DNA from: an uncultured Ignavibacteriaceae bacterium
GTDB taxonomy: Bacteria; Bacteroidota; Ignavibacteria; UBA10030
Assembly (NCBI GenBank): GCA_964581115.1
Contig: CAZOMY010000001.1
Location: 325,190-389,189, forward strand
DNA: 64,000 bases
Reading direction: 5' to 3'
The position numbers and the translations under genes were made by a program. The notes beneath the pieces are model-generated. The model had not been told where the DNA came from and did not search any database. It saw only the letters and a list, made by a program, of their open reading frames with translations. This document shows positions 1-64,000 of the stretch, in pieces; position 1 is the stretch's first letter; every line of letters starts with the position of its first letter.

Positions 1-206
1 ATCTGCATCAGTTCTGCCGCCATCACGACGAATTCGCCCGCGATCTCGAGGTCGAGTTGCTGCATGTAGTGAATATAGCTGAGAAACTCCTTCGTGATCC
101 GTGCGATCGGAATGTCGTAGATATCCAACTCGTCCCGCTTGATGAAGAACAACAGCAGGTCGAGAGGGCCTTCGAAATCCTGGAGCTTGACGGCGTAAGT
201 GTTCAT
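1..206 (-). CDS. scpA: Segregation and condensation protein A (ScpA), N-terminal part; the gene continues off the left window edge
   Basis: Minus-strand translation from the ATG at 206..204 gives MNTYAVKLQDFEGPLDLLLFFIKRDELDIYDIPIARITKEFLSYIHYMQQLDLEIAGEFVVMAAELMQ. This matches the conserved ScpA N-terminus (FEGPLDLLL..I...ELDI.DIPIA.IT.QYL.Y...M..LDLE.AGE.LVMAA). It is absent from the ORF track because the window truncates it. It starts 14 bp downstream of the trpS stop. Confidence 0.8.
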   Translation of the reverse strand, partial: MNTYAVKLQDFEGPLDLLLFFIKRDELDIYDIPIARITKEFLSYIHYMQQLDLEIAGEFVVMAAELMQ

Positions 207-220
207 CGGTTCAATGCGTC

Positions 221-1171
221 TCAGCCGAGCTTCATGACCGCATGCACGCGGTCCATGGTCTCCGCGGCCACGACGCGTGCGCGCGACTCTCCGTCGCGCA
301 AGATCGCTCGGACCTCGTCGGGACTCGATTCGAAGCGCACCCGCCGTTCGCGGATGGGAGCGGTGGCCTCCACGATCCTTGCGGCGCAGCGCACCTTGCA
401 GTCGACACAGCCGAGCCGGCCCGACTCGCAACCCTCACGGATCTCGGCAACCTCGCCTGGATTGAACTTCTGATGATACGCAAAGACCAGGCAGACATCC
501 GGACGTCCGGGGTCGTTCCGTCGGACCTTTTGCGGGTCGGTCACAGCCGTGCGCATCTTCATCCGGATCTCTTCGGGGCCGTCGGAGAGCAAGATCGAAT
601 TGCCGAGCGACTTGCTCATCTTCTTGCCGTCGAGACCGGGGAGTCGCGGAAATCTCGTCACGCGTCCCTCGGGCTCGGGGAAGACCTCTCCGTACTGCGC
701 GTTGAACCGGCGGGCGATCTCGCGCGTGATCTCGATATGCGGCAGCTGGTCCTCTCCGACGGGCACCACCTCGCCGCGATAGAGCAGAATGTCCGCGGCC
801 TGGAGGACCGGATAGCCCAAGTGTCCATAGGCGATGGTTTCGAGCTCGAGGTCGCGCACCTGCTCTTTCAGGCTTGGGTTGCGCTCCAGACGCGCAGTCG
901 TGATGAGCATCGAGAAGAGCAGATGCAACTCGGCGTGTTGTTTCACCTGCGACTGGCGGAACACGGGGCTGCGAGCGGGGTCGATGCCTGCCGCAAGCCA
1001 GTCCACGACCATCTCGAACGAGTTCGCCTCGAGCGAACTCGAATCGGGGTCTGTGGTCAGCGCATGATAGTCGGCGATAAGATGGTAATTCTGAAACTCG
1101 TCCTGCAGGGCGACCCAATTCTCCAGGGCGCCGACGAGATGTCCGAGATGCAGCTTGCCCGTCGGGCGCAT
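221..1171 (-). CDS. trpS: Tryptophan--tRNA ligase (class I aaRS)
   Basis: 316 aa. The N-terminus GKLHLGHLVGAL carries a HIGH-like motif and the protein has a KMSKSLGNSI motif. Length and layout are typical of bacterial TrpRS. The ATG at 1171 was verified. The TGA stop is at 221. Confidence 0.92.
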   Translation of the reverse strand: MRPTGKLHLGHLVGALENWVALQDEFQNYHLIADYHALTTDPDSSSLEANSFEMVVDWLAAGIDPARSPVFRQSQVKQHAELHLLFSMLITTARLERNPSLKEQVRDLELETIAYGHLGYPVLQAADILLYRGEVVPVGEDQLPHIEITREIARRFNAQYGEVFPEPEGRVTRFPRLPGLDGKKMSKSLGNSILLSDGPEEIRMKMRTAVTDPQKVRRNDPGRPDVCLVFAYHQKFNPGEVAEIREGCESGRLGCVDCKVRCAARIVEATAPIRERRVRFESSPDEVRAILRDGESRARVVAAETMDRVHAVMKLG

Positions 1172-1275
1172 CCCGCTCAGAATGACCCGCTTCGTGGATG
1201 GTGTCAGGGGATTGATACTCCTTCGTGTGGATCCCGCCGACGGATCGCCTCACGGCGGCTGGCGACGGGGGTGTG

Positions 1276-1800
1276 TCAATTCATGAAGAGGTACGGCTTC
1301 CAGTGATCGTCGACGGACCCGACGAAGTGCCTCAGGAACATGACATGATTCGGCCGGATGGGCCGGCGGCGCAGGACCATGTTCGCCTCGTGAGGAGTCC
1401 GGTCCCCTTTTCGGTTGTTGCAGCCAACACAGGCGGCCACAAGGTTCTCCCACGTATCGTTACCCCCTCTTGCGCGTGGGATGATGTGGTCGACGGTCAA
1501 CGTCTGGTCGCTGCGCCCGCAGTATTGGCAGACATGCCCGTCGCGTCGAAGGACGTTCTTCCGCGAGAGCACGATCTTCTTGTACGGTACCCGCACATAA
1601 ACCGCCAACCGGACGACGCTGGGGAACGGCATCGAAGAAGAGACGGAGCGCAACCGTTTGCCGTCCGATGCGGCGATTAATTCAGCCTTTCCCAGCCAGA
1701 GCAGACCGATGGCCTTTCGGACGTTGCAGACGCTCAGCGGCTCGTAGTTGTGATTGAGCACGAGAACCTTACTACCCGAAAGCCCGACACTCCGATGCAT
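1276..1800 (-). CDS. HNH endonuclease family protein (conserved ~175-aa stand-alone HNH nuclease)
   Basis: HNH signature CQYCGR...LTVDHIIPRARGGNDTWENLVAACVGCNNRKGDR. The ORF-track start at 1911 is a TTG codon. The in-frame ATG at 1800 (MHRSVGLSGSKVLVLNHNYEPL) matches the usual N-terminus of this family. Confidence 0.7.
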   Translation of the reverse strand: MHRSVGLSGSKVLVLNHNYEPLSVCNVRKAIGLLWLGKAELIAASDGKRLRSVSSSMPFPSVVRLAVYVRVPYKKIVLSRKNVLRRDGHVCQYCGRSDQTLTVDHIIPRARGGNDTWENLVAACVGCNNRKGDRTPHEANMVLRRRPIRPNHVMFLRHFVGSVDDHWKPYLFMN

Positions 1801-1920
1801 CTCATATTTCGCGCTGAAGACCCTTCTCCTCCTGATGCAGGTTAGAGAACTTTGCTCAAACACTGGTTGAGGAACCTTTGGCTTCCTACGTAAAAAATAT
1901 AGCCCATTCAATCGCCAGAG

Positions 1921-3138
1921 TCAAGAATTCAGTCGTTTTTTGCGGTTTTTCTCATTCCTGATATCTCCGAGCGGTTGATACCTCTCACGGATCTCGGACA
2001 TGGAGTCTCCTCCGTACTTCTCAAGAAAGGAATTCCCCAAGACGGGAGCCACGACCGCTTCGGCAATGACGCCGGCGGCTGGGACTGCGCATGCATCGGA
2101 GCGCTCGTAACGCCCCTTCGAAGATCGGCCTGTTGCAATGTTCACCGAGGGCAGGGGTACCGCAAGCGTCGCGATCGGCTTCATGGCTCCGCGAAGTACG
2201 ATCGGTTCGCCATTCGTAACGCCACCCTCCAATCCTCCAGCGCGATTCGTGGCACGACCGATCCGGCCGGCACGAACGACGAAGGCGTCATGCACTTCCG
2301 AGCCGAGTCGTCGGGCATTCTCGAAAGCGTCTCCGAACTCCACACCTTTCACCGCAGGAATGGCCATGATCGCCTGCGCCAGGGCGCCATCCAGCTTTCG
2401 GTCGGCTTGGACATAACTACCGAGGCCGATCGGCAGGCCGGTCACGAGAACTTCGAAGATCCCTCCGAGCGTATCTCCCGCCTTGCGTGCGCGCCGAATG
2501 GCTGCGACGGCTTTGGCGGCAACGCCGGGGTCCAACATACGCACCTCCGAGCGGTCCGCCTCCTCCGTCACCTTGTACGCTCCGCATGAGGCGCGCGTGT
2601 ACTTCGCGATCTTCCGATCGACGGCCGACCGATCGTCAAGACGCACGGGGCCGATGGCCGTGACATGACTGCCGACGAAGATGCCGACGTCCTCGAGAAA
2701 CTTCCGCACGACCGTTGCACATGCCACGCGGATGGCCGTTTCCCGCGCGCTCGCCCGCTCGATGACGTTTCGAAGATCAAGATGCCGGTACTTGACGCTG
2801 CCGACATAGTCGGCATGCCCAGGCCGGGGAATGAGCACCGGCTCGACGCCCGCTCCGTCACCCTCCACTGCCAAGACACGGAGCCAATGCTCGTGATCGA
2901 TGTTCCGGATCTGCAGAACCACGGGAGCTCCGGTCGTGCGGCCGAACCGGACGCCTCCGGCGATTTCAACGCCGTCGGATTCGATGCGCATCCGACCGCC
3001 GCGTCCGTATCCCTGCTGACGACGCCTGAGCTGGTGGTCGATGTAACCCTTGGCGATCTCGAGGCCGGCCGGCAGACCATCGATGATCCCGGTCAGGACT
3101 CGACCGTGCGATTCACCACCGGTGAGAATGCGGATCAT
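1921..3138 (-). CDS. aroC: Chorismate synthase
   Basis: 405 aa. The N-terminus MIRILTGGESHG is followed by GRTTGAPV, GHADY and further chorismate-synthase signature regions. The ATG at 3138 was verified. Confidence 0.92.
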   Translation of the reverse strand: MIRILTGGESHGRVLTGIIDGLPAGLEIAKGYIDHQLRRRQQGYGRGGRMRIESDGVEIAGGVRFGRTTGAPVVLQIRNIDHEHWLRVLAVEGDGAGVEPVLIPRPGHADYVGSVKYRHLDLRNVIERASARETAIRVACATVVRKFLEDVGIFVGSHVTAIGPVRLDDRSAVDRKIAKYTRASCGAYKVTEEADRSEVRMLDPGVAAKAVAAIRRARKAGDTLGGIFEVLVTGLPIGLGSYVQADRKLDGALAQAIMAIPAVKGVEFGDAFENARRLGSEVHDAFVVRAGRIGRATNRAGGLEGGVTNGEPIVLRGAMKPIATLAVPLPSVNIATGRSSKGRYERSDACAVPAAGVIAEAVVAPVLGNSFLEKYGGDSMSEIRERYQPLGDIRNEKNRKKRLNS

Positions 3139-3240
3139 GTTCAGCGCTCCTTGCTCATTTCCTTCAGAGACCGTTCGTCGCTACCCGGCCCATCGGGAAC
3201 AACATACCGCGATTTCGATGCACTGGCAATCGCCGACATG

Positions 3241-3273
3241 AAAAAAGGCGCTCCGGAACCGAACCGGAGCGCC
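3241..3273 (-). terminator. Rho-independent terminator downstream of htrA
   Basis: On the minus strand: GGCGCTCCGG-ttcggtt-CCGGAGCGCC, a perfect 10-bp GC-rich stem, followed immediately by TTTTTT. It sits 30 bp after the htrA stop. Confidence 0.7.
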
Positions 3274-3302
3274 TTTGAGCATCGCCTTGGCCGCCTAAGC
3301 CG

Positions 3303-4841
3303 CTATCGAGGCTTCTCGACCGCGACAAAGCGGACGCGTTTATCCGTACCCTTGACACGCAGCATGACCGCATCACCAGCTTTCAGCCGGTCGACCGCCT
3401 CCTTGAATTCCGAAGGATCCTGGACGGCTCGGTCGCCGACCGATAGAATGACGTCTCCTTTTGCGAGTCCGCGTGCATTTGCGGGACCGAAGGGATCGAC
3501 CTCGTCGACAAGAACGCCCCGCTCCACGTCGTAGGTCTTGCGGCTGCGATCATCCAGTCCGCGCACCTTCATGCCCAACGAGGAGATCTCCTCAACGGAC
3601 GGCTTCGACTCGGCCGGTGCCGGCCGTCGCTCGGACGGCGCATCGCTTGCCGCCACGGTCGTCTCCTCGTCATCGCGCGGTTTGAGCGTCACCTTCTTTT
3701 CAAGCACCTTTTTGTTTCTGAAGAGCTTGAGCGTGACGGTCTCGCCCGGGTAACGACTCGCCACAACGCTCTGCAGGGCATTGGCCGTATTCACCTCGAC
3801 GCCGTCCACCGAAAGGATGATGTCGCCCAGCTGGAGTCCCGCCTCCTCACCCGCACTGTTCTTGTTGATGCCTTGGACGATGACCCCGCGGGCCTTCTCC
3901 AGTCCCGCCGCTTTGGCCGTCACGGCATCGACGTTCTGGATCTGCACACCGATGAAACCGCGTCGCACCTTGCCGTACTTGATCAGATCAGTAGCGACCT
4001 TCTTTGCCAGATTGATGGGGATGGCAAAGCTATAGCCCTGATAGCGGGCGTTCGTCGTGGCGATGGCCGTGTTGATGCCGATGACGCTGCCATTCACGTC
4101 GACCAAGGCACCGCCGCTGTTGCCCGGGTTGACGGCCGCGTCGGTCTGGATGAAGTTCTCGATCCCATATCCGGTGTTTTGATCGTCGATGATCCGGATC
4201 TGGCGGCCGAGGGCGCTCACGATGCCCTGCGTCATGGTCGAAGACAGGCCGAGCGGATTGCCGAACGCGAAGACGACGTGTCCGACCTCAACTTCGTCAG
4301 AATTGCCGAGCGCCGCGACGGGCAGATCGCTGGCCTGGACCTTGATCACGGCGAGGTCCGTGTACTGGTCTGTTCCCACCAACCGCGCCTGGAACTCCCT
4401 TGTGTCGGGCAAACGGACGGTGATGCCGTTCGCAGCCGCGTTCTCGATGACGTGATTGTTCGTCAGGATGTATCCGTCCGGCGTCAGAATAACGCCTGAG
4501 CCGGCGCCAAGCTCGGGTCCGCGACGAGGCATTCGGAACTCCGGTCCGAAGAAGCGGTGGAAGAACTGCCCGCCGCCATCTTCATCCGACTTCGCTTCCG
4601 GGTCCGTTTTGACCGTGATGTAGACGACGGTCGGATTCACATTCCGTGCGATCTCCTGGTAGGCATCGTTGAGTGCCTTCAGTGCCGCGCTAGCCTTCGG
4701 CGGTGCCTTCTGGCTGCCGATCGTGACGTCTTGTACGGCGAACGTCACGCCAACGCCCTTGATGCCTGATACGAGGATCACTCCAAAAACGATCCCGAGC
4801 GACACGAGAATGACCGCCAGGATCACCGAACGGGTCGACAT
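3303..4841 (-). CDS. htrA: HtrA/DegP-family periplasmic serine endoprotease with two PDZ domains
   Basis: Trypsin-like catalytic region with GNSGGALVDVNGSVIGINTAI, followed by two PDZ-like segments and an N-terminal TM/signal. The start was chosen at ATG 4841 (MSTRSVILAVIL). This ATG is preceded by GGAGGAAGCT, a Shine-Dalgarno sequence 5 nt upstream. The ORF extends to 4877 upstream. Confidence 0.9.
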   Translation of the reverse strand: MSTRSVILAVILVSLGIVFGVILVSGIKGVGVTFAVQDVTIGSQKAPPKASAALKALNDAYQEIARNVNPTVVYITVKTDPEAKSDEDGGGQFFHRFFGPEFRMPRRGPELGAGSGVILTPDGYILTNNHVIENAAANGITVRLPDTREFQARLVGTDQYTDLAVIKVQASDLPVAALGNSDEVEVGHVVFAFGNPLGLSSTMTQGIVSALGRQIRIIDDQNTGYGIENFIQTDAAVNPGNSGGALVDVNGSVIGINTAIATTNARYQGYSFAIPINLAKKVATDLIKYGKVRRGFIGVQIQNVDAVTAKAAGLEKARGVIVQGINKNSAGEEAGLQLGDIILSVDGVEVNTANALQSVVASRYPGETVTLKLFRNKKVLEKKVTLKPRDDEETTVAASDAPSERRPAPAESKPSVEEISSLGMKVRGLDDRSRKTYDVERGVLVDEVDPFGPANARGLAKGDVILSVGDRAVQDPSEFKEAVDRLKAGDAVMLRVKGTDKRVRFVAVEKPR

Positions 4842-4876
4842 AGCTTCCTCCATGACTGTACTTTTTGTGGCCCGCA

Positions 4877-5701
4877 TTATTCAGAATGTGCCACCTGTGA
4901 ATCGATCACTTCACGAACCAGTGAAGACGTACGCAACGGCGTCCGCTGTTCCAAGTGAAACCGCTCATACAAACGCAGGACGGTTTCCATTTCGTTCCGG
5001 GTGGCAGTGGGCGAGGGATCGCGGCCCGCCTCGGACAACGGACAGGATTGCAGTCGTTGCAGCACATCCAACGTTCCGCTCGAAATGAGCGTTTCAGACC
5101 AATCTTCACGGCCGCCGCTCCGCTGGAGAAGGGTGATCACGGCCTGTTCGCACTCACCGCACAGGGGACCGCCTTTCCTCACATGATATCGCAAACGGGT
5201 GGGCGCTGACGGAAGCACGTTCGTCCCGCAGCGGACGCATCGGGCGAACGACGGCGCGAATCCGAGTGCGCCGATGGACTTCCATCGAAAAGCGATCAGA
5301 ACATCCGCGAGGCCCTCGTCTTGTCGGTCAGCAGCACGGAGTCCGTCGATCAGGAGCTCATAGAGGTCCTGGTGCGGCTCTCCCGGATGCGTCGAAACGT
5401 TGACCACTTCGACCATCTGCAACATGGCCGCTGTGGCCGCGAGGGACGACGACAAGCGACGAAAACGCTCCACGAGGTCGGCCTGAGCCAGCGTCTGCAC
5501 TTCGCGCGTCTCGCGCGCATGGTACACCGCTACGATATGCGCACCGGGGTCGAGGGCAGATCCGAACCTTGCCTTTGCCGACCGGGCTCCTTTGGCTACG
5601 ACGGCGACCTTCCCATGGTCCCTTGTGAATAGGGTGACGATCTTGCTTGTGTCACCGTACCGGATTGCCCGAAGCACCACTGCCGGTGATTTGACGATCA
5701 T
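4877..5701 (-). CDS. recO: DNA repair protein RecO
   Basis: 274 aa. The N-terminal OB-fold region is MIVKSPAVVLRAIRYGDTSKIV. A C-terminal zinc motif, CVRCG...CGEC, is present. The ATG was verified. The gene overlaps the mtnA stop by 4 nt. Confidence 0.85.
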   Translation of the reverse strand: MIVKSPAVVLRAIRYGDTSKIVTLFTRDHGKVAVVAKGARSAKARFGSALDPGAHIVAVYHARETREVQTLAQADLVERFRRLSSSLAATAAMLQMVEVVNVSTHPGEPHQDLYELLIDGLRAADRQDEGLADVLIAFRWKSIGALGFAPSFARCVRCGTNVLPSAPTRLRYHVRKGGPLCGECEQAVITLLQRSGGREDWSETLISSGTLDVLQRLQSCPLSEAGRDPSPTATRNEMETVLRLYERFHLEQRTPLRTSSLVREVIDSQVAHSE

Positions 5702-6732
5702 CGTTGGGCTCCGGTTCCAGCCATGCTTTCGAGCTGCGATACGTCCGGCGGGCGAACCACGCCCCGGTCCGTTATGATCGCCGCAATGAGCGCCGCAGGG
5801 ACGACATCAAACGCCGGGTTATAGACCTCACTTCCCTCCGGCGCGACGCTGCGGCCACCGCATCCGCTCACCTCGGCAGCATGGCGCTCTTCAATGGGAA
5901 TGGCTGAAGCGTCGGCGGCAGTGCGATCGATCGTCGTACTCGGGGCAGCGACGATGAATGGAATACCATGAGCCCCGGCAAGGACGGCGAGCCCATAGGA
6001 GCCAACCTTGTTGGCCACATCGCCATTCAGGGCGATGCGATCGGCACCGACGATCACCGACCGGACCATTCGTCGCTGCATCAGCACGCCCGCCGTCGAA
6101 TCGGTGACCAGGGTATGCGGAACGCCCAGGCGCTTCAGCTCCCACGCGGTGAGTCGCGCTCCTTGGAGCAATGGCCTGGTCTCACCGACGTACACGCGGC
6201 TGATCCGTCCTTGTTCCCACGCCCGGAAGATGACCCCAAGGGCCGTTCCGATGCCTCCGGTCGCCAACATCCCCGTATTGCAGTGGGTCAGGACCGCTCC
6301 GCCTACCGGCAGCAGCGGCGCTCCCCGCTCTGCGATGCGCTCGCACGCCAGCCGCTCATCCTCGTGGATCGCGCGGGCCTCCCGTTCGAGATCCTCCACG
6401 TCGTTACGGGTCACGAGCGTGCCCGGTTGCACCGATCTGCGCATCCGGTCGATCGCCAAGGCCAGGTTGACGGCCGTCGGCCGCGCCGTGGCAATGGCTT
6501 CCCACTGCGTTTGCACCTGCTCCCACGGACGTCCGACGTTTCGCTGTGCGGCAAGCACCGCTGCGTAGGCGCCCGCGATACCGATGAGCGGCGCCCCGCG
6601 TATCGCCAGCTCTTGGATGGCACCAACGACGACCGACGGATCGTCGGTGTCGACCATGGCGGTCTCGTGCGGCAAACGCGTCTGGTCGAGAAAGCGGAGG
6701 TGCCGTTCATGCCATTCAAGCGGTTCGATCAT
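5698..6732 (-). CDS. mtnA: S-methyl-5-thioribose-1-phosphate isomerase (MtnA / eIF-2B alpha-beta-delta family)
   Basis: The start was chosen at ATG 6732 (MIEPLEWHERHLRFLDQTRLPHE). This is the typical MtnA start, following the pattern I.W....L.LLDQR.LP. GAPLIGIAGAY and other family regions are present. The ORF extends upstream to 6813. Confidence 0.8.
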   Translation of the reverse strand: MIEPLEWHERHLRFLDQTRLPHETAMVDTDDPSVVVGAIQELAIRGAPLIGIAGAYAAVLAAQRNVGRPWEQVQTQWEAIATARPTAVNLALAIDRMRRSVQPGTLVTRNDVEDLEREARAIHEDERLACERIAERGAPLLPVGGAVLTHCNTGMLATGGIGTALGVIFRAWEQGRISRVYVGETRPLLQGARLTAWELKRLGVPHTLVTDSTAGVLMQRRMVRSVIVGADRIALNGDVANKVGSYGLAVLAGAHGIPFIVAAPSTTIDRTAADASAIPIEERHAAEVSGCGGRSVAPEGSEVYNPAFDVVPAALIAAIITDRGVVRPPDVSQLESMAGTGAQR

Positions 6733-6825
6733 CGCTGGTCGCAGAGGTAGGCTGGAAGTTGAACCGGCCATTCTCCGCGCGAACAGAGAACGGCCGGCGT
6801 CGACAACGCTCAACGTCCGATCGGA

Positions 6826-7740
6826 TCATGCTTCATCGAACCGGGAGAGGTCCATGAACGCCCGGAACCGGTCCTGGATCTTGAGCGTCGATAGATCGCG
6901 CAGGCCGTCGACGCTGAAGCGCTCAACGCAGAAGGATGCCAGCGTGCTGCCGAAGATAACAGCGCGCTTCAAATTGGCATCGGACAGGTCATCTGTCTTG
7001 GCCAACCATCCAATGAACCCCCCGGCGAATGAATCGCCCGCGCCCGTCGGGTCGTACAGATTCTCGAGGGGATAGGCCGGCGCGGAGAAGATCGTCTCTT
7101 CGGTGACAAGCAGGGCACCGTGCTCGCCTTTTTTGATGATGACGATGCGCGGACCCATGCTCCGGATGACGCGGGCCGCTTTGGTGAGGTTCGGTTCGCG
7201 CGTCAATAAACGCGCCTCGGAATCATTTAGAATGAGGACGTCGATGACTTTGAGCGTTTCGCGCAACTCGTTCGGCGTCGACTCGATCCAGTAATTCATC
7301 GTGTCGCCGACAACGAGCCGCGGCTTGCTGATCTGGTCGAGGACCTTGCGCTGGAGACCCGGATGGATGTTGCCAAGACACACATACGCGCTGCGCCGAT
7401 AATTGTCGGGGATCTTCGGGTCGAAGGCGGAGAAGACGTTCAACTCGGTCAGAAGCGTGTCGCGGTTGTTCAGATCATAGTGGTAGCGTCCGGCCCAGCG
7501 AAAGGTCCTGCCCTCTTTCACCACCTGCAATCCGTCGAGGTCGATCCCCCGCTCCTCGAGAAAGCGCATATGCTCCTGAGGAAAGTCTCCGCCGACAACA
7601 CCGACACACCGGATGGGCTTGGTGAAGAAGGACGCCGCCGTCGAGATGTACACCGCCGAGCCGCCCAAGGCGTTCTCGACGCGACCGAACGGCGTCTCGA
7701 CGGAATCCAACGCGACAGAACCGACGACCAACAGACTCAC
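6826..7740 (-). CDS. PfkB-family (ribokinase-like) carbohydrate/nucleoside kinase
   Basis: 304 aa. It has the N-terminal GG-containing sugar-binding region and the C-terminal DPTGAGDSFAGGF motif of ribokinase/PfkB kinases. The start is GTG at 7740. Confidence 0.8.
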   Translation of the reverse strand: MSLLVVGSVALDSVETPFGRVENALGGSAVYISTAASFFTKPIRCVGVVGGDFPQEHMRFLEERGIDLDGLQVVKEGRTFRWAGRYHYDLNNRDTLLTELNVFSAFDPKIPDNYRRSAYVCLGNIHPGLQRKVLDQISKPRLVVGDTMNYWIESTPNELRETLKVIDVLILNDSEARLLTREPNLTKAARVIRSMGPRIVIIKKGEHGALLVTEETIFSAPAYPLENLYDPTGAGDSFAGGFIGWLAKTDDLSDANLKRAVIFGSTLASFCVERFSVDGLRDLSTLKIQDRFRAFMDLSRFDEA

Positions 7741-7759
7741 GGGCGATCCTTTCGAATAT

Positions 7760-8230
7760 TCAAGCTTCGGGCATCCGAGTGCGCTCGGCCAGGTCTGGCT
7801 GTGCCAGCAGGTCTTCTTCGAGATAGTCGATCAGTCTGCGATCGCCGGGCCACGCCACACAATGCCGGGCTTCGTCGGGGACGAGCCAGCGCGCGTCCTG
7901 ATGCTCCGAGGACAGCACGACGTCGGCGGACGGTTCGACCTCGGCGGCGAATTGCGGCGTCAGATGCACGGTGTCGGTCCGAGCGCCATAGAAACCGTTG
8001 ATGCCCGGAACGACCCACAACGCTCTGATCGGCAGTCCGGTCTCTTCGCGCACCTCGCGCCATGCCGCCGCGACCGCCGACTCGCCATCGCGGATCGTGC
8101 CAGTAACGAACTGCCAGAGGCCGGGATACAATTGTTCGTGGGCGGACCGCTGCACCAGGAGGATCTCGAGACGCGCCCCGCGATGACGGAACACGAGCAC
8201 TTCGACGAACGAGGACGCGATCGATGGCAT
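7760..8230 (-). CDS. Nudix hydrolase
   Basis: 156 aa. The Nudix box is GTIRDGESAVAAAWREVREETGL (G.....E.......REVREETG). The ATG was verified. Confidence 0.8.
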   Translation of the reverse strand: MPSIASSFVEVLVFRHRGARLEILLVQRSAHEQLYPGLWQFVTGTIRDGESAVAAAWREVREETGLPIRALWVVPGINGFYGARTDTVHLTPQFAAEVEPSADVVLSSEHQDARWLVPDEARHCVAWPGDRRLIDYLEEDLLAQPDLAERTRMPEA

Positions 8231-8274
8231 GGAAGATAGCCGAAATTGAGGCCGATTCCAATGAAGCGCGAGAT

Positions 8275-9222
8275 CTACCGATCACCGACCGCAGGGATCC
8301 CGAAGGCGGGCGTGGCCCGACGGACAGCATTGCGGACGGCCTCGGGGATCAGTCGTGCACCACACTCCGCGATGACGTCGAGGTCGGCCGTTTCGTGGCC
8401 GCACGACAGGGCGTAGGAAACGTCTCCGTCGTACGACGTATGCACCGGGGCGATCACACGTGCAAAACCGTCGTGCATGCGTTGCGCCACACGCAGGCAT
8501 TCCACTTTGCTGAGCCCGGCGTTGGTCATAAGGACGGCCAGTGTTGTGTTGGTACGGTCAAGGACGCGGCCACGCGCAAACGGCCGTAACGGGGACCGTG
8601 CGGCGGACCAGGATCCGTCCGGTTCTCGAGCTCCAGCCACGATCGTGCCTTGGTCATCGAGCACGTCGCCGACGGCATTCACGGCCACGACGACCTGCAC
8701 AACGAGCGCACCCTCGCGCCATTCAGCCGCTCCGAATCCGCCCCGCATGCGGCCTTCGAGCCCGTTCCATTTGCCGACCGTGGCACCGGTGCCGACACCG
8801 ATCGATCCTTGCACATCGACCACTGAGCGCGCCGCCTCGCACGCCAGACGCCCCTCTGCCGGCCCCGGCCGAATCTCCCGCGAACCGACGTTCAGGTCGA
8901 AGATCACGGCCGCCGGAACGATCGGCACGACTCCCCACGGCGTGCGGTAGCCCGTTTCGCGCTCCTCCAGCCATCGCATGACTCCATCCGCTGCGGCCAG
9001 TCCAAATGCACTTCCTCCGGTCAGGACAATGGCGTGCACCTGCTCCATCTTCTTGTCGACCGCCAGCAAGGACATCTCGCGCGAGCCGGGCGAGCTGCCG
9101 CGAACTTCGGCGCTGGCTATTGTCTGCGGTGGACAGAGTACGACGGTGCATCCGGTACCGTTCAAAGGGTCGGACCAATGGCCCACCCGGAATCCATCGA
9201 GAAGCTGGATCGTTTCAGGCAT
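8275..9222 (-). CDS. DmpA/OAT-family (peptidase S58, P1) L-aminopeptidase/D-esterase
   Basis: It resembles DmpA-type self-processing aminopeptidases (AIVLTGGSAFGLAAADGV, GVGTGATVGK). The start was chosen at ATG 9222 (MPETIQLLDG). The ORF extends upstream to 9270, where it would overlap trmH. Confidence 0.75.
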   Translation of the reverse strand: MPETIQLLDGFRVGHWSDPLNGTGCTVVLCPPQTIASAEVRGSSPGSREMSLLAVDKKMEQVHAIVLTGGSAFGLAAADGVMRWLEERETGYRTPWGVVPIVPAAVIFDLNVGSREIRPGPAEGRLACEAARSVVDVQGSIGVGTGATVGKWNGLEGRMRGGFGAAEWREGALVVQVVVAVNAVGDVLDDQGTIVAGAREPDGSWSAARSPLRPFARGRVLDRTNTTLAVLMTNAGLSKVECLRVAQRMHDGFARVIAPVHTSYDGDVSYALSCGHETADLDVIAECGARLIPEAVRNAVRRATPAFGIPAVGDR

Positions 9223-10018
9223 GACGTTGGTCGGAAAGCGAGGACAATAGGATCGCACCCGCCGCGGCAACGTTCAGGGATTCAGCACGTCCGCCGCGGG
9301 GGATGGACACCCGATGTGAGGCCAGTGCCCGGACCGCAGGACTCACGCCATGCGCTTCGCTGCCCACGATGACTGCCGCGCGGTTGCGCGGAGCCCAGCG
9401 GTGCCATGTTCCACCCTCCACCTCGGCGGATGCCAGCGCCACACCCTGGTCCGCCAGCCACCGGCAAGCCGTCGGAAGATCGTCGACCTCGACCGTCACA
9501 AGATGAAAGAGGGATCCCATCGTCGCGCGAACGACCTTCGGATTGCTGATAGAGGCACAACCGGGACCCAGCACAACGCAGGTCAGTCCGAACCAATCGG
9601 CCGTGCGGATGAGCGTACCGACATTGCCGGGGTCGGCGACCGCGTCGAGCACCAGCACATCCCCCCGGCTCGGGACGTCCTGCATCGTCGCACGCCGAAG
9701 GCGCGCAACGGCGAGGATCCCTTGATCCTCGTTGACGTCGCTGAGCGCACGAAGATCGGATGCCCGGCCAGCGCGGACCACGACGGAACGTTCGGTACAC
9801 CGCCGGAGCAGGGAAGGTCCTTGAGGCGGGAGTCGTTCAAGGTCGATGACGACGCGGTCGACGGTCCAAGTTGACGATAACAGCTCTTCTACCGACCTCC
9901 ACCCTTCGACGAGCAGGGTTCCCGACGTCTCACGGCCCTTCTTGGTCGTGAGCGAACGAAGGTGCTTTGTTTCTGACTTCGAAAGCGGACGGAGGTCCGC
10001 GGGCCGGCGATTGCTCAT
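9215..10018 (-). CDS. TrmH/SpoU-family RNA 2'-O-methyltransferase
   Basis: The N-terminus LSKSETKHLRSLTTKKGRE..LVEG and the C-terminal SpoU methylase region (AVIVGSEAHGVS, ESLNVAAAGAILL) are present. The start was chosen at ATG 10018. Position 10027 is a GTG codon. Confidence 0.8.
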   Translation of the reverse strand: MSNRRPADLRPLSKSETKHLRSLTTKKGRETSGTLLVEGWRSVEELLSSTWTVDRVVIDLERLPPQGPSLLRRCTERSVVVRAGRASDLRALSDVNEDQGILAVARLRRATMQDVPSRGDVLVLDAVADPGNVGTLIRTADWFGLTCVVLGPGCASISNPKVVRATMGSLFHLVTVEVDDLPTACRWLADQGVALASAEVEGGTWHRWAPRNRAAVIVGSEAHGVSPAVRALASHRVSIPRGGRAESLNVAAAGAILLSSLSDQRHA

Positions 10019-10038
10019 GGCGTGCACGCTTCGGAGGA

Positions 10039-11916
10039 CTAACGAACGAGGACCATTTTCTTCGTGCTCACGAAATCGCGCACTTGTGCGTTGTCAAGAG
10101 GGTGCGCTTCGAGCTTGAAGAGATAGACGCCGCTGGCCAGTGAACCTGCTTCATAGAGGGTCTCGTATTGTCCGGCTGCTCGTTCACCACTGACGATCGT
10201 GGCCAACCGTTCACCCAGCATGGTGTAAAGGGCGATATCGACCCGGCTTCGGTGCTCCAACGCATACCGGATGATCGTTTGGCCTCCCGTCGGGTCGGAC
10301 GTCGGCTGTTCGAGGGTGAACATCCGTGTCGCCGCGGGCTCCCGCGTGATGACGGGAACGACGGGCGCCGAGAGGAGGCGGAACGAGCCGGTGTCGGGGC
10401 TCCACACCTCCGCCAATCCGTCGCTCACGCTTGTCGTCCATGAGTAGACCTGCTCTAAAGCCAATCGATCACGGCCGAACAATGCGATGCTGGTGTCGGA
10501 GATGCCGGCGATGCTCGTATCGAGACTTCCGCCCCACAGCCGGAGCGTGTACCAAAGCACGTCATCATCATCCGGATCCTGCGCCCCGCGCCAGGCCAGG
10601 TCGACCAGCCGGCCGAACGTGATCCGCGCCGTATCGTGACGCAACGCCGGCGTCGGGTAGACCGGAGGGCGGTTTCGGTCGAGGACCGTGACACGCATGA
10701 CCTCTTCGCTGCTTTGACGTCCATCACCGGCAGAGACGATAATGAGATAGTTGCCTGACTGCTCGTACCCCGGAGTCCACTGCAACGCTCCTCTCACGTC
10801 AACGGCGACCCCTTCCGGAGCAAGTTCGAGGTGGTAGCGCACGGAGTCTCCATCGGGGTCGAGCGCAGGCAGATGGACGATCAGCGGCTCCATTTCGAAG
10901 ACGACGGTATCGCGAATGGTCCTGGAGAACACCGGAGGACGGTTCGTCTCCTCCACATGGATCTGGAACCGGTTCGAGGTGTCGGCAACAGCTCCGTCGG
11001 ACACGACGACCACGCATGAGTAGGCCCCGGCTGCATTGAACCCGGGTGTCCACTCGAACACTCCGGTGTTGGAGAAGAGTTGGAAGCGATAGGAAGCCTC
11101 CACGAGAAAGTAGCTCAGCGAATCGCGGTCAGGGTCTTCAGCCGGTACGGCAATGACCAGCGGGCGGCCTTCGGCTGTCGTCAGGTCCGGCGCCGTCCGG
11201 GAGATCCTTGGCGGCCGATTGATGTGCGCCACCCGGATCCGTCCCCGTTTCATGACGACCTCTTCCCGTCCGTCGGTCACCGCCACTTCCAATGGATAGA
11301 CGCCGGCATCATCATAAGTCGGTTGAAACGTGACGTAGCCTGTCAGCGGCTCGATCGATGCCCCGGTCGGGGCCTGAACGAGCCGATACCGCAGCGTATC
11401 TCCGTCAGCGTCGGTGGCCAGCACGCGGAACCGGAGCAGTTGGCGCTCGTTGATCGTGGTGTCGGGGAATGTGCGGCGTATTTGCGGGGCGTGATTCCTG
11501 AAGAGCAGGATCCGCGTCACCCCGGCTTCCGGCGGCCAACTTCCCCGATACACGAGAGGCCCCCCTACGGTCCTGGCTTCGAACGAATCCCGTCGGGACA
11601 ACACGACCCGAAATCCAAGGCGTTCGCCGTCCACGAGCGTCTCCTGCAATCCCAAGCGTACGCCGAACTGCGAAGGGTTGGAAGGGTAGTGAGCGACCGT
11701 CCGGACGATGCTGCCATCCTCCCGAAGGATACGGACGAAGGCACCGGCGGGCACCGCGGCTCCGTCGAGTTGAATGCTCCCTTCGATCACCATCCGTGGC
11801 CGCTGTGCATGGAGCTGGAACGCCCCGGCCGACGCCACGAGCACGGTCAGAAGTCGTTGAAATACGGTCCAAGGATATGTACGACGTAGCCGCATCACGG
11901 TCGACAGGCGCCGCAT
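10039..11916 (-). CDS. Secreted protein with cadherin-like/Ig-like repeats and a type-A T9SS C-terminal sorting domain
   Basis: It has a signal peptide (TVLVASAGAFQLHAQ). It carries several ~100-aa repeats of the form RFRVLATDADGD..RYRL and RIRVAH.NRPP. The C-terminus is ...GVYLFKLEAH....TKKMVLVR, typical of a T9SS CTD. The ATG overlaps the MCM stop (ATGA). Confidence 0.7.
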   Translation of the reverse strand: MRRLSTVMRLRRTYPWTVFQRLLTVLVASAGAFQLHAQRPRMVIEGSIQLDGAAVPAGAFVRILREDGSIVRTVAHYPSNPSQFGVRLGLQETLVDGERLGFRVVLSRRDSFEARTVGGPLVYRGSWPPEAGVTRILLFRNHAPQIRRTFPDTTINERQLLRFRVLATDADGDTLRYRLVQAPTGASIEPLTGYVTFQPTYDDAGVYPLEVAVTDGREEVVMKRGRIRVAHINRPPRISRTAPDLTTAEGRPLVIAVPAEDPDRDSLSYFLVEASYRFQLFSNTGVFEWTPGFNAAGAYSCVVVVSDGAVADTSNRFQIHVEETNRPPVFSRTIRDTVVFEMEPLIVHLPALDPDGDSVRYHLELAPEGVAVDVRGALQWTPGYEQSGNYLIIVSAGDGRQSSEEVMRVTVLDRNRPPVYPTPALRHDTARITFGRLVDLAWRGAQDPDDDDVLWYTLRLWGGSLDTSIAGISDTSIALFGRDRLALEQVYSWTTSVSDGLAEVWSPDTGSFRLLSAPVVPVITREPAATRMFTLEQPTSDPTGGQTIIRYALEHRSRVDIALYTMLGERLATIVSGERAAGQYETLYEAGSLASGVYLFKLEAHPLDNAQVRDFVSTKKMVLVR

Positions 11917-13571
11917 CAGCCTCCCTCGTACTCACCCCACACGCCGCGGAGGACATCAGAGATCTCGCCGACCGTGGCCTTGGCCTCGACGGCCTCAAGG
12001 ATCGACGGCATGAGGTTGCGATGTTCAACGGCAGCGGAACGAACGCCGGCCAGGGCCCGATGCACGGCCGCGACCTCCCGCGCCTGCTTCATCGCCTTGA
12101 GCGATGCCACCTGCCGGGCGCGCGCGCCTTCGTCGACCTTGAGAGTCTCCGGCTTGACCGTTTCTTCCTGCTGGAATCGGTTGACACCGACGATGACCTT
12201 GTCGCCCCGTTCGATGGCCTGTTGGTATTTGTATGCACTGGCGGCGATCTCGGCCTGCATGTAGCCCTGCTCGATCGCACGCACGGCCCCCCCCAACGCG
12301 TCGATGCGGTCCAGATATTCGCGCGCCTTCGTCTCGATCTGATCGGTCAGCGACTCGACGTAGTAGGACCCGCCCAACGGGTCGGGCGTTTCCGTCACGC
12401 CCGATTCAAACCCGATGACCTGCTGCGTGCGCAGCGCCAGACGTGCGGATTCGGCCGTGGGGAGCGCCAGCGCTTCGTCGCGACCGTTGGTGTGCAACGA
12501 CTGGCACCCGCCCAGGACCGCGGCGAGAGCCTGGACCGTCACGCGAACGACGTTGGTATCGATCTGCTGCGCCGCGAGGGTCGCGCCGCCGGTCTGAGCG
12601 TGGAAGCGCAGGCGCTGGCTTTCGGGCGATCTCGCGCCGAAGCGATCACGCATCAATCGCGCCCACAGTCTGCGGGCGGCGCGAAACTTCGCCACCTCCT
12701 CGAAGAAATGATTGTGTGCATTGAAAAAGAACGAGATCTGAGGCGCGATATCGTCTACGGCAAGCCCTCGGTCGACCGCGGCCTGCACGTACGCGACCGC
12801 GTTGGCGATCGTGAAAGCGAGTTCCTGCACCGCCGTCGAGCCCGCCTCGCGAATGTGGTACCCGCTGATGGAGATCGTGTTCCACTTCGGGAGCACGTCG
12901 CGACACCAAGCCATCAGGTCGGTCACGAGCCGAAGGGAGGGAGCGGGAGGATAAATGTACGTCCCGCGCGCCGCATATTCCTTCAGAATGTCGTTCTGCA
13001 CCGTACCGGAAAGCTTGCGGAGGTCGGCTCCCTGCTCTTTCGCAACGGCGACGTACAACGCCAGCAGGGTCGACGCCGTGGCATTGATCGTCATCGAAGT
13101 CGACACATCCTGCAGTCGTATTCCATTGAAGAGGACCCGCATGTCATCGATCGAATCGATCGCAACGCCCACCTTCCCCACTTCGCCCTCGGACATCGGA
13201 TGGTCGGAATCGTAGCCGATCTGCGTCGGCAGGTCGAATGCGACCGAGAGTCCCGTCGTGCCGCTCTGGATAAGATAGCGATAGCGCTCGTTCGATTCCT
13301 CAGCCGTCCCGAAGCCGGCATACTGCCGCATCGTCCACAAACGGCTCCGGTACATCGTCGGATAGACGCCTCGCGTGAAGGGGAACTCGCCGGGAAAACC
13401 CAGGTCCTCGAAGTACGATTGGTCCCGGGGGACATACACCGGATCGATCGGTATGCCGGAGTCGGTCGCGAACGCCGGCTTGCGTTCGCCGCCGCGCTTC
13501 ATTGATGGGCCGCGCGTTTCGCGCTCCCATCGTTCGATGTCGTGCGTTGTGATCTTGTCGATGCCGCTCAT
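11916..13571 (-). CDS. Methylmalonyl-CoA mutase family protein: catalytic (CoA-binding TIM-barrel) subunit with no fused B12-binding domain
   Basis: ~550 aa, with strong MCM N-domain similarity ([45 protein letters not shown]). The start was chosen at ATG 13571 ([15 protein letters not shown]). The ORF extends to 13655, where it would overlap comEC. Confidence 0.85.
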
Positions 13572-13587
13572 ACGCAGTGATCCTCTG

Positions 13588-15924
13588 TCAGTGGTCGAAC
13601 CGGCCCCAGACGTGCTTGCGCCAACGTCGGCCGTCCGTTGTGAGCCACGCCGCACCCTCCTCCATCGTCAGGGTGACAATGATCCGGCGCTCATGAAACA
13701 ACGACAATCGCGCCGGAGACGGGTGGCCGAACGAATTACCCCGTCCGACCGAGATCACGGCCTGCTCCGGCCGCACACGATCGAGCCACCGAGGCGTCGT
13801 TCCCGTATTACTGCCGTGATGGGCCACCTTCAGCACGTCGGAACGCACGAAATCGCCGTATCGCCGCAGGACCTCATCCTCACCATCTTCCTCCAAATCG
13901 CCGGTCAGGAGCATCGACGCTTCTCCGGCCAGCAGTCGGATGACTACTGACCGATCATTCGCCGATCGGCTCACGGGAACAGGCCCGGGATGGAGCACAT
14001 ACAGGCGCACGGACGGATCGACTGAGACCTGTTCGCCCCGCCGCACCGTTCGGACGCGGACACCTTTTGAACGTACGAGGCGAAGGATCTCCGGTCCGGC
14101 CTCAACGCTGTCGCTGAGGGTCAATGTACGCACCGGAAGACGGTCGAGCAACCGTCCCAATCCGCCCGCATGGTCGCGATGACCATGCGTGATCACAACC
14201 TCGTCCAACGCTTTGACACCGAGTCGCTGGAGCAGCGGTACGATCGTTCGGTCCGCTGCGAACTCCGAAGGACCGGTGTCGACGAGGATGTTCGCCCCGC
14301 CGAACGTCTTGATGAGGTGTGCATCCCCCTGTCCAACGTCGATGGTGATGACCTGCGCCAACGGACGATCTCCGGCAACGATGGGACGCCAGATCGCAAC
14401 GACGCTCAACGCGCATGCACACGCCAGCAGACCGCGCCGAAGACCCGGGAGCGTTCCGCTGGCAATGACCCCAAGGAAGGCATACAGCGTCGCCATGGTC
14501 CAGGGATCGGGACGAGTCGACCCAACGGCGGCCATCGGCACAGATGCTCCCGTGCGGACAATGCCGAGCAGCAGGTCCATCACCAGGTCGTTAACGCCGG
14601 CGTAGACCGACGCCGCCCAGGTAGAGAGCGGCATGACGAGCAGTTCGATCACGCCGAACACGAGCGCGGCGCCCGACAGCGGGACGACCGCGAGATTCGC
14701 CACGACCGAGACGAGCGATATCTGACCGAAGATCGACATCGTCAAGGGCAAGGTACCGACCTGGGCCGCGGCCGAAACCGCCAGCAGTTGTACAACAGCG
14801 CGAACGACGTCGTGATCGCGGAATTCTTCCGGCAGCCGGTTCAACCAGGGCTCCAACAACGGCGAACCGATCACGATCGCCAGGACCGAGATGAACGACA
14901 GCTGAAAGCCAACATCGAACAACGACCGCGGGTCGAGCAACAGCAGCAGAACGGCCGCCACTGCCAACGACTGAAAAACGTCGGCTCGACGGCCGGTCAC
15001 GCCCGACGTAAGGACGACGATGGCCATGATACTCGCCCGAACGACGGAGGGGCTCGATCCCGTAACCCAGGCATAGAACAGGACCGATATCACGGCCGCG
15101 CCGAAGGCCGCACGCCGGCGTAATCGCACCAAGCCTGCCGTCACCAGGGCAACAAGGGCGATCAGGGCCACATTGCCTCCCGACACGGCGAGAATGTGAA
15201 CGGTGCCAGTAGCCAGAAATGCCGACCTCAGGTCCTCCGCCAGGTCCGCTCGGTAACCCAAGATCACGCCCTTGAGAAAGGCGGCTCGGTCTCCGGCGTG
15301 TAGTCTGTCGATCGACGTATAAGCGAGAGATTGAACCCGTCCCAGCACGAGATGCGGGTGGAACCCCTCCGTTGTCGGCACGCGGACCGCCTCGCGGGCG
15401 CGGATCACGACGTCGATGCCCGACATCGACAATACGGACCCGTAGTCCATCTCCCCCGGATTTCGCGGACGCGGAAACGGCTCGACAGAGCCGCGAAGGA
15501 GCCAAACGTCGCCGACCTCGGGGTGCAACGACGCGGAACGGTCCCCCTCACGCGGCACCGAGATGCGGGCACGCACGACCGGACGATCGCACATCAATTC
15601 GTGCGGAAGGCGAACGTCGGCGATGCAACTCCACGAACGCTCACGCTGGACCGGAGGGTCGACGATACGCGCGGTGAATGGCAACTCGACACCGGGTCCC
15701 GTCGGTCCGGGTCGCGCCGCGCTGGCCGCGCGTGTCACGTCGGCGTACCAGGTCATGCCGCCGAAGCTCAGACTCACAAGCAAGGCGGCATCCGCGGCCG
15801 CCGAACCGGCCCGGCGCAGAACAAGAGCGGCAATGAATGAGAGGACGAGGAGGGCGTACGAGATGGACGGCGGCCATCCGAGCGCATCGGAGGCCGCGAT
15901 ACCCGCGGCAAGCACCACCGCCAT
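13588..15924 (-). CDS. comEC: DNA internalization-related competence protein ComEC/Rec2 (polytopic membrane domain plus a C-terminal MBL-fold domain)
   Basis: It has many TM segments and the ComEC core. The C-terminal metallo-beta-lactamase motif is [12 protein letters not shown]. The start was chosen at ATG 15924 ([17 protein letters not shown]), because the longer ORF (to 16248) would overlap the upstream gene by 290 bp. Confidence 0.85.
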
Positions 15925-15956
15925 CCGAACCGCAGGCCGTGGAGCGAGCCATCCCC

Positions 15957-16868
15957 CTAAGGTGCGATGTTCAGGAGTTCGAGGACACACGGTGACACGT
16001 GTGTCAGGTTGCGAATACGGTCGGCACACCTCCGATGTCCGTGGCCGAGCGCAAGGCAGGGCACGGGATTCCGGGTGTGCATCTTCGTGCTCAGATCTTC
16101 GACATTCCCGTGATCGCTGATGGCCATCAGGAGCGTCGATGTCGGATCGACCGCCTCGAGTAATCCGCCCAGGAATGCATCGAGCCGTTCCAGCGACGTC
16201 ACGGCCCGCGACATGTCTTGGGCGTGCCCGACGTGATCGGTGATCCAATAGTCGAACACGGTCAGATCGTGGTCGGCGATGATCTCCGCCGCGTGCTCTC
16301 CCGCGACCTCGGGCGTCACCGGTTCCACGTTGGTATGTCCCATCTCCTTCCAGCGGTCGCGTACGAGATCGGCCGAGACCGCCCGGCCGGCCGCGAGGTC
16401 TTCGGCGGTCCTGAGCGGGATCTCGGCAGCGAGCGAAGCCATCGTCGGAACATTCAGTCGTCTCGTTCCCGATGCCGTGTAATCAAAGAACCGCTGGGGA
16501 AAAGCGTTCGCCAGGACCGCGCGCTTTCCTGCATCGCGAACGCGCCGGAAGAGGCTGCGCTCGGCAATGATCGGACGAAGACTGGTGGGGGGATACGGGC
16601 CGAAGTGACGGCCAAAACGCCTTGCGCCGTTGACACCTGTGAAGATCGCCGTCTGTCCGGTACCGCTTTGCGGGAGCCCGGGCATGCGCAGGTTCGCATC
16701 AACGGGGTGGAGCGACGCAAGGCTTGTCTGACGACGGCGATCACGGAGATGGGGGATGTCTCCAAGCAAGGATCGAAGGACGGGGAGACGAGCGACGAAG
16801 AAGGGATTCCGATCGGGATCGGCGGGACCGATGCCCACCCCGTCCAGGAACAGCAGGAAGACCTTCAC
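15957..16868 (-). CDS. Metalloenzyme-superfamily protein (phosphopentomutase / cofactor-independent PGM-like, PF01676-type)
   Basis: 303 aa. The N-terminus [22 protein letters not shown] resembles the metal-binding start of DeoB/iPGM-like enzymes. The later region MAISDHGN looks like the conserved metal ligands. The start is GTG. The gene overlaps the dtd stop by 4 nt. Confidence 0.55.
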
Positions 16869-17329
16869 CCCCGACCTCCCCCGGGAAGGATCTCCAGTTG
16901 GACGGTGACGGGCCCGTCGTTCACGAGTTCCACTTGCATCATCGCGCCGAAGGTTCCTGACGGAACGGGTCGACCGCCGAGTTCGCGTCGGAGCGCTTCT
17001 ATGAACCGTTCGTACAGGCGCTCAGCCTTTTCCGGCGGCGCGGCATCGGTATAGCTGGGGCGTGTTCCTCGGCGCGTGTCGGCATACAGCGTGAACTGCG
17101 ACACGACCAGCGCATCGCCGCCGACATCGCGAACGGATCGATTCATTTTTCCTTCCTCATCCGGAAAGATCCGCAGGACCGCGCATCGTGCGGCCAACTC
17201 GTCAGCCGCCGATTCTGCGTCATCGCGGTGAACGCCTAAGAGGATGAGCAGGCCGGGTCCGATCGAGCCGACCACACGGCCATCGACGGATACGGAAGCC
17301 TGCGAGACCCTCTGCAAGACGGCCTTCAT
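16865..17329 (-). CDS. dtd: D-aminoacyl-tRNA deacylase
   Basis: 154 aa. [17 protein letters not shown]...[10 protein letters not shown] and [16 protein letters not shown] form a canonical DTD signature. The ATG was verified. Confidence 0.9.
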
Positions 17330-18231
17330 TCTTTGAGGTTCCGAGGTTCGAACCAGGCTGATACAACCCTTTCGATCTGCTGCAGGTCGCGATGAGAGCG
17401 GATCTGGGTCGCTCCCGACTCATCGCAGAGGCGCATTACCTCGTTGGCCTGATCGTGTCCAACCTCCATAACGAGCGGTCCAGGCCGATGAAGCAGATCG
17501 GGCATCGCTTCGATGATCCGGCGAATGCATCGAAATCCGTCAGCCCCGTCGGTCAAGGCGCGTTGCGGCTCCTGGTTGCGGATGTGTGGCTCGAGCGTTT
17601 CCCACTCGAGGAGCGGAATGTACGGCGGATTACTCGCAACGATATCGAAGCGTGACCGGAGCCATTCGGGCAGTGGCTCGAAGACGTCCCACTCGATCAT
17701 CTCGATTCGATCGGCCAATCCGTGGTCGTTGACGTTTGAGAGGGCGACCTCGAGTGAACCGGGATGAACATCGACTCCGACCGCCTGGAGCTCCTTGACA
17801 TACTTCACGGCGGCCACCGCGATGTTGCCGCTTCCGGTTCCCACGTCGAGCATTCGAAGCGTCTGCCCGGGTGGCTGTTCTTTCGCCCAGAGCATGATCC
17901 ACTCCACGAGCGTCTCGGTCTCGGGTCGGGGGATGAGGACGCGCGGATCGACCCGCAGCGAGAGACCCATGAAATGGGCGGAACCGACGATGTATTGCAC
18001 GGGCTCGCCCCGAAGGCGCCGCAGGAGGACCCTCCGGAAGGCCTCCAACTCGGCGGTCTGCACCGGGAGCTCGAAGCCGGTGTAAAGCTCGATTCGCGGA
18101 CGCCGGAGCACGTGCGCGAGCAACAACTCGACGGTCAGGCGAGCCTCGTCGAGGCCACGCTGCTGCAGGTGGTCGATCGTCACGCGCATGAGCTCCCGCA
18201 CCGTCCATTGACGGGTGGAAGAGTCGAACAT
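17326..18231 (-). CDS. prmC: Peptide chain release factor N5-glutamine methyltransferase PrmC/HemK
   Basis: It has an SAM-binding region ([11 protein letters not shown]) and the NPPY catalytic motif (VASNPPYIP). The start was chosen at ATG 18231. The ORF-track start at 18240 is a TTG codon. Confidence 0.88.
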
Positions 18232-18236
18232 GCGGA

Positions 18237-18692
18237 TCAACGTTTGCGCCGCTTTGAAGTCCGGGTCGCCGGCTTCGTAGCGGACGTCGTGCCCCTCGGT
18301 GGTCGGTGTGTACCGTTCGAGCCTCTTTTTGCGCCCACCGATCTTGTCTCGGACAGGTGGCGCAAGGACAGGCTCGGCATTTCGTCCTCATCGTCCTCCG
18401 GCTGTCGTACAAGACGGCGGAGTGAGACGGTCCAGGATGACCAGATCCCCATGTTGACCAGGTCATCTTCCCGCTCTTCTTCCCCGGTTTCTCCGTCCAC
18501 ATCGTCGGCGCGGTCAACGTGGAACCGGGGATCGCATTCGAGCATGGCCGCGAAGTCGGCAAGCGCGCACATTTCGAAGCCGTCGGCGCGCGACCGCTTC
18601 GAGACCGATTCCCAGAGCGAGCGGAGCGGAACAGGGGTCGATGAACCTGCGGCAAGCACCTGGGCCGCGGCATGGAGGGTTCGTTCGAACAC
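18237..18692 (-). CDS. Hypothetical acidic protein with a basic C-terminal tail; weakly supported
   Basis: A 151-aa ORF fills the otherwise empty 515-bp gap between prmC and the MFS gene. Its stop lies 5 nt before the prmC ATG. It has no in-frame ATG near its start (GTG at 18692). The composition is DDVDGETGEEEREDD plus a KRRKR tail. No family was recognised. Confidence 0.3.
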   Translation of the reverse strand: MFERTLHAAAQVLAAGSSTPVPLRSLWESVSKRSRADGFEMCALADFAAMLECDPRFHVDRADDVDGETGEEEREDDLVNMGIWSSWTVSLRRLVRQPEDDEDEMPSLSLRHLSETRSVGAKRGSNGTHRPPRGTTSATKPATRTSKRRKR

Positions 18693-18755
18693 GGGGCTGG
18701 CGGCCGGCCGTGTGGACCGGACCGCATGAAAAGGTAGGAGTTCTGCGGTGAACTG

Positions 18756-19976
18756 TCAAGCCGGGCCGGGCGAACGCACCCGTTGAAGCAACGCCAGGCC
18801 GAGCATGATCGACGCGATGGCGACGAGAAAGACCATCTCGTACCCCCAACGTTCTGCAACGGAGCCGGCGGCCACGGTCAACCCCTGCCACGGTGCAAGC
18901 CAAACGTTGATCAGTCCGATATAGAGAGCCCGCTCGTCGGGCGATGAGATCTCGGCCGCAAAATTGTAGCGAGCCATCATCTCGGCACCGAGCGGCACAC
19001 CAAGCGCAACGAATGCAACGACCATCCATTCCGGCGTCGTCGCCGCGCTCGCAATACCCAGGGCTACCGCCGAGCTGAGCCCGCAGATCGTCAACGGCAC
19101 GATGGCACCTCTCCGATCGGTCAACCATCCAAGAACGCCGCCGCCGAGCATCTGCGCTGCGACCACAACGACGGTGTAGATGCCTACGGCCGAACCATCA
19201 GCACCGAACCGTACCGCGGCCGAAGGCAGGACGAACACGACGGCACTCGCCCCAGCGGTGACGAGTCCCCAGGCCAACAAAAAGCGACGAAGCCGGCGAT
19301 CGGTCCGGACGATGCGCACGATGTCGGCGAACCGATGGCGCTCTTCCCGCTCCGCCCCGCTCATGCGCACCGTCTCTTCGACTCGCCACTGTACGACGAG
19401 CGACACCATCTGGAAGACGAACGCCACGACGAAGGCAGCCGACATTCCCCATGAGAATCCGAACACAGCCAGCGCAGCGGTCAGAAAGAACGAGTTCACA
19501 AACGAAAGCATTGCTCCTGTCGCGGAGCGCCATCCAAGCAGGCGGCCTCTCCCGTTGGGTGAGGTCGTGCGTGTGACCAAGTCGAACCAGAGCGGCGAAA
19601 CGAGACCAGCCCAAAACTGATTAAGGGCCAGCAGGATGAGGAAGGCGGCGAGCGGCCAGGCGGTCGCGTGGGCGGCGGCGAACGCGATGACGACCGCCAT
19701 GCCAAGGATGTGGAGACGCTGGACGAGGCCGCCGAGCACAACCCACGGCTTGAGGAAGGGGAGCGATCTCGCGCGAAGCGCTGAGAAGATCTGCGGCGCG
19801 TAGAACGCGAAGTACATGACCAGCGGCAGCAGGCCGACGACAGCGGCCGAGCCCCCCAGTTGCAGAACGATCGCCGGGATGACGGTCGGCCCCGCGATGA
19901 AGGCGCCGCTGGAGATGTAAAGGGTCCCCTCGACGAAATGGAGTCGGGCGTTACGTCGTTGTCGATCGTGTTCCAT
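18756..19976 (-). CDS. MFS transporter
   Basis: It has 12 predicted hydrophobic segments and MFS-like loop motifs. The start was chosen at the verified ATG 19976 (MEHDRQRRN). The ORF extends to 20024, where it would run into the upstream terminator. Confidence 0.8.
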   Translation of the reverse strand: MEHDRQRRNARLHFVEGTLYISSGAFIAGPTVIPAIVLQLGGSAAVVGLLPLVMYFAFYAPQIFSALRARSLPFLKPWVVLGGLVQRLHILGMAVVIAFAAAHATAWPLAAFLILLALNQFWAGLVSPLWFDLVTRTTSPNGRGRLLGWRSATGAMLSFVNSFFLTAALAVFGFSWGMSAAFVVAFVFQMVSLVVQWRVEETVRMSGAEREERHRFADIVRIVRTDRRLRRFLLAWGLVTAGASAVVFVLPSAAVRFGADGSAVGIYTVVVVAAQMLGGGVLGWLTDRRGAIVPLTICGLSSAVALGIASAATTPEWMVVAFVALGVPLGAEMMARYNFAAEISSPDERALYIGLINVWLAPWQGLTVAAGSVAERWGYEMVFLVAIASIMLGLALLQRVRSPGPA

Positions 19977-19983
19977 GGAACAC

Positions 19984-20008
19984 AAAAAAAGGCCGCCGAC
20001 GGCGGCCT
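19984..20008 (-). terminator. Rho-independent terminator after the response-regulator gene
   Basis: On the minus strand: GGCCGCCG-tc-GGCGGCC followed by TTTTTTT. It lies 26 bp after the 20034 stop and directly upstream of the MFS ATG. Confidence 0.6.
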
Positions 20009-20033
20009 CGGGGCATCCGTGCACCCGGATCGG

Positions 20034-20444
20034 TCATTTCTTCTTCTTCAACTTGTCGGCGAACAGCTGTGCCACTTTCTCGATATCGTATCCGACCTTG
20101 GGAAGATAGAACCCGCCGTGCTTTTCAACCATCGCCTTGAGTGTATCGTACGCGTCGGCACTGCAGAAGAAGGTGGGCGTTCCCCGGTTGGGCCCCTCCT
20201 TCTTGGCCAGTTGCAGCAGCGCAATGCCGGGAAGGTGGCCCTTGAGGTTCGTATCCTTGAAGTCGTTGTCCAGTATGATCAGGTCGAACGACTCCGACTT
20301 GATCTTGGCCCATGTCTCGACGCTGGTGGCCGTCTCAACGATGGCGATCTCATCTTCGATGATCGCCGTCGCCACCTCGAGCGCGAAGCCGTGAGATTTG
20401 CGCTGGCCTTCGTCGTCGTCGGCGATGAGTACTTTGTAGGGCAT
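20034..20444 (-). CDS. Single-domain response regulator (CheY-like receiver) with a lysine-rich tail
   Basis: 136 aa. MPYKVLIADDDE holds the acidic pocket. A phospho-acceptor-like D is present in LIILDNDF. A conserved K region is present. It ends in KLKKKK. No output domain follows the receiver. Confidence 0.8.
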   Translation of the reverse strand: MPYKVLIADDDEGQRKSHGFALEVATAIIEDEIAIVETATSVETWAKIKSESFDLIILDNDFKDTNLKGHLPGIALLQLAKKEGPNRGTPTFFCSADAYDTLKAMVEKHGGFYLPKVGYDIEKVAQLFADKLKKKK

Positions 20445-20544
20445 GGTCGCTGGTGCGTCGGGACGGACGGAATGAACCTACGAGAAAATACGGGCAAATA
20501 CAAACTGACCGCCTGTTCGCGTCGATGACAGACGTGCAACGCGT

Positions 20545-22293
20545 TCACGGCTTGGCGTAGACCCTGCGGCCACCGATGTAGGTCGACTCGACCTTCGTGT
20601 CGAGGATGCGCTGGGGCGTCCTCTCGTCAAACGCATCCGACAGCACGATGAAATCGGCAAGTTTTCCGGCCGTGAGACTTCCCTTCTGCGACTCCTCGAA
20701 CGCCGCGGTGGCTGCCCACGTCGTATAGCCCTTGAGCACCTCGGCCAGTGTCATGCGCTCGCCCGCGTACCAGCCTCCGTCGAACACCGATGGATCGACG
20801 ATCCCCGCGTCGGACAGCTCGAAACGTTCGCTCGTCAGGTCGGCCGCCGAGCGCGGCTTTCCTTCGGCATCGCGGCGGGTGATCGCTGCGTAGACCCCCA
20901 GTAGGGGATTCGGGTACTCGACCGGAAAATCGGAACCGCACGGAATGATGACGCCGGTCGAGAGGAGCGACCTCCACGCATAGGCGCCTTTGGACCGCCG
21001 GTGGCCGAGCCGGGCCTCTGCCCAGTACATGTCGGAGGTGCAATGCGTCGGCTGCATGGAAGGCAGTACGCGCAGCTTCGCAAACCTCCCGATATCGTCG
21101 GGATGCAGCACCTGGGCATGCTCGACCCGCAGGCGGTGGTCTCGTGCCCCCGTCGCATTGATCGCCCGCTCATAGACGTTGAGCACGATCGAGTTGGCGC
21201 GGTCGCCGATGGCATGCGTGCAGACCTGGAACCCATGCTGCAACGCTTCGGTCACCGAAACGGTCAATTCCTGCTCGTTCGTGACCGTCAGTCCTCGATT
21301 CGCCGGATCGTCGGCATACGGCTCGATCAATGCCGCTCCGCGAGACCCGAGTGCGCCGTCGGCGTACAACTTGAGCGCGCGGACCGTCAGACGGCTGCGC
21401 CCGAAGCCGATGAGCGGACCCTCGACCTTGAAGCGCTCCCAGGTCGGTCCAGGTCCTCCAATCGCGGCATAGATTCGCATCTGAAGACGGTCCGATTCGA
21501 TGAGCCGGCGGTAGGCCGCAAGGTCGGTCGAGTCCACTCCCATGTCATGCACGCCGGTCAGGCCGAGCGAAAGGCATTCCTGCTGTGCCGTCAGGATCGC
21601 CTCTTCGAGCTCAGCATCGCTCGGAGGCGGCACGTGTAGGGCGACAAGCGACTCTGCGTTGTCGATAAGGACGCCCGTCGGGTTGCCTTGCGCATCTCGG
21701 ACGATCTTCCCGCCATCCGGGTCGGGCGTGGCCCGAGTGATCCCCGCGATCTCGAGTGCCCGCTTGTTCACCCAAAGCGCATGGCCATCGATCCGGCTGA
21801 GGACGACCGGATGGTCGGAGGCGATCTTGTCGAGCGTTCGGTGGTGCGGGAAGGCCCTAGTCGGCCACAGGTTCTGGTTCCATCCGCGCCCTCGGATCCA
21901 TTGCCCCTTCGAAGAGCGCCGGACGCGTTCCGCCACCCGCTCGGCCGCAGCCTCAGCGCTCGGAGCCCCGACGAGGTCTACCGTCATCCGGGCGATGCCG
22001 AGCGAAATGAAATGCGCATGCGCATCGATCAGCCCGGGAAGCACGGTCTTCCCCTGCAGGTCCACTACACTCGGCGCGGTGAACCGGCGACGGATCTCGG
22101 TGGTCGTACCGACGCCGACAATGCGGTCACCGACAATGGCCAAGGCCTCGGCATCAGGCTGTTCGTCGTCCATGGTCAGCAGACGACCGTTCATGTAGAT
22201 AGCGTCGGCCTCTTGTGGTATCCACCACCAGACAGCAACCGCGACGAGCAAGAGTGCGATGAGAAGAACGACAATGCGGGATCGGTTGTTCAT
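20545..22293 (-). CDS. Amidohydrolase-family (Amidohydro_3-like) metal-dependent hydrolase with an N-terminal membrane anchor
   Basis: 582 aa. The N-terminal TM is IVVLLIALLLVAVAVWWW. The first metal-binding strand is the HxH motif LPGLIDAHAHF. The later HAIGDRA/HCT regions are typical of the amidohydrolase 3 family. Confidence 0.8.
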   Translation of the reverse strand: MNNRSRIVVLLIALLLVAVAVWWWIPQEADAIYMNGRLLTMDDEQPDAEALAIVGDRIVGVGTTTEIRRRFTAPSVVDLQGKTVLPGLIDAHAHFISLGIARMTVDLVGAPSAEAAAERVAERVRRSSKGQWIRGRGWNQNLWPTRAFPHHRTLDKIASDHPVVLSRIDGHALWVNKRALEIAGITRATPDPDGGKIVRDAQGNPTGVLIDNAESLVALHVPPPSDAELEEAILTAQQECLSLGLTGVHDMGVDSTDLAAYRRLIESDRLQMRIYAAIGGPGPTWERFKVEGPLIGFGRSRLTVRALKLYADGALGSRGAALIEPYADDPANRGLTVTNEQELTVSVTEALQHGFQVCTHAIGDRANSIVLNVYERAINATGARDHRLRVEHAQVLHPDDIGRFAKLRVLPSMQPTHCTSDMYWAEARLGHRRSKGAYAWRSLLSTGVIIPCGSDFPVEYPNPLLGVYAAITRRDAEGKPRSAADLTSERFELSDAGIVDPSVFDGGWYAGERMTLAEVLKGYTTWAATAAFEESQKGSLTAGKLADFIVLSDAFDERTPQRILDTKVESTYIGGRRVYAKP

Positions 22294-22347
22294 GACAGGT
22301 CGGTCGGAGTTGTGGTTTCCATGGCTACCCCCAGGTGGGCCTTTGAC

Positions 22348-24099
22348 TCACGCAATAAGGCGGATGCGGCCGACTCGACGGTTCAACCACCACGCAGCAA
22401 CAACGACAACCCCACCGAAGAGGGTCGCCCTCCACGCGTCGCCCAGAATGAGCGAACCGACACCGAACAACGCCCCATAGATCAAGACGACGCCGGCGAT
22501 CCAGCTCGACAGGAGGATGCCGTGATCTCGGTCGCCTTGCACGTCCGGCGCCAGCGCCTGGATCCGCTTCCACCCGGCCCCTCCGGGATGGACCCGGCGG
22601 TAGAATGCCAGCAGGTGTCGGTCGTCCACGGGTCGCGTGGCGAGCGTGACCGCCAGCCATACAGCCGTGGTAATGCCGACGATCACGAACAGGGATCCCG
22701 GGAACGCCATCGGCCACCAAAGCTTCAAGGCCCCAGTCACGACCAGCGGCGAGATCATCGCGGCGATCTCCGACCATGCGTTGATGCGCCACCAGAACCA
22801 ACGCAGAATAAGCACGAGTCCAAGACCGGCGCCCGCTTCGATGATAAATGACCACGCTCCCGAGATCGTGTCGATGACCTGCGTCACGACCACCGAGACG
22901 GCCATAATAACGAGCGTCGTGATGCGAGACACGGCGACGAGGTTGCGTTCAGTTGCATCGGGCCGCATGAACCGCTTGTAAAGGTCGTTGATGACATATG
23001 ATGCCCCCCAGTTCAACTGCGTTGCCAACGTGGACATGTACGCGGCGAAGAAGGAAGCCACCAGCAGGCCCTTCAGCCCCGTCGGCAGGAAGTCGCGCAT
23101 CGCATAGACGTATCCGAGCTTCTTGTCGGCGGGTGCGAGGTCAGGGTACAGGATCAAGGTCGCCAAGCCGACCAGGATCCAGGGCCACGGACGAACGCAG
23201 TAGTGGGCGATCGTGAACCAGAGCGTCGCGAACAGAGAGTGCCTTTCATCTTTCGCCGCCATCATGCGCTGGGCAATGTAGCCGCCGCCGCCAGGTTCGG
23301 CTCCCGGGTACCACGAAGCCCACCATTGGACGCCAATGAAGGCAATGAACGCCCCCGCACTCAAGGCCATGGCGCCCGCAACTCCTTCCTGCAATCCCAC
23401 GTCGGAAATGGAGGGCGTAAAGGCGAAGGCCCAATCGGGCAGTTGTCGCGTCAGTCCGTCGATCCCCCCGACCTGGGGAAGGTCAAGGACAATGACAGCC
23501 AGAACGATCGTGCCGGTCATGGCGAGAATGAACTGGATCGCGTCGGTCACGGCCACGCCCCACATGCCCGATGTCGCCGAGTAAACGGCGGTGATGAGCA
23601 TCGCACCGACGACGTACCAGATCACCTCCGTACGGGGAATCCCGAACATCCCTTCGATGATGGCAGCCATGGCAACGTTCACCCAGGCCATGATGACACA
23701 ATTCATGAAGATGCCCAGGTAAAGCGAACGAAAGCCTCGAAGGAAGGCCGCGGGCTTTCCAGTGTAGCGCAGTTCGGCGAATTCGACGTCGGTGAGGATA
23801 CCGGCCCGACGCCACAATCGTGCAAAGAAGAAGACAGTAAGGACCGAGCCGACGACGAAGTTCCACCAGAGCCAGTTGCCCGCAATGCCGTTGCGAGCGA
23901 CAAGCTCTGTGACGGCCAGCGGAGTATCCGCTGCGAAGGTCGTGGCGACCATGGATGTACCGGCCAGCCACCACGGAAGATTCCTCCCTGAAAGGAAGAA
24001 TTCATGGATATCTTTGCCCGCGCGCCGGGCATAGTAGAGACCGATCGCAGCGCTCAGGATAAAATACACGGCGAGGATCGTCCAATCGATGATATGCAT
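22348..24099 (-). CDS. Sodium:solute symporter (SSF) family transporter
   Basis: ~583 aa with ~13 TM segments. The N-terminus MHIIDWTILAVYFILSAAIGLYYARRAGKDIHEFFLSGRNLPWWLAG is the classic SSF start. The ATG at 24099 was verified. The ORF extends upstream to 24186. Confidence 0.85.
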   Translation of the reverse strand: MHIIDWTILAVYFILSAAIGLYYARRAGKDIHEFFLSGRNLPWWLAGTSMVATTFAADTPLAVTELVARNGIAGNWLWWNFVVGSVLTVFFFARLWRRAGILTDVEFAELRYTGKPAAFLRGFRSLYLGIFMNCVIMAWVNVAMAAIIEGMFGIPRTEVIWYVVGAMLITAVYSATSGMWGVAVTDAIQFILAMTGTIVLAVIVLDLPQVGGIDGLTRQLPDWAFAFTPSISDVGLQEGVAGAMALSAGAFIAFIGVQWWASWYPGAEPGGGGYIAQRMMAAKDERHSLFATLWFTIAHYCVRPWPWILVGLATLILYPDLAPADKKLGYVYAMRDFLPTGLKGLLVASFFAAYMSTLATQLNWGASYVINDLYKRFMRPDATERNLVAVSRITTLVIMAVSVVVTQVIDTISGAWSFIIEAGAGLGLVLILRWFWWRINAWSEIAAMISPLVVTGALKLWWPMAFPGSLFVIVGITTAVWLAVTLATRPVDDRHLLAFYRRVHPGGAGWKRIQALAPDVQGDRDHGILLSSWIAGVVLIYGALFGVGSLILGDAWRATLFGGVVVVAAWWLNRRVGRIRLIA

Positions 24100-24299
24100 G
24101 ACAGTATGCTGATTCGTCAGGGCGGATCGAACAGGAGGGTGCGGGGGCGAGCTTGGGCGTGCCGTCGGCGACGGCAGAATGTACATGATGGCCCCCCAAC
24201 AAGCAATGCGTGATTCTTCTCACGTTCTTTCTTGCCGATCAGCCATGAATTCCTTATCTTCCACACACTTTTTCCCAAGTTCCGTCATCCACTGACAAA
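24100..24299. promoter_or_regulatory. Divergent promoter region between the symporter gene (minus) and the GH38 gene (plus)
   Basis: A 200-bp noncoding, relatively AT-richer spacer lies between two divergently oriented starts. Individual -35/-10 or -33/-7 elements were not confidently assigned. Confidence 0.35.
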
Positions 24300-27200
24300 A
24301 TGGCAATCGAACTCCTCGATCAGATCCTTGGCCATGTAAGGAATGCGATCCATCGGCAGCGTTATCCCCTGCTCGATTGGCGCATGAAGGAAGGGATCAT
24401 TCCGGGTGCGGAGCGTCCCGACTTCAAGGAAAAGGGATGGACCGATATTCGCGTGCCATTCGAATGGGGACGGTATGACAAGACGGTCTGGTTTCGGAGC
24501 GTATGGACCGTTCCGGAGGGCTCGACCGGCAGGACGGTGGGCGTCCGTCTCTCGTTCCCGGAGGCCCAACTGTACGTGAACGGCGAGCCGTTTCACGGCC
24601 TCGACACGAATCACTGCGAAGTGATCCTTACGGAGAGGGCGAGGCGGAATCAACGTTTTCAGCTTGCGGTTGAAGCCTACAGCGGACGGACCGAACAGCA
24701 CCACCAGTTCTCCGTTGCCGAATGCGTCGAAATTGATACAACGGCGCGCACGCTCTATTACGGGTTGAAGTTGCTGCAGGAGCTGACGAAGACCCTTGAT
24801 CATTCGAGCGAAGAATTCGCCGCTGTCAAGGAACTCATCCGCCGGACGCTGATCTACCTCAAGTACTTCGCCCCTGACGGCGAGGAGTATCCCAACGCCA
24901 TCGGCCGCGCGCTCCAATTCCTTCGCTCGGCCATTGGCACGGAGTTCCGGACGTCTGTTCCGGGACTCATTCATCTCGCGGGCCAGTCGCACATCGACGT
25001 CGTCTGGCTCTGGAAGCTTGCGGAAACGGAACGGAAGAACGGACGAACCTTCTCGACGGTCCTGCGCCTGCTGGAGCAGCACCCCGCCTTCTCGTATTCC
25101 CAGAGCCAGCCATTCCTGTATCATCAGGTAAAGCGGCGAACACCGCGCTTGTTCAACGAGATCAAGACGCACGTCGCTTCCGGTCGGTGGGAAGCGGTCG
25201 GTCCCATGTGGGTGGAACCCGACTGCAACATCCCATCGGGTGAATCGCTCGTGCGTCAGCTGATCCACGGCAGTCGCTTCTACCGACAGGAGTTCGACCG
25301 CTCCTCTGAAGTGCTGTGGCTTCCCGACACTTTCGGGTACAGCTGGGCGCTTCCGCAGATCCTGAAGAAGTCGGGCGTGCCCTACTTCTTTACAACCAAG
25401 TTGCGCTGGAACGATACGACTGTCTTTCCGCACACGTCGTTCTGGTGGCAGGGGATCGACGGATCGCGCGTGCTCGCGCACATTCCGCCGCTCGGACTGG
25501 AAGCGCTTGTGACGCCGAAGGATCTGATCAGGACCGCCAAGGAGTTCGGCGACGATCCCGATCCGCGGCCCGTGATGCAAACCTTCGGCTACGGCGACGG
25601 CGGCGGCGGACCGACCACCGAACAGGTGGAGACGGCGCAGTTCCTGACGTCCATGCCAGGATTGCCGATGGCCCAGATGTCGACTCCCACGACCTTCTTC
25701 AAGGACCTCGAAACGCGGGCCGACGGGCTGCCGGTCTGGGAAAAAGAGTTGTATCTCGAAAAGCACCGAGGCACGTACACGACGCACGCGCGCGTGAAGA
25801 AGCTGCACCGACAAGCCGAGCGCGCGATGTATCTCGCGGAATTGACGGCCGTTTTGCGTTCGACGCTCCCCGGCATTGCGCCGGTGCCGTACCCGACCAA
25901 AGAGCTTGACGCCCTGTGGAAGTCGCTGCTGACGAACCAGTTCCACGACATCGTCCCCGGTACGGCGATCAAGGAGGCCATGGACGAGGCCACCGCCGAT
26001 CTCGAACGCATCACCACGAGCGCTACGGCCATGACGCTCAAGGCGCTTGGCGGTCTGATGGAGAAGCGCTCGGCAAAGGGACCTTCGACCTTCACGGCCT
26101 TCAACCCGCTCGCCTTCCATCGCTCAGCCTACGTCGAAGTTGACGTCGTCGGCTCCGCCCCGCACTGGACCGTCCGGTCGGCCTCGGGCGAGCAGCTTGA
26201 GTCGCAGGTCTTGGAACGCGCAAAGTCGCACGTGCGCCTCCTTGTCCATCTGCCTCACATCGCCCCATTGGGAGCCGTGGCATTTGTCGTCTCGCCGTCG
26301 GAAGAGCCGACGCAACCGACGGTCAACGGTTGGAAGTTCGCCCTGAAGACCGTCGAGACACCGCGATTGCGTTTGCGGTTTGACAACAAAGGTGGCATCA
26401 GCTCGATCTACGACAAGACCGCACGTCGTGAGTTCGTCCAAAAAGGCAAGAGGGCGAATGCCCTCATGACGGCCCGGGACCTTCCGAAAGAATGGGAGGC
26501 CTGGGACCTCGAAGGGGACTTCGACCGGCGACGGACCGACCTCTTCGCCTTCAAAGGGGCGAAGGTCGTCGAACAGGGCCCGCTACGTGCAACGATCCGG
26601 CACGAGTACCGTACCGAGAACGGCTCGGTGATCGCGCAATCGATCCGACTCTATCATCGCTCTCCGAGGATTGAAGTCGAGAATCACGTCAAGTGGAAGG
26701 AGCAGCACACGATGCTGAAAGTGGCCTTCCCCGTCGCCGCGAAGGCCACCTCGGCCACCTACGAGATCCAGTTCGGAGCCGTCGAACGCGCATCACGTTC
26801 GAAAGACCCGGCCGAGAAGGCAAAGTTCGAAGTGCCCGCTCAACAATGGGCCGCCGTCGGCGACGGCAAGACGGGTGTGGCGATCTTGAACGATTCGAAG
26901 TACGGCTACGACTGCCGGGACAATCATTTGCGGTTGACGCTACTTCGGTCTCCCAGATTTCCTCACCCTGTAACGCCTCACAATCAGACCGACACGCACT
27001 GGACGGACATCGGCGAGCATGATTTCACCTACGCCTTCTTCCCCTTTTCCGGAGACTGGCGGTCGGCGGGCATCACGGCCGAGGCCCGAGGGTTGAACGT
27101 CCCGGTCATCGTCCTGCCCGGGACGCCGGCCAGGGCGATCCCCTCGTTCGCGAGCCTCAACAAGCCGACGATCGTGCTTTCGGCCCTGAAGGGGGCCGAA

Positions 27201-27419
27201 GACGGCGACGGCATCGTGATGCGCTTGTACGAATCGACGGGCGTCGCGACCGATGCCACGGTCACATTTGGACGCTCCCCGTCCCAATGCGAAGAGACCG
27301 ACCTGCTCGAGCGTCCCACGAAGGACCTTCCGGTGAAGTCGGGAAAGCTCCCACTGCGATTCAAGCCTTTCGAGATCAAGACGGTTCGAGTACGATTCGC
27401 CGGTCGGAAGAAGAAGTGA
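24300..27419 (+). CDS. Glycoside hydrolase family 38 alpha-mannosidase
   Basis: 1039 aa. The GH38 N-terminal catalytic region has GQSHIDVVWLW and the later WLPDTFGYS. The central and C-terminal beta-sandwich domains are of a length typical for bacterial GH38 enzymes. The ATG was verified. Confidence 0.88.
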   Translation: MAIELLDQILGHVRNAIHRQRYPLLDWRMKEGIIPGAERPDFKEKGWTDIRVPFEWGRYDKTVWFRSVWTVPEGSTGRTVGVRLSFPEAQLYVNGEPFHGLDTNHCEVILTERARRNQRFQLAVEAYSGRTEQHHQFSVAECVEIDTTARTLYYGLKLLQELTKTLDHSSEEFAAVKELIRRTLIYLKYFAPDGEEYPNAIGRALQFLRSAIGTEFRTSVPGLIHLAGQSHIDVVWLWKLAETERKNGRTFSTVLRLLEQHPAFSYSQSQPFLYHQVKRRTPRLFNEIKTHVASGRWEAVGPMWVEPDCNIPSGESLVRQLIHGSRFYRQEFDRSSEVLWLPDTFGYSWALPQILKKSGVPYFFTTKLRWNDTTVFPHTSFWWQGIDGSRVLAHIPPLGLEALVTPKDLIRTAKEFGDDPDPRPVMQTFGYGDGGGGPTTEQVETAQFLTSMPGLPMAQMSTPTTFFKDLETRADGLPVWEKELYLEKHRGTYTTHARVKKLHRQAERAMYLAELTAVLRSTLPGIAPVPYPTKELDALWKSLLTNQFHDIVPGTAIKEAMDEATADLERITTSATAMTLKALGGLMEKRSAKGPSTFTAFNPLAFHRSAYVEVDVVGSAPHWTVRSASGEQLESQVLERAKSHVRLLVHLPHIAPLGAVAFVVSPSEEPTQPTVNGWKFALKTVETPRLRLRFDNKGGISSIYDKTARREFVQKGKRANALMTARDLPKEWEAWDLEGDFDRRRTDLFAFKGAKVVEQGPLRATIRHEYRTENGSVIAQSIRLYHRSPRIEVENHVKWKEQHTMLKVAFPVAAKATSATYEIQFGAVERASRSKDPAEKAKFEVPAQQWAAVGDGKTGVAILNDSKYGYDCRDNHLRLTLLRSPRFPHPVTPHNQTDTHWTDIGEHDFTYAFFPFSGDWRSAGITAEARGLNVPVIVLPGTPARAIPSFASLNKPTIVLSALKGAEDGDGIVMRLYESTGVATDATVTFGRSPSQCEETDLLERPTKDLPVKSGKLPLRFKPFEIKTVRVRFAGRKKK

Positions 27420-28099
27420 CCCCCGCCCCCTTGATCCCCCGCGGCCTTGTGGTCTCCTGCCAGGCCGAAGAGGGAAGTCCGTTCAACGCCCCGGATTTTA
27501 TCGTTGCTTTCGCCCGAGCGGCTGAGTTGGGCGGGGCTGTGGCCGTTCGACTGCGCGACGTCGAGAATGTCGCCGCGGTCCGATCGCGCATCTCCATCCC
27601 GATCATCGCCTTGACGAAGGGTTCGTTCGCCGACGGCAGCGTGCTCATCACTCCCGACGAGAGCGACGTGGCACGGCTTTTCGATGCCGGAGCCGACATG
27701 GTGGCCCTCGACGTGACGGACCGCACCGGCCCGGACGGTCGACACCGACTGGAGACGTTCCGGCGTGTGCGGGCGGATTTCCGCCGGCCCTTGATGGCAG
27801 ACATTGCGACGTACGAGGAAGGGATCAAGGCCGCCGAGGCAGGAGCCGACGTGGTGGGGACCACATTGTCGGGTTACACTCCGTCAACGGCGAAGGCGAG
27901 AAGGGATGTTCCCGACTTCGAGCTGATCGAACGGCTGGCCAAGGCGCTGCCGGGAAAGGTGGTGGCGGAGGGAAGGATCTGGACGCCCGAGCAAGCGGCG
28001 CTGGCGTTTCGTTTGGGTGCGGCGTCCGTCGTGGTGGGAACCGCCATCACGCGGCCCGTGGACATCGTGCGGCGCTTTGTTTCAGCGCTCAACCGCTGA
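27416..28099 (+). CDS. nanE: Putative N-acetylmannosamine-6-phosphate 2-epimerase (NanE family)
   Basis: VVSCQAEEGSPFNAP...VAVRL...IPIIALTK matches the NanE pattern (LIVSCQAL..EPL). The start was chosen at GTG 27416, which overlaps the GH38 TGA (GTGA). No in-frame ATG precedes the conserved N-terminus. Confidence 0.8.
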   Translation: MTPAPLIPRGLVVSCQAEEGSPFNAPDFIVAFARAAELGGAVAVRLRDVENVAAVRSRISIPIIALTKGSFADGSVLITPDESDVARLFDAGADMVALDVTDRTGPDGRHRLETFRRVRADFRRPLMADIATYEEGIKAAEAGADVVGTTLSGYTPSTAKARRDVPDFELIERLAKALPGKVVAEGRIWTPEQAALAFRLGAASVVVGTAITRPVDIVRRFVSALNR

Positions 28100-30142
28100 C
28101 CGGTCGAAGACCATCGCCGCCGCTCCTAAGAGTCCGGCCTCTTCGATCATTGAGAAGACCAGCCGTACCCCCGCGCGCTGGACGCGCATGGTCCGTTCCG
28201 CGAACGCCTTTTGGAGAGCCGCACCGAACGCCTCCCCGCTCTTCAGCACGTTCCCTCCCACGACGACAACCTCCGGATTGAGGGCATTCACAAGCCCGGC
28301 CAGCGCCGTACCGAGCGCCGCTCCCCCCCTTGTGAGGACCTCCAGAGCCGCGCGGTCTCCTTCGCCTGCCAATACTCCAAGCGCCGTCGCCGACGCCTCA
28401 AGACCCGCTTCCCTAGCCATGCGAGCCAGACCGGAACCGGAGGCGTAGAGCTCGACGCATCCCACATTGCCGCAGGAACATCGAGGACCCCGAGCATCGA
28501 CGCTGATGTGGCCGATCTCTCCGGCGGCATTCGACGTGCCGCGTACGAGTCTGCCATTCACGATCAGTCCACCGCCGATCCCCGTGCCGACGTGGACGAC
28601 GATGGCATGCGATGCGGCCCGGAGCAGGCCGAATCGGGTCTCCGCGACCGCCGCACACTTCCCGTCGTGATCGACCCACGCCCGGAGCCCCGTCTCGCGT
28701 GCGAGTAACATCGCCAGCGGTACATCGTGCCATCCCTCCAGGAGCGCGGTCGAGTCCACAACCACACCATTCTCATGGTCCACGCGCCCGCCGGTGCTCA
28801 CCCCCACCCCGCGTGATCGGCGGCTTCCTGCCCGACCTATGGCGTGTCGCACCAATCCAAGCAGCGCCGCAATGATCTCCTCCCTCGAACCCGGCGTCCT
28901 GACCGATTCCCGCTCGAGCACCTCGCCCTGAAGTGTCACAAGCGCCGCGCGGAGTTGAGTGCCGCCGAGGTCGACCGCGATGGCCACGTCGGATTGCAGC
29001 TCCTGAGCGACATTCATAGCTTTGGGCCGGATGGGCGGTTTCAGACGATAGTCGCCCTTGACGAAGTGATAGATGTCCTCGTAGAATTCCCGCTCTTGCG
29101 CATCTTCGTGACGAAACATCTTCTTGAGCGAGCCGACACCGTGGAAGTGGGCGCATGCCGCGTCGAGCATGTATCCATACGTCACGCCTCCGTTGAGATA
29201 ATCGCGGAAGCGTGAGTGGCGTTCTCCGGTGATCGCGATCGGCTCATCCAACTCGAGATAGTACTCCATCTCGATGCCGGCATAGCGTTCCATCGCAGCG
29301 CGCGCCGCTCCCTCGATCGTCTTGCCCGACCGGTAGAACATGTAGTTCGGCTGGAGGAAGGCAAGGTCGAAGTAGTACGAGCGATAGTCGTCCAGCAAGT
29401 GGAGGTTGTACATCGCCCAGAAAGGGATCCAACTAGTGATCAGTCCGTGTTGATGGACGTGTGGTCGGAGCTCCTTCAACAGCCAGTGGTCGTCCACGTC
29501 CCAGCTGCGGTAGACGGACTCGAACATCCAATACACGCCGAGCAGATGGACATGACGGTGGCTTTGGGATCTCCATCGACGCACGATCTCATCGACGAAC
29601 CATCGTACCGCGGTCAGCCGTTGTTGTGTGGCCCTCATCAGGTTCTGGCCGCCGATGCCGAAATCGAGATCCGGTCCGTCCGGCGTCAGTCGACCCCAAG
29701 CACGCTGCGAGATGTGCGGATACGGCAACATGAGGATGACATTGCGCTTGCGGTCGGGGACCGTTCCGATCTCCTTTGCGCATGCTTCGATCGCGCGATC
29801 CAGCGTCTCCACCGCGCCCTCAGGACCCAGGTAGAACTCCAGCAACTCCTCCCAATCGCGCTTTGTGGCCGGACGTGGAGAGACCATGGCGAAGAAGTCC
29901 CCTTCGCCCGACATCGACGTGCCGAGATTCACGTCGGCGCAGAAATCACGCTGTTCGGCCGCCTTGACGTTCAGAAAGAGGAACGAATCGAACAGCCAAT
30001 CGTCCGACCGGCCGCTGGCGTCCTGATGCGCAACGTAGTAGCGCAGATCGTCGACAGTCCAGGGACGCTCGAAGCCTCCGTACATCAGCATCAGATGCCG
30101 GAGGTAATTCGTCGAAGGGTGCGATGGAGGGAAATAGGGCAT
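28082..30142 (-). CDS. Fusion protein: an uncharacterised ~390-aa N-terminal domain plus a C-terminal ROK-family sugar kinase (NanK/glucokinase-like)
   Basis: The C-terminal ~300 aa have the ROK signature (IAVDLGGTQLRAALV, GTGIGGGLIVNGRL, CSCGNVGCVELYASG). The N-terminal domain (MPYFPPS...HLLGVYWMFESVY...GIEMEYYLELD) was not assignable to a named family. The ATG at 30142 was verified. The 3' end overlaps the convergent nanE by 18 bp. Confidence 0.8.
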   Translation of the reverse strand: MPYFPPSHPSTNYLRHLMLMYGGFERPWTVDDLRYYVAHQDASGRSDDWLFDSFLFLNVKAAEQRDFCADVNLGTSMSGEGDFFAMVSPRPATKRDWEELLEFYLGPEGAVETLDRAIEACAKEIGTVPDRKRNVILMLPYPHISQRAWGRLTPDGPDLDFGIGGQNLMRATQQRLTAVRWFVDEIVRRWRSQSHRHVHLLGVYWMFESVYRSWDVDDHWLLKELRPHVHQHGLITSWIPFWAMYNLHLLDDYRSYYFDLAFLQPNYMFYRSGKTIEGAARAAMERYAGIEMEYYLELDEPIAITGERHSRFRDYLNGGVTYGYMLDAACAHFHGVGSLKKMFRHEDAQEREFYEDIYHFVKGDYRLKPPIRPKAMNVAQELQSDVAIAVDLGGTQLRAALVTLQGEVLERESVRTPGSREEIIAALLGLVRHAIGRAGSRRSRGVGVSTGGRVDHENGVVVDSTALLEGWHDVPLAMLLARETGLRAWVDHDGKCAAVAETRFGLLRAASHAIVVHVGTGIGGGLIVNGRLVRGTSNAAGEIGHISVDARGPRCSCGNVGCVELYASGSGLARMAREAGLEASATALGVLAGEGDRAALEVLTRGGAALGTALAGLVNALNPEVVVVGGNVLKSGEAFGAALQKAFAERTMRVQRAGVRLVFSMIEEAGLLGAAAMVFDRSAVER

Positions 30143-30159
30143 GCCATCATTTGAAAAAG

Positions 30160-30265
30160 CGTTTCACAGAGGTCCACAGAGGAACACAGAGATCCACAGA
30201 GAGCATCTCGTTTGAGTACTCGAGCAATGTTCGGTGGATCTCTGTGTGATCTCAGTGTAACGCTT
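30160..30265. repeat. Heptamer-built palindromic intergenic element A
   Basis: Four direct CACAGAG copies at 9-10 bp spacing (CACAGAGgtCCACAGAGgaaCACAGAGatCCACAGAGag) are followed by a 37-bp spacer. The perfect inverted copy GTGGATCTCTGTG (reverse complement of CACAGAGATCCAC) follows. Then come further CACTGAG-like units. Confidence 0.6.
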
Positions 30266-30272
30266 CATGGTG

Positions 30273-32459
30273 TCATTTTGCGGCGATCACGATGACTGCC
30301 GGTTCCGAGCCCGGATGGCCGTCCGACTCCGCCCGCACCAGCGTCAGGATCTGGTCCTTCGTCGCGACGCCGCACAGATCGACGATGCGATTCGAGATCA
30401 AAACGAAAACGTCGGGCGTGAGGCCTCCTGCGTCGCCGTACACCGTCGCCGACTCGACGAGCGCGCCTACGCGCGAACTCAATGACTGCACCGCGGCGGC
30501 CTCGACGATCGCGTTCGACAGCTTCAGCCGGATGACGCCGTCCGTTCCGACCACGCGCACCGGATGCCGCTCCATCGTCACCCAGCCGAACAACCTTGCC
30601 CGGCGGTAGACCCCCCGAAAGACGCGCAAGAATTCCGTCGAGCCGACGGCCTCGACGGGCTCAGCGCCCTGGCCCATCGACAGCCCGGCTATCCTTGCGA
30701 TCTCTTCGTCCGGAAGCCGGCTGCGGGCCAGATCGCGAGTTCGAAGTTCAGGCACACCTGTCGCAACGGCGATTAGGCGCTTCTGCTTGGTATCGACCTC
30801 GACACGGACGTCAATGGAATCGGCCGAGGCGCCCATTGCTGCGACCGACGCCGCCGCGTCAGCACGTATGCGCAGCAGATCCGCCTCGGTCGGTGAGATC
30901 ATGCTGCGTTCGACGGTGTCACGGATCATGCCGAGCGCCGCTCCGATGGCGGAGATCACTTCGGCGTGCGCCGTGATGGTGTACGGAAGTCCGGATTGTC
31001 GGGCCGATTCCGGAACGACGGCCTCCGCCCCTCCACCACCCCCCACCAACGACAGGAGCTCTCGGTCGAGTTCGTATTCGCGGATGAACTGCTCGACGAC
31101 ACGAGAGACCTTGCGAGCCGCCACCGCGAGGACCGTTGCGGCCCACGTCGACGGTTCCTGACGCACGAACGGACGCAGGATCTCGCCAAGCCGCTTCACC
31201 GACTCGGCATGTCCTCTGGCGTATCCGGTCGGCGTTCCGGTCAGGTTGAGGGCGTCGGTGGTCGTCACCGCCAGTGACGGCTTCCGTCCATCCTTCGGTA
31301 CCAGCACCGCGTAGTCGCCCGGATCACCCGGCCGGGGTTGAAGGCTCTGCGGTTCGACATCGGCCAGGTGCTGAGGATCGCTGAAACTCGGATAGTGCAG
31401 ACCCGCGATGTGGGCGCTGCGAGGGCCCACATCAACCACCGCGCCTTGCTTCCAACGAACCATCGACCCTCCGCCGATGCCGACGGTGCGAATGTCCAGC
31501 GTCTTGACAAACAGCCGGTGACCGCCAACCTCCGAGGTGCGGACCATCGGCCGTCCATTCTTGATAATAGAGATGTCGGTACTCGTGCCGCCGACCTCGA
31601 GGAACAGTCCGTCGGAGACCCGGGCGTACATGAGTGCCGCGGCCACGCCCGCTGCCGGTCCGGAGAGCATCGTGAGAATGGGACGCCGGCGCATCTCCTG
31701 AATATCCATGATGCCGCCGTCGCTGCGCATGATCATCAGGGGCGTGGTGATGCCCGCCCGGCGGACCGACTGTTCCGTCATGTTCGCCGCCTCGAGCATC
31801 TTCGGCAACATTGAGGCATTGATCACGGCCGTTCGCGTGCGTGCCCTCAATCCGTAAAGCTGAGAGATGTCCGATGCCGCGGTGACCAGAAGCCCTCTCG
31901 CCTGTAGCGCCTCAGCAGCCGCGTGCTCGCGTGACCGGTCATCCACACCGAACGCCTCGCTTACGACGAAGACCTCAGCACCCTCACCGCGCAATTCTTC
32001 CGCCGCCTGCACGATCGCTTCAGGCCGTACGCCGTCGGTGACATCGCAGTAACGGTGGAGCGTCTCGAGGAATTTGCCGGGGGCCAATTCGATGCGACCC
32101 ACCTTCGTCTGGCGACGTGCCACCCAGCCGTCGCCGCTTCGTCCAAGACCGATGATCCCGACGCGAGCCACGTCTCCTTCCAGAAGCGCGTTCGTCGCCT
32201 GGGTCGTGCTGTGGGCGATCAGCGACACGTCCGACGGCCGGATCTTCGACTTCCGGAGCAATTCCTGCATGACCTCCACCACACCCCGAGCCACCCCCTC
32301 TTTGGCGGCGTGCGTCGTTGGGACGACAGCCGTTCCAAGCAGCTTCAACGTCGATGCCTCGAGCGCGACGGCGTGCGTGAACGTGCCGCCGACGTCGATG
32401 CCGATCTTCACCTGGCGGCGAGTACGCCTTGCTTTCCTGTTGATGGGCCTGGAGGTCAT
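30273..32459 (-). CDS. Hydantoinase/oxoprolinase-family protein (Hydantoinase_A-like ATPase)
   Basis: ~729 aa. The N-terminal ASKHA motif is KIGIDVGGTFTHAV, and a second motif is LFLEVGGTSTDISII. The start was chosen at the verified ATG 32459 (MTSRPINRKARRTRRQVKIGIDVGGT). The ORF-track start at 32495 is a GTG lying inside repeat element B. Confidence 0.85.
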   Translation of the reverse strand: MTSRPINRKARRTRRQVKIGIDVGGTFTHAVALEASTLKLLGTAVVPTTHAAKEGVARGVVEVMQELLRKSKIRPSDVSLIAHSTTQATNALLEGDVARVGIIGLGRSGDGWVARRQTKVGRIELAPGKFLETLHRYCDVTDGVRPEAIVQAAEELRGEGAEVFVVSEAFGVDDRSREHAAAEALQARGLLVTAASDISQLYGLRARTRTAVINASMLPKMLEAANMTEQSVRRAGITTPLMIMRSDGGIMDIQEMRRRPILTMLSGPAAGVAAALMYARVSDGLFLEVGGTSTDISIIKNGRPMVRTSEVGGHRLFVKTLDIRTVGIGGGSMVRWKQGAVVDVGPRSAHIAGLHYPSFSDPQHLADVEPQSLQPRPGDPGDYAVLVPKDGRKPSLAVTTTDALNLTGTPTGYARGHAESVKRLGEILRPFVRQEPSTWAATVLAVAARKVSRVVEQFIREYELDRELLSLVGGGGGAEAVVPESARQSGLPYTITAHAEVISAIGAALGMIRDTVERSMISPTEADLLRIRADAAASVAAMGASADSIDVRVEVDTKQKRLIAVATGVPELRTRDLARSRLPDEEIARIAGLSMGQGAEPVEAVGSTEFLRVFRGVYRRARLFGWVTMERHPVRVVGTDGVIRLKLSNAIVEAAAVQSLSSRVGALVESATVYGDAGGLTPDVFVLISNRIVDLCGVATKDQILTLVRAESDGHPGSEPAVIVIAAK

Positions 32460-32469
32460 TGGAGGAGAA

Positions 32470-32560
32470 TTTGCCACAAAGAGCACAAAGGGCACAAAGA
32501 AGTGGGAATTAGGCGATAGTTCAACTTATGGCCTTTTGTGCTCTCTGTGTTCCTTGTGGC
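32470..32560. repeat. Heptamer-built palindromic intergenic element B (related to element A)
   Basis: CCACAAAGagCACAAAGggCACAAAGaagtgg is followed by a 28-bp spacer. Then comes GCCTTTTGTGCTCTCTGTGTTCCTTGTGGC, which is the reverse complement of GCCACAAGGaaCACAGAGagCACAAAAGGC. These are the same CACARAG heptamers at helical-turn spacing, arranged as an imperfect long palindrome. Confidence 0.6.
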
Positions 32561-32575
32561 CAAGCTTGTCTTGTG

Positions 32576-34063
32576 TCAGTAGAACAGCGCTCCGGCGATC
32601 GACAGCCCCAGCAATGCCGCCACCCAGGCATACGGCAGCGTGCGCCACATGATCTCGTTCACGTCGATGCGGACCTCGTTCGCCACCCAGACGTTCTGCG
32701 TATTGGTCGGGTCGCTGATACCCTGGATGAGGCCGAGCGACATGAGGATCCCCATCACCGCTCCGGCAGGAACTCCCGTCGCCAGCAGGATGCCACCGAC
32801 GCCATAGCCCAATCCCCAGACGTTCAGCGGACCGCGGTAAAGCGCCAAAGGTCCGAGGAGGGTGAAGAGCAGCACATAGCTCCAGCCGGACGACGGCACG
32901 ATCAACGAGAGCAACGGCTTCATGTCGGTCATGACCGGCCATTCAACGATCGCTCGGGCCGCCGCGTCGACATACCATGCACGACCGGGGCCTGTCGTGG
33001 TCGGCCCGAGGATGGCGCTCAACAGCATACCGATCCCGACCATCAACACCACAGCCGGTATGACGCTCGAGCTTCCTTCGATCATCGCGCGCGTCACCAT
33101 GTTGAGCGTGCCCCGCCGCAAGGTCACGATGATGCCGTAGACGAACGCCGCTATGAACGCCGCAATGAACGGAACGTCGAACATGAGGATCAAGATCAGC
33201 GGAACGAGCGGCGTAGCATACGCCCAAGCCGTGACCGATGAGACTGGACCGGAGGCACGGGTCCGGAATGCGCGTACGATCGACGACAATATCGCGTATC
33301 CCAACAGCGCGAGGATCGTCCATCGGAGCGGTGTCATGAGCCACGCTGTACCAATGTCGTTGAACGTCCATGCCAGCGCTGCCATGGCGACGCCGGTTCC
33401 GATCAGGCCCAGCACAGACGTACGGATCGTCCGAAATCGAACAGACCCACTCCGGAGCAACTCGAGGGTCAGAAATCCCACGGCAACGACCGCCGTTGTT
33501 CCGAAGAGGGCCATGGCATAAGACGACACCGCAGCGTCATCTAACCGCAGCACCGACCGATAGACCGCCCAGTTGTTCGCGTTCAGAAGTCCGCCAAGAC
33601 TGATGCCGACCAGCAGGACCCCGGCCGCCACGTGCTCACGTACGCCTAGCGACAGCAGGATCGGCAGGATCACCGCTCCGACCATGATCACTGCCCCGAG
33701 GCCGCCGATCGTAGTGAAGAGCAGCGTGACGATCGACAACATCACCAGCGCAACAAGCAACGGATTGTCGCCGGCAAACTCGGCCCCGCGCCGCACGATC
33801 TGTTCGGCCACGCCGGATCGCTGCAACAATTGGCTGACCATCCCGCCGAAGAAGGAGATGACCATCGGTTCGGTCAGTCGGAGGGCGCCGTCCGCGAGGA
33901 TGCCGGCGCTGACATCGGTCCACCCGAGGTGCCCGCTGGCGACCTGGACCAGCCCGATGCCAAAGGCCATCAGCGGAAGCGCCAGAACCGCCGGAAGCTT
34001 CCGGAGGAACATGAGCGTCGCGGCGGCGACAAAGATCAGCAAAATGAGGAAGGCGTTGAGCAT
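32576..34063 (-). CDS. Polytopic membrane permease (family unassigned; TctA/DctM/GntP-like size and topology)
   Basis: 495 aa, almost entirely hydrophobic, with ~12-14 TM segments and Gly-rich re-entrant-like stretches. The ATG at 34063 was verified. A family-level assignment was not possible by eye. Confidence 0.6.
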   Translation of the reverse strand: MLNAFLILLIFVAAATLMFLRKLPAVLALPLMAFGIGLVQVASGHLGWTDVSAGILADGALRLTEPMVISFFGGMVSQLLQRSGVAEQIVRRGAEFAGDNPLLVALVMLSIVTLLFTTIGGLGAVIMVGAVILPILLSLGVREHVAAGVLLVGISLGGLLNANNWAVYRSVLRLDDAAVSSYAMALFGTTAVVAVGFLTLELLRSGSVRFRTIRTSVLGLIGTGVAMAALAWTFNDIGTAWLMTPLRWTILALLGYAILSSIVRAFRTRASGPVSSVTAWAYATPLVPLILILMFDVPFIAAFIAAFVYGIIVTLRRGTLNMVTRAMIEGSSSVIPAVVLMVGIGMLLSAILGPTTTGPGRAWYVDAAARAIVEWPVMTDMKPLLSLIVPSSGWSYVLLFTLLGPLALYRGPLNVWGLGYGVGGILLATGVPAGAVMGILMSLGLIQGISDPTNTQNVWVANEVRIDVNEIMWRTLPYAWVAALLGLSIAGALFY

Positions 34064-34068
34064 GAACG

Positions 34069-35460
34069 TCAGAGGCGGGCGCCGCGCTTGATGAGTTCGG
34101 CGCGCAATCGAATGCCGTCAACCTTTCGGAAGGCCACGCCGTCCCTGATCGACATGGCCGAAGCCACCGCAGCCGCTTCGCCCATCGCCCGGCAATTCGA
34201 TTGCACCCGTATCGAGCTCTGCGCCTCGAACGAAGCCGAGAGACATCGTCCGGCCACTAGCAGTCCGTCTATGCCTACCGGAACAAGGCATCGATAGGGA
34301 ACCTCATGGTATTCTCCAGGAGGGAGCTTCGTCACGCCGTTGCGGGGGTCGTTCGGATCTCGATGGACGTCGAGCGGATAGTTGTTGCGAAGAACGCCGT
34401 CGGGGAACTTGGCGCCGGCGAGGACCTCTTCGGTCGTCAGGTAGTATTCCCCCCGGATCCGCCTCGATTCGCGCACCCCGACCATGGGCGCCGACAGGAC
34501 GAGATACGATCGTTCACATCCGGGGAGATACCGGCGGCAGAAGGAGACGTAGCGTTGAATGATCTCGCGACCTTTGATCTGGGCTTGAGTGAGATGATCG
34601 GGGTTCGTGCCGTCTACGTTCTCGCGGATCCGCGGGCAGTTAAAGGCCAGTTCGCCCGGCCGTCCGGCCATGCTGAACACCTGGAAGTAGTCCCCGTCGC
34701 GCTCAAGCAGGACACCCTCTTCCACCGCTTTGCGGAAGACCGGCTCGAGCGTCCAACCCTTTCCCCAGACCATCGCGGTGTGGATGAGCATCACATCGGT
34801 GCCTTCGGCATTCTCTATCACTTCATGCCGGCCGAGTGAGCGAAGGTATTGTGCGAACCGGGCCAGGTCGACGTTGCCAAGATGGAACCGCACTGAAAAC
34901 GGCTGGTTGCGTCCGGTCTCGGGGTCCCCCTGTTCAACCATGACCCCGGCCCGCGAAGCAACGTCCCCGTCGCCGGATGCATCGATCGTTCGTCGCGCCC
35001 TGATGAATCCCCTTCCGGCCTTGTTCAGTATGACAGAGCCGACGACAGATCCATCGTCCACGACCACGTCCTCAAACATTGTGTAGTACAGGATACGGGC
35101 CCCCATTTCGACGACCATTTGTTCGAGGGTGTACTTGAGCATCTCAGGGTTGAACCATCCTCGATTCCCGTCCTTCCAGACGCCCGACTCGCGCGCCGCG
35201 TTCATGCGCCGGTTGATCTCGAAGTCGATGCCGCCGTTGAGCGGCTCGCCATCGATCTGGTTGGGCATCATGGGGGTTACGAGCGCCCCCGTCTGTGTGC
35301 CGCCGAGGAAGCCCAGCTGTTCGACCACGAGTGTACGAAGGCCTTCGCGGCCGCCGGCGATCGCCGCGACCGCACCGGCCGTGCCGCCTCCGACGATCAG
35401 CAGGTCGACGTCCGCGACCGTCGGGATCGACTGCTCTTGGACTGAGCGCAACGAAAGCAT
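34069..35460 (-). CDS. FAD-dependent oxidoreductase (PF12831-like, GIDA-type fold)
   Basis: The N-terminal dinucleotide-binding motif is DLLIVGGGTAGAVAAIAGGREG, followed by a long FAD_oxidored-like body. The start was chosen at ATG 35460. Position 35463 is a TTG codon. Confidence 0.75.
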   Translation of the reverse strand: MLSLRSVQEQSIPTVADVDLLIVGGGTAGAVAAIAGGREGLRTLVVEQLGFLGGTQTGALVTPMMPNQIDGEPLNGGIDFEINRRMNAARESGVWKDGNRGWFNPEMLKYTLEQMVVEMGARILYYTMFEDVVVDDGSVVGSVILNKAGRGFIRARRTIDASGDGDVASRAGVMVEQGDPETGRNQPFSVRFHLGNVDLARFAQYLRSLGRHEVIENAEGTDVMLIHTAMVWGKGWTLEPVFRKAVEEGVLLERDGDYFQVFSMAGRPGELAFNCPRIRENVDGTNPDHLTQAQIKGREIIQRYVSFCRRYLPGCERSYLVLSAPMVGVRESRRIRGEYYLTTEEVLAGAKFPDGVLRNNYPLDVHRDPNDPRNGVTKLPPGEYHEVPYRCLVPVGIDGLLVAGRCLSASFEAQSSIRVQSNCRAMGEAAAVASAMSIRDGVAFRKVDGIRLRAELIKRGARL

Positions 35461-35540
35461 CAAACGATCCGTGGAGTGTGCGACGAGGTGAGACCATTGA
35501 ACGACCCGACAAGGTCGCCAAGGAACAGCCCAACATCAAC

Positions 35541-36260
35541 TCACAGCCGCGCGTGGAAGCCCATCCGGACGTCGAGCATCTGCAGGCCGCTGACGTTCTC
35601 CATGTCGAGCGCAAGCGCGGGCCAGAGCTCGCCGATGATCATCGTGTATCGCGCGCCAAGCGAGAACCAGAGGGGTTCAAACACCCGCACGCGCACGTCG
35701 GCGCCGAGGTCGAATCCGCCGCTCCATTCTTGCTGTCGGTTCTCCGGAACGTTCAGGATCGCCAGAGTCACGGGAGTTCCCAGCGAATCGGCAACGAGCG
35801 TCCCCCGAAAGGCGCCACGCAGGCTCGTCCAACGGTAGAAGCCGAATCCGAAGGCGCCATCGGCTTCGACGAACTCGCCGGCGAACAGTGGGAATGTCCC
35901 TGTCGCAAGCAGTCCGACCGCCTGTACCGAGACCTCAAGCCCGGTGAGCGGCAGGCCGAAGACCTGTTCGACCCCGGCGATCTCCTTCTTCCTCTTCAGC
36001 GCCAGGGCCTCGCGGTTCTCCTCCGTGAACGAGAGCCACTCCAGACGAGCCCCCCAACGAGGCTTGTCATCAGTGGCAGGCTGGACCAGAAGCGCACCCG
36101 ACCATCCGGGCTTGACACGATCGGATAAGCCACCAAGCGGAATGGCGATGCCGCCTTCGATGCCAACCACGGACGGCGACAAGATGATCTGGGCCCGTCC
36201 GTCAGGAGACGCCAGAGCGAGCCACAAGAGCGTGGCGAGGGACCTCAAGAAAGTCTTCAA
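35541..36260 (-). CDS. Small outer-membrane beta-barrel protein (hypothetical)
   Basis: It has a signal peptide (MKTFLRSLATLLWLALASPDGRAQ) and alternating amphipathic beta-strand patterning. The start is TTG and overlaps the upstream TGA (TTGA). It is the last gene of the co-directional operon. Confidence 0.5.
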   Translation of the reverse strand: MKTFLRSLATLLWLALASPDGRAQIILSPSVVGIEGGIAIPLGGLSDRVKPGWSGALLVQPATDDKPRWGARLEWLSFTEENREALALKRKKEIAGVEQVFGLPLTGLEVSVQAVGLLATGTFPLFAGEFVEADGAFGFGFYRWTSLRGAFRGTLVADSLGTPVTLAILNVPENRQQEWSGGFDLGADVRVRVFEPLWFSLGARYTMIIGELWPALALDMENVSGLQMLDVRMGFHARL

Positions 36261-36991
36261 TACAGAAACTCCAGTGCGATGCGGCCGGTGACAGAGCGGT
36301 CGAACGGCATCTCGTCAAAACCCATGGAGCCCTCGGTCGGAATGATCTGGACCAAGCGCCCCCCCGCTCGTATGCGCAACAACTCCGAGACCCTTACCGA
36401 TACGTCGAGCGATGCCATGGCGAAAAGAGGATTGCCCGCCTTTGGGTTCGAGAACTGTTCGAAGGTGTAGCCAAAGGTGTGGTCGACGGAAGCGAAGTAG
36501 CGCGTCCACGTCTCCTGCAGGTACAGTTTTCGCACAAAGAAAATCATGCCGCCTCCGATGGACGGCGTGACCGACACGCCCTCATCAGCGAACACCGGAT
36601 AGTGCAGTGCTACGGTGATCGGAAAGGCCTGCATACGCTGGATGGGCACGAGCGAGGCCGTGACGATCGAGGAATCCGGCCCGCGAACGATCGATTGTAC
36701 AAGACCGGCGTAGCGATCGTTCCAGAACGTCCAGTTCCATTTCTCCAGGGCACTGTCCTGATCGACCTCGTAGCGCTCATAGCCGAGACCGACCGAGATC
36801 GACAGATCACCAACCAGGCCGATGCGCACATCAACGCCGGCGCTCAGCCCGAAAGCATCGCGCACACGGATCCGCTCCGCGATCGAACGTGCATACCCGC
36901 CCGTGAACTGGACCGATTCCACCTGCGCGGCCGCGGTCATGACCATCAGGGCTGTCAGTGCCGCGCACGACGCCGAACGAAGGCTCTTCAT
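36257..36991 (-). CDS. Small outer-membrane beta-barrel protein (hypothetical)
   Basis: It has a signal peptide (MKSLRSASCAALTALMVMTAAAQ), beta-strand periodicity and a C-terminal aromatic residue (…ALEFLY). The verified ATG overlaps the upstream stop (ATGA). Confidence 0.55.
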   Translation of the reverse strand: MKSLRSASCAALTALMVMTAAAQVESVQFTGGYARSIAERIRVRDAFGLSAGVDVRIGLVGDLSISVGLGYERYEVDQDSALEKWNWTFWNDRYAGLVQSIVRGPDSSIVTASLVPIQRMQAFPITVALHYPVFADEGVSVTPSIGGGMIFFVRKLYLQETWTRYFASVDHTFGYTFEQFSNPKAGNPLFAMASLDVSVRVSELLRIRAGGRLVQIIPTEGSMGFDEMPFDRSVTGRIALEFLY

Positions 36992-37920
36992 AGCGACACC
37001 TGTACGGACATGCGCATCACATTCCCCAGCCGGCCGAACAGCACGTAGGCAAAGTCGAGCTCTACCGGCAGGCCGATGTTCGAACGAAGTCCCACGCCGA
37101 AGCTGTGGTCCTCTTCGTCATAGCCGAACTTATGTCCATAACGCAGCATGATCGATTCCTGCCACGCCACTTCGACCCCGCCGTGGATCCGCTCGTCGTT
37201 GTCGCTCGGGTGGAGCGCCTCCGCCATGATCGTCAGGCGCAACGGTTCGCCCGAACCGCCTATCGCCTCCATCGCAGCGCCCATCCGGAGCGTCGACGGC
37301 ATTCGGAATTCGTCGTTCACGAATTTCGCGTTCGTCCCGAAGTTCTGGATGACGGCTGCCAACCGCAGCGTCTGGAAACCGGTGTGGTAGATCATACCGC
37401 CGTCGAGCAGCAGATTGCTGGCGGCATACACGTCAACCCGCTCTTCGACGTATTTCAACGTTGCGCCGAACGCGAACTTGTCCGTCAGTCGTCTGCCGTA
37501 GGAGACGCCCAACGCCATCGACCGGGCACTGAAGGTTCCGGCCGCCGTAAACTCGCGTGTACCCACCTGACGGACCGTGCGCTCCATCGACCCGTGGTCC
37601 ATGACGTTGGCCGACACGCCGACCAGGCCGAGATCGAGCGGAATGGCAAACGCGACGCCGTAATGGGCGATGTCGGCGATCCAGGGGGCGTACGACAGTC
37701 CGACCGCCTGTGTCTCCATTGCGAATGCCGGACCAGCCGGATTCGAGAAGAGCCCTAAAGGGCCGCCATCGGCCCCGGCGAGGCCCGTTTCGCCCAACGC
37801 TGCATCGCGCGCCGACATCGGGACCTGAAGGAACGTGAATCCGGATGTGCCGGTGCGCTTGAAGGTCTGAGCGGACAGCGAAGCGCTGAGCGCAACGAGG
37901 AGAACGAATGCCCGCTTCAT
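36988..37920 (-). CDS. Putative T9SS-associated outer-membrane beta-barrel protein (PorP/SprF-like or PorV/PorQ-like)
   Basis: 310 aa with a signal peptide (MKRAFVLLVALSASLSAQ). The N-terminal region SARDAALGETGLAGADGGPLGLFSNPAGPAF resembles the conserved ..ARs.alGg...A.aDd.sa...NPAgLA stretch of the PorV/PorQ/PorP families. It is translationally coupled (ATGA) directly downstream of a CTD-bearing cargo gene. This is the typical context of PorP/SprF partners. Confidence 0.5.
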   Translation of the reverse strand: MKRAFVLLVALSASLSAQTFKRTGTSGFTFLQVPMSARDAALGETGLAGADGGPLGLFSNPAGPAFAMETQAVGLSYAPWIADIAHYGVAFAIPLDLGLVGVSANVMDHGSMERTVRQVGTREFTAAGTFSARSMALGVSYGRRLTDKFAFGATLKYVEERVDVYAASNLLLDGGMIYHTGFQTLRLAAVIQNFGTNAKFVNDEFRMPSTLRMGAAMEAIGGSGEPLRLTIMAEALHPSDNDERIHGGVEVAWQESIMLRYGHKFGYDEEDHSFGVGLRSNIGLPVELDFAYVLFGRLGNVMRMSVQVSL

Positions 37921-40007
37921 CGGATGATCGCCAGTTTGCCGATCTTCGTGCCCAACGGAGATTCGACGTGATAGATGTAGATGCCGCTCTCAACGAACTG
38001 GCCGAAATCGGTCAGCTGGTCCCATGCAACAATGCCACCGAAGCCATCGGGCACTGTCAGCGTCTTGACAAGGTCTCCTCGGACGGTGTAGATACGGATC
38101 GCGGCAGGATTGGGGATGTTGACGAACTGGATCTCGTCACCCTGCGTCGGCTGGGAGAAGCCTTCGCCGATCACGTACGGGTTGGGGACGACGAGAATGC
38201 CGTCGAGCGATGCCGACGCCGGCAATGTCATTTTGAATGGCGCCGTGGTCCGGTTCGCGAAGATCGACGATTCCAGCGGAGGCACGCGATTGCTGCCGGT
38301 CTCCGGGAAGATGGCCGACGGATTCACCGGCCAGGAGGCTTTGCCCGTGTCGTAGGCCGTCACGGCATAGTAATAGCCGGTCCCGACGTCTCCCGTCGAA
38401 TCGATAAAGGCATAGCGTCCCGTCGTCCCCGTGTAGAATTGCGGATCGCCGCGGGCGACCGTTCCGATCGGTTCCCAGGGACCGATCGGGAGGTACGAAG
38501 AGCGATAGATTCGGTAGCCGGCGAGGTCGAACGTGCCGTCATCGGGGTCGGCCAGTGATTCGGTCTCCGTCCCCCACGAGATCGACGTGGCAGCAAACCC
38601 GGGCCGGTCGCGAAGATACTCGAGCGTGAATGAAGGCGCGGCCGGTGGATCCGGATGGTTCAGCCCGGGCCGGCTGGCGAGCCGCGATTGATCGTACGTG
38701 AACTGCGCTTTGCGGGCCGTCGTCTGGAAGATCGTCGAACCGGCTCCGATGCTCGCCTTCGAGGCTGACGGGTTGACGACGACGCTGTAGTCGACGCCGT
38801 CCACGACCTCGGCTAGAGCGATGACGACCGAGTCACCCGGCGCGAGATTCCACGGGCCGATCGACATCAGCGACCAGACGCGTGTCCTCCGCATTTGCAG
38901 GGTGTCGGAGGACGAAGCGATCGGATTCGTGGCGTTCGCCGGATCACGGAGGACGTCATACCTTGACTCGAACGTCGCCTTGCCAGTAAACGGGCCTCCC
39001 TGATCGATCGACGGACTGCCCCCCGACCACGCGATCTTGTTGACGCGCGAGGTCTGTCCGAACTTGTTCGGACTGGCATAAAGCAATTTGACACCCACAT
39101 GCCCGGGAGCAAGCCATTCGCCGGTCGGGTCGCCGTTCGCGCTGATGGGCCCCTGGGTGCGCGACCGCATGTACTCTTCATCCTCTGGCGTATCAAGATA
39201 ATCGCCCGAGCGGGCCCACATCATGTTGTAGGTCGGGTGGTTCGGGTTTGTGCTCAGGGGACCGAAATGGTACGTGCCACGGGCCCCGGAGGGCAGCGTC
39301 GGAAAGAGGACGGTCCATGCCCGGGAATTGACATGCAAGCCATAGACGGCCAGGGCGTAAAAGTCAAAGAGCGTGTCCTGCACGGCACGCGCCGTGTCGA
39401 GCAGGCGTATCTCAGCAGAGATGTTCTTGAAGCTGTATTCGTGAATGATGTAGTTCTCGTCGCGTTTTGACCCGCTCCATTGATGCGACAGCCGGCTCAC
39501 GCGCAACGGCAGCTGGCGCTCCCGGTCATCGACACGGTTGTAGTTGAGGTTGTACTCCCACGAGGTCTCGATGACCTCCTCCCCCGTCCGTCCCGACGTT
39601 TTCAGGTGGTGGTTCGCTCCCCCCGGATACAGGTGACGGTGCTTCGTCACGATGTACTTTGCACTCGCTTCGTTCGCGATGCTGCTGGCATAGATCGCCC
39701 AGTCCTCGACCGCGAAGACCGAGTCGGCGTCCTTCTTGGCACCGACGTAGAAACCGCCGGTCACGAGATGCGACGGCGGACCACCGATGTCGCGAGCGAT
39801 CCAGGTGTCGTCAAACCCGGGCCAGTCCAAGCCGATGCCCCGGCGTCCCCAGTTGCTGTAGACCGGGCCAACCTTGCCGGCCTGGAGACTGTGCCAAAGC
39901 ATCCCCCGGCGAAAGCTCAGAATGGGAGACTCCACCTGCGCGACGGCATCGGACATCGCAGACGCGGCCAGCAGACCCAAGATCAGATGACGGAGGTTCG
40001 TTTGCAT
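37917..40007 (-). CDS. Secreted protein with a variant T9SS C-terminal sorting domain (type-B-like or divergent type-A), encoded in the SusD position after a TonB-dependent transporter
   Basis: 696 aa. The SPI-type signal peptide is LILGLLAASAMSDAVAQ, with no lipobox cysteine. The C-terminal ~90 aa are VVPNPYV...IRIYTVRGDLVKTL...WDQLTDFGQFVESGIYIYHVE...GTKIGKLAIIR. This matches the T9SS CTD architecture (PN.F/Y, IY..RG.LV, WDG...G..V.SG.Y.Y, G.K.G.L.IIR). The ATG overlaps the TBDT stop. Confidence 0.65.
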   Translation of the reverse strand: MQTNLRHLILGLLAASAMSDAVAQVESPILSFRRGMLWHSLQAGKVGPVYSNWGRRGIGLDWPGFDDTWIARDIGGPPSHLVTGGFYVGAKKDADSVFAVEDWAIYASSIANEASAKYIVTKHRHLYPGGANHHLKTSGRTGEEVIETSWEYNLNYNRVDDRERQLPLRVSRLSHQWSGSKRDENYIIHEYSFKNISAEIRLLDTARAVQDTLFDFYALAVYGLHVNSRAWTVLFPTLPSGARGTYHFGPLSTNPNHPTYNMMWARSGDYLDTPEDEEYMRSRTQGPISANGDPTGEWLAPGHVGVKLLYASPNKFGQTSRVNKIAWSGGSPSIDQGGPFTGKATFESRYDVLRDPANATNPIASSSDTLQMRRTRVWSLMSIGPWNLAPGDSVVIALAEVVDGVDYSVVVNPSASKASIGAGSTIFQTTARKAQFTYDQSRLASRPGLNHPDPPAAPSFTLEYLRDRPGFAATSISWGTETESLADPDDGTFDLAGYRIYRSSYLPIGPWEPIGTVARGDPQFYTGTTGRYAFIDSTGDVGTGYYYAVTAYDTGKASWPVNPSAIFPETGSNRVPPLESSIFANRTTAPFKMTLPASASLDGILVVPNPYVIGEGFSQPTQGDEIQFVNIPNPAAIRIYTVRGDLVKTLTVPDGFGGIVAWDQLTDFGQFVESGIYIYHVESPLGTKIGKLAIIR

Positions 40008-43000
40008 CAGAAGGTGAACCCGACGGAAAGGAAGATCTGGCGTGGGATGTTCCGGTACGCCTTGTACGGCGCCGCGATGTAGCTGAGCCTGAGCGGATCA
40101 TCACCCGGGTCGGCGACCGTGAATCCGCGTTCGACCCAGTTATTCCGGTCCACTTGTCCGTCCATCGGCGTCAGCCATTGGTTGTTGAACAGGTTCATGA
40201 TGCGGGCCCCCAAGACGATGTCGCGGTCCAACAGGCGCAACGTCTTGACGATATTGACGTCGACGCTCGTTTCAAGTGGATACCGCCGGTTGTACAGCAC
40301 GTCCTGCACGTCGAAATCGGTCACGTAGGTGAACGGAAGTCCGGACTGTGCGGCGTACGTGAGGCTGACGGACGTGTTCGCGAACGGCCGGACGCCCGCG
40401 ATCTCGGCTCCTTCGTCGTGACCCAGCCGGTACTGCACGAGCGCCCGGAGCACATGTGTCCGGTCCGACGGCGACAGGAATTCACCCGTGAAGTTGCGCG
40501 ACGCGAAAGCGGTCACGCCCTCCGGGAACTGCTCCTGCGGACCGTAATTCCCTTCCGTCGTCTGCGAGAGGTTGTAGCTGATGCGATAGTGCCATCGCGA
40601 CGGCGAGATGCGCTCGAACGTGATCTCGAGACCGCGCGTCGAACCGAATGCATTGTTCGCGAAGGTCGTATACAGATAGAGCGGAGTATTGTCGGGCAGA
40701 ACGCCCCGCGGCCGGTCGGCGCTCCCCGTCAGGGCCGCCACGCGCAGCAGTCCCACCTGGCTGACGCGGTCGTTGTAATACAAGGCAACATCAAATCGAT
40801 GGTCCTCATTGACGACCTGCTGAACACCGAACTCGTAATTGATCGTCTTCTTGGGCTCGAGGTTCGGATTGCCCCGGCCGGTCCAACCGCTTTGTGTCCG
40901 CTGCGAGAGGCCGTGTGCGAAGATGGGCATCGATGCAAAGTGGCCGTATTGTACCCGGAACGCCGTGTTCTCGCCGATCGGGAACGAAAGACCCAATCGC
41001 GGCATAAGGACCGTACGGGTCGCCGACGGCTCGGTCGACGGGTCGCCGACGGTACTCGGACGAACGTTGTTGCTGAGCGTCCCCTGGTAGAACGGGTTGA
41101 AGAGGTCGACGGCGACGTCCTCCTGGAAATTGTATGCCTCCGCACGCAATCCGATGTTCGCCACGAGCCCTTCGTACTCCATCTTATCCTGGACATACGC
41201 CGACAGGAGCCACGGATAGGCCCTGTAGTATTCGGCAAATCCGGACCGGAAGAGATAGGAATTCGCCTGGAAGGAGGAGTTGACGCCGTTGTTGACCATG
41301 TCCCAGTAGTAGCCCCGGATGCCGACCTTAAAGAGGTTGGTGGACGTGGCCTGATCGGTATAGTCGACCGCGATCGAGGCGTGTTCCGTCCGGTTGTACT
41401 GGTAGTAGTTCGTACTGAAGTTGAAGGGCTCACGGAAATACGACCCGTCCCACCAGACGCCTTGCCGCAGCACCGTCCCCGAGGCGTCGTTCAGGCTGTC
41501 GAGGCGATCGCGAGCCGACTCATAACCGGCCAGGTATTCGTACGGCAGCTCATACGACTCCACTTGGTGTGAGGCCGTGAGTTCGATGAACGAATGCGTA
41601 TCGATCGTGTAGACCCAATTGAAACTCTGGGTAAAGGTCTCTTCCGTCCGGACGGGGTCGGTCTTGATGTAGTACTTCGTCGAGATGCCGGGAGGACTGA
41701 ATGCGAGGCCCGACCAACGGATGTCATCGGAACCCGACCAGATACCGCCGCGATACCGTTGGTACATGGCGAGCAGCTTGAATTTGTGCGCTCGTACCGG
41801 CGTGTAGATGACGTTCGTCAGATAGTTCTGGAACACGAGGTTCTGTTCGGCAGTCGGTAGTCGCGTCGGCGCGTTGCGGTACTCTCCCGAGAAGAAGAAG
41901 CGCAGGAGCTCCGGGTCGCGCGTCAAGGGTCCGCCGAATCCGATCAGATAGCGCGTATACATCCCTTTCCGGTAATCGTAGACGCCGAGCGCATTGTCGT
42001 CGGCGGGCGTATGGTTCTTGAGCCAGATGTCATATGCCCAAGCCGCTTCTTTGAGGACCACGTCGCTCCATGCCGCCGAGTCGGCTCCCGTCGCGGTTCC
42101 GGTCTGGTACATCTTGTTGTACAACGCCGACGCACGCGTGTTGAGGCCCAGCTGGTCGGCGATCAATCGAAGGTCGCGGATCCAGTAGTCGAAATCGCCC
42201 CATCGCTGCCACTCATAGCTGTTCCGGTCGTAGACATACGGGCCGAAGTGATACTGCCCCGGAGGCCGCATCTCAACGCGGAATTCGCCGTTGAAGCGCG
42301 GGCCACCCTCCTTGGAAACCACCTTCACGACGCCCGCCTGCGCGTTGCCGTACTCGGCCGAGAAGCCGCCCGAGATGAGCTGCACCTGCTGGACCGCCAG
42401 CGGGTTGACGTCAAATTTCCACGAGTTGTCCGCCTTGCTGGTTCCGAACGAGCCCGGGGCCGTCGTCGATGCATTGATCTGTTGGACGCCGTTGATCTGG
42501 TAGTTGACCTCGTAGGCCCCCGAGCCGCGCACGCTGTAGTTGCCTTGCGCGTCCTTCTGGAAGCCGGCGACGAGATCGAGCGCACCTCGAATGCCCTCCA
42601 TCGGCGCCGACTTCAGCTGGGTCTCGCTGATGCTCTGGGCGGTCGAGGTCTGATCGCGGATGATCTTCGGCCGCTCAGCCGTCACCACCACTTCCTTCGC
42701 CTCGATGGTGGCGTCTTCCATCTGCAGGTCGATGTTCGTCGTCCGGTCGATGTCGATCTCTACGCTCCGTACAGAGACGCGATTGTATCCAAGCATGGAG
42801 CCGATGACGGTGTACGTTCCCGGAGGAATGTTCAGGATCGTGTATCGACCCTCGAAATCCGTGGCCACGCCGAGCGTCGTTCCTTCGAGGAAGACGTTCG
42901 CTCCGATCAAAGGTTCTCGGGTCCGGGCATCGACGACGCTGCCCGACAGCTTTCCACGCTGGCCCTGGGCTTGCAGCGGCCCGAGGCACACGGCCAGCAC

Positions 43001-43048
43001 GGAAAGGGCGAGAAGAAGGCGGTGTCGCACGGTCAACTCACTTGACAA
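40007..43048 (-). CDS. TonB-dependent transporter, SusC/RagA-like (CarboxypepD_reg N-domain, plug, 22-strand barrel)
   Basis: 1013 aa. The signal peptide is followed by KLSGSVVDARTREPLIGANVFLEGTTLGVATDFEGRYTILNIPPGTYTV, a carboxypeptidase-regulatory-like domain. The plug region and a long barrel follow. The C-terminus is the typical ...SVGFTF. The start is TTG at 43048. Confidence 0.88.
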   Translation of the reverse strand: MSSELTVRHRLLLALSVLAVCLGPLQAQGQRGKLSGSVVDARTREPLIGANVFLEGTTLGVATDFEGRYTILNIPPGTYTVIGSMLGYNRVSVRSVEIDIDRTTNIDLQMEDATIEAKEVVVTAERPKIIRDQTSTAQSISETQLKSAPMEGIRGALDLVAGFQKDAQGNYSVRGSGAYEVNYQINGVQQINASTTAPGSFGTSKADNSWKFDVNPLAVQQVQLISGGFSAEYGNAQAGVVKVVSKEGGPRFNGEFRVEMRPPGQYHFGPYVYDRNSYEWQRWGDFDYWIRDLRLIADQLGLNTRASALYNKMYQTGTATGADSAAWSDVVLKEAAWAYDIWLKNHTPADDNALGVYDYRKGMYTRYLIGFGGPLTRDPELLRFFFSGEYRNAPTRLPTAEQNLVFQNYLTNVIYTPVRAHKFKLLAMYQRYRGGIWSGSDDIRWSGLAFSPPGISTKYYIKTDPVRTEETFTQSFNWVYTIDTHSFIELTASHQVESYELPYEYLAGYESARDRLDSLNDASGTVLRQGVWWDGSYFREPFNFSTNYYQYNRTEHASIAVDYTDQATSTNLFKVGIRGYYWDMVNNGVNSSFQANSYLFRSGFAEYYRAYPWLLSAYVQDKMEYEGLVANIGLRAEAYNFQEDVAVDLFNPFYQGTLSNNVRPSTVGDPSTEPSATRTVLMPRLGLSFPIGENTAFRVQYGHFASMPIFAHGLSQRTQSGWTGRGNPNLEPKKTINYEFGVQQVVNEDHRFDVALYYNDRVSQVGLLRVAALTGSADRPRGVLPDNTPLYLYTTFANNAFGSTRGLEITFERISPSRWHYRISYNLSQTTEGNYGPQEQFPEGVTAFASRNFTGEFLSPSDRTHVLRALVQYRLGHDEGAEIAGVRPFANTSVSLTYAAQSGLPFTYVTDFDVQDVLYNRRYPLETSVDVNIVKTLRLLDRDIVLGARIMNLFNNQWLTPMDGQVDRNNWVERGFTVADPGDDPLRLSYIAAPYKAYRNIPRQIFLSVGFTF

Positions 43049-44456
43049 GCATCATCGTACGCGACAAGACCCCTTCGCGGGTCGTAAGCGTGTACGTATA
43101 GGCGCCGCTGGCCAGGCCGCCGCCGTCAAAGAATCGATGGTGGATCCCGGCCGACAGATCGCCATCCACCAGCGCTGCCACGCGCTGTCCGATGACATTG
43201 AAGACCTCCAGTCGGACCGGACCGGCCGACCGCAACGTGAAGGCGATCATGGTCGTCGGGTTGAACGGATTCGGATAGTTCTGGTACAGCGCGAAGTCCA
43301 TCGGAGACTGGGAGGCCGATTCGACGGTGGTCGCGGTCGTGTACTTGAACTGGAAGACCTTCTGCGCCACCGCATCCGAGACATAGGCGGTCAGTCCGTC
43401 GGGCGTCAATCCGACATCGGTGGGGGCGATCATTGGAGCACCGTTCGGGTCTGCGCTGAAGCCATCCTGATTATTCACCGACGGCAGGTCGAACGTTTCC
43501 ATGGCAAGAATGCCGCCTACGTCGAAGGCCTTCACCCATCGCTTCGTCGAATCGATGCCGGCGACCCAGAGGAGGCCGTCCTTGTCCATCGTGATCCCGT
43601 AGCTCACAGCGCTCGAAAAGGTCAGGAGCCCGGTGGCATCGGAGATCCGCGTCCCGCGGTAGGTACCCATCGCCAGTTGCTTGCCGCCTTGCCAGGCCGT
43701 GATACCCCCGGTCGACGTCGAGGCCGCGGAATTGCGGGACGTATAGAAGACGGTGTTCGTATCGGCGTAGTCGCCGTTGGGACGGAGCGCGATGTCTCGA
43801 ATGACGTCCACGCCCCCCGTTTGTTGGCCGCCGGGGTCGAGTTGCGATTCCGACGACCATGCGCCCTTGATGGGAGCTGTGATCGTATTCGTGAAGTTGT
43901 ACGACCTCACCCGCGGACCTGGCACTCCGGCCCCTGCCGATACACCCGCAAATGCGATCGTGTCGCGCGTCAGTGTCACCCCATGGTGAAACGTACCATG
44001 ACCCGACTGGGACGGCAAATAGTAGCCGAATTTCTGCACCAGCATCGTGTCTCCGGTGGGATAGTAGTACATGACACCCACCGTTGCCGGCTTGGTCCGC
44101 TGATACGGTATCGAGGCATTGATGATGATATCTGAACCGATCGAACCGATCCCACGCAACTGGCCGATGTTGCCGGTCAGCGTGTCGGCGTCGCCGTTGA
44201 GGGTGAAGTCGACCAACTTCTTCATCTCAGAGTCATTCGAATCTGCGTACCAGATGGCGTTTCGAGCAGTGGCATTGGTCGCCGTGGTCGAGATCACGTA
44301 CACTCGGCCGGCCGATGTGACGGTCAACAGATATGGTTGCACGTAGGAGGAATCCGTCGCCGGGAACGGGATCGCCTTGATGAAACGCCACTGCGGCTGA
44401 GCTGACGCTGTCAGCACGCTCAACGCCGTGATCATGACTGTCGCAAGGATCTTCAT
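43038..44456 (-). CDS. Secreted hypothetical protein (probable beta-propeller-like fold) with a type-A T9SS C-terminal domain
   Basis: The start was chosen at the verified ATG 44456 (MKILATVMITALSVLTASAQ, a signal peptide). The C-terminus is YQNYPNPFNPTTMIAF...GAYTYTLTTREGVLSRTMMLVK, a canonical type-A CTD. The 3' end overlaps the TBDT start by 11 nt. Confidence 0.7.
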   Translation of the reverse strand: MKILATVMITALSVLTASAQPQWRFIKAIPFPATDSSYVQPYLLTVTSAGRVYVISTTATNATARNAIWYADSNDSEMKKLVDFTLNGDADTLTGNIGQLRGIGSIGSDIIINASIPYQRTKPATVGVMYYYPTGDTMLVQKFGYYLPSQSGHGTFHHGVTLTRDTIAFAGVSAGAGVPGPRVRSYNFTNTITAPIKGAWSSESQLDPGGQQTGGVDVIRDIALRPNGDYADTNTVFYTSRNSAASTSTGGITAWQGGKQLAMGTYRGTRISDATGLLTFSSAVSYGITMDKDGLLWVAGIDSTKRWVKAFDVGGILAMETFDLPSVNNQDGFSADPNGAPMIAPTDVGLTPDGLTAYVSDAVAQKVFQFKYTTATTVESASQSPMDFALYQNYPNPFNPTTMIAFTLRSAGPVRLEVFNVIGQRVAALVDGDLSAGIHHRFFDGGGLASGAYTYTLTTREGVLSRTMMLVK

Positions 44457-44557
44457 GGCACATCTCCTCTTGGATGTGTCACCACCCGACAACCCCGGTG
44501 GCCGACTGATGGTATGGATGGAGAATGACGACTCGTTGCCAGGACAATGTCTGAGGG

Positions 44558-46534
44558 TCATTTCACGAGCACAACACGCCGAAGCAACCGGCGCCCGCTG
44601 TCCGGGGTCGCATCGGCATCCGACACATGAAGTACGATCAGATACACCCCCGTCGCCAACGATCCGGCCTCCCACGTTCGTCGGTGCATTCCCGCTTCGA
44701 AGGTCCCTTCGGCGATGGTCGCGGCAGCCCGTCCAAGCAGATCATACGCCATGATCCGAACGAACGAACGCCGAGAGACATCGAATCGGATCGTCGTCGT
44801 CGAATTGAACGGGTTGGGAAATGGAGGATGCAACTCGAATGAGCGCGGCGCCTCCGGATCGGAGGTGGACATCGAGGTCGGCGTTCCCGGCGAGAGACGC
44901 CGATTGCGCAACAGCATCAGGTCGTCGCCGACCACGTTCTTCCCCGAGCCGATGCCGGCGTTCGTCAGGGTGGCGATGTGCGCCACGACGCCGCCGGGCA
45001 CATACACATCTCCGAGTTTCGTCCAGCCGGCATTCAAGGCGTTGGACTGGTCAACAACGACCGCCTTCGGTGAAGACGCCGTGTCGTGCAAGAGATAGGT
45101 CGCCGTGGGCGTCAGAGCGTTCAATCCTGTCGGGATGTACGCGTAGAGTTCGTAGATCCCCGGCTCGGGGACCGTCGCCGTGTATCGCATCGTATCGGCA
45201 CCCGCAGCGTCGGCGTAGAAGACCGACCCACCCCACGCAGAGACAAAACTGAGTCCGACGAAACCGGAGCGGATGGCCGCCGAGTCGCGCGCAAACACCG
45301 GCGACGGACGCCAGCCGGACGAACGGTGCGGAACGGGAACCTTCGTAGAGTAGACCTGGTCTCGTAGGGAGAACATGTAACCCGCATCGCGAAGGTCATT
45401 GTAATACCACCACGCATGCCCCGTCAGGCCTGCGTTCCGGCTCGTCTGGACGAGATTCACGCCCTCGCTGATCGAGAAGAGGGTCCCGCTCGGCTTGATG
45501 GCGATACCGGCGTTCACCCTCTGCTGCGATGACGAGGAGAGACCGTACAGCGCCGAAGGGATGTAGTTCTGGAGGATCGATGAGGATTGATACATCTGCA
45601 CTTGGGCGGCGTCAAGCTTGCCCTGACCAAGCCACGCCTTCCAATCCTGCAGGTAACTATCGTAGGCAGGATAGGATCCGAGCCCCGATGCATAGTGGCT
45701 CGGCGCGTTTGAAACAACGACGTTCGGGTTCACCGACTTGATCGAATCGTACACATTGGCGTGGAATGAATTCAGCTGGTCGGCGCGCCAACGCTTCCAC
45801 GCGGCATTGGAGCCGTCCGTCGGGGGCGCGCTGCCGGTGGCCGTGGTATACTTGACGACCGACGCGCTGTCATATCCGAAGTCTAAACCGGGGTATCGGA
45901 TGCGGTCGAGCTCGATGCCGTCAACGTCGTATCGTCGCGCGATCTCTTCATGCAATTCCAGCAGGAATGAGCGCGCTTCGTCGTTGTTGTGCGACAACCA
46001 GTAGAAGTAGATGCCTCCCTCTGGATTGCCGATGAGGTCGTTACCTGAGGCATCCTTGCCAAGCCATGACGGATACCGCCCGAATAAGGGACCCTTGGGG
46101 AACCCGGGAAGAGTATAGCCCGTCCACCAACCGGCAAAGCCGTACTCCATCCACGCTTCGATCTCGAGCCCGTTCCGGTGGGCCTCGGCGATGGCTTCCT
46201 GCAAGATGTCTCGACCACCCGCAGCGGGATCAGTTTCATAGCCGGTCTCTCGGAAGAAGATCTCACTCCGGAACAGCGGGAATCCCCGGCTCCAAGCGTT
46301 GAAATAGACGACGTTGAAGTTGGAGGCGGCGATGGTATCCATCGTCCGGGCGATCTCGGCCTTCGTCCAGAAACTACCGCCCGTCCGGGGCGTCACCCAG
46401 ATACCGCGCAACTCTTGTGCGGCCGACAGGTTCCAGAAGGAAGCGAGACTGAGGATGAGGGCCGTCCACGGGATCCGTTTCAAAGCCGGTCGCGGGGGGA
46501 TGCACTGCTTGGGTGACCGTGGAAAGTGCATCAT
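44558..46534 (-). CDS. Glycoside-hydrolase-like family 10 (GHL10, PF02638/YngK-like) secreted protein with a type-A T9SS C-terminal domain
   Basis: A signal peptide is followed by ELRGIWVTP...NFNVVYFNAWSRGFPLFRS, which forms the GHL10 TIM-barrel start. The EAWMEYGF and DVDGIELDRIRYP motifs are present. The C-terminus is HPPFPNPFNSTTTIRF...GVYLIVLH...RRVVLVK. The ATG was verified. The gene overlaps the ROK regulator stop (ATGA). Confidence 0.75.
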   Translation of the reverse strand: MMHFPRSPKQCIPPRPALKRIPWTALILSLASFWNLSAAQELRGIWVTPRTGGSFWTKAEIARTMDTIAASNFNVVYFNAWSRGFPLFRSEIFFRETGYETDPAAGGRDILQEAIAEAHRNGLEIEAWMEYGFAGWWTGYTLPGFPKGPLFGRYPSWLGKDASGNDLIGNPEGGIYFYWLSHNNDEARSFLLELHEEIARRYDVDGIELDRIRYPGLDFGYDSASVVKYTTATGSAPPTDGSNAAWKRWRADQLNSFHANVYDSIKSVNPNVVVSNAPSHYASGLGSYPAYDSYLQDWKAWLGQGKLDAAQVQMYQSSSILQNYIPSALYGLSSSSQQRVNAGIAIKPSGTLFSISEGVNLVQTSRNAGLTGHAWWYYNDLRDAGYMFSLRDQVYSTKVPVPHRSSGWRPSPVFARDSAAIRSGFVGLSFVSAWGGSVFYADAAGADTMRYTATVPEPGIYELYAYIPTGLNALTPTATYLLHDTASSPKAVVVDQSNALNAGWTKLGDVYVPGGVVAHIATLTNAGIGSGKNVVGDDLMLLRNRRLSPGTPTSMSTSDPEAPRSFELHPPFPNPFNSTTTIRFDVSRRSFVRIMAYDLLGRAAATIAEGTFEAGMHRRTWEAGSLATGVYLIVLHVSDADATPDSGRRLLRRVVLVK

Positions 46535-47757
46535 CCTTTCAGCTCCGGAATGACCCCGTTGACGCGCGCGGGCTTGAAGAGATCATATAGAACCAGGCCG
46601 ACAGCACCCAAAAGAACGCCGTCGCTCCGAAGCTGTGCCGAACGGACCGTCACCGCCTTGGCCGGCTCGGGAAGATGGTCACGGCTCAGCTTCTCCTGGA
46701 CGAGGGCGGCCACCTCCGGCTCGGCAGCGATCGAGCCGCCAAGAACGATCATGGCCGGATTCAGCAAGTTGATGATGCCGATGCAGACGGCGGCCACCGC
46801 CGAGGTGGCTTCCTCGATGATCTTCTTGGCGAGCCCATCTCCGGCTCGAACTGCCCGCACGATCGCCTCGACCGTGGCGACCTCCGGGGAGCCTCCATGC
46901 GATCGATAGGCCATCATGAGCGATGAGTCGCCGAGCAATGCTCCGAGATCATACTGACCGTGATACAGCAACGGGAATCGGTCGGGCCTGGCAAGCTCAT
47001 AACCCACTTCATTGTAGCCGATCTCTCCCGCACTCGAGGTGCGGCCGTGCAATATCTTTCCGTCGACGATGATTCCCGTGCCGATGCCGTCCCCCACCCA
47101 GAAGAAGACCTGGTCGGCGATCTGCCGTCCTGCGCCGAAGAGGTACTCGGCAAGCGTCATGGCTTTGACATCATTCTCGACAAAGACCGGCAGTCCAAGC
47201 GCATGTCCGAACACCGTCTTGAGGTTGGTTCCCTTCCACCCTTTCAGTGTGTCGGCCACTCTCAGAATGCCGGTCTCACGGTCGATGATACCAGGCAATC
47301 CGACACCCAACCCGACGCTTCGGTCAAAGAGGGTTGGAGATTCCTTGCGCCAGGTTTCGAGATGGTCCAGGATACGACCGATCACCGTCTTGGGCGGATC
47401 GCCGGGTGTGATGTCGAACGCATCGCGCTGCAGGATGTTCGCGTTCATGTCGGTCGCGACGATCTGGACAGAACGCATGCGAATGTCGACGCCAAGGACG
47501 GTGCCGGCTCTTGGATTGAAACGCAGGAGCTCACGCTTGCGTCCCCCTCGGCTTGTGGAGGTACCCTCGCCGACCGGCTCAAGGAACCCACCGTCCAGGA
47601 ATCTGCCGACGATCTCGGTGACTGTGGTCTTCGAGAGGGAGCAACGCTGGGAGATCTCGGTGCGCGAGATGGGACTCGAGTCCCGGACGAGTCGGAGAAT
47701 GCGGTACTCGTTCGGTTCGTCGAAGGCGCTTCTTCGTTCGGCCAGTCTACGCCACAC
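46531..47757 (-). CDS. ROK-family transcriptional regulator (NagC/Mlc/XylR-like: wHTH plus sugar-kinase-like sensor domain)
   Basis: The N-terminal wHTH is ILRLVRDSSPISRTEISQRCSLSKTTVTEIVGRFLDGGFL. The ROK body has LGVDI, GWKGTNL, GDGIGTGIIVDG and a C.C-lacking regulator-type tail. The start is GTG at 47757. Confidence 0.8.
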   Translation of the reverse strand: MWRRLAERRSAFDEPNEYRILRLVRDSSPISRTEISQRCSLSKTTVTEIVGRFLDGGFLEPVGEGTSTSRGGRKRELLRFNPRAGTVLGVDIRMRSVQIVATDMNANILQRDAFDITPGDPPKTVIGRILDHLETWRKESPTLFDRSVGLGVGLPGIIDRETGILRVADTLKGWKGTNLKTVFGHALGLPVFVENDVKAMTLAEYLFGAGRQIADQVFFWVGDGIGTGIIVDGKILHGRTSSAGEIGYNEVGYELARPDRFPLLYHGQYDLGALLGDSSLMMAYRSHGGSPEVATVEAIVRAVRAGDGLAKKIIEEATSAVAAVCIGIINLLNPAMIVLGGSIAAEPEVAALVQEKLSRDHLPEPAKAVTVRSAQLRSDGVLLGAVGLVLYDLFKPARVNGVIPELKG

Positions 47758-48225
47758 GGGTAGATCTGCAGGAGAAGTATTGGTTTGTCAACCTGACGAA
47801 CAAACCCAATTTGCCATCCTAACTTCAGTCTGTCAAGTTAATTCCTCTGAGTTCAATTCCCAATCATGAGACAGGTTGCACCTCATGACTGACCGACGCA
47901 GTCCGCCCTATACGATGCGTCCACACAAGTCCCTGCCATATTCCTGACCCAGAGCCACCTCGACGAAATGCCGCTGGATCGAGCCCATCGGCCGAGGAAC
48001 ATCTCGGCCAGGACGACCCCCGCACCACCCTTGCGCGTGGATGAACTCAGCAAGCATTTCTCCACTCCATCGCACTGTTCTCCCCCAGGTCCCCTCCAAG
48101 GATCATTCTCAGATCTGTTCCTCCTTCCCTCCACCTACGGTGCGCAGTGTGAACTTCATTTCTACCAACCGGGGTTCTCCACAGACACTCCTTCTCTTGT
48201 TGCTCTTCCGATCTCCCTCGATGCT
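47758..48225. promoter_or_regulatory. Long (468 bp), lower-GC, CT-rich intergenic region upstream of the ROK-regulator operon
   Basis: There is no convincing ORF with sensible codon bias. The composition differs noticeably from the coding flanks (long CT-rich tracts, TTGTCAACCTGACGAACAA). It presumably carries the promoter/operator of the ROK-GHL10-TonB operon. An ncRNA cannot be excluded. Confidence 0.4.
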
Positions 48226-50448
48226 CTATTGCTCCTCGATGACCATGATCGTGTTCGCTACCGCCCTCTCGCCAGTCCGGTCAGATGGACTGTTCACGAT
48301 CTGACCCTCCACCACCATCGTCGTCGAGCCTCCTCCGTCCAGATTCACCGCATTCCATGCGCCTATCGATCTCAGAAACCTGGCCATCTCCCTGAAATCC
48401 ATTCCGATGCTCGAGGCTTGCCGCCCGTCGACGGTGCCGAGGTAGAGCACCGACGAATCCTCACTCATGCCGACGAATGTCCGTGGATGTCGATCGGTCG
48501 TGAACTTGATACCGATCCCCTCGCGCCGATGCTCTTCGTTGTCGACGTTTCGTCCATCCCTCAGGATACGTCCACCGGCTCCGACGACCTCATCGAGCAT
48601 CTCCTCGTTCTCCCACAGTCGCAACGACACGAGCACGGTATCACCTTTCTGGAGGACCGGTTCGCCCCCCTTCATCGACGACCAGACCCATGAGTCCCCC
48701 GAGATCGCCGCATTGCCGTCCATGCCGACACGGTCGACGATGAACTTCCCCATTCCATTGGGCCTGGGTTCAGCCACGGGCCTCAACACCATCTCGCACG
48801 TTCCTTTGATCGTGCGTGTGCTCGGACCCCAACGAGCATTGTACATCACTGTTCCGGAAGAATCGAGCAGATCGTTGATCGCTCGCACCGGGACCATGAC
48901 GCCCCGCGACGTCGACACGCTGCCCTTGAAACTCATCGGGTCCATCACCGGCCGCCGAGCCGACGTCACTGCGAAATGACTCCGTCTGGACGGTAGTCCG
49001 ACGACCCATGCACCCCGCGATGCCTGGCTCCCGACGGGCCAGTGCGTCTTGAAGGAGAAAAAGTCGGCATTGACCGCACCGATGACCTTTGCTCCTTTCG
49101 CCTCCCGGCGACGCACTTGCTCTGTGGTGGTCCGCAAGCTATCGGCTCTGAACGTCTCAATGCGCACTCCCTTCTGCTTCAGGTCGACCTCGAGGACGTT
49201 CAGCGTGTACGGGCCTTCGAGCGTGATCGAATGGTGACGGACACCCTTGCGCACCATTCGCACGTCGAACCGGTCATTGTGCGCCAGTGGATAGAGAGCG
49301 CGACTCTGGTACACTTCCTTCTTCAAGGTCTGTAGGAGACCCGCATCCCGAAGGTCATTGAAGTACCAGAACGCATGTCCGGTCGGCGTGTATCGGCGGG
49401 CGATCTTCACCAACCGCATAACCTCATTGGAGGTCAAGGCTTTGCCTCCGGGCTTAACCGCCAGTCCCGATGTCGTACGCCTCCGCAGTGAATCCGCAAG
49501 CGGTCGAAGCGCTGAGGTCACCAATCGTTCGAATTCCTCAGGCTGCGCATACATTTGGATCTGGACGAGCTCGACCGAGCCGTCCTTCAACCACTGGCGC
49601 CAGTCCTGGAGGTATTCCTCGTACGAACCGTATTCATCGCCGGTCGTGTAGTGACCCGGCGCGTTCGAAACGACGATGCGGGGGTTGGCCCGCTTGATGC
49701 GCTGAAACGCGATCCGTTGAAACTCAACGATGCGGTCGGCTCGCCACCGCATCCACTCGAGTTCTGAAAAATCCATCGGCGGCTGCGCGCCAGCATGGCC
49801 TTGGGCGTACAACGTCACCGTGGTCGAATCGTATCCGCAGTCGTTCCTGGGATAGCGAATACGGTCGAGCTCGATGCCATCGACGTCGTACTCGTCTGCC
49901 ACCTCTGCGTGAAGGTCGGCCAGGAATGACTGCACCGCCGGCTGACTGTGGGCCATCCAGTAGAATGTTCCGACGTGACCGCTGACATATTCTGCGCTCC
50001 CCTTGGAATCGCGCGCCAGCCATTCAGGATGCCTTCGAAAGATCGGACCCAGCGGTAAGGAGTCGATGCCGTTGCCCGACCACCACCCTACAAAACCGTA
50101 TTCCATCCACGCCTCAATGTGCAGGCCGGCTTCGTGGGCCGCATCGACCGCCTCGGCCAGAATATCCCGTTCGCCGGCCGCAGGGTCCGTAGAAAACCCG
50201 AATTCGCTCTGGAACAACCGGCTCCGCCACAGCGGCCATCCGCGCGACCAGGCCAGGAAGTAAACAGTATTGAAATTCGCGTCGGCCGTCTGCTTCATCG
50301 CGATCCGGATCTCTTCGCGACTCCATAGTCGGGACCCTTCGCGGGGGGTCATCCAGAGGCCTCGCAGTTCTCGTTCCTGGGAATCAGCGACCCCGGCGAT
50401 CAGAACAAAGACGAGTGACAATCGGACGAAACGAGCTGCGGCGTTCAT
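48226..50448 (-). CDS. Fusion: GHL10 (PF02638-like) domain plus a C-terminal phosphodiester glycosidase (NAGPA-like, PF09992) domain; secreted
   Basis: The N-terminal half is a paralog of the 44558..46534 gene (ELRGLWMTP, NFNTVYFLAWSRGWPLWRS, EAWMEYGF, DVDGIELDRIRYP). The C-terminal ~300 aa end in FLRSIGAWNAVNLDGGGSTTMVV, the hallmark of phosphodiester alpha-GlcNAcase-like domains. The start was chosen at the verified ATG 50448 (signal peptide MNAAARFVRLSLVFVLIAGVADSQ). Confidence 0.75.
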   Translation of the reverse strand: MNAAARFVRLSLVFVLIAGVADSQERELRGLWMTPREGSRLWSREEIRIAMKQTADANFNTVYFLAWSRGWPLWRSRLFQSEFGFSTDPAAGERDILAEAVDAAHEAGLHIEAWMEYGFVGWWSGNGIDSLPLGPIFRRHPEWLARDSKGSAEYVSGHVGTFYWMAHSQPAVQSFLADLHAEVADEYDVDGIELDRIRYPRNDCGYDSTTVTLYAQGHAGAQPPMDFSELEWMRWRADRIVEFQRIAFQRIKRANPRIVVSNAPGHYTTGDEYGSYEEYLQDWRQWLKDGSVELVQIQMYAQPEEFERLVTSALRPLADSLRRRTTSGLAVKPGGKALTSNEVMRLVKIARRYTPTGHAFWYFNDLRDAGLLQTLKKEVYQSRALYPLAHNDRFDVRMVRKGVRHHSITLEGPYTLNVLEVDLKQKGVRIETFRADSLRTTTEQVRRREAKGAKVIGAVNADFFSFKTHWPVGSQASRGAWVVGLPSRRSHFAVTSARRPVMDPMSFKGSVSTSRGVMVPVRAINDLLDSSGTVMYNARWGPSTRTIKGTCEMVLRPVAEPRPNGMGKFIVDRVGMDGNAAISGDSWVWSSMKGGEPVLQKGDTVLVSLRLWENEEMLDEVVGAGGRILRDGRNVDNEEHRREGIGIKFTTDRHPRTFVGMSEDSSVLYLGTVDGRQASSIGMDFREMARFLRSIGAWNAVNLDGGGSTTMVVEGQIVNSPSDRTGERAVANTIMVIEEQ

Positions 50449-50574
50449 GGTTGTTCTTCGAATGTGTCGATGCGGTGACGGATGATACGTACAATTGCGA
50501 CCTGGTGAAAGACTGCGGTGGATGAACGGTCGAGGTTGTACATTCAAACAACCCTCTCTTCCAGGAGCCATCCC

Positions 50575-51051
50575 ATGCGAAGACCGTTTGTCTCCCTCTT
50601 CCTCCTCATGTCCATCGCGTCGGCACTGGCCGGCCAACCTGTCCGCTGCACGTCATTCAACGATCTTCTGACGTCGCTCAAGGATGGTTGGAGCGTTCGG
50701 ATGACCATCGAATACGCCAAATGCCGTCTCGTCATCGATTCCGTCGAACAACGGTCTCCTGAGGCGGTCGGTGGAATGACCATCGATACCTACGAGTACT
50801 TCGCCCGAGGAGTCGTCAGAAACGCCAAAGCGTATCTTGCAACATCCGAGACGCACCTTATCAGCCATCCACGTTACGGCTACGTCCTCAATTATGTCCG
50901 CCTCCGGATCTATGAGGACGATGCCGTTGAGATCGTCGCCCGCTATCTGAACCCGTCGTCATATGCCGTTGTGATGGACGAGACCTTCTTCGGAGCGATC
51001 TCCGACGGATCGGACAGCAACGGACTTCATCTCTACCGTTCTCAGCCGTGA
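50575..51051 (+). CDS. Small secreted hypothetical protein (~158 aa)
   Basis: The verified ATG at 50575 is preceded by AGGAG 8 nt upstream. The signal peptide is MRRPFVSLFLLMSIASALAGQ. The stop overlaps the GTG at 51048 of the downstream GH27 reading frame. No family was recognised. Confidence 0.5.
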   Translation: MRRPFVSLFLLMSIASALAGQPVRCTSFNDLLTSLKDGWSVRMTIEYAKCRLVIDSVEQRSPEAVGGMTIDTYEYFARGVVRNAKAYLATSETHLISHPRYGYVLNYVRLRIYEDDAVEIVARYLNPSSYAVVMDETFFGAISDGSDSNGLHLYRSQP

Positions 51052-51074
51052 ATCCCCGTTGGAGGAGCGACAGC

Positions 51075-53348
51075 ATGCGCACTCATTCCGTGACTGCGGC
51101 GATCGTTCTTCTTGCCGCGGGTCTGACAAGCCAGCCTATGACGGTCCCGATCTCCGGACCCTGGCGCTTCTCGCCGGTGGACCACCCCGACCACGCCGGC
51201 GCCGACCTCTCCGATGCCTCGTGGCCGCTGATCCGCACGGGAAGCAGTTGGGAGAGGCAGGGATTTGACAAGCTCGACGGCCATGTGTGGTATCGTACCC
51301 GCGTTGTCATTCCCACAACACTCCGCGACGGGGCAACGATCAAGGAGGCGATCCGATTAGAACTCGGCATGGTCGACGATATCGATCAAACTTTTCTGAA
51401 CGGAGCGCTCATCGGGGTGAATGGGAGCGACATGCCTCCCGGGACACCCGCCGATACCGGGTCGCTGTCTCCGTACGGCTCAAAATGGAACACCGCAAGG
51501 TCATACACCATCCGAATCGATGACCCGCGGATACGCTGGAATGCCGAGAACGTTCTCGCCGTCCGTGTTTATGATGGCGGAGGTCCTGGAGGCCTCTGGT
51601 CGGGACAGCCACACTTCCGCGCCATGACGCTCGCGGATGTGTTGCTGATCGGACATGCGGACGAGCCCTTCCGTGAGATCGACGGAGCCCTCCAGAAGAC
51701 GTTCAACATCCTCAATCGCTCATCATCGGTCCGCATGCATGGCTCGCTCGTCATTCGGGTCGTCGATGGTATCGACGGTGCGGAACTCTCGAGAACGACT
51801 CGGCCGATCGTGCTGGAGCCCGCGACATCGTTGCCGGTGACGACACAGCTGGCACAACCTGAACGATCGACACTCCTCGTGTATCAGGCTTCGGTGGAAG
51901 GATATGGCGAAACCGTTCGGTCCCAAGATGAAGTGCCGTACGTGATGACTCCCAGACCGGGCGACGCTCCCCGCATCAACGGGCCATCAGTCGTCGGCGC
52001 GCGGCCCGGACGACCCTTCGTGTTTCGCATTCCGGCAAGCGGCAAACGTCCGATGCTCTTCGGCGTCGACGGACTTCCAGTCGGCCTTTCTGTGGACAGT
52101 ACAAAAGGCGTTATCGCAGGCCGCACACCAGCGCGGGGTGTCTATGCATTGAAGATCAGCGCACAGAACGCTCACGGGCACGACAACCGCGTTCTAACGC
52201 TGAAGGTGGGCGACGAGCTGGCGCTGACTCCACCGATGGGCTGGAACAGTTGGAACGTTTGGGGTTTGACGGTCGACCAGGAGAAGGTGATCGCCTCGGC
52301 CCGCGTGTTCGAGGAGAAGGGCCTTGCCGATCACGGCTGGTCGTACATCAACATCGATGATGGATGGGAGATCAAGGGAGACGATCCGCGCCCCAAGCGT
52401 CATCCCGACGGCTTGATCGTCGTCAATGAGAAGTTTCCTGACATGAAGGCTCTCGGAGACAGTCTGCACGCACTAGGTCTGAAGTTCGGGATCTATTCGT
52501 CGCCGGGACCGCTGACGTGCGGGGGCTACACGGCCAGTTACGGCTACGAAGCGCACGACGCTCGATCATACGCCGCTTGGGGCATCGACTACCTCAAGTA
52601 CGATTGGTGTTCCTACGACCGCATCGCCAAGGACAGATCGCGGGCTGAGCTGATGAAGCCATACGCCCTGATGCGGAGCAACCTTGACTCCGTTGACCGA
52701 GACATCGTCTACAGCCTGTGTCAATATGGGATGGGTAATGTTTGGGAATGGGGCGCCCAGGTGGGAGGCAACCTGTGGCGCACGACGGGAGACATCGTCG
52801 ACACGTGGGAAAGCATGAGCGGCATCGGTTTCAACCAGGTGGCGAACGCACCCTTTGCCGGTCCAGGCCACTGGAATGACCCGGACATGCTCGTCGTGGG
52901 TTGGGTCGGCTGGGGTCCCCGTCTCCACCCGACGCGACTGACGCCCGATGAACAATACACGCACATCAGCCTCTGGAGCCTTCTGTCAGCCCCCTTATTG
53001 ATCGGTTGCGACCTGACGCGGGTCGATGCGTTCACGCTGAATCTGCTGACGAACGACGAGGTGCTGGCGATCGACCAGGATGCGTTGGGACGTCAGGCGA
53101 CGCCGGTCCTCGTTCGTGACAGCATCCAAATCTGGACGAAGCCGCTGGCCGACGGATCGGAGGCGGTAGGAGTGTTCAACCTTTCCTCGACAGGCCTTCA
53201 GGTCTCTTTCGACCTGCGCGATGTAGGTCTGCCTGAGAGCGTGACGCTAAGGGACCTCTGGCGTCAGCGGCTCGCCGGCACGTTCTCCCGGCGCGCAACA
53301 TTCGAGGTGCCCCGTCACGGGGTCGTACTGTTGAAGTCCGTTCGATGA
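51075..53348 (+). CDS. Glycoside hydrolase family 27 alpha-galactosidase / alpha-N-acetylgalactosaminidase-like enzyme with an N-terminal beta-sandwich and a cadherin-like Ig domain
   Basis: The GH27 core motifs are PPMGWNSWNVWG, YINIDDGWE and LKYDWC. The N-terminal domain resembles a GH2-type sugar-binding jelly roll (DGHVWYRTR). The start was chosen at the verified ATG 51075 (signal MRTHSVTAAIVLLAAGLTSQ), preceded by GGAGGAG 7 nt upstream. The ORF opens at GTG 51048. Confidence 0.85.
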   Translation: MRTHSVTAAIVLLAAGLTSQPMTVPISGPWRFSPVDHPDHAGADLSDASWPLIRTGSSWERQGFDKLDGHVWYRTRVVIPTTLRDGATIKEAIRLELGMVDDIDQTFLNGALIGVNGSDMPPGTPADTGSLSPYGSKWNTARSYTIRIDDPRIRWNAENVLAVRVYDGGGPGGLWSGQPHFRAMTLADVLLIGHADEPFREIDGALQKTFNILNRSSSVRMHGSLVIRVVDGIDGAELSRTTRPIVLEPATSLPVTTQLAQPERSTLLVYQASVEGYGETVRSQDEVPYVMTPRPGDAPRINGPSVVGARPGRPFVFRIPASGKRPMLFGVDGLPVGLSVDSTKGVIAGRTPARGVYALKISAQNAHGHDNRVLTLKVGDELALTPPMGWNSWNVWGLTVDQEKVIASARVFEEKGLADHGWSYINIDDGWEIKGDDPRPKRHPDGLIVVNEKFPDMKALGDSLHALGLKFGIYSSPGPLTCGGYTASYGYEAHDARSYAAWGIDYLKYDWCSYDRIAKDRSRAELMKPYALMRSNLDSVDRDIVYSLCQYGMGNVWEWGAQVGGNLWRTTGDIVDTWESMSGIGFNQVANAPFAGPGHWNDPDMLVVGWVGWGPRLHPTRLTPDEQYTHISLWSLLSAPLLIGCDLTRVDAFTLNLLTNDEVLAIDQDALGRQATPVLVRDSIQIWTKPLADGSEAVGVFNLSSTGLQVSFDLRDVGLPESVTLRDLWRQRLAGTFSRRATFEVPRHGVVLLKSVR

Positions 53349-53451
53349 GTCGACAGGGCATAGCGGAGGCTTCGCTGGCGACTTCTCTCATTCACCCATG
53401 AGCATGACCTGTGGGGTTAAACGAAGCGGGCCGGCGGGCGTCCAATGTTGT

Positions 53452-56331
53452 ATGGGCGTGATCCGATGGCGTGTTTCTCGAGTATTCTGGCTGGTCGCCG
53501 GCATGACAGCCATGGCATCGTCGCAAACGGCCGAAGTGCTGGGCCGGGTCGTCGACTCCACGACAGGGACGGGCATTCGGGATGTCTCTGTCATGTTGCG
53601 GCGAGATGATGGTCCTTCGTTGCCTCTCGGCACGATCACTGCACCCGACGGTTCGTACCGGTTCGGTTTCGTCGTATACGGCCGATACCGCCTCATCCTG
53701 AGCCATATCGCCTGTGACACGCTCCGTCGGTCGGTCTTCATCGGCGCGTCATCGGTGGACCTCGGAACGTCGCGGCTTCGGGAGAGAATGGTACCCGAGA
53801 GGGAGGTTGTGGTACGTGGTGTGCCGCCGCCGGTCGAGCAAATCGGAGACACGACGCAGTTTTACGCCGACGCTTTTGCAGTGAACAAGGATGCCAGCGC
53901 GGAGGATCTCGTCTCCAAGCTGCCAGGCTTAACGATGGAGGGCACGAGCGTGCGTTCGCAGGGTGAGGACATCCGGCAGGTGCTCGTTGATGGCAGGCAG
54001 TTCTTCAGCGACGATCCGATGATCGCCCTGCGCAACCTCCCCGCTGAGATCATCGAACGGGTGCAAGTTTACGACAAACTGAGCGATCAGGCGGAGCTTA
54101 CGGGCTTTGACGATGGCCAGTCGGTCCGGACGATGAACATCATTACCCGTCTGAATCGAAGACAGGGCATGTTCGGCAAGACATCGGGGGGCTACGGTAC
54201 CGATGCCCGGTACGCCACCGTGGGCACGGTGCACGACTTCGACAACGACAGGCGCCTCTCGTTGTTCGGGATCAGCAACAATGTCAACCAGCAGAACTTC
54301 ACGATGCAGGATATCCTGGGTGTTCTGCGAAGCAACACCGCCGGACGCGGCATGTTGGGCGGAGGCCGTTTCGGCGGAGGACTCGGAGGACAACGACCCG
54401 GCGGCGGACGGGTGCTGGAGATGCTCTCGAACGCGGCGGTCCTTCAGCGCGGAGCGGCGGGACTTGCCGACTTCCTTATCGGCGAGCAGGGCGGTCTCAA
54501 CACGACGCACTCGCTCGGCGCCACGTATGGCAATGCGTGGAACGGCGGCTTGGAGCTCAACGGCAACTACTTCGTCAACCGCGTCGAGCATCGCGCGTCG
54601 GAGACGCTTGAGCGGGTCACGGCAACCACCAACGCCGATTCGGCACGCGTCTACGCCGAAGAGAACGAGGCCCGCAACGCCAACACAAATCACCGTGCCA
54701 TGCTGCGCACCCAGGTCCCGATCGACGAGCTGACCACGCTCGTTGTGCATCCCCGGTTCAGCGTCCAGGTGAACGAGGCCTCTGACCTGACCTTTGGACG
54801 CAATGCGATCGGATCAGCGCTCCTGAACACGTCGGAGGTTTCGTCGAGCTCCCAGAACGACGGCTGGAACGGGTCGTTCACGGCGGTCATGCGGCGCCGG
54901 TCGGACATCCCCGGTCGATCCTTGTCGGTACAGGTCGCAGGATCCTTCTCCGATCGGGGCAGCGATCGTTCGATGGAGGCTTCGACAGCCTTCCCCGCTG
55001 CCGGCGGCGGCTCCGCGACGATCGTATCGCAGAAAAGCACCCGCGCCAGCTCCGGTTCGACAGTCCGCGGCTCCGTGACCCTGACCGAGCCGGTCATGGT
55101 CAACGGTCTGGTTCAGGCCACGTACGCGGCGTCGACCTCCGGATCGTCAAGCGAACGTCTCACGTATGCGCTCGATTCCGTCACGCAGACCTTCGCGATC
55201 CTGCGCAACGATCTCTCAAGTGAAGGAAAGAACCGGGAGACCTCGCACCGCGCCGGTTTCGGATTTCGCTACGGAAGCCCCGATGGCTTCCGGGCCATGG
55301 TATCCGCCGATGTGGAGTGGGCTCGTATGTCGGCCGATCTTCGGATCCCCGTCGCCGAGCGGGTCAATCGCCGTTTCCGCACATTCCTTCCGATCGCCTC
55401 CGTGAGCTATAGGTTCTCCGGACTCGCCTCGGTGCAGGCGCAGTTGCGGTCGTCCACGCAGACGCCCTCGGCTACTCAGCTTCAGCGGGGGGTTGACAAT
55501 ACCAATCCCGTTCAACTGACCACGGGGAATCCGAAACTGGCGCAATCGGTTGTCACCTCATTCATCGTGCGACTGGGCCTTCCAAATCCTCTCGCGATGA
55601 CCAGCGTCTTCGCGACGCTGATCGCTTCGGAGACGAACGACGCGATCGTGAATGACGTAACGCTTGCTTCGGCTGATACAACATTGCCGGGTGGCATCGT
55701 CCTCCACCCCGGGACTCAACTGACGCGGCCGGTCAATATCGATGGCCAGCGCTCACTTCGGGGATTCCTGACCTACGGATTCCCGGTCCACTGGCTTGGA
55801 AGCAACCTGAACTTGATCGCGGACATCACAGCCAGCAGAACGCCCGCCGTGCTGAATGGCGCCACCAATTGGGCGATGGGGACCACGTATTCCGGCGGGT
55901 TCACGCTCGTCAGCACGTTCAGCCAAGATGTCGACCTGACCTTATCGTATGCCGGCAACCACACCACAAACACCAACTCGCTGCTGACGGCCTACGACGA
56001 GGCGTACGACTCGCATCGCGCAGGACTTCGCGCATCGGTTACTTTGTGGGACAACGTTGTTCTGCGCACAGATGCCACATACCGTCAGTCCTCTGGTCGC
56101 CGTGCTTCGTACCGGCAGGAGTACCTCGTTTGGAACGGAGGCATCGGCATCCGACTTTTCAGCCGAGGTCAGGGTGAGATCACCTTAAGTGTATTTGACA
56201 TCCTCGAGCAGAATACCAACCTGAGTATCAATACGACGGACCTGTACACGGAGACCCAGTCGACCAACGCCCTTGGTCGGCATTTTCTGCTGACGTTCAG
56301 CTACACGTTAAGGGCCTTCGACAGTATGTAG
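53452..56331 (+). CDS. Large outer-membrane beta-barrel protein, TonB-dependent-receptor-like (CarboxypepD_reg N-domain; OMP_b-brl_3-type)
   Basis: ~960 aa. The signal peptide is followed by AEVLGRVVDSTTGTGIRDVSVML...APDGSYRFGFVVYGRYRL, a carboxypeptidase-regulatory-like domain. A plug-like region is present (DLVSKLPGLTMEG). A long Gly/Asn-rich barrel follows. The ATG at 53452 was verified. Confidence 0.7.
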   Translation: MGVIRWRVSRVFWLVAGMTAMASSQTAEVLGRVVDSTTGTGIRDVSVMLRRDDGPSLPLGTITAPDGSYRFGFVVYGRYRLILSHIACDTLRRSVFIGASSVDLGTSRLRERMVPEREVVVRGVPPPVEQIGDTTQFYADAFAVNKDASAEDLVSKLPGLTMEGTSVRSQGEDIRQVLVDGRQFFSDDPMIALRNLPAEIIERVQVYDKLSDQAELTGFDDGQSVRTMNIITRLNRRQGMFGKTSGGYGTDARYATVGTVHDFDNDRRLSLFGISNNVNQQNFTMQDILGVLRSNTAGRGMLGGGRFGGGLGGQRPGGGRVLEMLSNAAVLQRGAAGLADFLIGEQGGLNTTHSLGATYGNAWNGGLELNGNYFVNRVEHRASETLERVTATTNADSARVYAEENEARNANTNHRAMLRTQVPIDELTTLVVHPRFSVQVNEASDLTFGRNAIGSALLNTSEVSSSSQNDGWNGSFTAVMRRRSDIPGRSLSVQVAGSFSDRGSDRSMEASTAFPAAGGGSATIVSQKSTRASSGSTVRGSVTLTEPVMVNGLVQATYAASTSGSSSERLTYALDSVTQTFAILRNDLSSEGKNRETSHRAGFGFRYGSPDGFRAMVSADVEWARMSADLRIPVAERVNRRFRTFLPIASVSYRFSGLASVQAQLRSSTQTPSATQLQRGVDNTNPVQLTTGNPKLAQSVVTSFIVRLGLPNPLAMTSVFATLIASETNDAIVNDVTLASADTTLPGGIVLHPGTQLTRPVNIDGQRSLRGFLTYGFPVHWLGSNLNLIADITASRTPAVLNGATNWAMGTTYSGGFTLVSTFSQDVDLTLSYAGNHTTNTNSLLTAYDEAYDSHRAGLRASVTLWDNVVLRTDATYRQSSGRRASYRQEYLVWNGGIGIRLFSRGQGEITLSVFDILEQNTNLSINTTDLYTETQSTNALGRHFLLTFSYTLRAFDSM

Positions 56332-56372
56332 CTGCCTTCGAGGCACATAACGCCCCTTCCTCACAGCCGACA

Positions 56373-58631
56373 CTACATCCTCCAGCGCACTCCGCCATAC
56401 ATCATCCGCCCCTGCACCGGTCCCCAGATGATCGAACTGTCGAAGTAAGGACTGGATGGATCGGCGGCCGAGATGATCGGATCACCCTGCCGGAAGTCCA
56501 GGAGATTCTCGACGCCCACATACAGATCCAGGTTCAGCAACAGCGTTCGGGTCACCTGACCATTGACCAGGAAGTAGGAAGGCGATGACGAGGGCCGGCG
56601 ATACGGCAGCGGACTCGCCGACGTCTCCGGCAGCCGCTTCGGTCCGAACCACGAGACCGTCAGGTCGTAGGCCATACGTCCGGAACCGTCGTCGTCAGGT
56701 TGCGTGGTGTAGGCCAGATTGACGAACGCCCGATGTTTCGCCACGTACGGCCGATCGCGAAGCTGGCCGTCGATCGTCTGCCGCACGTCCAGAAAGCGGT
56801 ACGCGGTGCGCACTTCGAACCGCTCCAACGGCTGGATGTTCAATTCGGCCTGTGCGCTATTCGAGAACGAAGAACCCGTCAGCGGCTGGAAGACGACCAT
56901 GCGCGCATCGCGGTCGAGATTCACGACCAGTTGATCGTCAAACGTCGTCCGATGCAGGTCGATCGTGAACGTCCCTTCGCGGCCATTCACCGTCACATAG
57001 CGCGTGGCGCTGAGGCCGATATTCCAGCCCGTCTCTCGATGGTACGCCATGCCCGGAGCCATTCCTTCGAGCGCCGGCGTCCGGGAACTCGCAAACAACG
57101 CGATGTTCTCCGCATAGATGTTCGCCGTCCTCTGACCCCGCCCCGCCGATAGGCGAAGCGTCCAATTGATGTCGGGCGCATAGCGCACATGCAGACGCGG
57201 GGAGATGAACGAGCCGAACAGATTGTGCCGGTCGCCACGCAGACCCGCAACGACCGAAAGGTCCTCGCCATGCGAGTAGGTGTACTCGACGAAGGCACCG
57301 GGCACCCGTTCGATCCGTGCATGGTCGGATCCGAACACCCGCTCATCGTAGTCATCCACAAGCAGACTAAGGCCGCCTCGCACCCGCTGGACGCCGGGTT
57401 CGATCTCCGCGTCGTAGAGCAGATTCAGGTATCCCGTCCGTTCTCTCCCGGAATACTCGCGGTGCTGGAGCGAAGTGGAGGTCCGATGATCCGCGGTGGA
57501 CCACTGAAGTCCGATGCTTCGCCCTTCGCCCTCGAAGACGTAGCCGGTCTTGCCGGAGATCCGCAATTGGCTTCCCCGCATACGATAGCGATACTGCAGC
57601 GGATCGGCCCCAAGCGCCAGATGGTCCAGATCGATCCCATGCATGGTGCCATTGCGCTTCTCATCAGATGTGTACTGCACGATCATCTGGCCCTCGACAC
57701 CCTCGAAGTCGTGCAGAGAGAATCGCTGCAGGACATGCGCCGCAGTACCGATCGGGGCGTCCAGAAACCGGTCGCCGTTTCGGTCCATCGACACGCGGCG
57801 AGTGTCCATGTTCACCATGGTCAGCGAAGACAGGTGCTCGCTGATCGGAGTCCGGAGGTTTCCGTTCAGCTCGAATCGTTGGTCATCGGTGCCGAACATC
57901 GTCAGGTAGACGCGCTGCTCGGCCTCGTTCCACGGTTTCCGGTACTCGACGTTGATCTGCCCGGTGATCGATTCGTAGCCGTTGGCCACCGAACCGACCC
58001 CCTTCGACACCTGGATGTTCTCGATCCAAGAGCCCGGGATGTACGTGAGGCCCACGTTGGAGGCAAGCCCCCGCACCGCCGGCATGTTCTCCAGCGTGAT
58101 CTGCGAATAGGTTCCGGCAAGTCCAAGCATCTCGATCTGCCGGGTTCCGGTGACGGCGTCGGTGAACGAGACATCGACCGACGGGTTCGTCTCGAAGCTC
58201 TCGGAGAGATTGCAGCAGGCCGCCTTGAAGAGCTCCTTCTCCGTCATCACGACCGTATTCGTCGTCGCCCGGTATTCTATGAAACTGGGCGCCCGTTGTC
58301 CGACGACGTTGACGGCATCGACCTCCGTCGCCTCGGAGACAAGCGTGATCCGCAGGACGCGCGGCTCGGCCACGGTCAGCGTGTCGGGCCTGAACCCGAC
58401 GCTGCTGATGACCAGCCGACCGCCGCCATCTTGGAATGCCAACTCAAACCGTCCCGCCGTATCGACCATCGTCCCGACCCGCGAACCGAGCCAGTAGACC
58501 GACGCGCCGACAACCGGGCGGAGTTGCCCCTCCTCGGTCCGTTCCACCACTCTCCCCTGCACGATCCCTGTCGATTGGGCGAAGAGCAGCGCGGGCACGA
58601 GGAGAGCGCTGAACAACCATGCGCTTCTCAT
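56373..58631 (-). CDS. TonB-dependent receptor (CarboxypepD_reg N-domain, plug, barrel)
   Basis: 752 aa. The signal peptide is MRSAWLFSALLVPALLFAQS. It is followed by GIVQGRVVERTEEGQLRPVVGASVYWLG, a plug domain (DAVNVVGQRAPS) and a barrel. The ATG was verified. Confidence 0.88.
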   Translation of the reverse strand: MRSAWLFSALLVPALLFAQSTGIVQGRVVERTEEGQLRPVVGASVYWLGSRVGTMVDTAGRFELAFQDGGGRLVISSVGFRPDTLTVAEPRVLRITLVSEATEVDAVNVVGQRAPSFIEYRATTNTVVMTEKELFKAACCNLSESFETNPSVDVSFTDAVTGTRQIEMLGLAGTYSQITLENMPAVRGLASNVGLTYIPGSWIENIQVSKGVGSVANGYESITGQINVEYRKPWNEAEQRVYLTMFGTDDQRFELNGNLRTPISEHLSSLTMVNMDTRRVSMDRNGDRFLDAPIGTAAHVLQRFSLHDFEGVEGQMIVQYTSDEKRNGTMHGIDLDHLALGADPLQYRYRMRGSQLRISGKTGYVFEGEGRSIGLQWSTADHRTSTSLQHREYSGRERTGYLNLLYDAEIEPGVQRVRGGLSLLVDDYDERVFGSDHARIERVPGAFVEYTYSHGEDLSVVAGLRGDRHNLFGSFISPRLHVRYAPDINWTLRLSAGRGQRTANIYAENIALFASSRTPALEGMAPGMAYHRETGWNIGLSATRYVTVNGREGTFTIDLHRTTFDDQLVVNLDRDARMVVFQPLTGSSFSNSAQAELNIQPLERFEVRTAYRFLDVRQTIDGQLRDRPYVAKHRAFVNLAYTTQPDDDGSGRMAYDLTVSWFGPKRLPETSASPLPYRRPSSSPSYFLVNGQVTRTLLLNLDLYVGVENLLDFRQGDPIISAADPSSPYFDSSIIWGPVQGRMMYGGVRWRM

Positions 58632-58643
58632 GACCGTCGCTCC

Positions 58644-59003
58644 TTAGTGGGTGGAATCGTTGTCGCGATAGAGGCAGCACCCCGGCAACGCGTCATAGAC
58701 CGAGTCCGGGGCCGAGAATTTCGGCGTGTCGTGTCCGACGGCGGCCAGCCGTTGTTGCAGCGAATCGACGGTGATGGCCGACGGACGATACGAAACGGTG
58801 AGCATCTTGGTCTGTTTGTTCCAAGAGGCCTTGTCGACCTCCTTGATCTTCATCGTCTTCTCGATGCGGTTCTTGCACATATTGCAGTTGCCGAAGACTT
58901 TGAAGGATGTTTCGACGACCTTCGTCTCCTGGGCAGCAACGACGAACGAGGCAACGAGCAGGGCGACAGTGACAGAAAGGATCGTTCGCATGATATTCCT
59001 CAT
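58644..59003 (-). CDS. Secreted heavy-metal-associated (HMA) domain protein
   Basis: A signal peptide is followed by an HMA-like fold, FKVFGNCNMCKNRIEKTMKIKEVDKASWNKQTKMLTVSY (a ferredoxin-like metal-binding domain with a C..C pair). A C-terminal GCC cysteine pair follows. ATGs at 59003 and 58991 were both verified as possible starts. Confidence 0.6.
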   Translation of the reverse strand: MRNIMRTILSVTVALLVASFVVAAQETKVVETSFKVFGNCNMCKNRIEKTMKIKEVDKASWNKQTKMLTVSYRPSAITVDSLQQRLAAVGHDTPKFSAPDSVYDALPGCCLYRDNDSTH

Positions 59004-59081
59004 GTTGAGTTTGATCGTTTGAGAATAGCACAACGCGACACCGTGCGGACGCACGCTGCCCTCAGACACGATCGGGACGAC

Positions 59082-59462
59082 TCAATTGAGGAACGAGCAG
59101 AAGAGAATGGTGGCCGGTACGGCCCGTGGGGGCGGAGAATCGGCTTGGGTGAGGGAGACGAGCGCCGGTTCGATGGCTGGCGCCTTGTCGACGAACGGGT
59201 AGACGACGTGCGAGGCCTCCAGCGTCACCTTGGGAGCGACGGCTGAGGCGAGTTGACCGTCATCCAACTGAAAGGTGGCAAGGTCAACCGTGCAGCAGCG
59301 GTCGGCTGGGTCCATAAGGTCAGCGCAGCCGCATGGATCTTCCTGGGTGACCGGCGCAAAATTGGCGTCCGTCGTCCCGCCGCATGAATGATGCAGGACG
59401 TTGACACCGATCGCCAGCCCTAGATAGATGGCCAAGAACGCTATGGAGAAGACTCGCCGCAC
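59082..59462 (-). CDS. Small Cys/His-rich membrane-anchored hypothetical protein
   Basis: 126 aa. An N-terminal TM (IAFLAIYLGLAIGVNVL) is followed by HHSCGG...CGCAD...DRCC. The start is GTG at 59462. It is the first gene of the operon with the HMA protein and the TonB receptor. It is weakly supported as a real gene. Confidence 0.4.
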   Translation of the reverse strand: MRRVFSIAFLAIYLGLAIGVNVLHHSCGGTTDANFAPVTQEDPCGCADLMDPADRCCTVDLATFQLDDGQLASAVAPKVTLEASHVVYPFVDKAPAIEPALVSLTQADSPPPRAVPATILFCSFLN

Positions 59463-59667
59463 GGATGTAATGTACGTGCCACTGGCGAAGGATGCAATGA
59501 ATGCAGAACTTGCGCGCCTGGCGTTGAGTTCCTTCGGCCCCCAACGCAGAAGCCCCCGGGGGTTCCCGAGAGCTTCATTTTACATCTTTCGTCTTGAATC
59601 GTACATCTTCTCACGGAAATGTTGTTTGCTGCTTCGCAGCATTGGTATAGGGCCTCCGGCTATCTTT

Positions 59668-59730
59668 CATCTTACATCTTACATCTTACATCTTACATCT
59701 TACATCTCACATCTTACATCTTACATTTCT
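59668..59730. repeat. Heptanucleotide microsatellite (CATCTTA)n, about 8 copies with one CATCTCA variant
   Basis: Direct reading of the sequence: catcttacatcttacatcttacatcttacatcttacatctcacatcttacatcttacatttct. The repeat lies in the intergenic region between the BNR/T9SS gene end and the Cys-rich/HMA/TonB operon start. Confidence 0.9.
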
Positions 59731-59734
59731 CCCG

Positions 59735-62700
59735 CTATTTCATCAGAACCATCTTGTTCGTCCTGACAAACCTCACCCCATCCGCTCCGACCGCTTCGAT
59801 CCGGAAGATGTAGAGCCCCGACGCCATGCCCGATGCATCCCAGCGAATTTGATGCTGACCAGCGCTCAACGAACCGTTCACCAACGTCGCCACCTCGCGT
59901 CCCAGCTGGTCGTAGATCTTCAGGCTGACACGTCCCTCCAGTGGCAAGGAAAATCGGATCGTCGTTGAGGGATTGAACGGGTTGGGGTAGTTATGTGCCA
60001 ATTCGAAGTCCGTCGGTTGTGAGTGGTCGACCTGCTCCACCGACGTCACTCGATCGAGCTGGCGAGCATAGAGATCAGCTCCGTAGACACCATAGATCAC
60101 ATTGCCCGAGATCCGCAGGTCCGAGGCTCCGAACAGCGGAAGCCCTTCCCTGACATCGGTCCACGTGACCCCCTTGTTGTTTGTCCGCCAGGTCCCGTAG
60201 CGGTTCGACACGATGACGGCGTTATCACTGATGGCCATCGCCTTGACCGTTTCATACTGTATGCCCTCCCCGCGCTCCATCCAAGATTGACCGCCGTCCG
60301 TTGAGACATAGAATCCCCCAGAGCCCGAGAAAACGCCTTTTGAGCCGAATGCACCGACATAGATCGTGTCGGCACGGACGATGATCCCACCCCAAGCGGT
60401 CGTGGGGCCAGCACTCACGGCAAGTCCTGTCCAGCCTGTTTCACCAGGTGTCCAGCGGTAAACGCCGGATAGATACGCAAACAACGTCGAACCCGAAAGT
60501 GTCACGGCCTTGGCATCTCCGGTCGCGATACCATCGCTTGGGGTGGCTCCCCAAGTTAAACCGAGGTCGGTGGAACGTCGCACACCTCCTCCAACGGTCC
60601 CTGCCAGGACCGTTGAACCCGACACGGCCAGGTCGTTGACGTCGGCGTTGATGCCGTAGGTTTTCTCTTCCCACGTGACGCCGGCATCGCTCGAACGATA
60701 CACGCCAGAACTGGCTGTACCGACGAACCAGATCCCGCCCCCGGTCTCGACGTCCCTCACGACACGAGAGAAGCTACCGATCGATCCTTGATTTGTCAGA
60801 GCCCATGAGCCTCCACCATTTGTCGAACGGAACACTCCAAAGCCATCACTGCCGACCAAGATCGTCGAACCGTCGACCGACATTTTCGTGAGCTTGAGCG
60901 CTCTCAATCCCCTCGAAGAACGGCTCCAAGATGCTCCTCCGTCCGTCGAACGATAGACCCCACCGCGCTCCACTCCGCTCGTGGCCGCGTACCATATGCC
61001 GTCCTTCGATGTCAGTTGCTGGACATACTTGTCGACCAATCCCGCATCTGACTTCACCCATGTCGCCCCGTCATCCGTTGACCGAAAGACTCCCGAAGCC
61101 TCATAGCCGAGCAGGTACGATATTCCGTTCGACCGCAGATCGTTGACCGTCGCCCCTGACGCACCTGTACTGTTCTGCCAGCTTGATCCACCATCGGTGG
61201 AGTACTTTGGCGAGGAATCGCCTCTCACGAAAGTTGTCCCGTTCGATGCCAGGAATTTCACGGAGCTGGTTCCCACGCTCGTCACCTGCACCCACATCGA
61301 TGAGCCGGCTGACAATTGGTAGAGCCCGAATGCCGTGCCTGCAAAGATTTCTTGGCCGTACTTTGCGAGGGTGTAGACGATGTTCGCCGATCCGGCGGGG
61401 ATTCCGGTCGAGAATCCCGTCCAACTCGAGCCACCAGATATGCTGCGAAAGATGCCATTGCTCGTCGCAAGATAGATCGTATCGCCCGATGCCACCATGG
61501 CGTTGATGCCGGATGCCGTGATACCACTGTTCACCGACGTCCACGTCTCGCCATGGTCCGTCGAGCGGGCCAATGCATTCGACGTCGTCGAACCATGATA
61601 GAGATGGCTGTTGACGACGAAGAGCTTTCCCGGATACGTGATCGGGCCCTTCGGCAGGAGCTGCCACGATGCCCCTGCGTCGGTCGACCGATACAGGCCC
61701 CGCCACGTCGTTGCCACGACGGCCGACGCTGTGGAAACGATCCCGTCGATCTCGCCGGCATCCGGTCCCGCGATCAAGGTCCACGAAGTACCGGCAACGG
61801 GAGGCCCTGACGTTCCTCCACCATCACCAGTCTCTCCCCCTCCCGATCCAATGGCCTGGAAGCTGAACGTTGTGGAATAAGGGGAGAGAATCACGCCTTC
61901 TTTCGCCCGAACGCGCCAGTAGTAGGTCTCTCCGGCCGTGAAGGGCCCGAAGGATACCGTTCCGGAATTTCCCGGCCGATTTGTGTCAGCAAAGACCACG
62001 TTCTGGAACAGGGAATCACGCGCCACTTGGATCTCAAATCTTGTCGAGAGCAAGGAGCCAGGTGTCCAGTTGAAGGTCACGGATGCCGCTCCCGCCGTAT
62101 CGCCGTTCAGCGGACGAACCAGATTCGGTCGCGGGTAGAGGTACTCGTATACAACTCCCACAGGTGTTGTGGTACCCGACACGGTCTCTGTGCCGTTCGA
62201 GAGCATCCAGGCTTCCGTCGGTCCAGCGAAGGCGAGGGCGCGTGGAGCGAAGTTGTTTGGAGCGAGACTCATCTGATACCAGGTGCGACCAAAATCCATC
62301 GTTCGGTAGATCCGGGAGCCAATGGCCACACCAAGGCCGACGGACGAGAACGAGACCGCCGTCAGGTTGGTGGACGTGCTGTTGAGAGTCGCGGGCTGCC
62401 ACGATACCCCGCCATCGGTCGTTCTTAGGATCCTCCCCGAAGATGTGAGCACGATGCCGGAATCGGGATCGAGCACATGCACATCCGTGATATGGCCGGG
62501 AGTTGGCAACCGGGTCGTGCTCCAATTCGCTCCGCCGTCGGTTGTTCGGAGGATGATCGAAGTGTCGTTCAGCGACTGATCCGTAAGCCACACGTGCTGA
62601 TGATCGAATACGCTGACCCGGTAGGTTCGTGATCCCTGTGGCACCGACACGGCATCCCATGATGCACCCGCATTGGTGCTGCGATACAGGTATCCGATCG

Positions 62701-63157
62701 GCAATTGACTCGTACCGCCGTACCCCACGGCGAAGGCCACCGATGAGCTCGCACGGCTGAATTCGAGGTCGGTGATATTCATGATCTCCGCCTGAGTGCC
62801 CGCCGACCACGACTGACCACCGTTCGTCGAACGAAGGAATTTGGCCGTTCCATCCTGGAAGGCTATCAGGGTCCCTGGAGCCGCAGGATGCGATGCCACG
62901 GCGTTCCCTTGAGACAGACCTGTCAGGTTCTCGAATCCGGCACCGATCATCCAAGGAGGGTCCATCGGTGTGTTCCGGATCTGGACAGGATACGCAATGC
63001 CCGGCGTCGTTGCTCCGATGATGAGGTTCGTGCGAGCACCCGTAAACTCGATGTCAGAGAATGTGAGTCCATACTCTCTGTGACGTTCGGTGAATTGCGC
63101 CTGTGCAAAGGAGACAAGAAACAGCAGCACGACGAAAAGTTGGATTGTCTTCAGCAT
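59735..63157 (-). CDS. Large secreted BNR/Asp-box repeat protein (sialidase-like/Ycf48-like beta-propellers) with a type-A T9SS C-terminal domain
   Basis: 1140 aa. The signal peptide is MLKTIQLFVVLLFLVSFAQAQ. About 16 Asp-box motifs S/T-x-D/N-x-G-x-S/T-W are present (STNGGQSW, STNAGASW, TTDGGANW, STDAGASW, STDHGETW, STDGGSSW and others). The C-terminus is HNYPNPFNPSTTIRF...GLYIFRIEAVGADGVRFVRTNKMVLMK. Confidence 0.8.
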   Translation of the reverse strand: MLKTIQLFVVLLFLVSFAQAQFTERHREYGLTFSDIEFTGARTNLIIGATTPGIAYPVQIRNTPMDPPWMIGAGFENLTGLSQGNAVASHPAAPGTLIAFQDGTAKFLRSTNGGQSWSAGTQAEIMNITDLEFSRASSSVAFAVGYGGTSQLPIGYLYRSTNAGASWDAVSVPQGSRTYRVSVFDHQHVWLTDQSLNDTSIILRTTDGGANWSTTRLPTPGHITDVHVLDPDSGIVLTSSGRILRTTDGGVSWQPATLNSTSTNLTAVSFSSVGLGVAIGSRIYRTMDFGRTWYQMSLAPNNFAPRALAFAGPTEAWMLSNGTETVSGTTTPVGVVYEYLYPRPNLVRPLNGDTAGAASVTFNWTPGSLLSTRFEIQVARDSLFQNVVFADTNRPGNSGTVSFGPFTAGETYYWRVRAKEGVILSPYSTTFSFQAIGSGGGETGDGGGTSGPPVAGTSWTLIAGPDAGEIDGIVSTASAVVATTWRGLYRSTDAGASWQLLPKGPITYPGKLFVVNSHLYHGSTTSNALARSTDHGETWTSVNSGITASGINAMVASGDTIYLATSNGIFRSISGGSSWTGFSTGIPAGSANIVYTLAKYGQEIFAGTAFGLYQLSAGSSMWVQVTSVGTSSVKFLASNGTTFVRGDSSPKYSTDGGSSWQNSTGASGATVNDLRSNGISYLLGYEASGVFRSTDDGATWVKSDAGLVDKYVQQLTSKDGIWYAATSGVERGGVYRSTDGGASWSRSSRGLRALKLTKMSVDGSTILVGSDGFGVFRSTNGGGSWALTNQGSIGSFSRVVRDVETGGGIWFVGTASSGVYRSSDAGVTWEEKTYGINADVNDLAVSGSTVLAGTVGGGVRRSTDLGLTWGATPSDGIATGDAKAVTLSGSTLFAYLSGVYRWTPGETGWTGLAVSAGPTTAWGGIIVRADTIYVGAFGSKGVFSGSGGFYVSTDGGQSWMERGEGIQYETVKAMAISDNAVIVSNRYGTWRTNNKGVTWTDVREGLPLFGASDLRISGNVIYGVYGADLYARQLDRVTSVEQVDHSQPTDFELAHNYPNPFNPSTTIRFSLPLEGRVSLKIYDQLGREVATLVNGSLSAGQHQIRWDASGMASGLYIFRIEAVGADGVRFVRTNKMVLMK

Positions 63158-63247
63158 GATCGTTGGGTTCGATACGTTACTTACATATGATGCCGCTTGA
63201 TCGTCGATCTTGCACTACAACATCATATAGTGATGTACTTGTACGCA

Positions 63248-63278
63248 CTGAAGCCCCAGGCGTTCCCGAGGGCTTCAG
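63248..63278 (-). terminator. Stem-loop downstream of the partial T9SS gene; a possible terminator but lacking a U-tract
   Basis: CTGAAGCCC-(13-nt loop)-GGGCTTCAG is a perfect 9-bp stem. No T-run follows on the minus strand. A homologous but degenerate structure lies at about 59549..59576, after the paralog. Confidence 0.3.
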
Positions 63279-63318
63279 TCGCACATCTTTCATCTCCCCT
63301 CTTTCTTCTTTCCTCGGA

Positions 63319-64000
63319 CTACTTCATGAGAACCATCTTATTCGTCCTCACGAACCGAGCGCCATCCGCTCCGACCGCCTCGATGCGGAAGAAGTAGAGC
63401 CCCGATGCCATACCCGAGGCCTCCCAGCGGGCCTCGTGCATCCCCGCGCCCAGCGACCCGTTGACGAGCGTTGACACCTCACGCCCGAGCTGATCGTAGA
63501 TCGTCACGGACACACGGCTTTCCGTGGGCAGTCCGAACCGGATCACCGTCGACGGATTGAACGGATTCGGATAGTTCTGCGCAACATCGAACTCCGCCGG
63601 CACCGCCAGATCCAGTTCGGTGACCGATGTCGTAAAGTTACCCCAGACCGTCCGTGCCTGCTGGGCCGCGGACTGCAGTTGCGTGAGATCATCCGCCGCC
63701 AGGAAGGCGATGCCGAATCTCAACGTATCGCCCGGCGCCAGCGCGAACGGTCCGGCGGTCAGCTGATTGCGCGTGTCGCCAGCACCGACGGGGACCGCCG
63801 GAAAGCTTGTCACATTCGCCGTCGATCGGACAAACTGGTTGTCGTTCCCGATCAAGAAGACGGCATGACCCGCCACCGGATGACTCAACAGGGCAAAGCC
63901 ATAATAGGCGGGGTCCGAACCTCCGCCCTGCTCGAACGCGTACGTCAGACCGCGCGAAGCGTCATAACCACCCAGGTTTGCGCCCGAATTGCCGATGTCG
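63319..64000 (-). CDS. Secreted protein with a type-A T9SS C-terminal domain (paralog of the 59735..63157 CTD); 5' part lies beyond the window
   Basis: The C-terminus QNYPNPFNPSTVIRF...GLYFFRIEAVGADGARFVRTNKMVLMK is near-identical to the neighbouring gene CTD. I translated the minus-strand frame by hand and it remains open with no stop up to 64000 (…DIGNSGANLGGYDASRGLTYAFEQGGGSDPAYYGFALLSHPVAGH…). The gene therefore continues off-window. The track start at 63888 is only a TTG codon. Confidence 0.65.
   Translation of the reverse strand, partial: DIGNSGANLGGYDASRGLTYAFEQGGGSDPAYYGFALLSHPVAGHAVFLIGNDNQFVRSTANVTSFPAVPVGAGDTRNQLTAGPFALAPGDTLRFGIAFLAADDLTQLQSAAQQARTVWGNFTTSVTELDLAVPAEFDVAQNYPNPFNPSTVIRFGLPTESRVSVTIYDQLGREVSTLVNGSLGAGMHEARWEASGMASGLYFFRIEAVGADGARFVRTNKMVLMK

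Follow-up and report, generated by a model that had tools for sequence, protein, structure and literature searches.

A length-variable heptanucleotide array in the 3' tail of a T9SS cargo gene from an uncultured Bacteroidota/Ignavibacteria-like bacterium

Introduction

Does a heptanucleotide array that lies between a T9SS cargo gene and a TonB-receptor operon serve as a switch for that operon, or does it belong to the tail of the gene that precedes it? The array in question was noticed in a stretch of 64,000 nucleotides (hereafter the window; GC content, 61.6%), and an earlier note on this DNA had suggested that it could act on the operon. Heptanucleotide repeats are the most abundant class of long SSRs in many bacterial genomes and are over-represented in bacterial intergenic DNA, where polymerase slippage has been proposed as their source, according to the account of Mrazek (2007) given in PMC4679880 and PMC4692102. 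Here, we describe the array and its surroundings, compare it among strains and sister species, and weigh what it might do.

Results

The array and its neighbours

The minus strand is the sense strand of all genes neighbouring the array. Given in the order in which they are read on that strand, the genes and the array are as follows.

63319..64000, minus strand: 3' end of a Cohesin/Laminin_G_3 T9SS cargo gene, truncated by the window edge and homologous to the BNR gene only over the last 103 amino acids
59735..63157, minus strand: BNR/Sortilin-Vps10 repeat protein with a T9SS C-terminal sorting domain (Por_Secre_tail), 1140 amino acids (Pfam)
59661..59726, minus strand (mRNA-sense): heptanucleotide array (TRF, direct reading, and pattern statistics)
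59082..59462, minus strand: DUF8199 protein, 126 amino acids from GTG, with a signal or transmembrane segment and Cys motifs
58644..59069, minus strand: HMA-like protein with a CNMC motif (Pfam HMA, below the curated cut-off)
56373..58631, minus strand: TonB-dependent receptor, 752 amino acids (Pfam)

The BNR, Sortilin-Vps10, and Por_Secre_tail domains identify the product of 59735..63157 as a T9SS cargo, and JGI contigs carry an identical protein. The JGI annotation starts the DUF8199 gene at the TTG at 59435, giving 117 amino acids. The Pfam HMA match of the HMA-like protein scores 20.6 bits against a cut-off of 24.8.

TRF delineated a period-7 array at 59662..59726 (9.3 copies, 94% matches, score 116, unit ATCTTAC) and returned no second period-7 array of comparable strength in the whole window. 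On the plus strand, 59668..59723 consists of eight full units, seven CATCTTA and one CATCTCA, in the order CATCTTA x5, CATCTCA, CATCTTA x2, with degenerate units flanking both ends. Read on the minus strand, the array is AATG (TAAGATG)2 TGAGATG (TAAGATG)5 AAAGATA; the variant unit (CATCTCA on the plus strand, TGAGATG on the minus strand) occupies 59703..59709 and the perfect five-unit run 59668..59702. A two-unit probe allowing up to two mismatches gave nine matches where 0.06 were expected, a number attained by none of 100 shuffles, and the single heptamer occurs 10 times against 2.0 expected.

The array is non-coding, with the stop at 59735 on one side and the start at 59462 on the other. 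Its first unit lies 8 nt past the TAG stop codon of the cargo gene, and the array as a whole lies 200–264 nt from the GTG at 59462, upstream of the DUF8199 operon and on the same strand. The earlier note had read the locus in just this way, as eight tandem CATCTTA units including one CATCTCA, in the 3' flank of the T9SS gene and ~200–260 bp from the operon start; TRF, direct reading, and the gene coordinates confirm all three points. TAA or TGA is present in all three sense frames, the array alone has an MFE of 0.0 (no self-structure), and only one C was counted in 74 nt. With head-to-tail units beyond chance, a non-coding position, and a unit number that varies among relatives, it has the properties of a heptanucleotide SSR (LSSR/VNTR) and belongs to this already known class. 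A search against Rfam gave no family at the gathering threshold across the whole window, and 59000..60000 yielded only chance-level matches, all with E >= 3. No tRNAs were found in the window.

Structure of the intergenic tail

From the cargo gene toward the operon, the minus strand reads TAG, CGGGAGAA, the array, GCCGGAGGCCC, a mini-hairpin, degenerate heptamers, a 12-bp hairpin, ~85 nt, and the GTG at 59462. The elements of this tail are given below; L189 and L190 denote the loci of two sister species.

59727..59734, minus strand: 8-nt spacer CGGGAGAA from the TAG stop to the array; CGGGAGA stands at the same place in the ortholog (L189)
59650..59660, minus strand: block GCCGGAGGCCC, directly 3' of the array and identical across three sister species
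59627..59641, minus strand: mini-hairpin TGCTGCGAAGCAGCA with a GCGAAGC core (alignment fold, pair 107-115)
59577..59612, minus strand: degenerate heptamer tract ATGTACG ATTCAAG ACGAAAG ATGTAAA..., adjoining the 12-bp hairpin
59549..59576, minus strand: 12-bp hairpin GAAGCTCTCGGG-AACC-CCCGGGGGCTTC, seen in the folds, without a U-tract; ortholog similarity ends here

RNAalifold supports both the mini-hairpin and the terminal 12-bp hairpin. In L189 and L190, the mini-hairpin is TGCCGCGAAGCGGCA, a compensatory change from U-A to C-G, and pair 174-191 of the 12-bp hairpin is U-G, C-G, or U-A depending on the sequence. The stem of the 12-bp hairpin is GC-rich and supported by this variation; it is followed by UGCGUUGG instead of a U-run, and it is not among the entries of a terminator scan of the minus strand. 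We consider that this hairpin probably marks the 3' end of the transcript. The two-unit probe described above also matches 59576..59589, within the degenerate tract adjacent to the hairpin.

The upstream CTD gene, at 63319..64000, has a related 3' flank.

63283..63318, minus strand: degenerate period-7 purine tract AGGAAAG AAGAAAG AGGGGAG ATGAAAG ATGTGCG, in the 3' flank of the upstream CTD gene
63250..63276, minus strand: hairpin GAAGCCCTCGGGAACGCCTGGGGCTTC, paralogous to 59549..59576, following the upstream CTD gene

Within the window, hairpins of this type are confined to these two sites (59549..59576 and 63250..63276). This flank had been described as the single-unit, unexpanded counterpart of the array, in the tail of a paralogous gene. 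The sequence quoted for it (63283..63318) is correct, but it comprises about five degenerate period-7 units rather than a single one; the paralogy of the two genes holds over the last 103 amino acids (the T9SS C-terminal domain, 76% identity), but only there. Visual inspection and the L190 sequence both favour the hairpin-adjacent tract 59577..59612 as the homologue of 63283..63318. A MAFFT alignment of the paralogous flanks placed 63283..63318 on the 3' part of the perfect array and left the hairpins unaligned.

Array length differs among near-identical strains

Allele counts refer to assembled contigs of short-read metagenomes rather than to individual reads. Every one of the contigs found first had the window's array (2–3 SNPs in 6.8 kb), and a uniform copy number was entertained on that basis; it was refuted by alleles of three and six units, which were found through a look-up with the 117-amino-acid DUF8199 protein. 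Among contigs at most 3 SNPs apart per 6.8 kb, the perfect run comprises three units (L195), five units (the window, L003, L004, and L005), or six units (L197). A 52-kb contig from sample 3300037465 has three units past the TGAGATG variant, not five, and its two flanks, of 901 nt and 1554 nt, show 0 mismatches and 1 mismatch, respectively. Sample 3300037501 contains two alleles, one on a six-unit contig (L197) and the other on the five-unit contig L005.

The flanks of the length alleles differ by 0–3 SNPs, and every change is confined to the longest perfect run, as slippage predicts. From this, we infer that the length alleles arise by replication slippage within the perfect run. Length has changed at least twice, on backgrounds ~5 SNPs per 6.8 kb apart, indicating that the tract is far more mutable than a single base. 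The total array length is 7–10 units in two species despite ongoing slippage, a range that could reflect a length constraint.

The tail in sister species and more distant relatives

Close relatives were obtained via exact-protein look-ups; scanning metagenomes with the C-terminal half of the protein gave CTD-level relatives and no close orthologue. For the cargo protein, a single close relative was identified, P0002, encoded at L189, with 81% identity in the best local alignment over 60% of the query. The L189 tail consists of TAG, CGGGAGA, ten GATGTAA/GATGTGA units, GATAGCCGGAGGCCC, the mini-hairpin TGCCGCGAAGCGGCA, degenerate heptamers, and the hairpin, and the gene after it differs from the window's DUF8199 operon. 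Identity between the window and L189 is 52% at four-fold degenerate sites of the cargo gene, 91% in the array, 93% in the terminal hairpin, and 47% past the hairpin, the last a value that we take to be about background. The non-repeat tail is more conserved than synonymous sites, suggesting that the tail is functional somehow, and the array might contribute to this function. All six array differences between the two loci toggle UAA and UGA and are probably one ancestral polymorphism that was spread by slippage.

L190, from a third sister species, was found through DUF8199 orthologues, and the three loci are roughly equidistant (82–87% amino acid identity in the shared CTD region). The BNR gene is absent from this place in L190, where the tail module follows a Cohesin-type gene and precedes the DUF8199 operon; at the array position stands AATGATG TAAGAAG TGAGAAG AAAGATA, which amounts to ~3–4 degenerate units. 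Compared with nine units here and ten in L189, this count indicates that a short proto-array lengthened into the present one in part of the clade. The earlier note had called for repeat numbers to be compared across strains and had proposed a lineage-specific slipped-strand expansion. Repeat number is indeed not uniform (three, five, or six units in the assemblies, with two alleles in one sample), and both the strain alleles and the unit counts of the three species agree with such an expansion, confined to part of a lineage.

In a more distant relative, L191, the operon is preceded by a short tail with the same hairpin type and no array, and in L192 and L193 it is preceded by an unrelated gene end, without T9SS gene, hairpin, or array. 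By these comparisons, the array travels with the T9SS gene tail, not with the operon. A different post-stop site in the clade has also acquired period-7 units: directly past the TonB receptor stop codon, L192 carries ~11 AAGTATG/GAGTAGG units (3283..3360 of L192), where L191 has 2–3 units and the window none.

The control region of the metal operon

An alignment of the 100 nt before the DUF8199 start from four species revealed a conserved block next to the operon.

59463..59538, minus strand: conserved upstream block of the DUF8199 operon (four-species alignment)

The last ~50 nt of the alignment are gap-free, with the consensus TTGC(A/T)T, a 17-nt spacer, TA(C/T)NTT, 6 nt, and (G/A)TG. In the window, these elements are a −35-like TTGCAT at 59492..59497, a 17-nt spacer, a −10-like TACATT at 59469..59474, 6 nt, and GTG. 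The block resembles a sigma-70-type promoter that would put the transcription start on or beside the start codon, and it is kept in L192 and L193 without the preceding T9SS gene, hairpin, or array. The array lies ~165 bp upstream of the −35-like element, beyond the hairpin; judged from the alignment, it is outside the conserved control region of the DUF8199/HMA-like/TonB operon. Judged from sequence, it occupies none of the positions from which a repeat acts as a switch, namely a promoter, a 5' UTR, or a reading frame, because it follows a stop codon, is set off by a hairpin, and is distant from the −35/−10 pair, and because the gene that follows it in L189 is unrelated. The switch that had been postulated for the metal operon therefore finds no support here: a hairpin intervenes, the L189 array precedes a different gene, and the operon block is kept without an array.

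Two known heptamer systems illustrate the difference. In Haemophilus influenzae hmw1A, the (ATCTTTC)n repeat is a 5'-UTR element at which an RNA hairpin and RNase III processing underlie phase variation; together with a G-rich arm, the repeat folds into a long hairpin, which is cleaved by RNase III, and at least 11 units are present in natural arrays (PMC12721329). The window array is like those of hmw1A and hmw2A in its 7-nt unit (ATCTTAC on the plus strand, one base from ATCTTTC), in its population copy-number variation, and in its location at a surface or secreted protein locus. It differs from them in that it follows a stop codon, places the purine-rich strand in the sense transcript, has a perfect run of only 3–6 units, and has no conserved complementary arm. 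The TTTTGAT heptads of Vibrio cholerae ctxAB are, according to bioRxiv 10.1101/2021.05.14.444153, binding sites for transcriptional regulators immediately upstream of the promoter. They likewise form a heptamer array upstream of an operon with strain-variable copy number, whereas the window array is ~165 bp upstream of the likely −35 element, beyond the hairpin, and is absent from orthologous operons.

Distribution of (TAAGATG)n arrays in other genomes

A scan for exact (TAAGATG)3 in one genome per species yielded at least 119 loci. Among the matches listed, approximately three-quarters are from Bacteroidota, a few more are from other FCB phyla, and several genomes have multiple loci. In total, 121 arrays were read in the TAAGATG direction, and ORFs of 90 amino acids or more served as gene proxies. 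Among the matches listed, the upstream gene is sense in 66 cases and antisense in 34 (p = 0.002), the intergenic region is convergent in 24 and divergent in 9 (p = 0.014), and 26 arrays begin no more than 20 nt past the stop of a sense gene, compared with 7 in the mirror arrangement (p = 0.001); a further 27 of these arrays themselves provide the stop codon. Inverted pairs occur at ~10 of the loci listed, always as TAAGATG followed by CATCTTA and never reversed. The window array, in sense orientation and 8 nt past a stop, fits this stop-adjacent sense pattern, and a purely neutral, orientation-blind process does not predict such a bias.

We considered whether the arrays are a general feature of T9SS genes. 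This was ruled out: among the matches listed, a CTD-like end was seen in just 2 of the 58 genes that precede (TAAGATG)n arrays, ~45 unrelated gene ends of the form ...TNKMVLMK* have no array, and neither do the three other CTD genes in the window. A scheme in which each unit supplies a start-stop mini-ORF (AUG-UAA or AUG-UGA) was also rejected, since other genomes carry unit variants that break the AUG or the stop codon. Canonical terminators past the arrays listed gave no signal (5 in sense orientation against 4 in the mirror control). We found no paper on TAAGATG arrays or on their stop-adjacent bias, although the literature search was incomplete and this is weak evidence of absence.

A close parallel is provided by TAACTGA direct repeats, known from Beggiatoaceae, Cyanobacteria, and five Bacteroidetes and located for the most part a few nucleotides before start codons (MacGregor 2015, PMC4679880). 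These repeats are also intergenic heptamers with forward-frame stops, a strand preference, and no self-structure; Bacteroidetes are among their hosts, and a post-transcriptional role has been suggested for them (PMC4679880). In contrast, the window unit is TAAGATG, its array follows a stop by 8 nt and precedes the next start by 200 nt, and most of the (TAAGATG)n arrays listed sit just past stop codons.

Discussion

Our preferred reading, to which we give a probability of roughly 0.6, is that the array is a slippage-prone heptanucleotide microsatellite in the 3' untranslated tail of the cargo gene 59735..63157 and is most likely near-neutral. A short proto-array of ~3–4 imperfect units, as kept in L190, has grown to 9–10 units here and in L189, and today's population shows the longest perfect run still gaining and losing units. 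As part of the mRNA, this tract would be unstructured, purine-rich, and nearly C-free, with a stop codon in all three frames. Its changes in length are in all likelihood neutral or close to it; the most we would expect of them is a small shift in 3'-UTR length or in the spacing of the cargo transcript's terminal hairpin. The array may have a role at the RNA level, in the tail of the cargo gene and thus in the 3' UTR of the T9SS gene.

The bacterial heptamer SSRs to which the array can be compared include the cyanobacterial STRR, the GGGAATC repeats of Xanthomonas, and the GGGGA(T/C)T repeats of Nostoc. As described in PMC4679880 and PMC4692102, they are, like the window array, tandem, direct, intergenic, and imperfect; their length varies among close relatives, inverted pairs occur in related cases, and an origin by slippage has been proposed. 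The window array departs from these descriptions in its unit (TAAGATG/CATCTTA), in its high-GC Bacteroidota/Ignavibacteria-like host, in being the single array of the window rather than one of many, and in being sited in a conserved 3'-flank module.

Two alternatives concern the length variation itself. If the copy-number differences were assembly artefacts, the array would be a fixed nine-unit repeat in the population. All alleles come from short-read metagenome assemblies, and several contigs break at or near the array (L001 and L002 inside it, L197 at its first unit, and L005 141 nt past the stop). On the other hand, the whole array (49–70 nt) is shorter than a typical read, the three-unit allele is found well inside a 52-kb contig and has perfect flanks, the sister species L189 gives an independent unit count, and the two alleles of one sample coincide with breaks of the kind expected of a real assembly-graph bubble. 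We therefore regard an artefact as highly unlikely. In the second alternative, the array would be a phase-variation or expression-tuning switch of the operon, acting through promoter geometry or through 5'-UTR structure as in hmw1A. Copy number does differ between near-identical strains and within one sample, and the array is on the operon's strand, 200–264 nt upstream of its start. Array RNA is predicted to pair with the GTG region marginally better than background, at −32.1 kcal/mol (background −23.8 +/- 5, p ~0.045), a UUACAUC stands directly before the GTG, and read-through of the intervening hairpin, which has no U-tract, is conceivable. However, the pairing is missing from the centroid fold and is not conserved in relatives, and the UUACAUC complement is not conserved in L190–L192. 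The perfect run is short (3–6 units), and L190 has the operon with ~3–4 degenerate units. A conserved hairpin separates the array from the operon, ortholog similarity stops at this hairpin, and in L189 an unrelated gene follows. The operon has instead a conserved block of its own, with its −35/−10-like pair 6 nt before the start, which persists in L191–L193 without an array. Taken together, these observations make a switch improbable, and separating the repeat from the metal-uptake operon avoids a false phase-variation annotation.

The other alternatives assign a function to the tail. The array may be a functional 3'-UTR RNA element of the cargo gene whose effect is tuned by unit number, a reading that we hold to be unlikely but not far-fetched. 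Its units might be 7-nt sites for a single-strand RNA-binding protein of the cold-shock, S1, or RRM type, or the array might be a C-free, stop-rich spacer that affects termination, ribosome release, or mRNA decay. Consistent with such an element, the tract is sense-oriented, unstructured, and nearly C-free; the module from stop to hairpin is conserved above the level of synonymous sites; arrays elsewhere favour a sense, stop-adjacent position and convergent regions (24 vs 9, p = 0.014); and inverted pairs among the matches listed are always TAAGATG...CATCTTA. CspB, moreover, is reported to bind heptamer repeats at one protein per unit, as recounted in PMC4679880. Set against this, the L190 module with its ~3–4 degenerate units indicates that a long array is not required, unit variants elsewhere destroy both the AUG and the stop codon so that no motif is strictly kept, canonical terminators are not enriched past the arrays (5 vs 4), and Rfam gave no match. 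The orientation bias, too, could be mutational in origin, through transcription-linked slippage or purine loading. That the region instead codes for protein is scarcely credible. The CATCTTA strand has no stop codon in any frame, and a plus-strand ORF (59428..59766) runs across the array; on the sense strand, a 19-amino-acid ORF begins in the last unit (MKDSRRPYTNAAKQQTTFP) and has the same length and start in L189 (MKDSRRPNTTAAKRQTTLS). Yet differences among strains and species include 7- and 14-nt indels, which would put the plus-strand ORF out of frame; the 19-amino-acid ORF has 3 synonymous and 5 non-synonymous changes, and its paired GCT>GCC and CAG>CGG changes keep the RNA mini-hairpin intact but not the peptide.

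Beyond this locus, TAAGATG-type purine-rich arrays might constitute a class of sense-strand, stop-abutting RNA-level elements across Bacteroidota and FCB, a proposal that we consider decidedly unlikely. If it were true, each array could be a row of protein sites or a C-free, stop-rich spacer for ribosome release, Rho loading, or 3'-end decay, and the unit number of a strain would set how the cargo mRNA fares or how much read-through reaches the TonB-receptor operon. The occurrence of sense-oriented (TAAGATG)n arrays against stop codons in many Bacteroidota, a phylum not known to use Shine-Dalgarno initiation, may reflect how transcript 3' ends are built. Taken alone, the near-neutral microsatellite reading would make this locus a well-documented case of a heptamer microsatellite undergoing active slippage in an uncultured bacterium of high GC content from the Bacteroidota/Ignavibacteria-like group. 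The array could be used as a strain marker and calls for caution in assembly since contigs break there; Logan contigs, for example, break inside it.

(TAAGATG)n arrays in other genomes

The scan of one genome per species returned at least 119 loci (L006-L124). Among the matches listed, (TAAGATG)n arrays mostly cluster in Bacteroidota and tend to lie in sense orientation, abutting a stop codon. Arrays are numerous in several of the listed genomes; MAG-78 JAHDHV01, for one, accounts for at least seven loci. At L020, L119, L124, and about 24 other loci among the matches listed, the upstream ORF runs into the array and stops at an array TAA, so the C-terminal residues (...DVRCKM* or ...KM*) are encoded by the repeat itself. 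At two loci, the last array ATG appears from the sequence to be used as the start codon of the following gene:

L084, ~181-270: final array ATG as the apparent start of a lipoprotein-like gene, MKKKISLLAFCS...
L089, ~4291-4353, minus strand: array whose final ATG is the apparent start of a GMP-synthase-like gene, MKDEILIVDFGSQYTQ...

Inverted CATCTTA units were found no more than ~10-40 nt 3' of the TAAGATG units at L010, L026, L042, L057, L080, L095, L104, L112, L113, and L114. These pairs, many of which are located between convergent genes, are potential long hairpins; the reverse order, CATCTTA followed by TAAGATG, did not occur among the matches listed.

Three pairs of arrays from different species apparently occupy orthologous positions, with 14 versus 9 units in L041 and L099, 7 versus 9+7 in L064 and L115, and 4 versus 4 in L101 and L106. 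Because unit numbers differ at apparently orthologous sites, the arrays would seem to outlast speciation while their length shifts. At L102 (CAZGBP010000050.1), a contig labelled Bifidobacteriaceae that is probably mis-binned, an array and then a terminator follow a protein end, ...GTKQMVIQK*, that resembles a T9SS C-terminal domain (CTD).

Reading frames and hairpins around the array of the window

The ATG of the final array unit opens a short sense ORF that has a counterpart of equal length in a sister species:

Window 59611-59670, minus strand: 19-codon ORF
L189 (sister species), ~10117-10176: counterpart of the 19-codon ORF

The two read MKDSRRPYTNAAKQQTTFP in the window and MKDSRRPNTTAAKRQTTLS in L189, and the pattern of substitutions favours RNA structure over coding. 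Two further ORFs run through the array on the opposite strand:

Window 59428-59766, plus strand: ORF of 112 aa
Window 59619-59813, plus strand: ORF of 64 aa

Annotation of either as a gene is unwarranted, as both stay open only because the CATCTTA repeats that they span contain no stop codon in any frame.

Two kinds of hairpin were noted in the 3' tails:

Window 59627-59641, minus strand: mini-hairpin with a GCGAAGC core
Window 59549-59576 and 63250-63276, L190 (sister species) ~3887-3915, and L191 (more distant relative) ~7160-7190: GAAGCCC...GGGCTTC hairpin

The GCGAAGC core is a hairpin motif of unusual stability, and the mini-hairpin is kept in two sister species with a compensatory change from U-A to C-G. 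The GAAGCCC...GGGCTTC type may be the standard 3'-end hairpin of the clade or a small repeated element. Hairpins of this type, lacking a U-tract, are found 3' of several unrelated genes in the clade.

Upstream block of the DUF8199 operon

A block conserved in four species precedes the operon:

Window 59463-59538, minus strand: DUF8199 operon upstream block
L190 3915-4020, L191 3905-4020, and L192 (more distant relative) 95-210: the same block in relatives

In all four species it reads TTGC(A/T)T, a 17-nt spacer, TA(C/T)NTT, 6 nt, and then (G/A)TG. This arrangement suggests a sigma-70-like promoter and an mRNA that is leaderless or nearly so.

Other T9SS genes and heptamer expansions

Five genes in the 64 kb window have T9SS CTD-like ends, among them the following:

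Window 10039-11931, minus strand
Window 43038-44741, minus strand
Window 44558-46582, minus strand

The 3' flanks of these three carry no heptamer array (0 of 3). Immediately 3' of the TonB receptor stop codon, L192 has ~11 AAGTATG/GAGTAGG units (3283-3360), which, judged by sequence, is a second lineage-specific heptamer expansion; the corresponding flank holds 2-3 heptamer units in L191 (~7090-7120) and zero in the window (~56340-56372). At L118 (5878-6168), several distinct heptamer arrays, including 15 CATCTTA units, lie back to back in a compound tract of ~290 bp. L118 and L191 come from the same Ignavibacteriaceae MAG, CAYYOV01.

Contigs of near-identical strains end inside or near the window-type array in both Logan (L001 and L002) and JGI (L005 and L197) assemblies, and sample 3300037501 contains two array alleles side by side. 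Since the 35-nt perfect run is longer than the Logan k-mer, which we take to be 31, and two alleles coexist in that sample, the array is a practical assembly break point.
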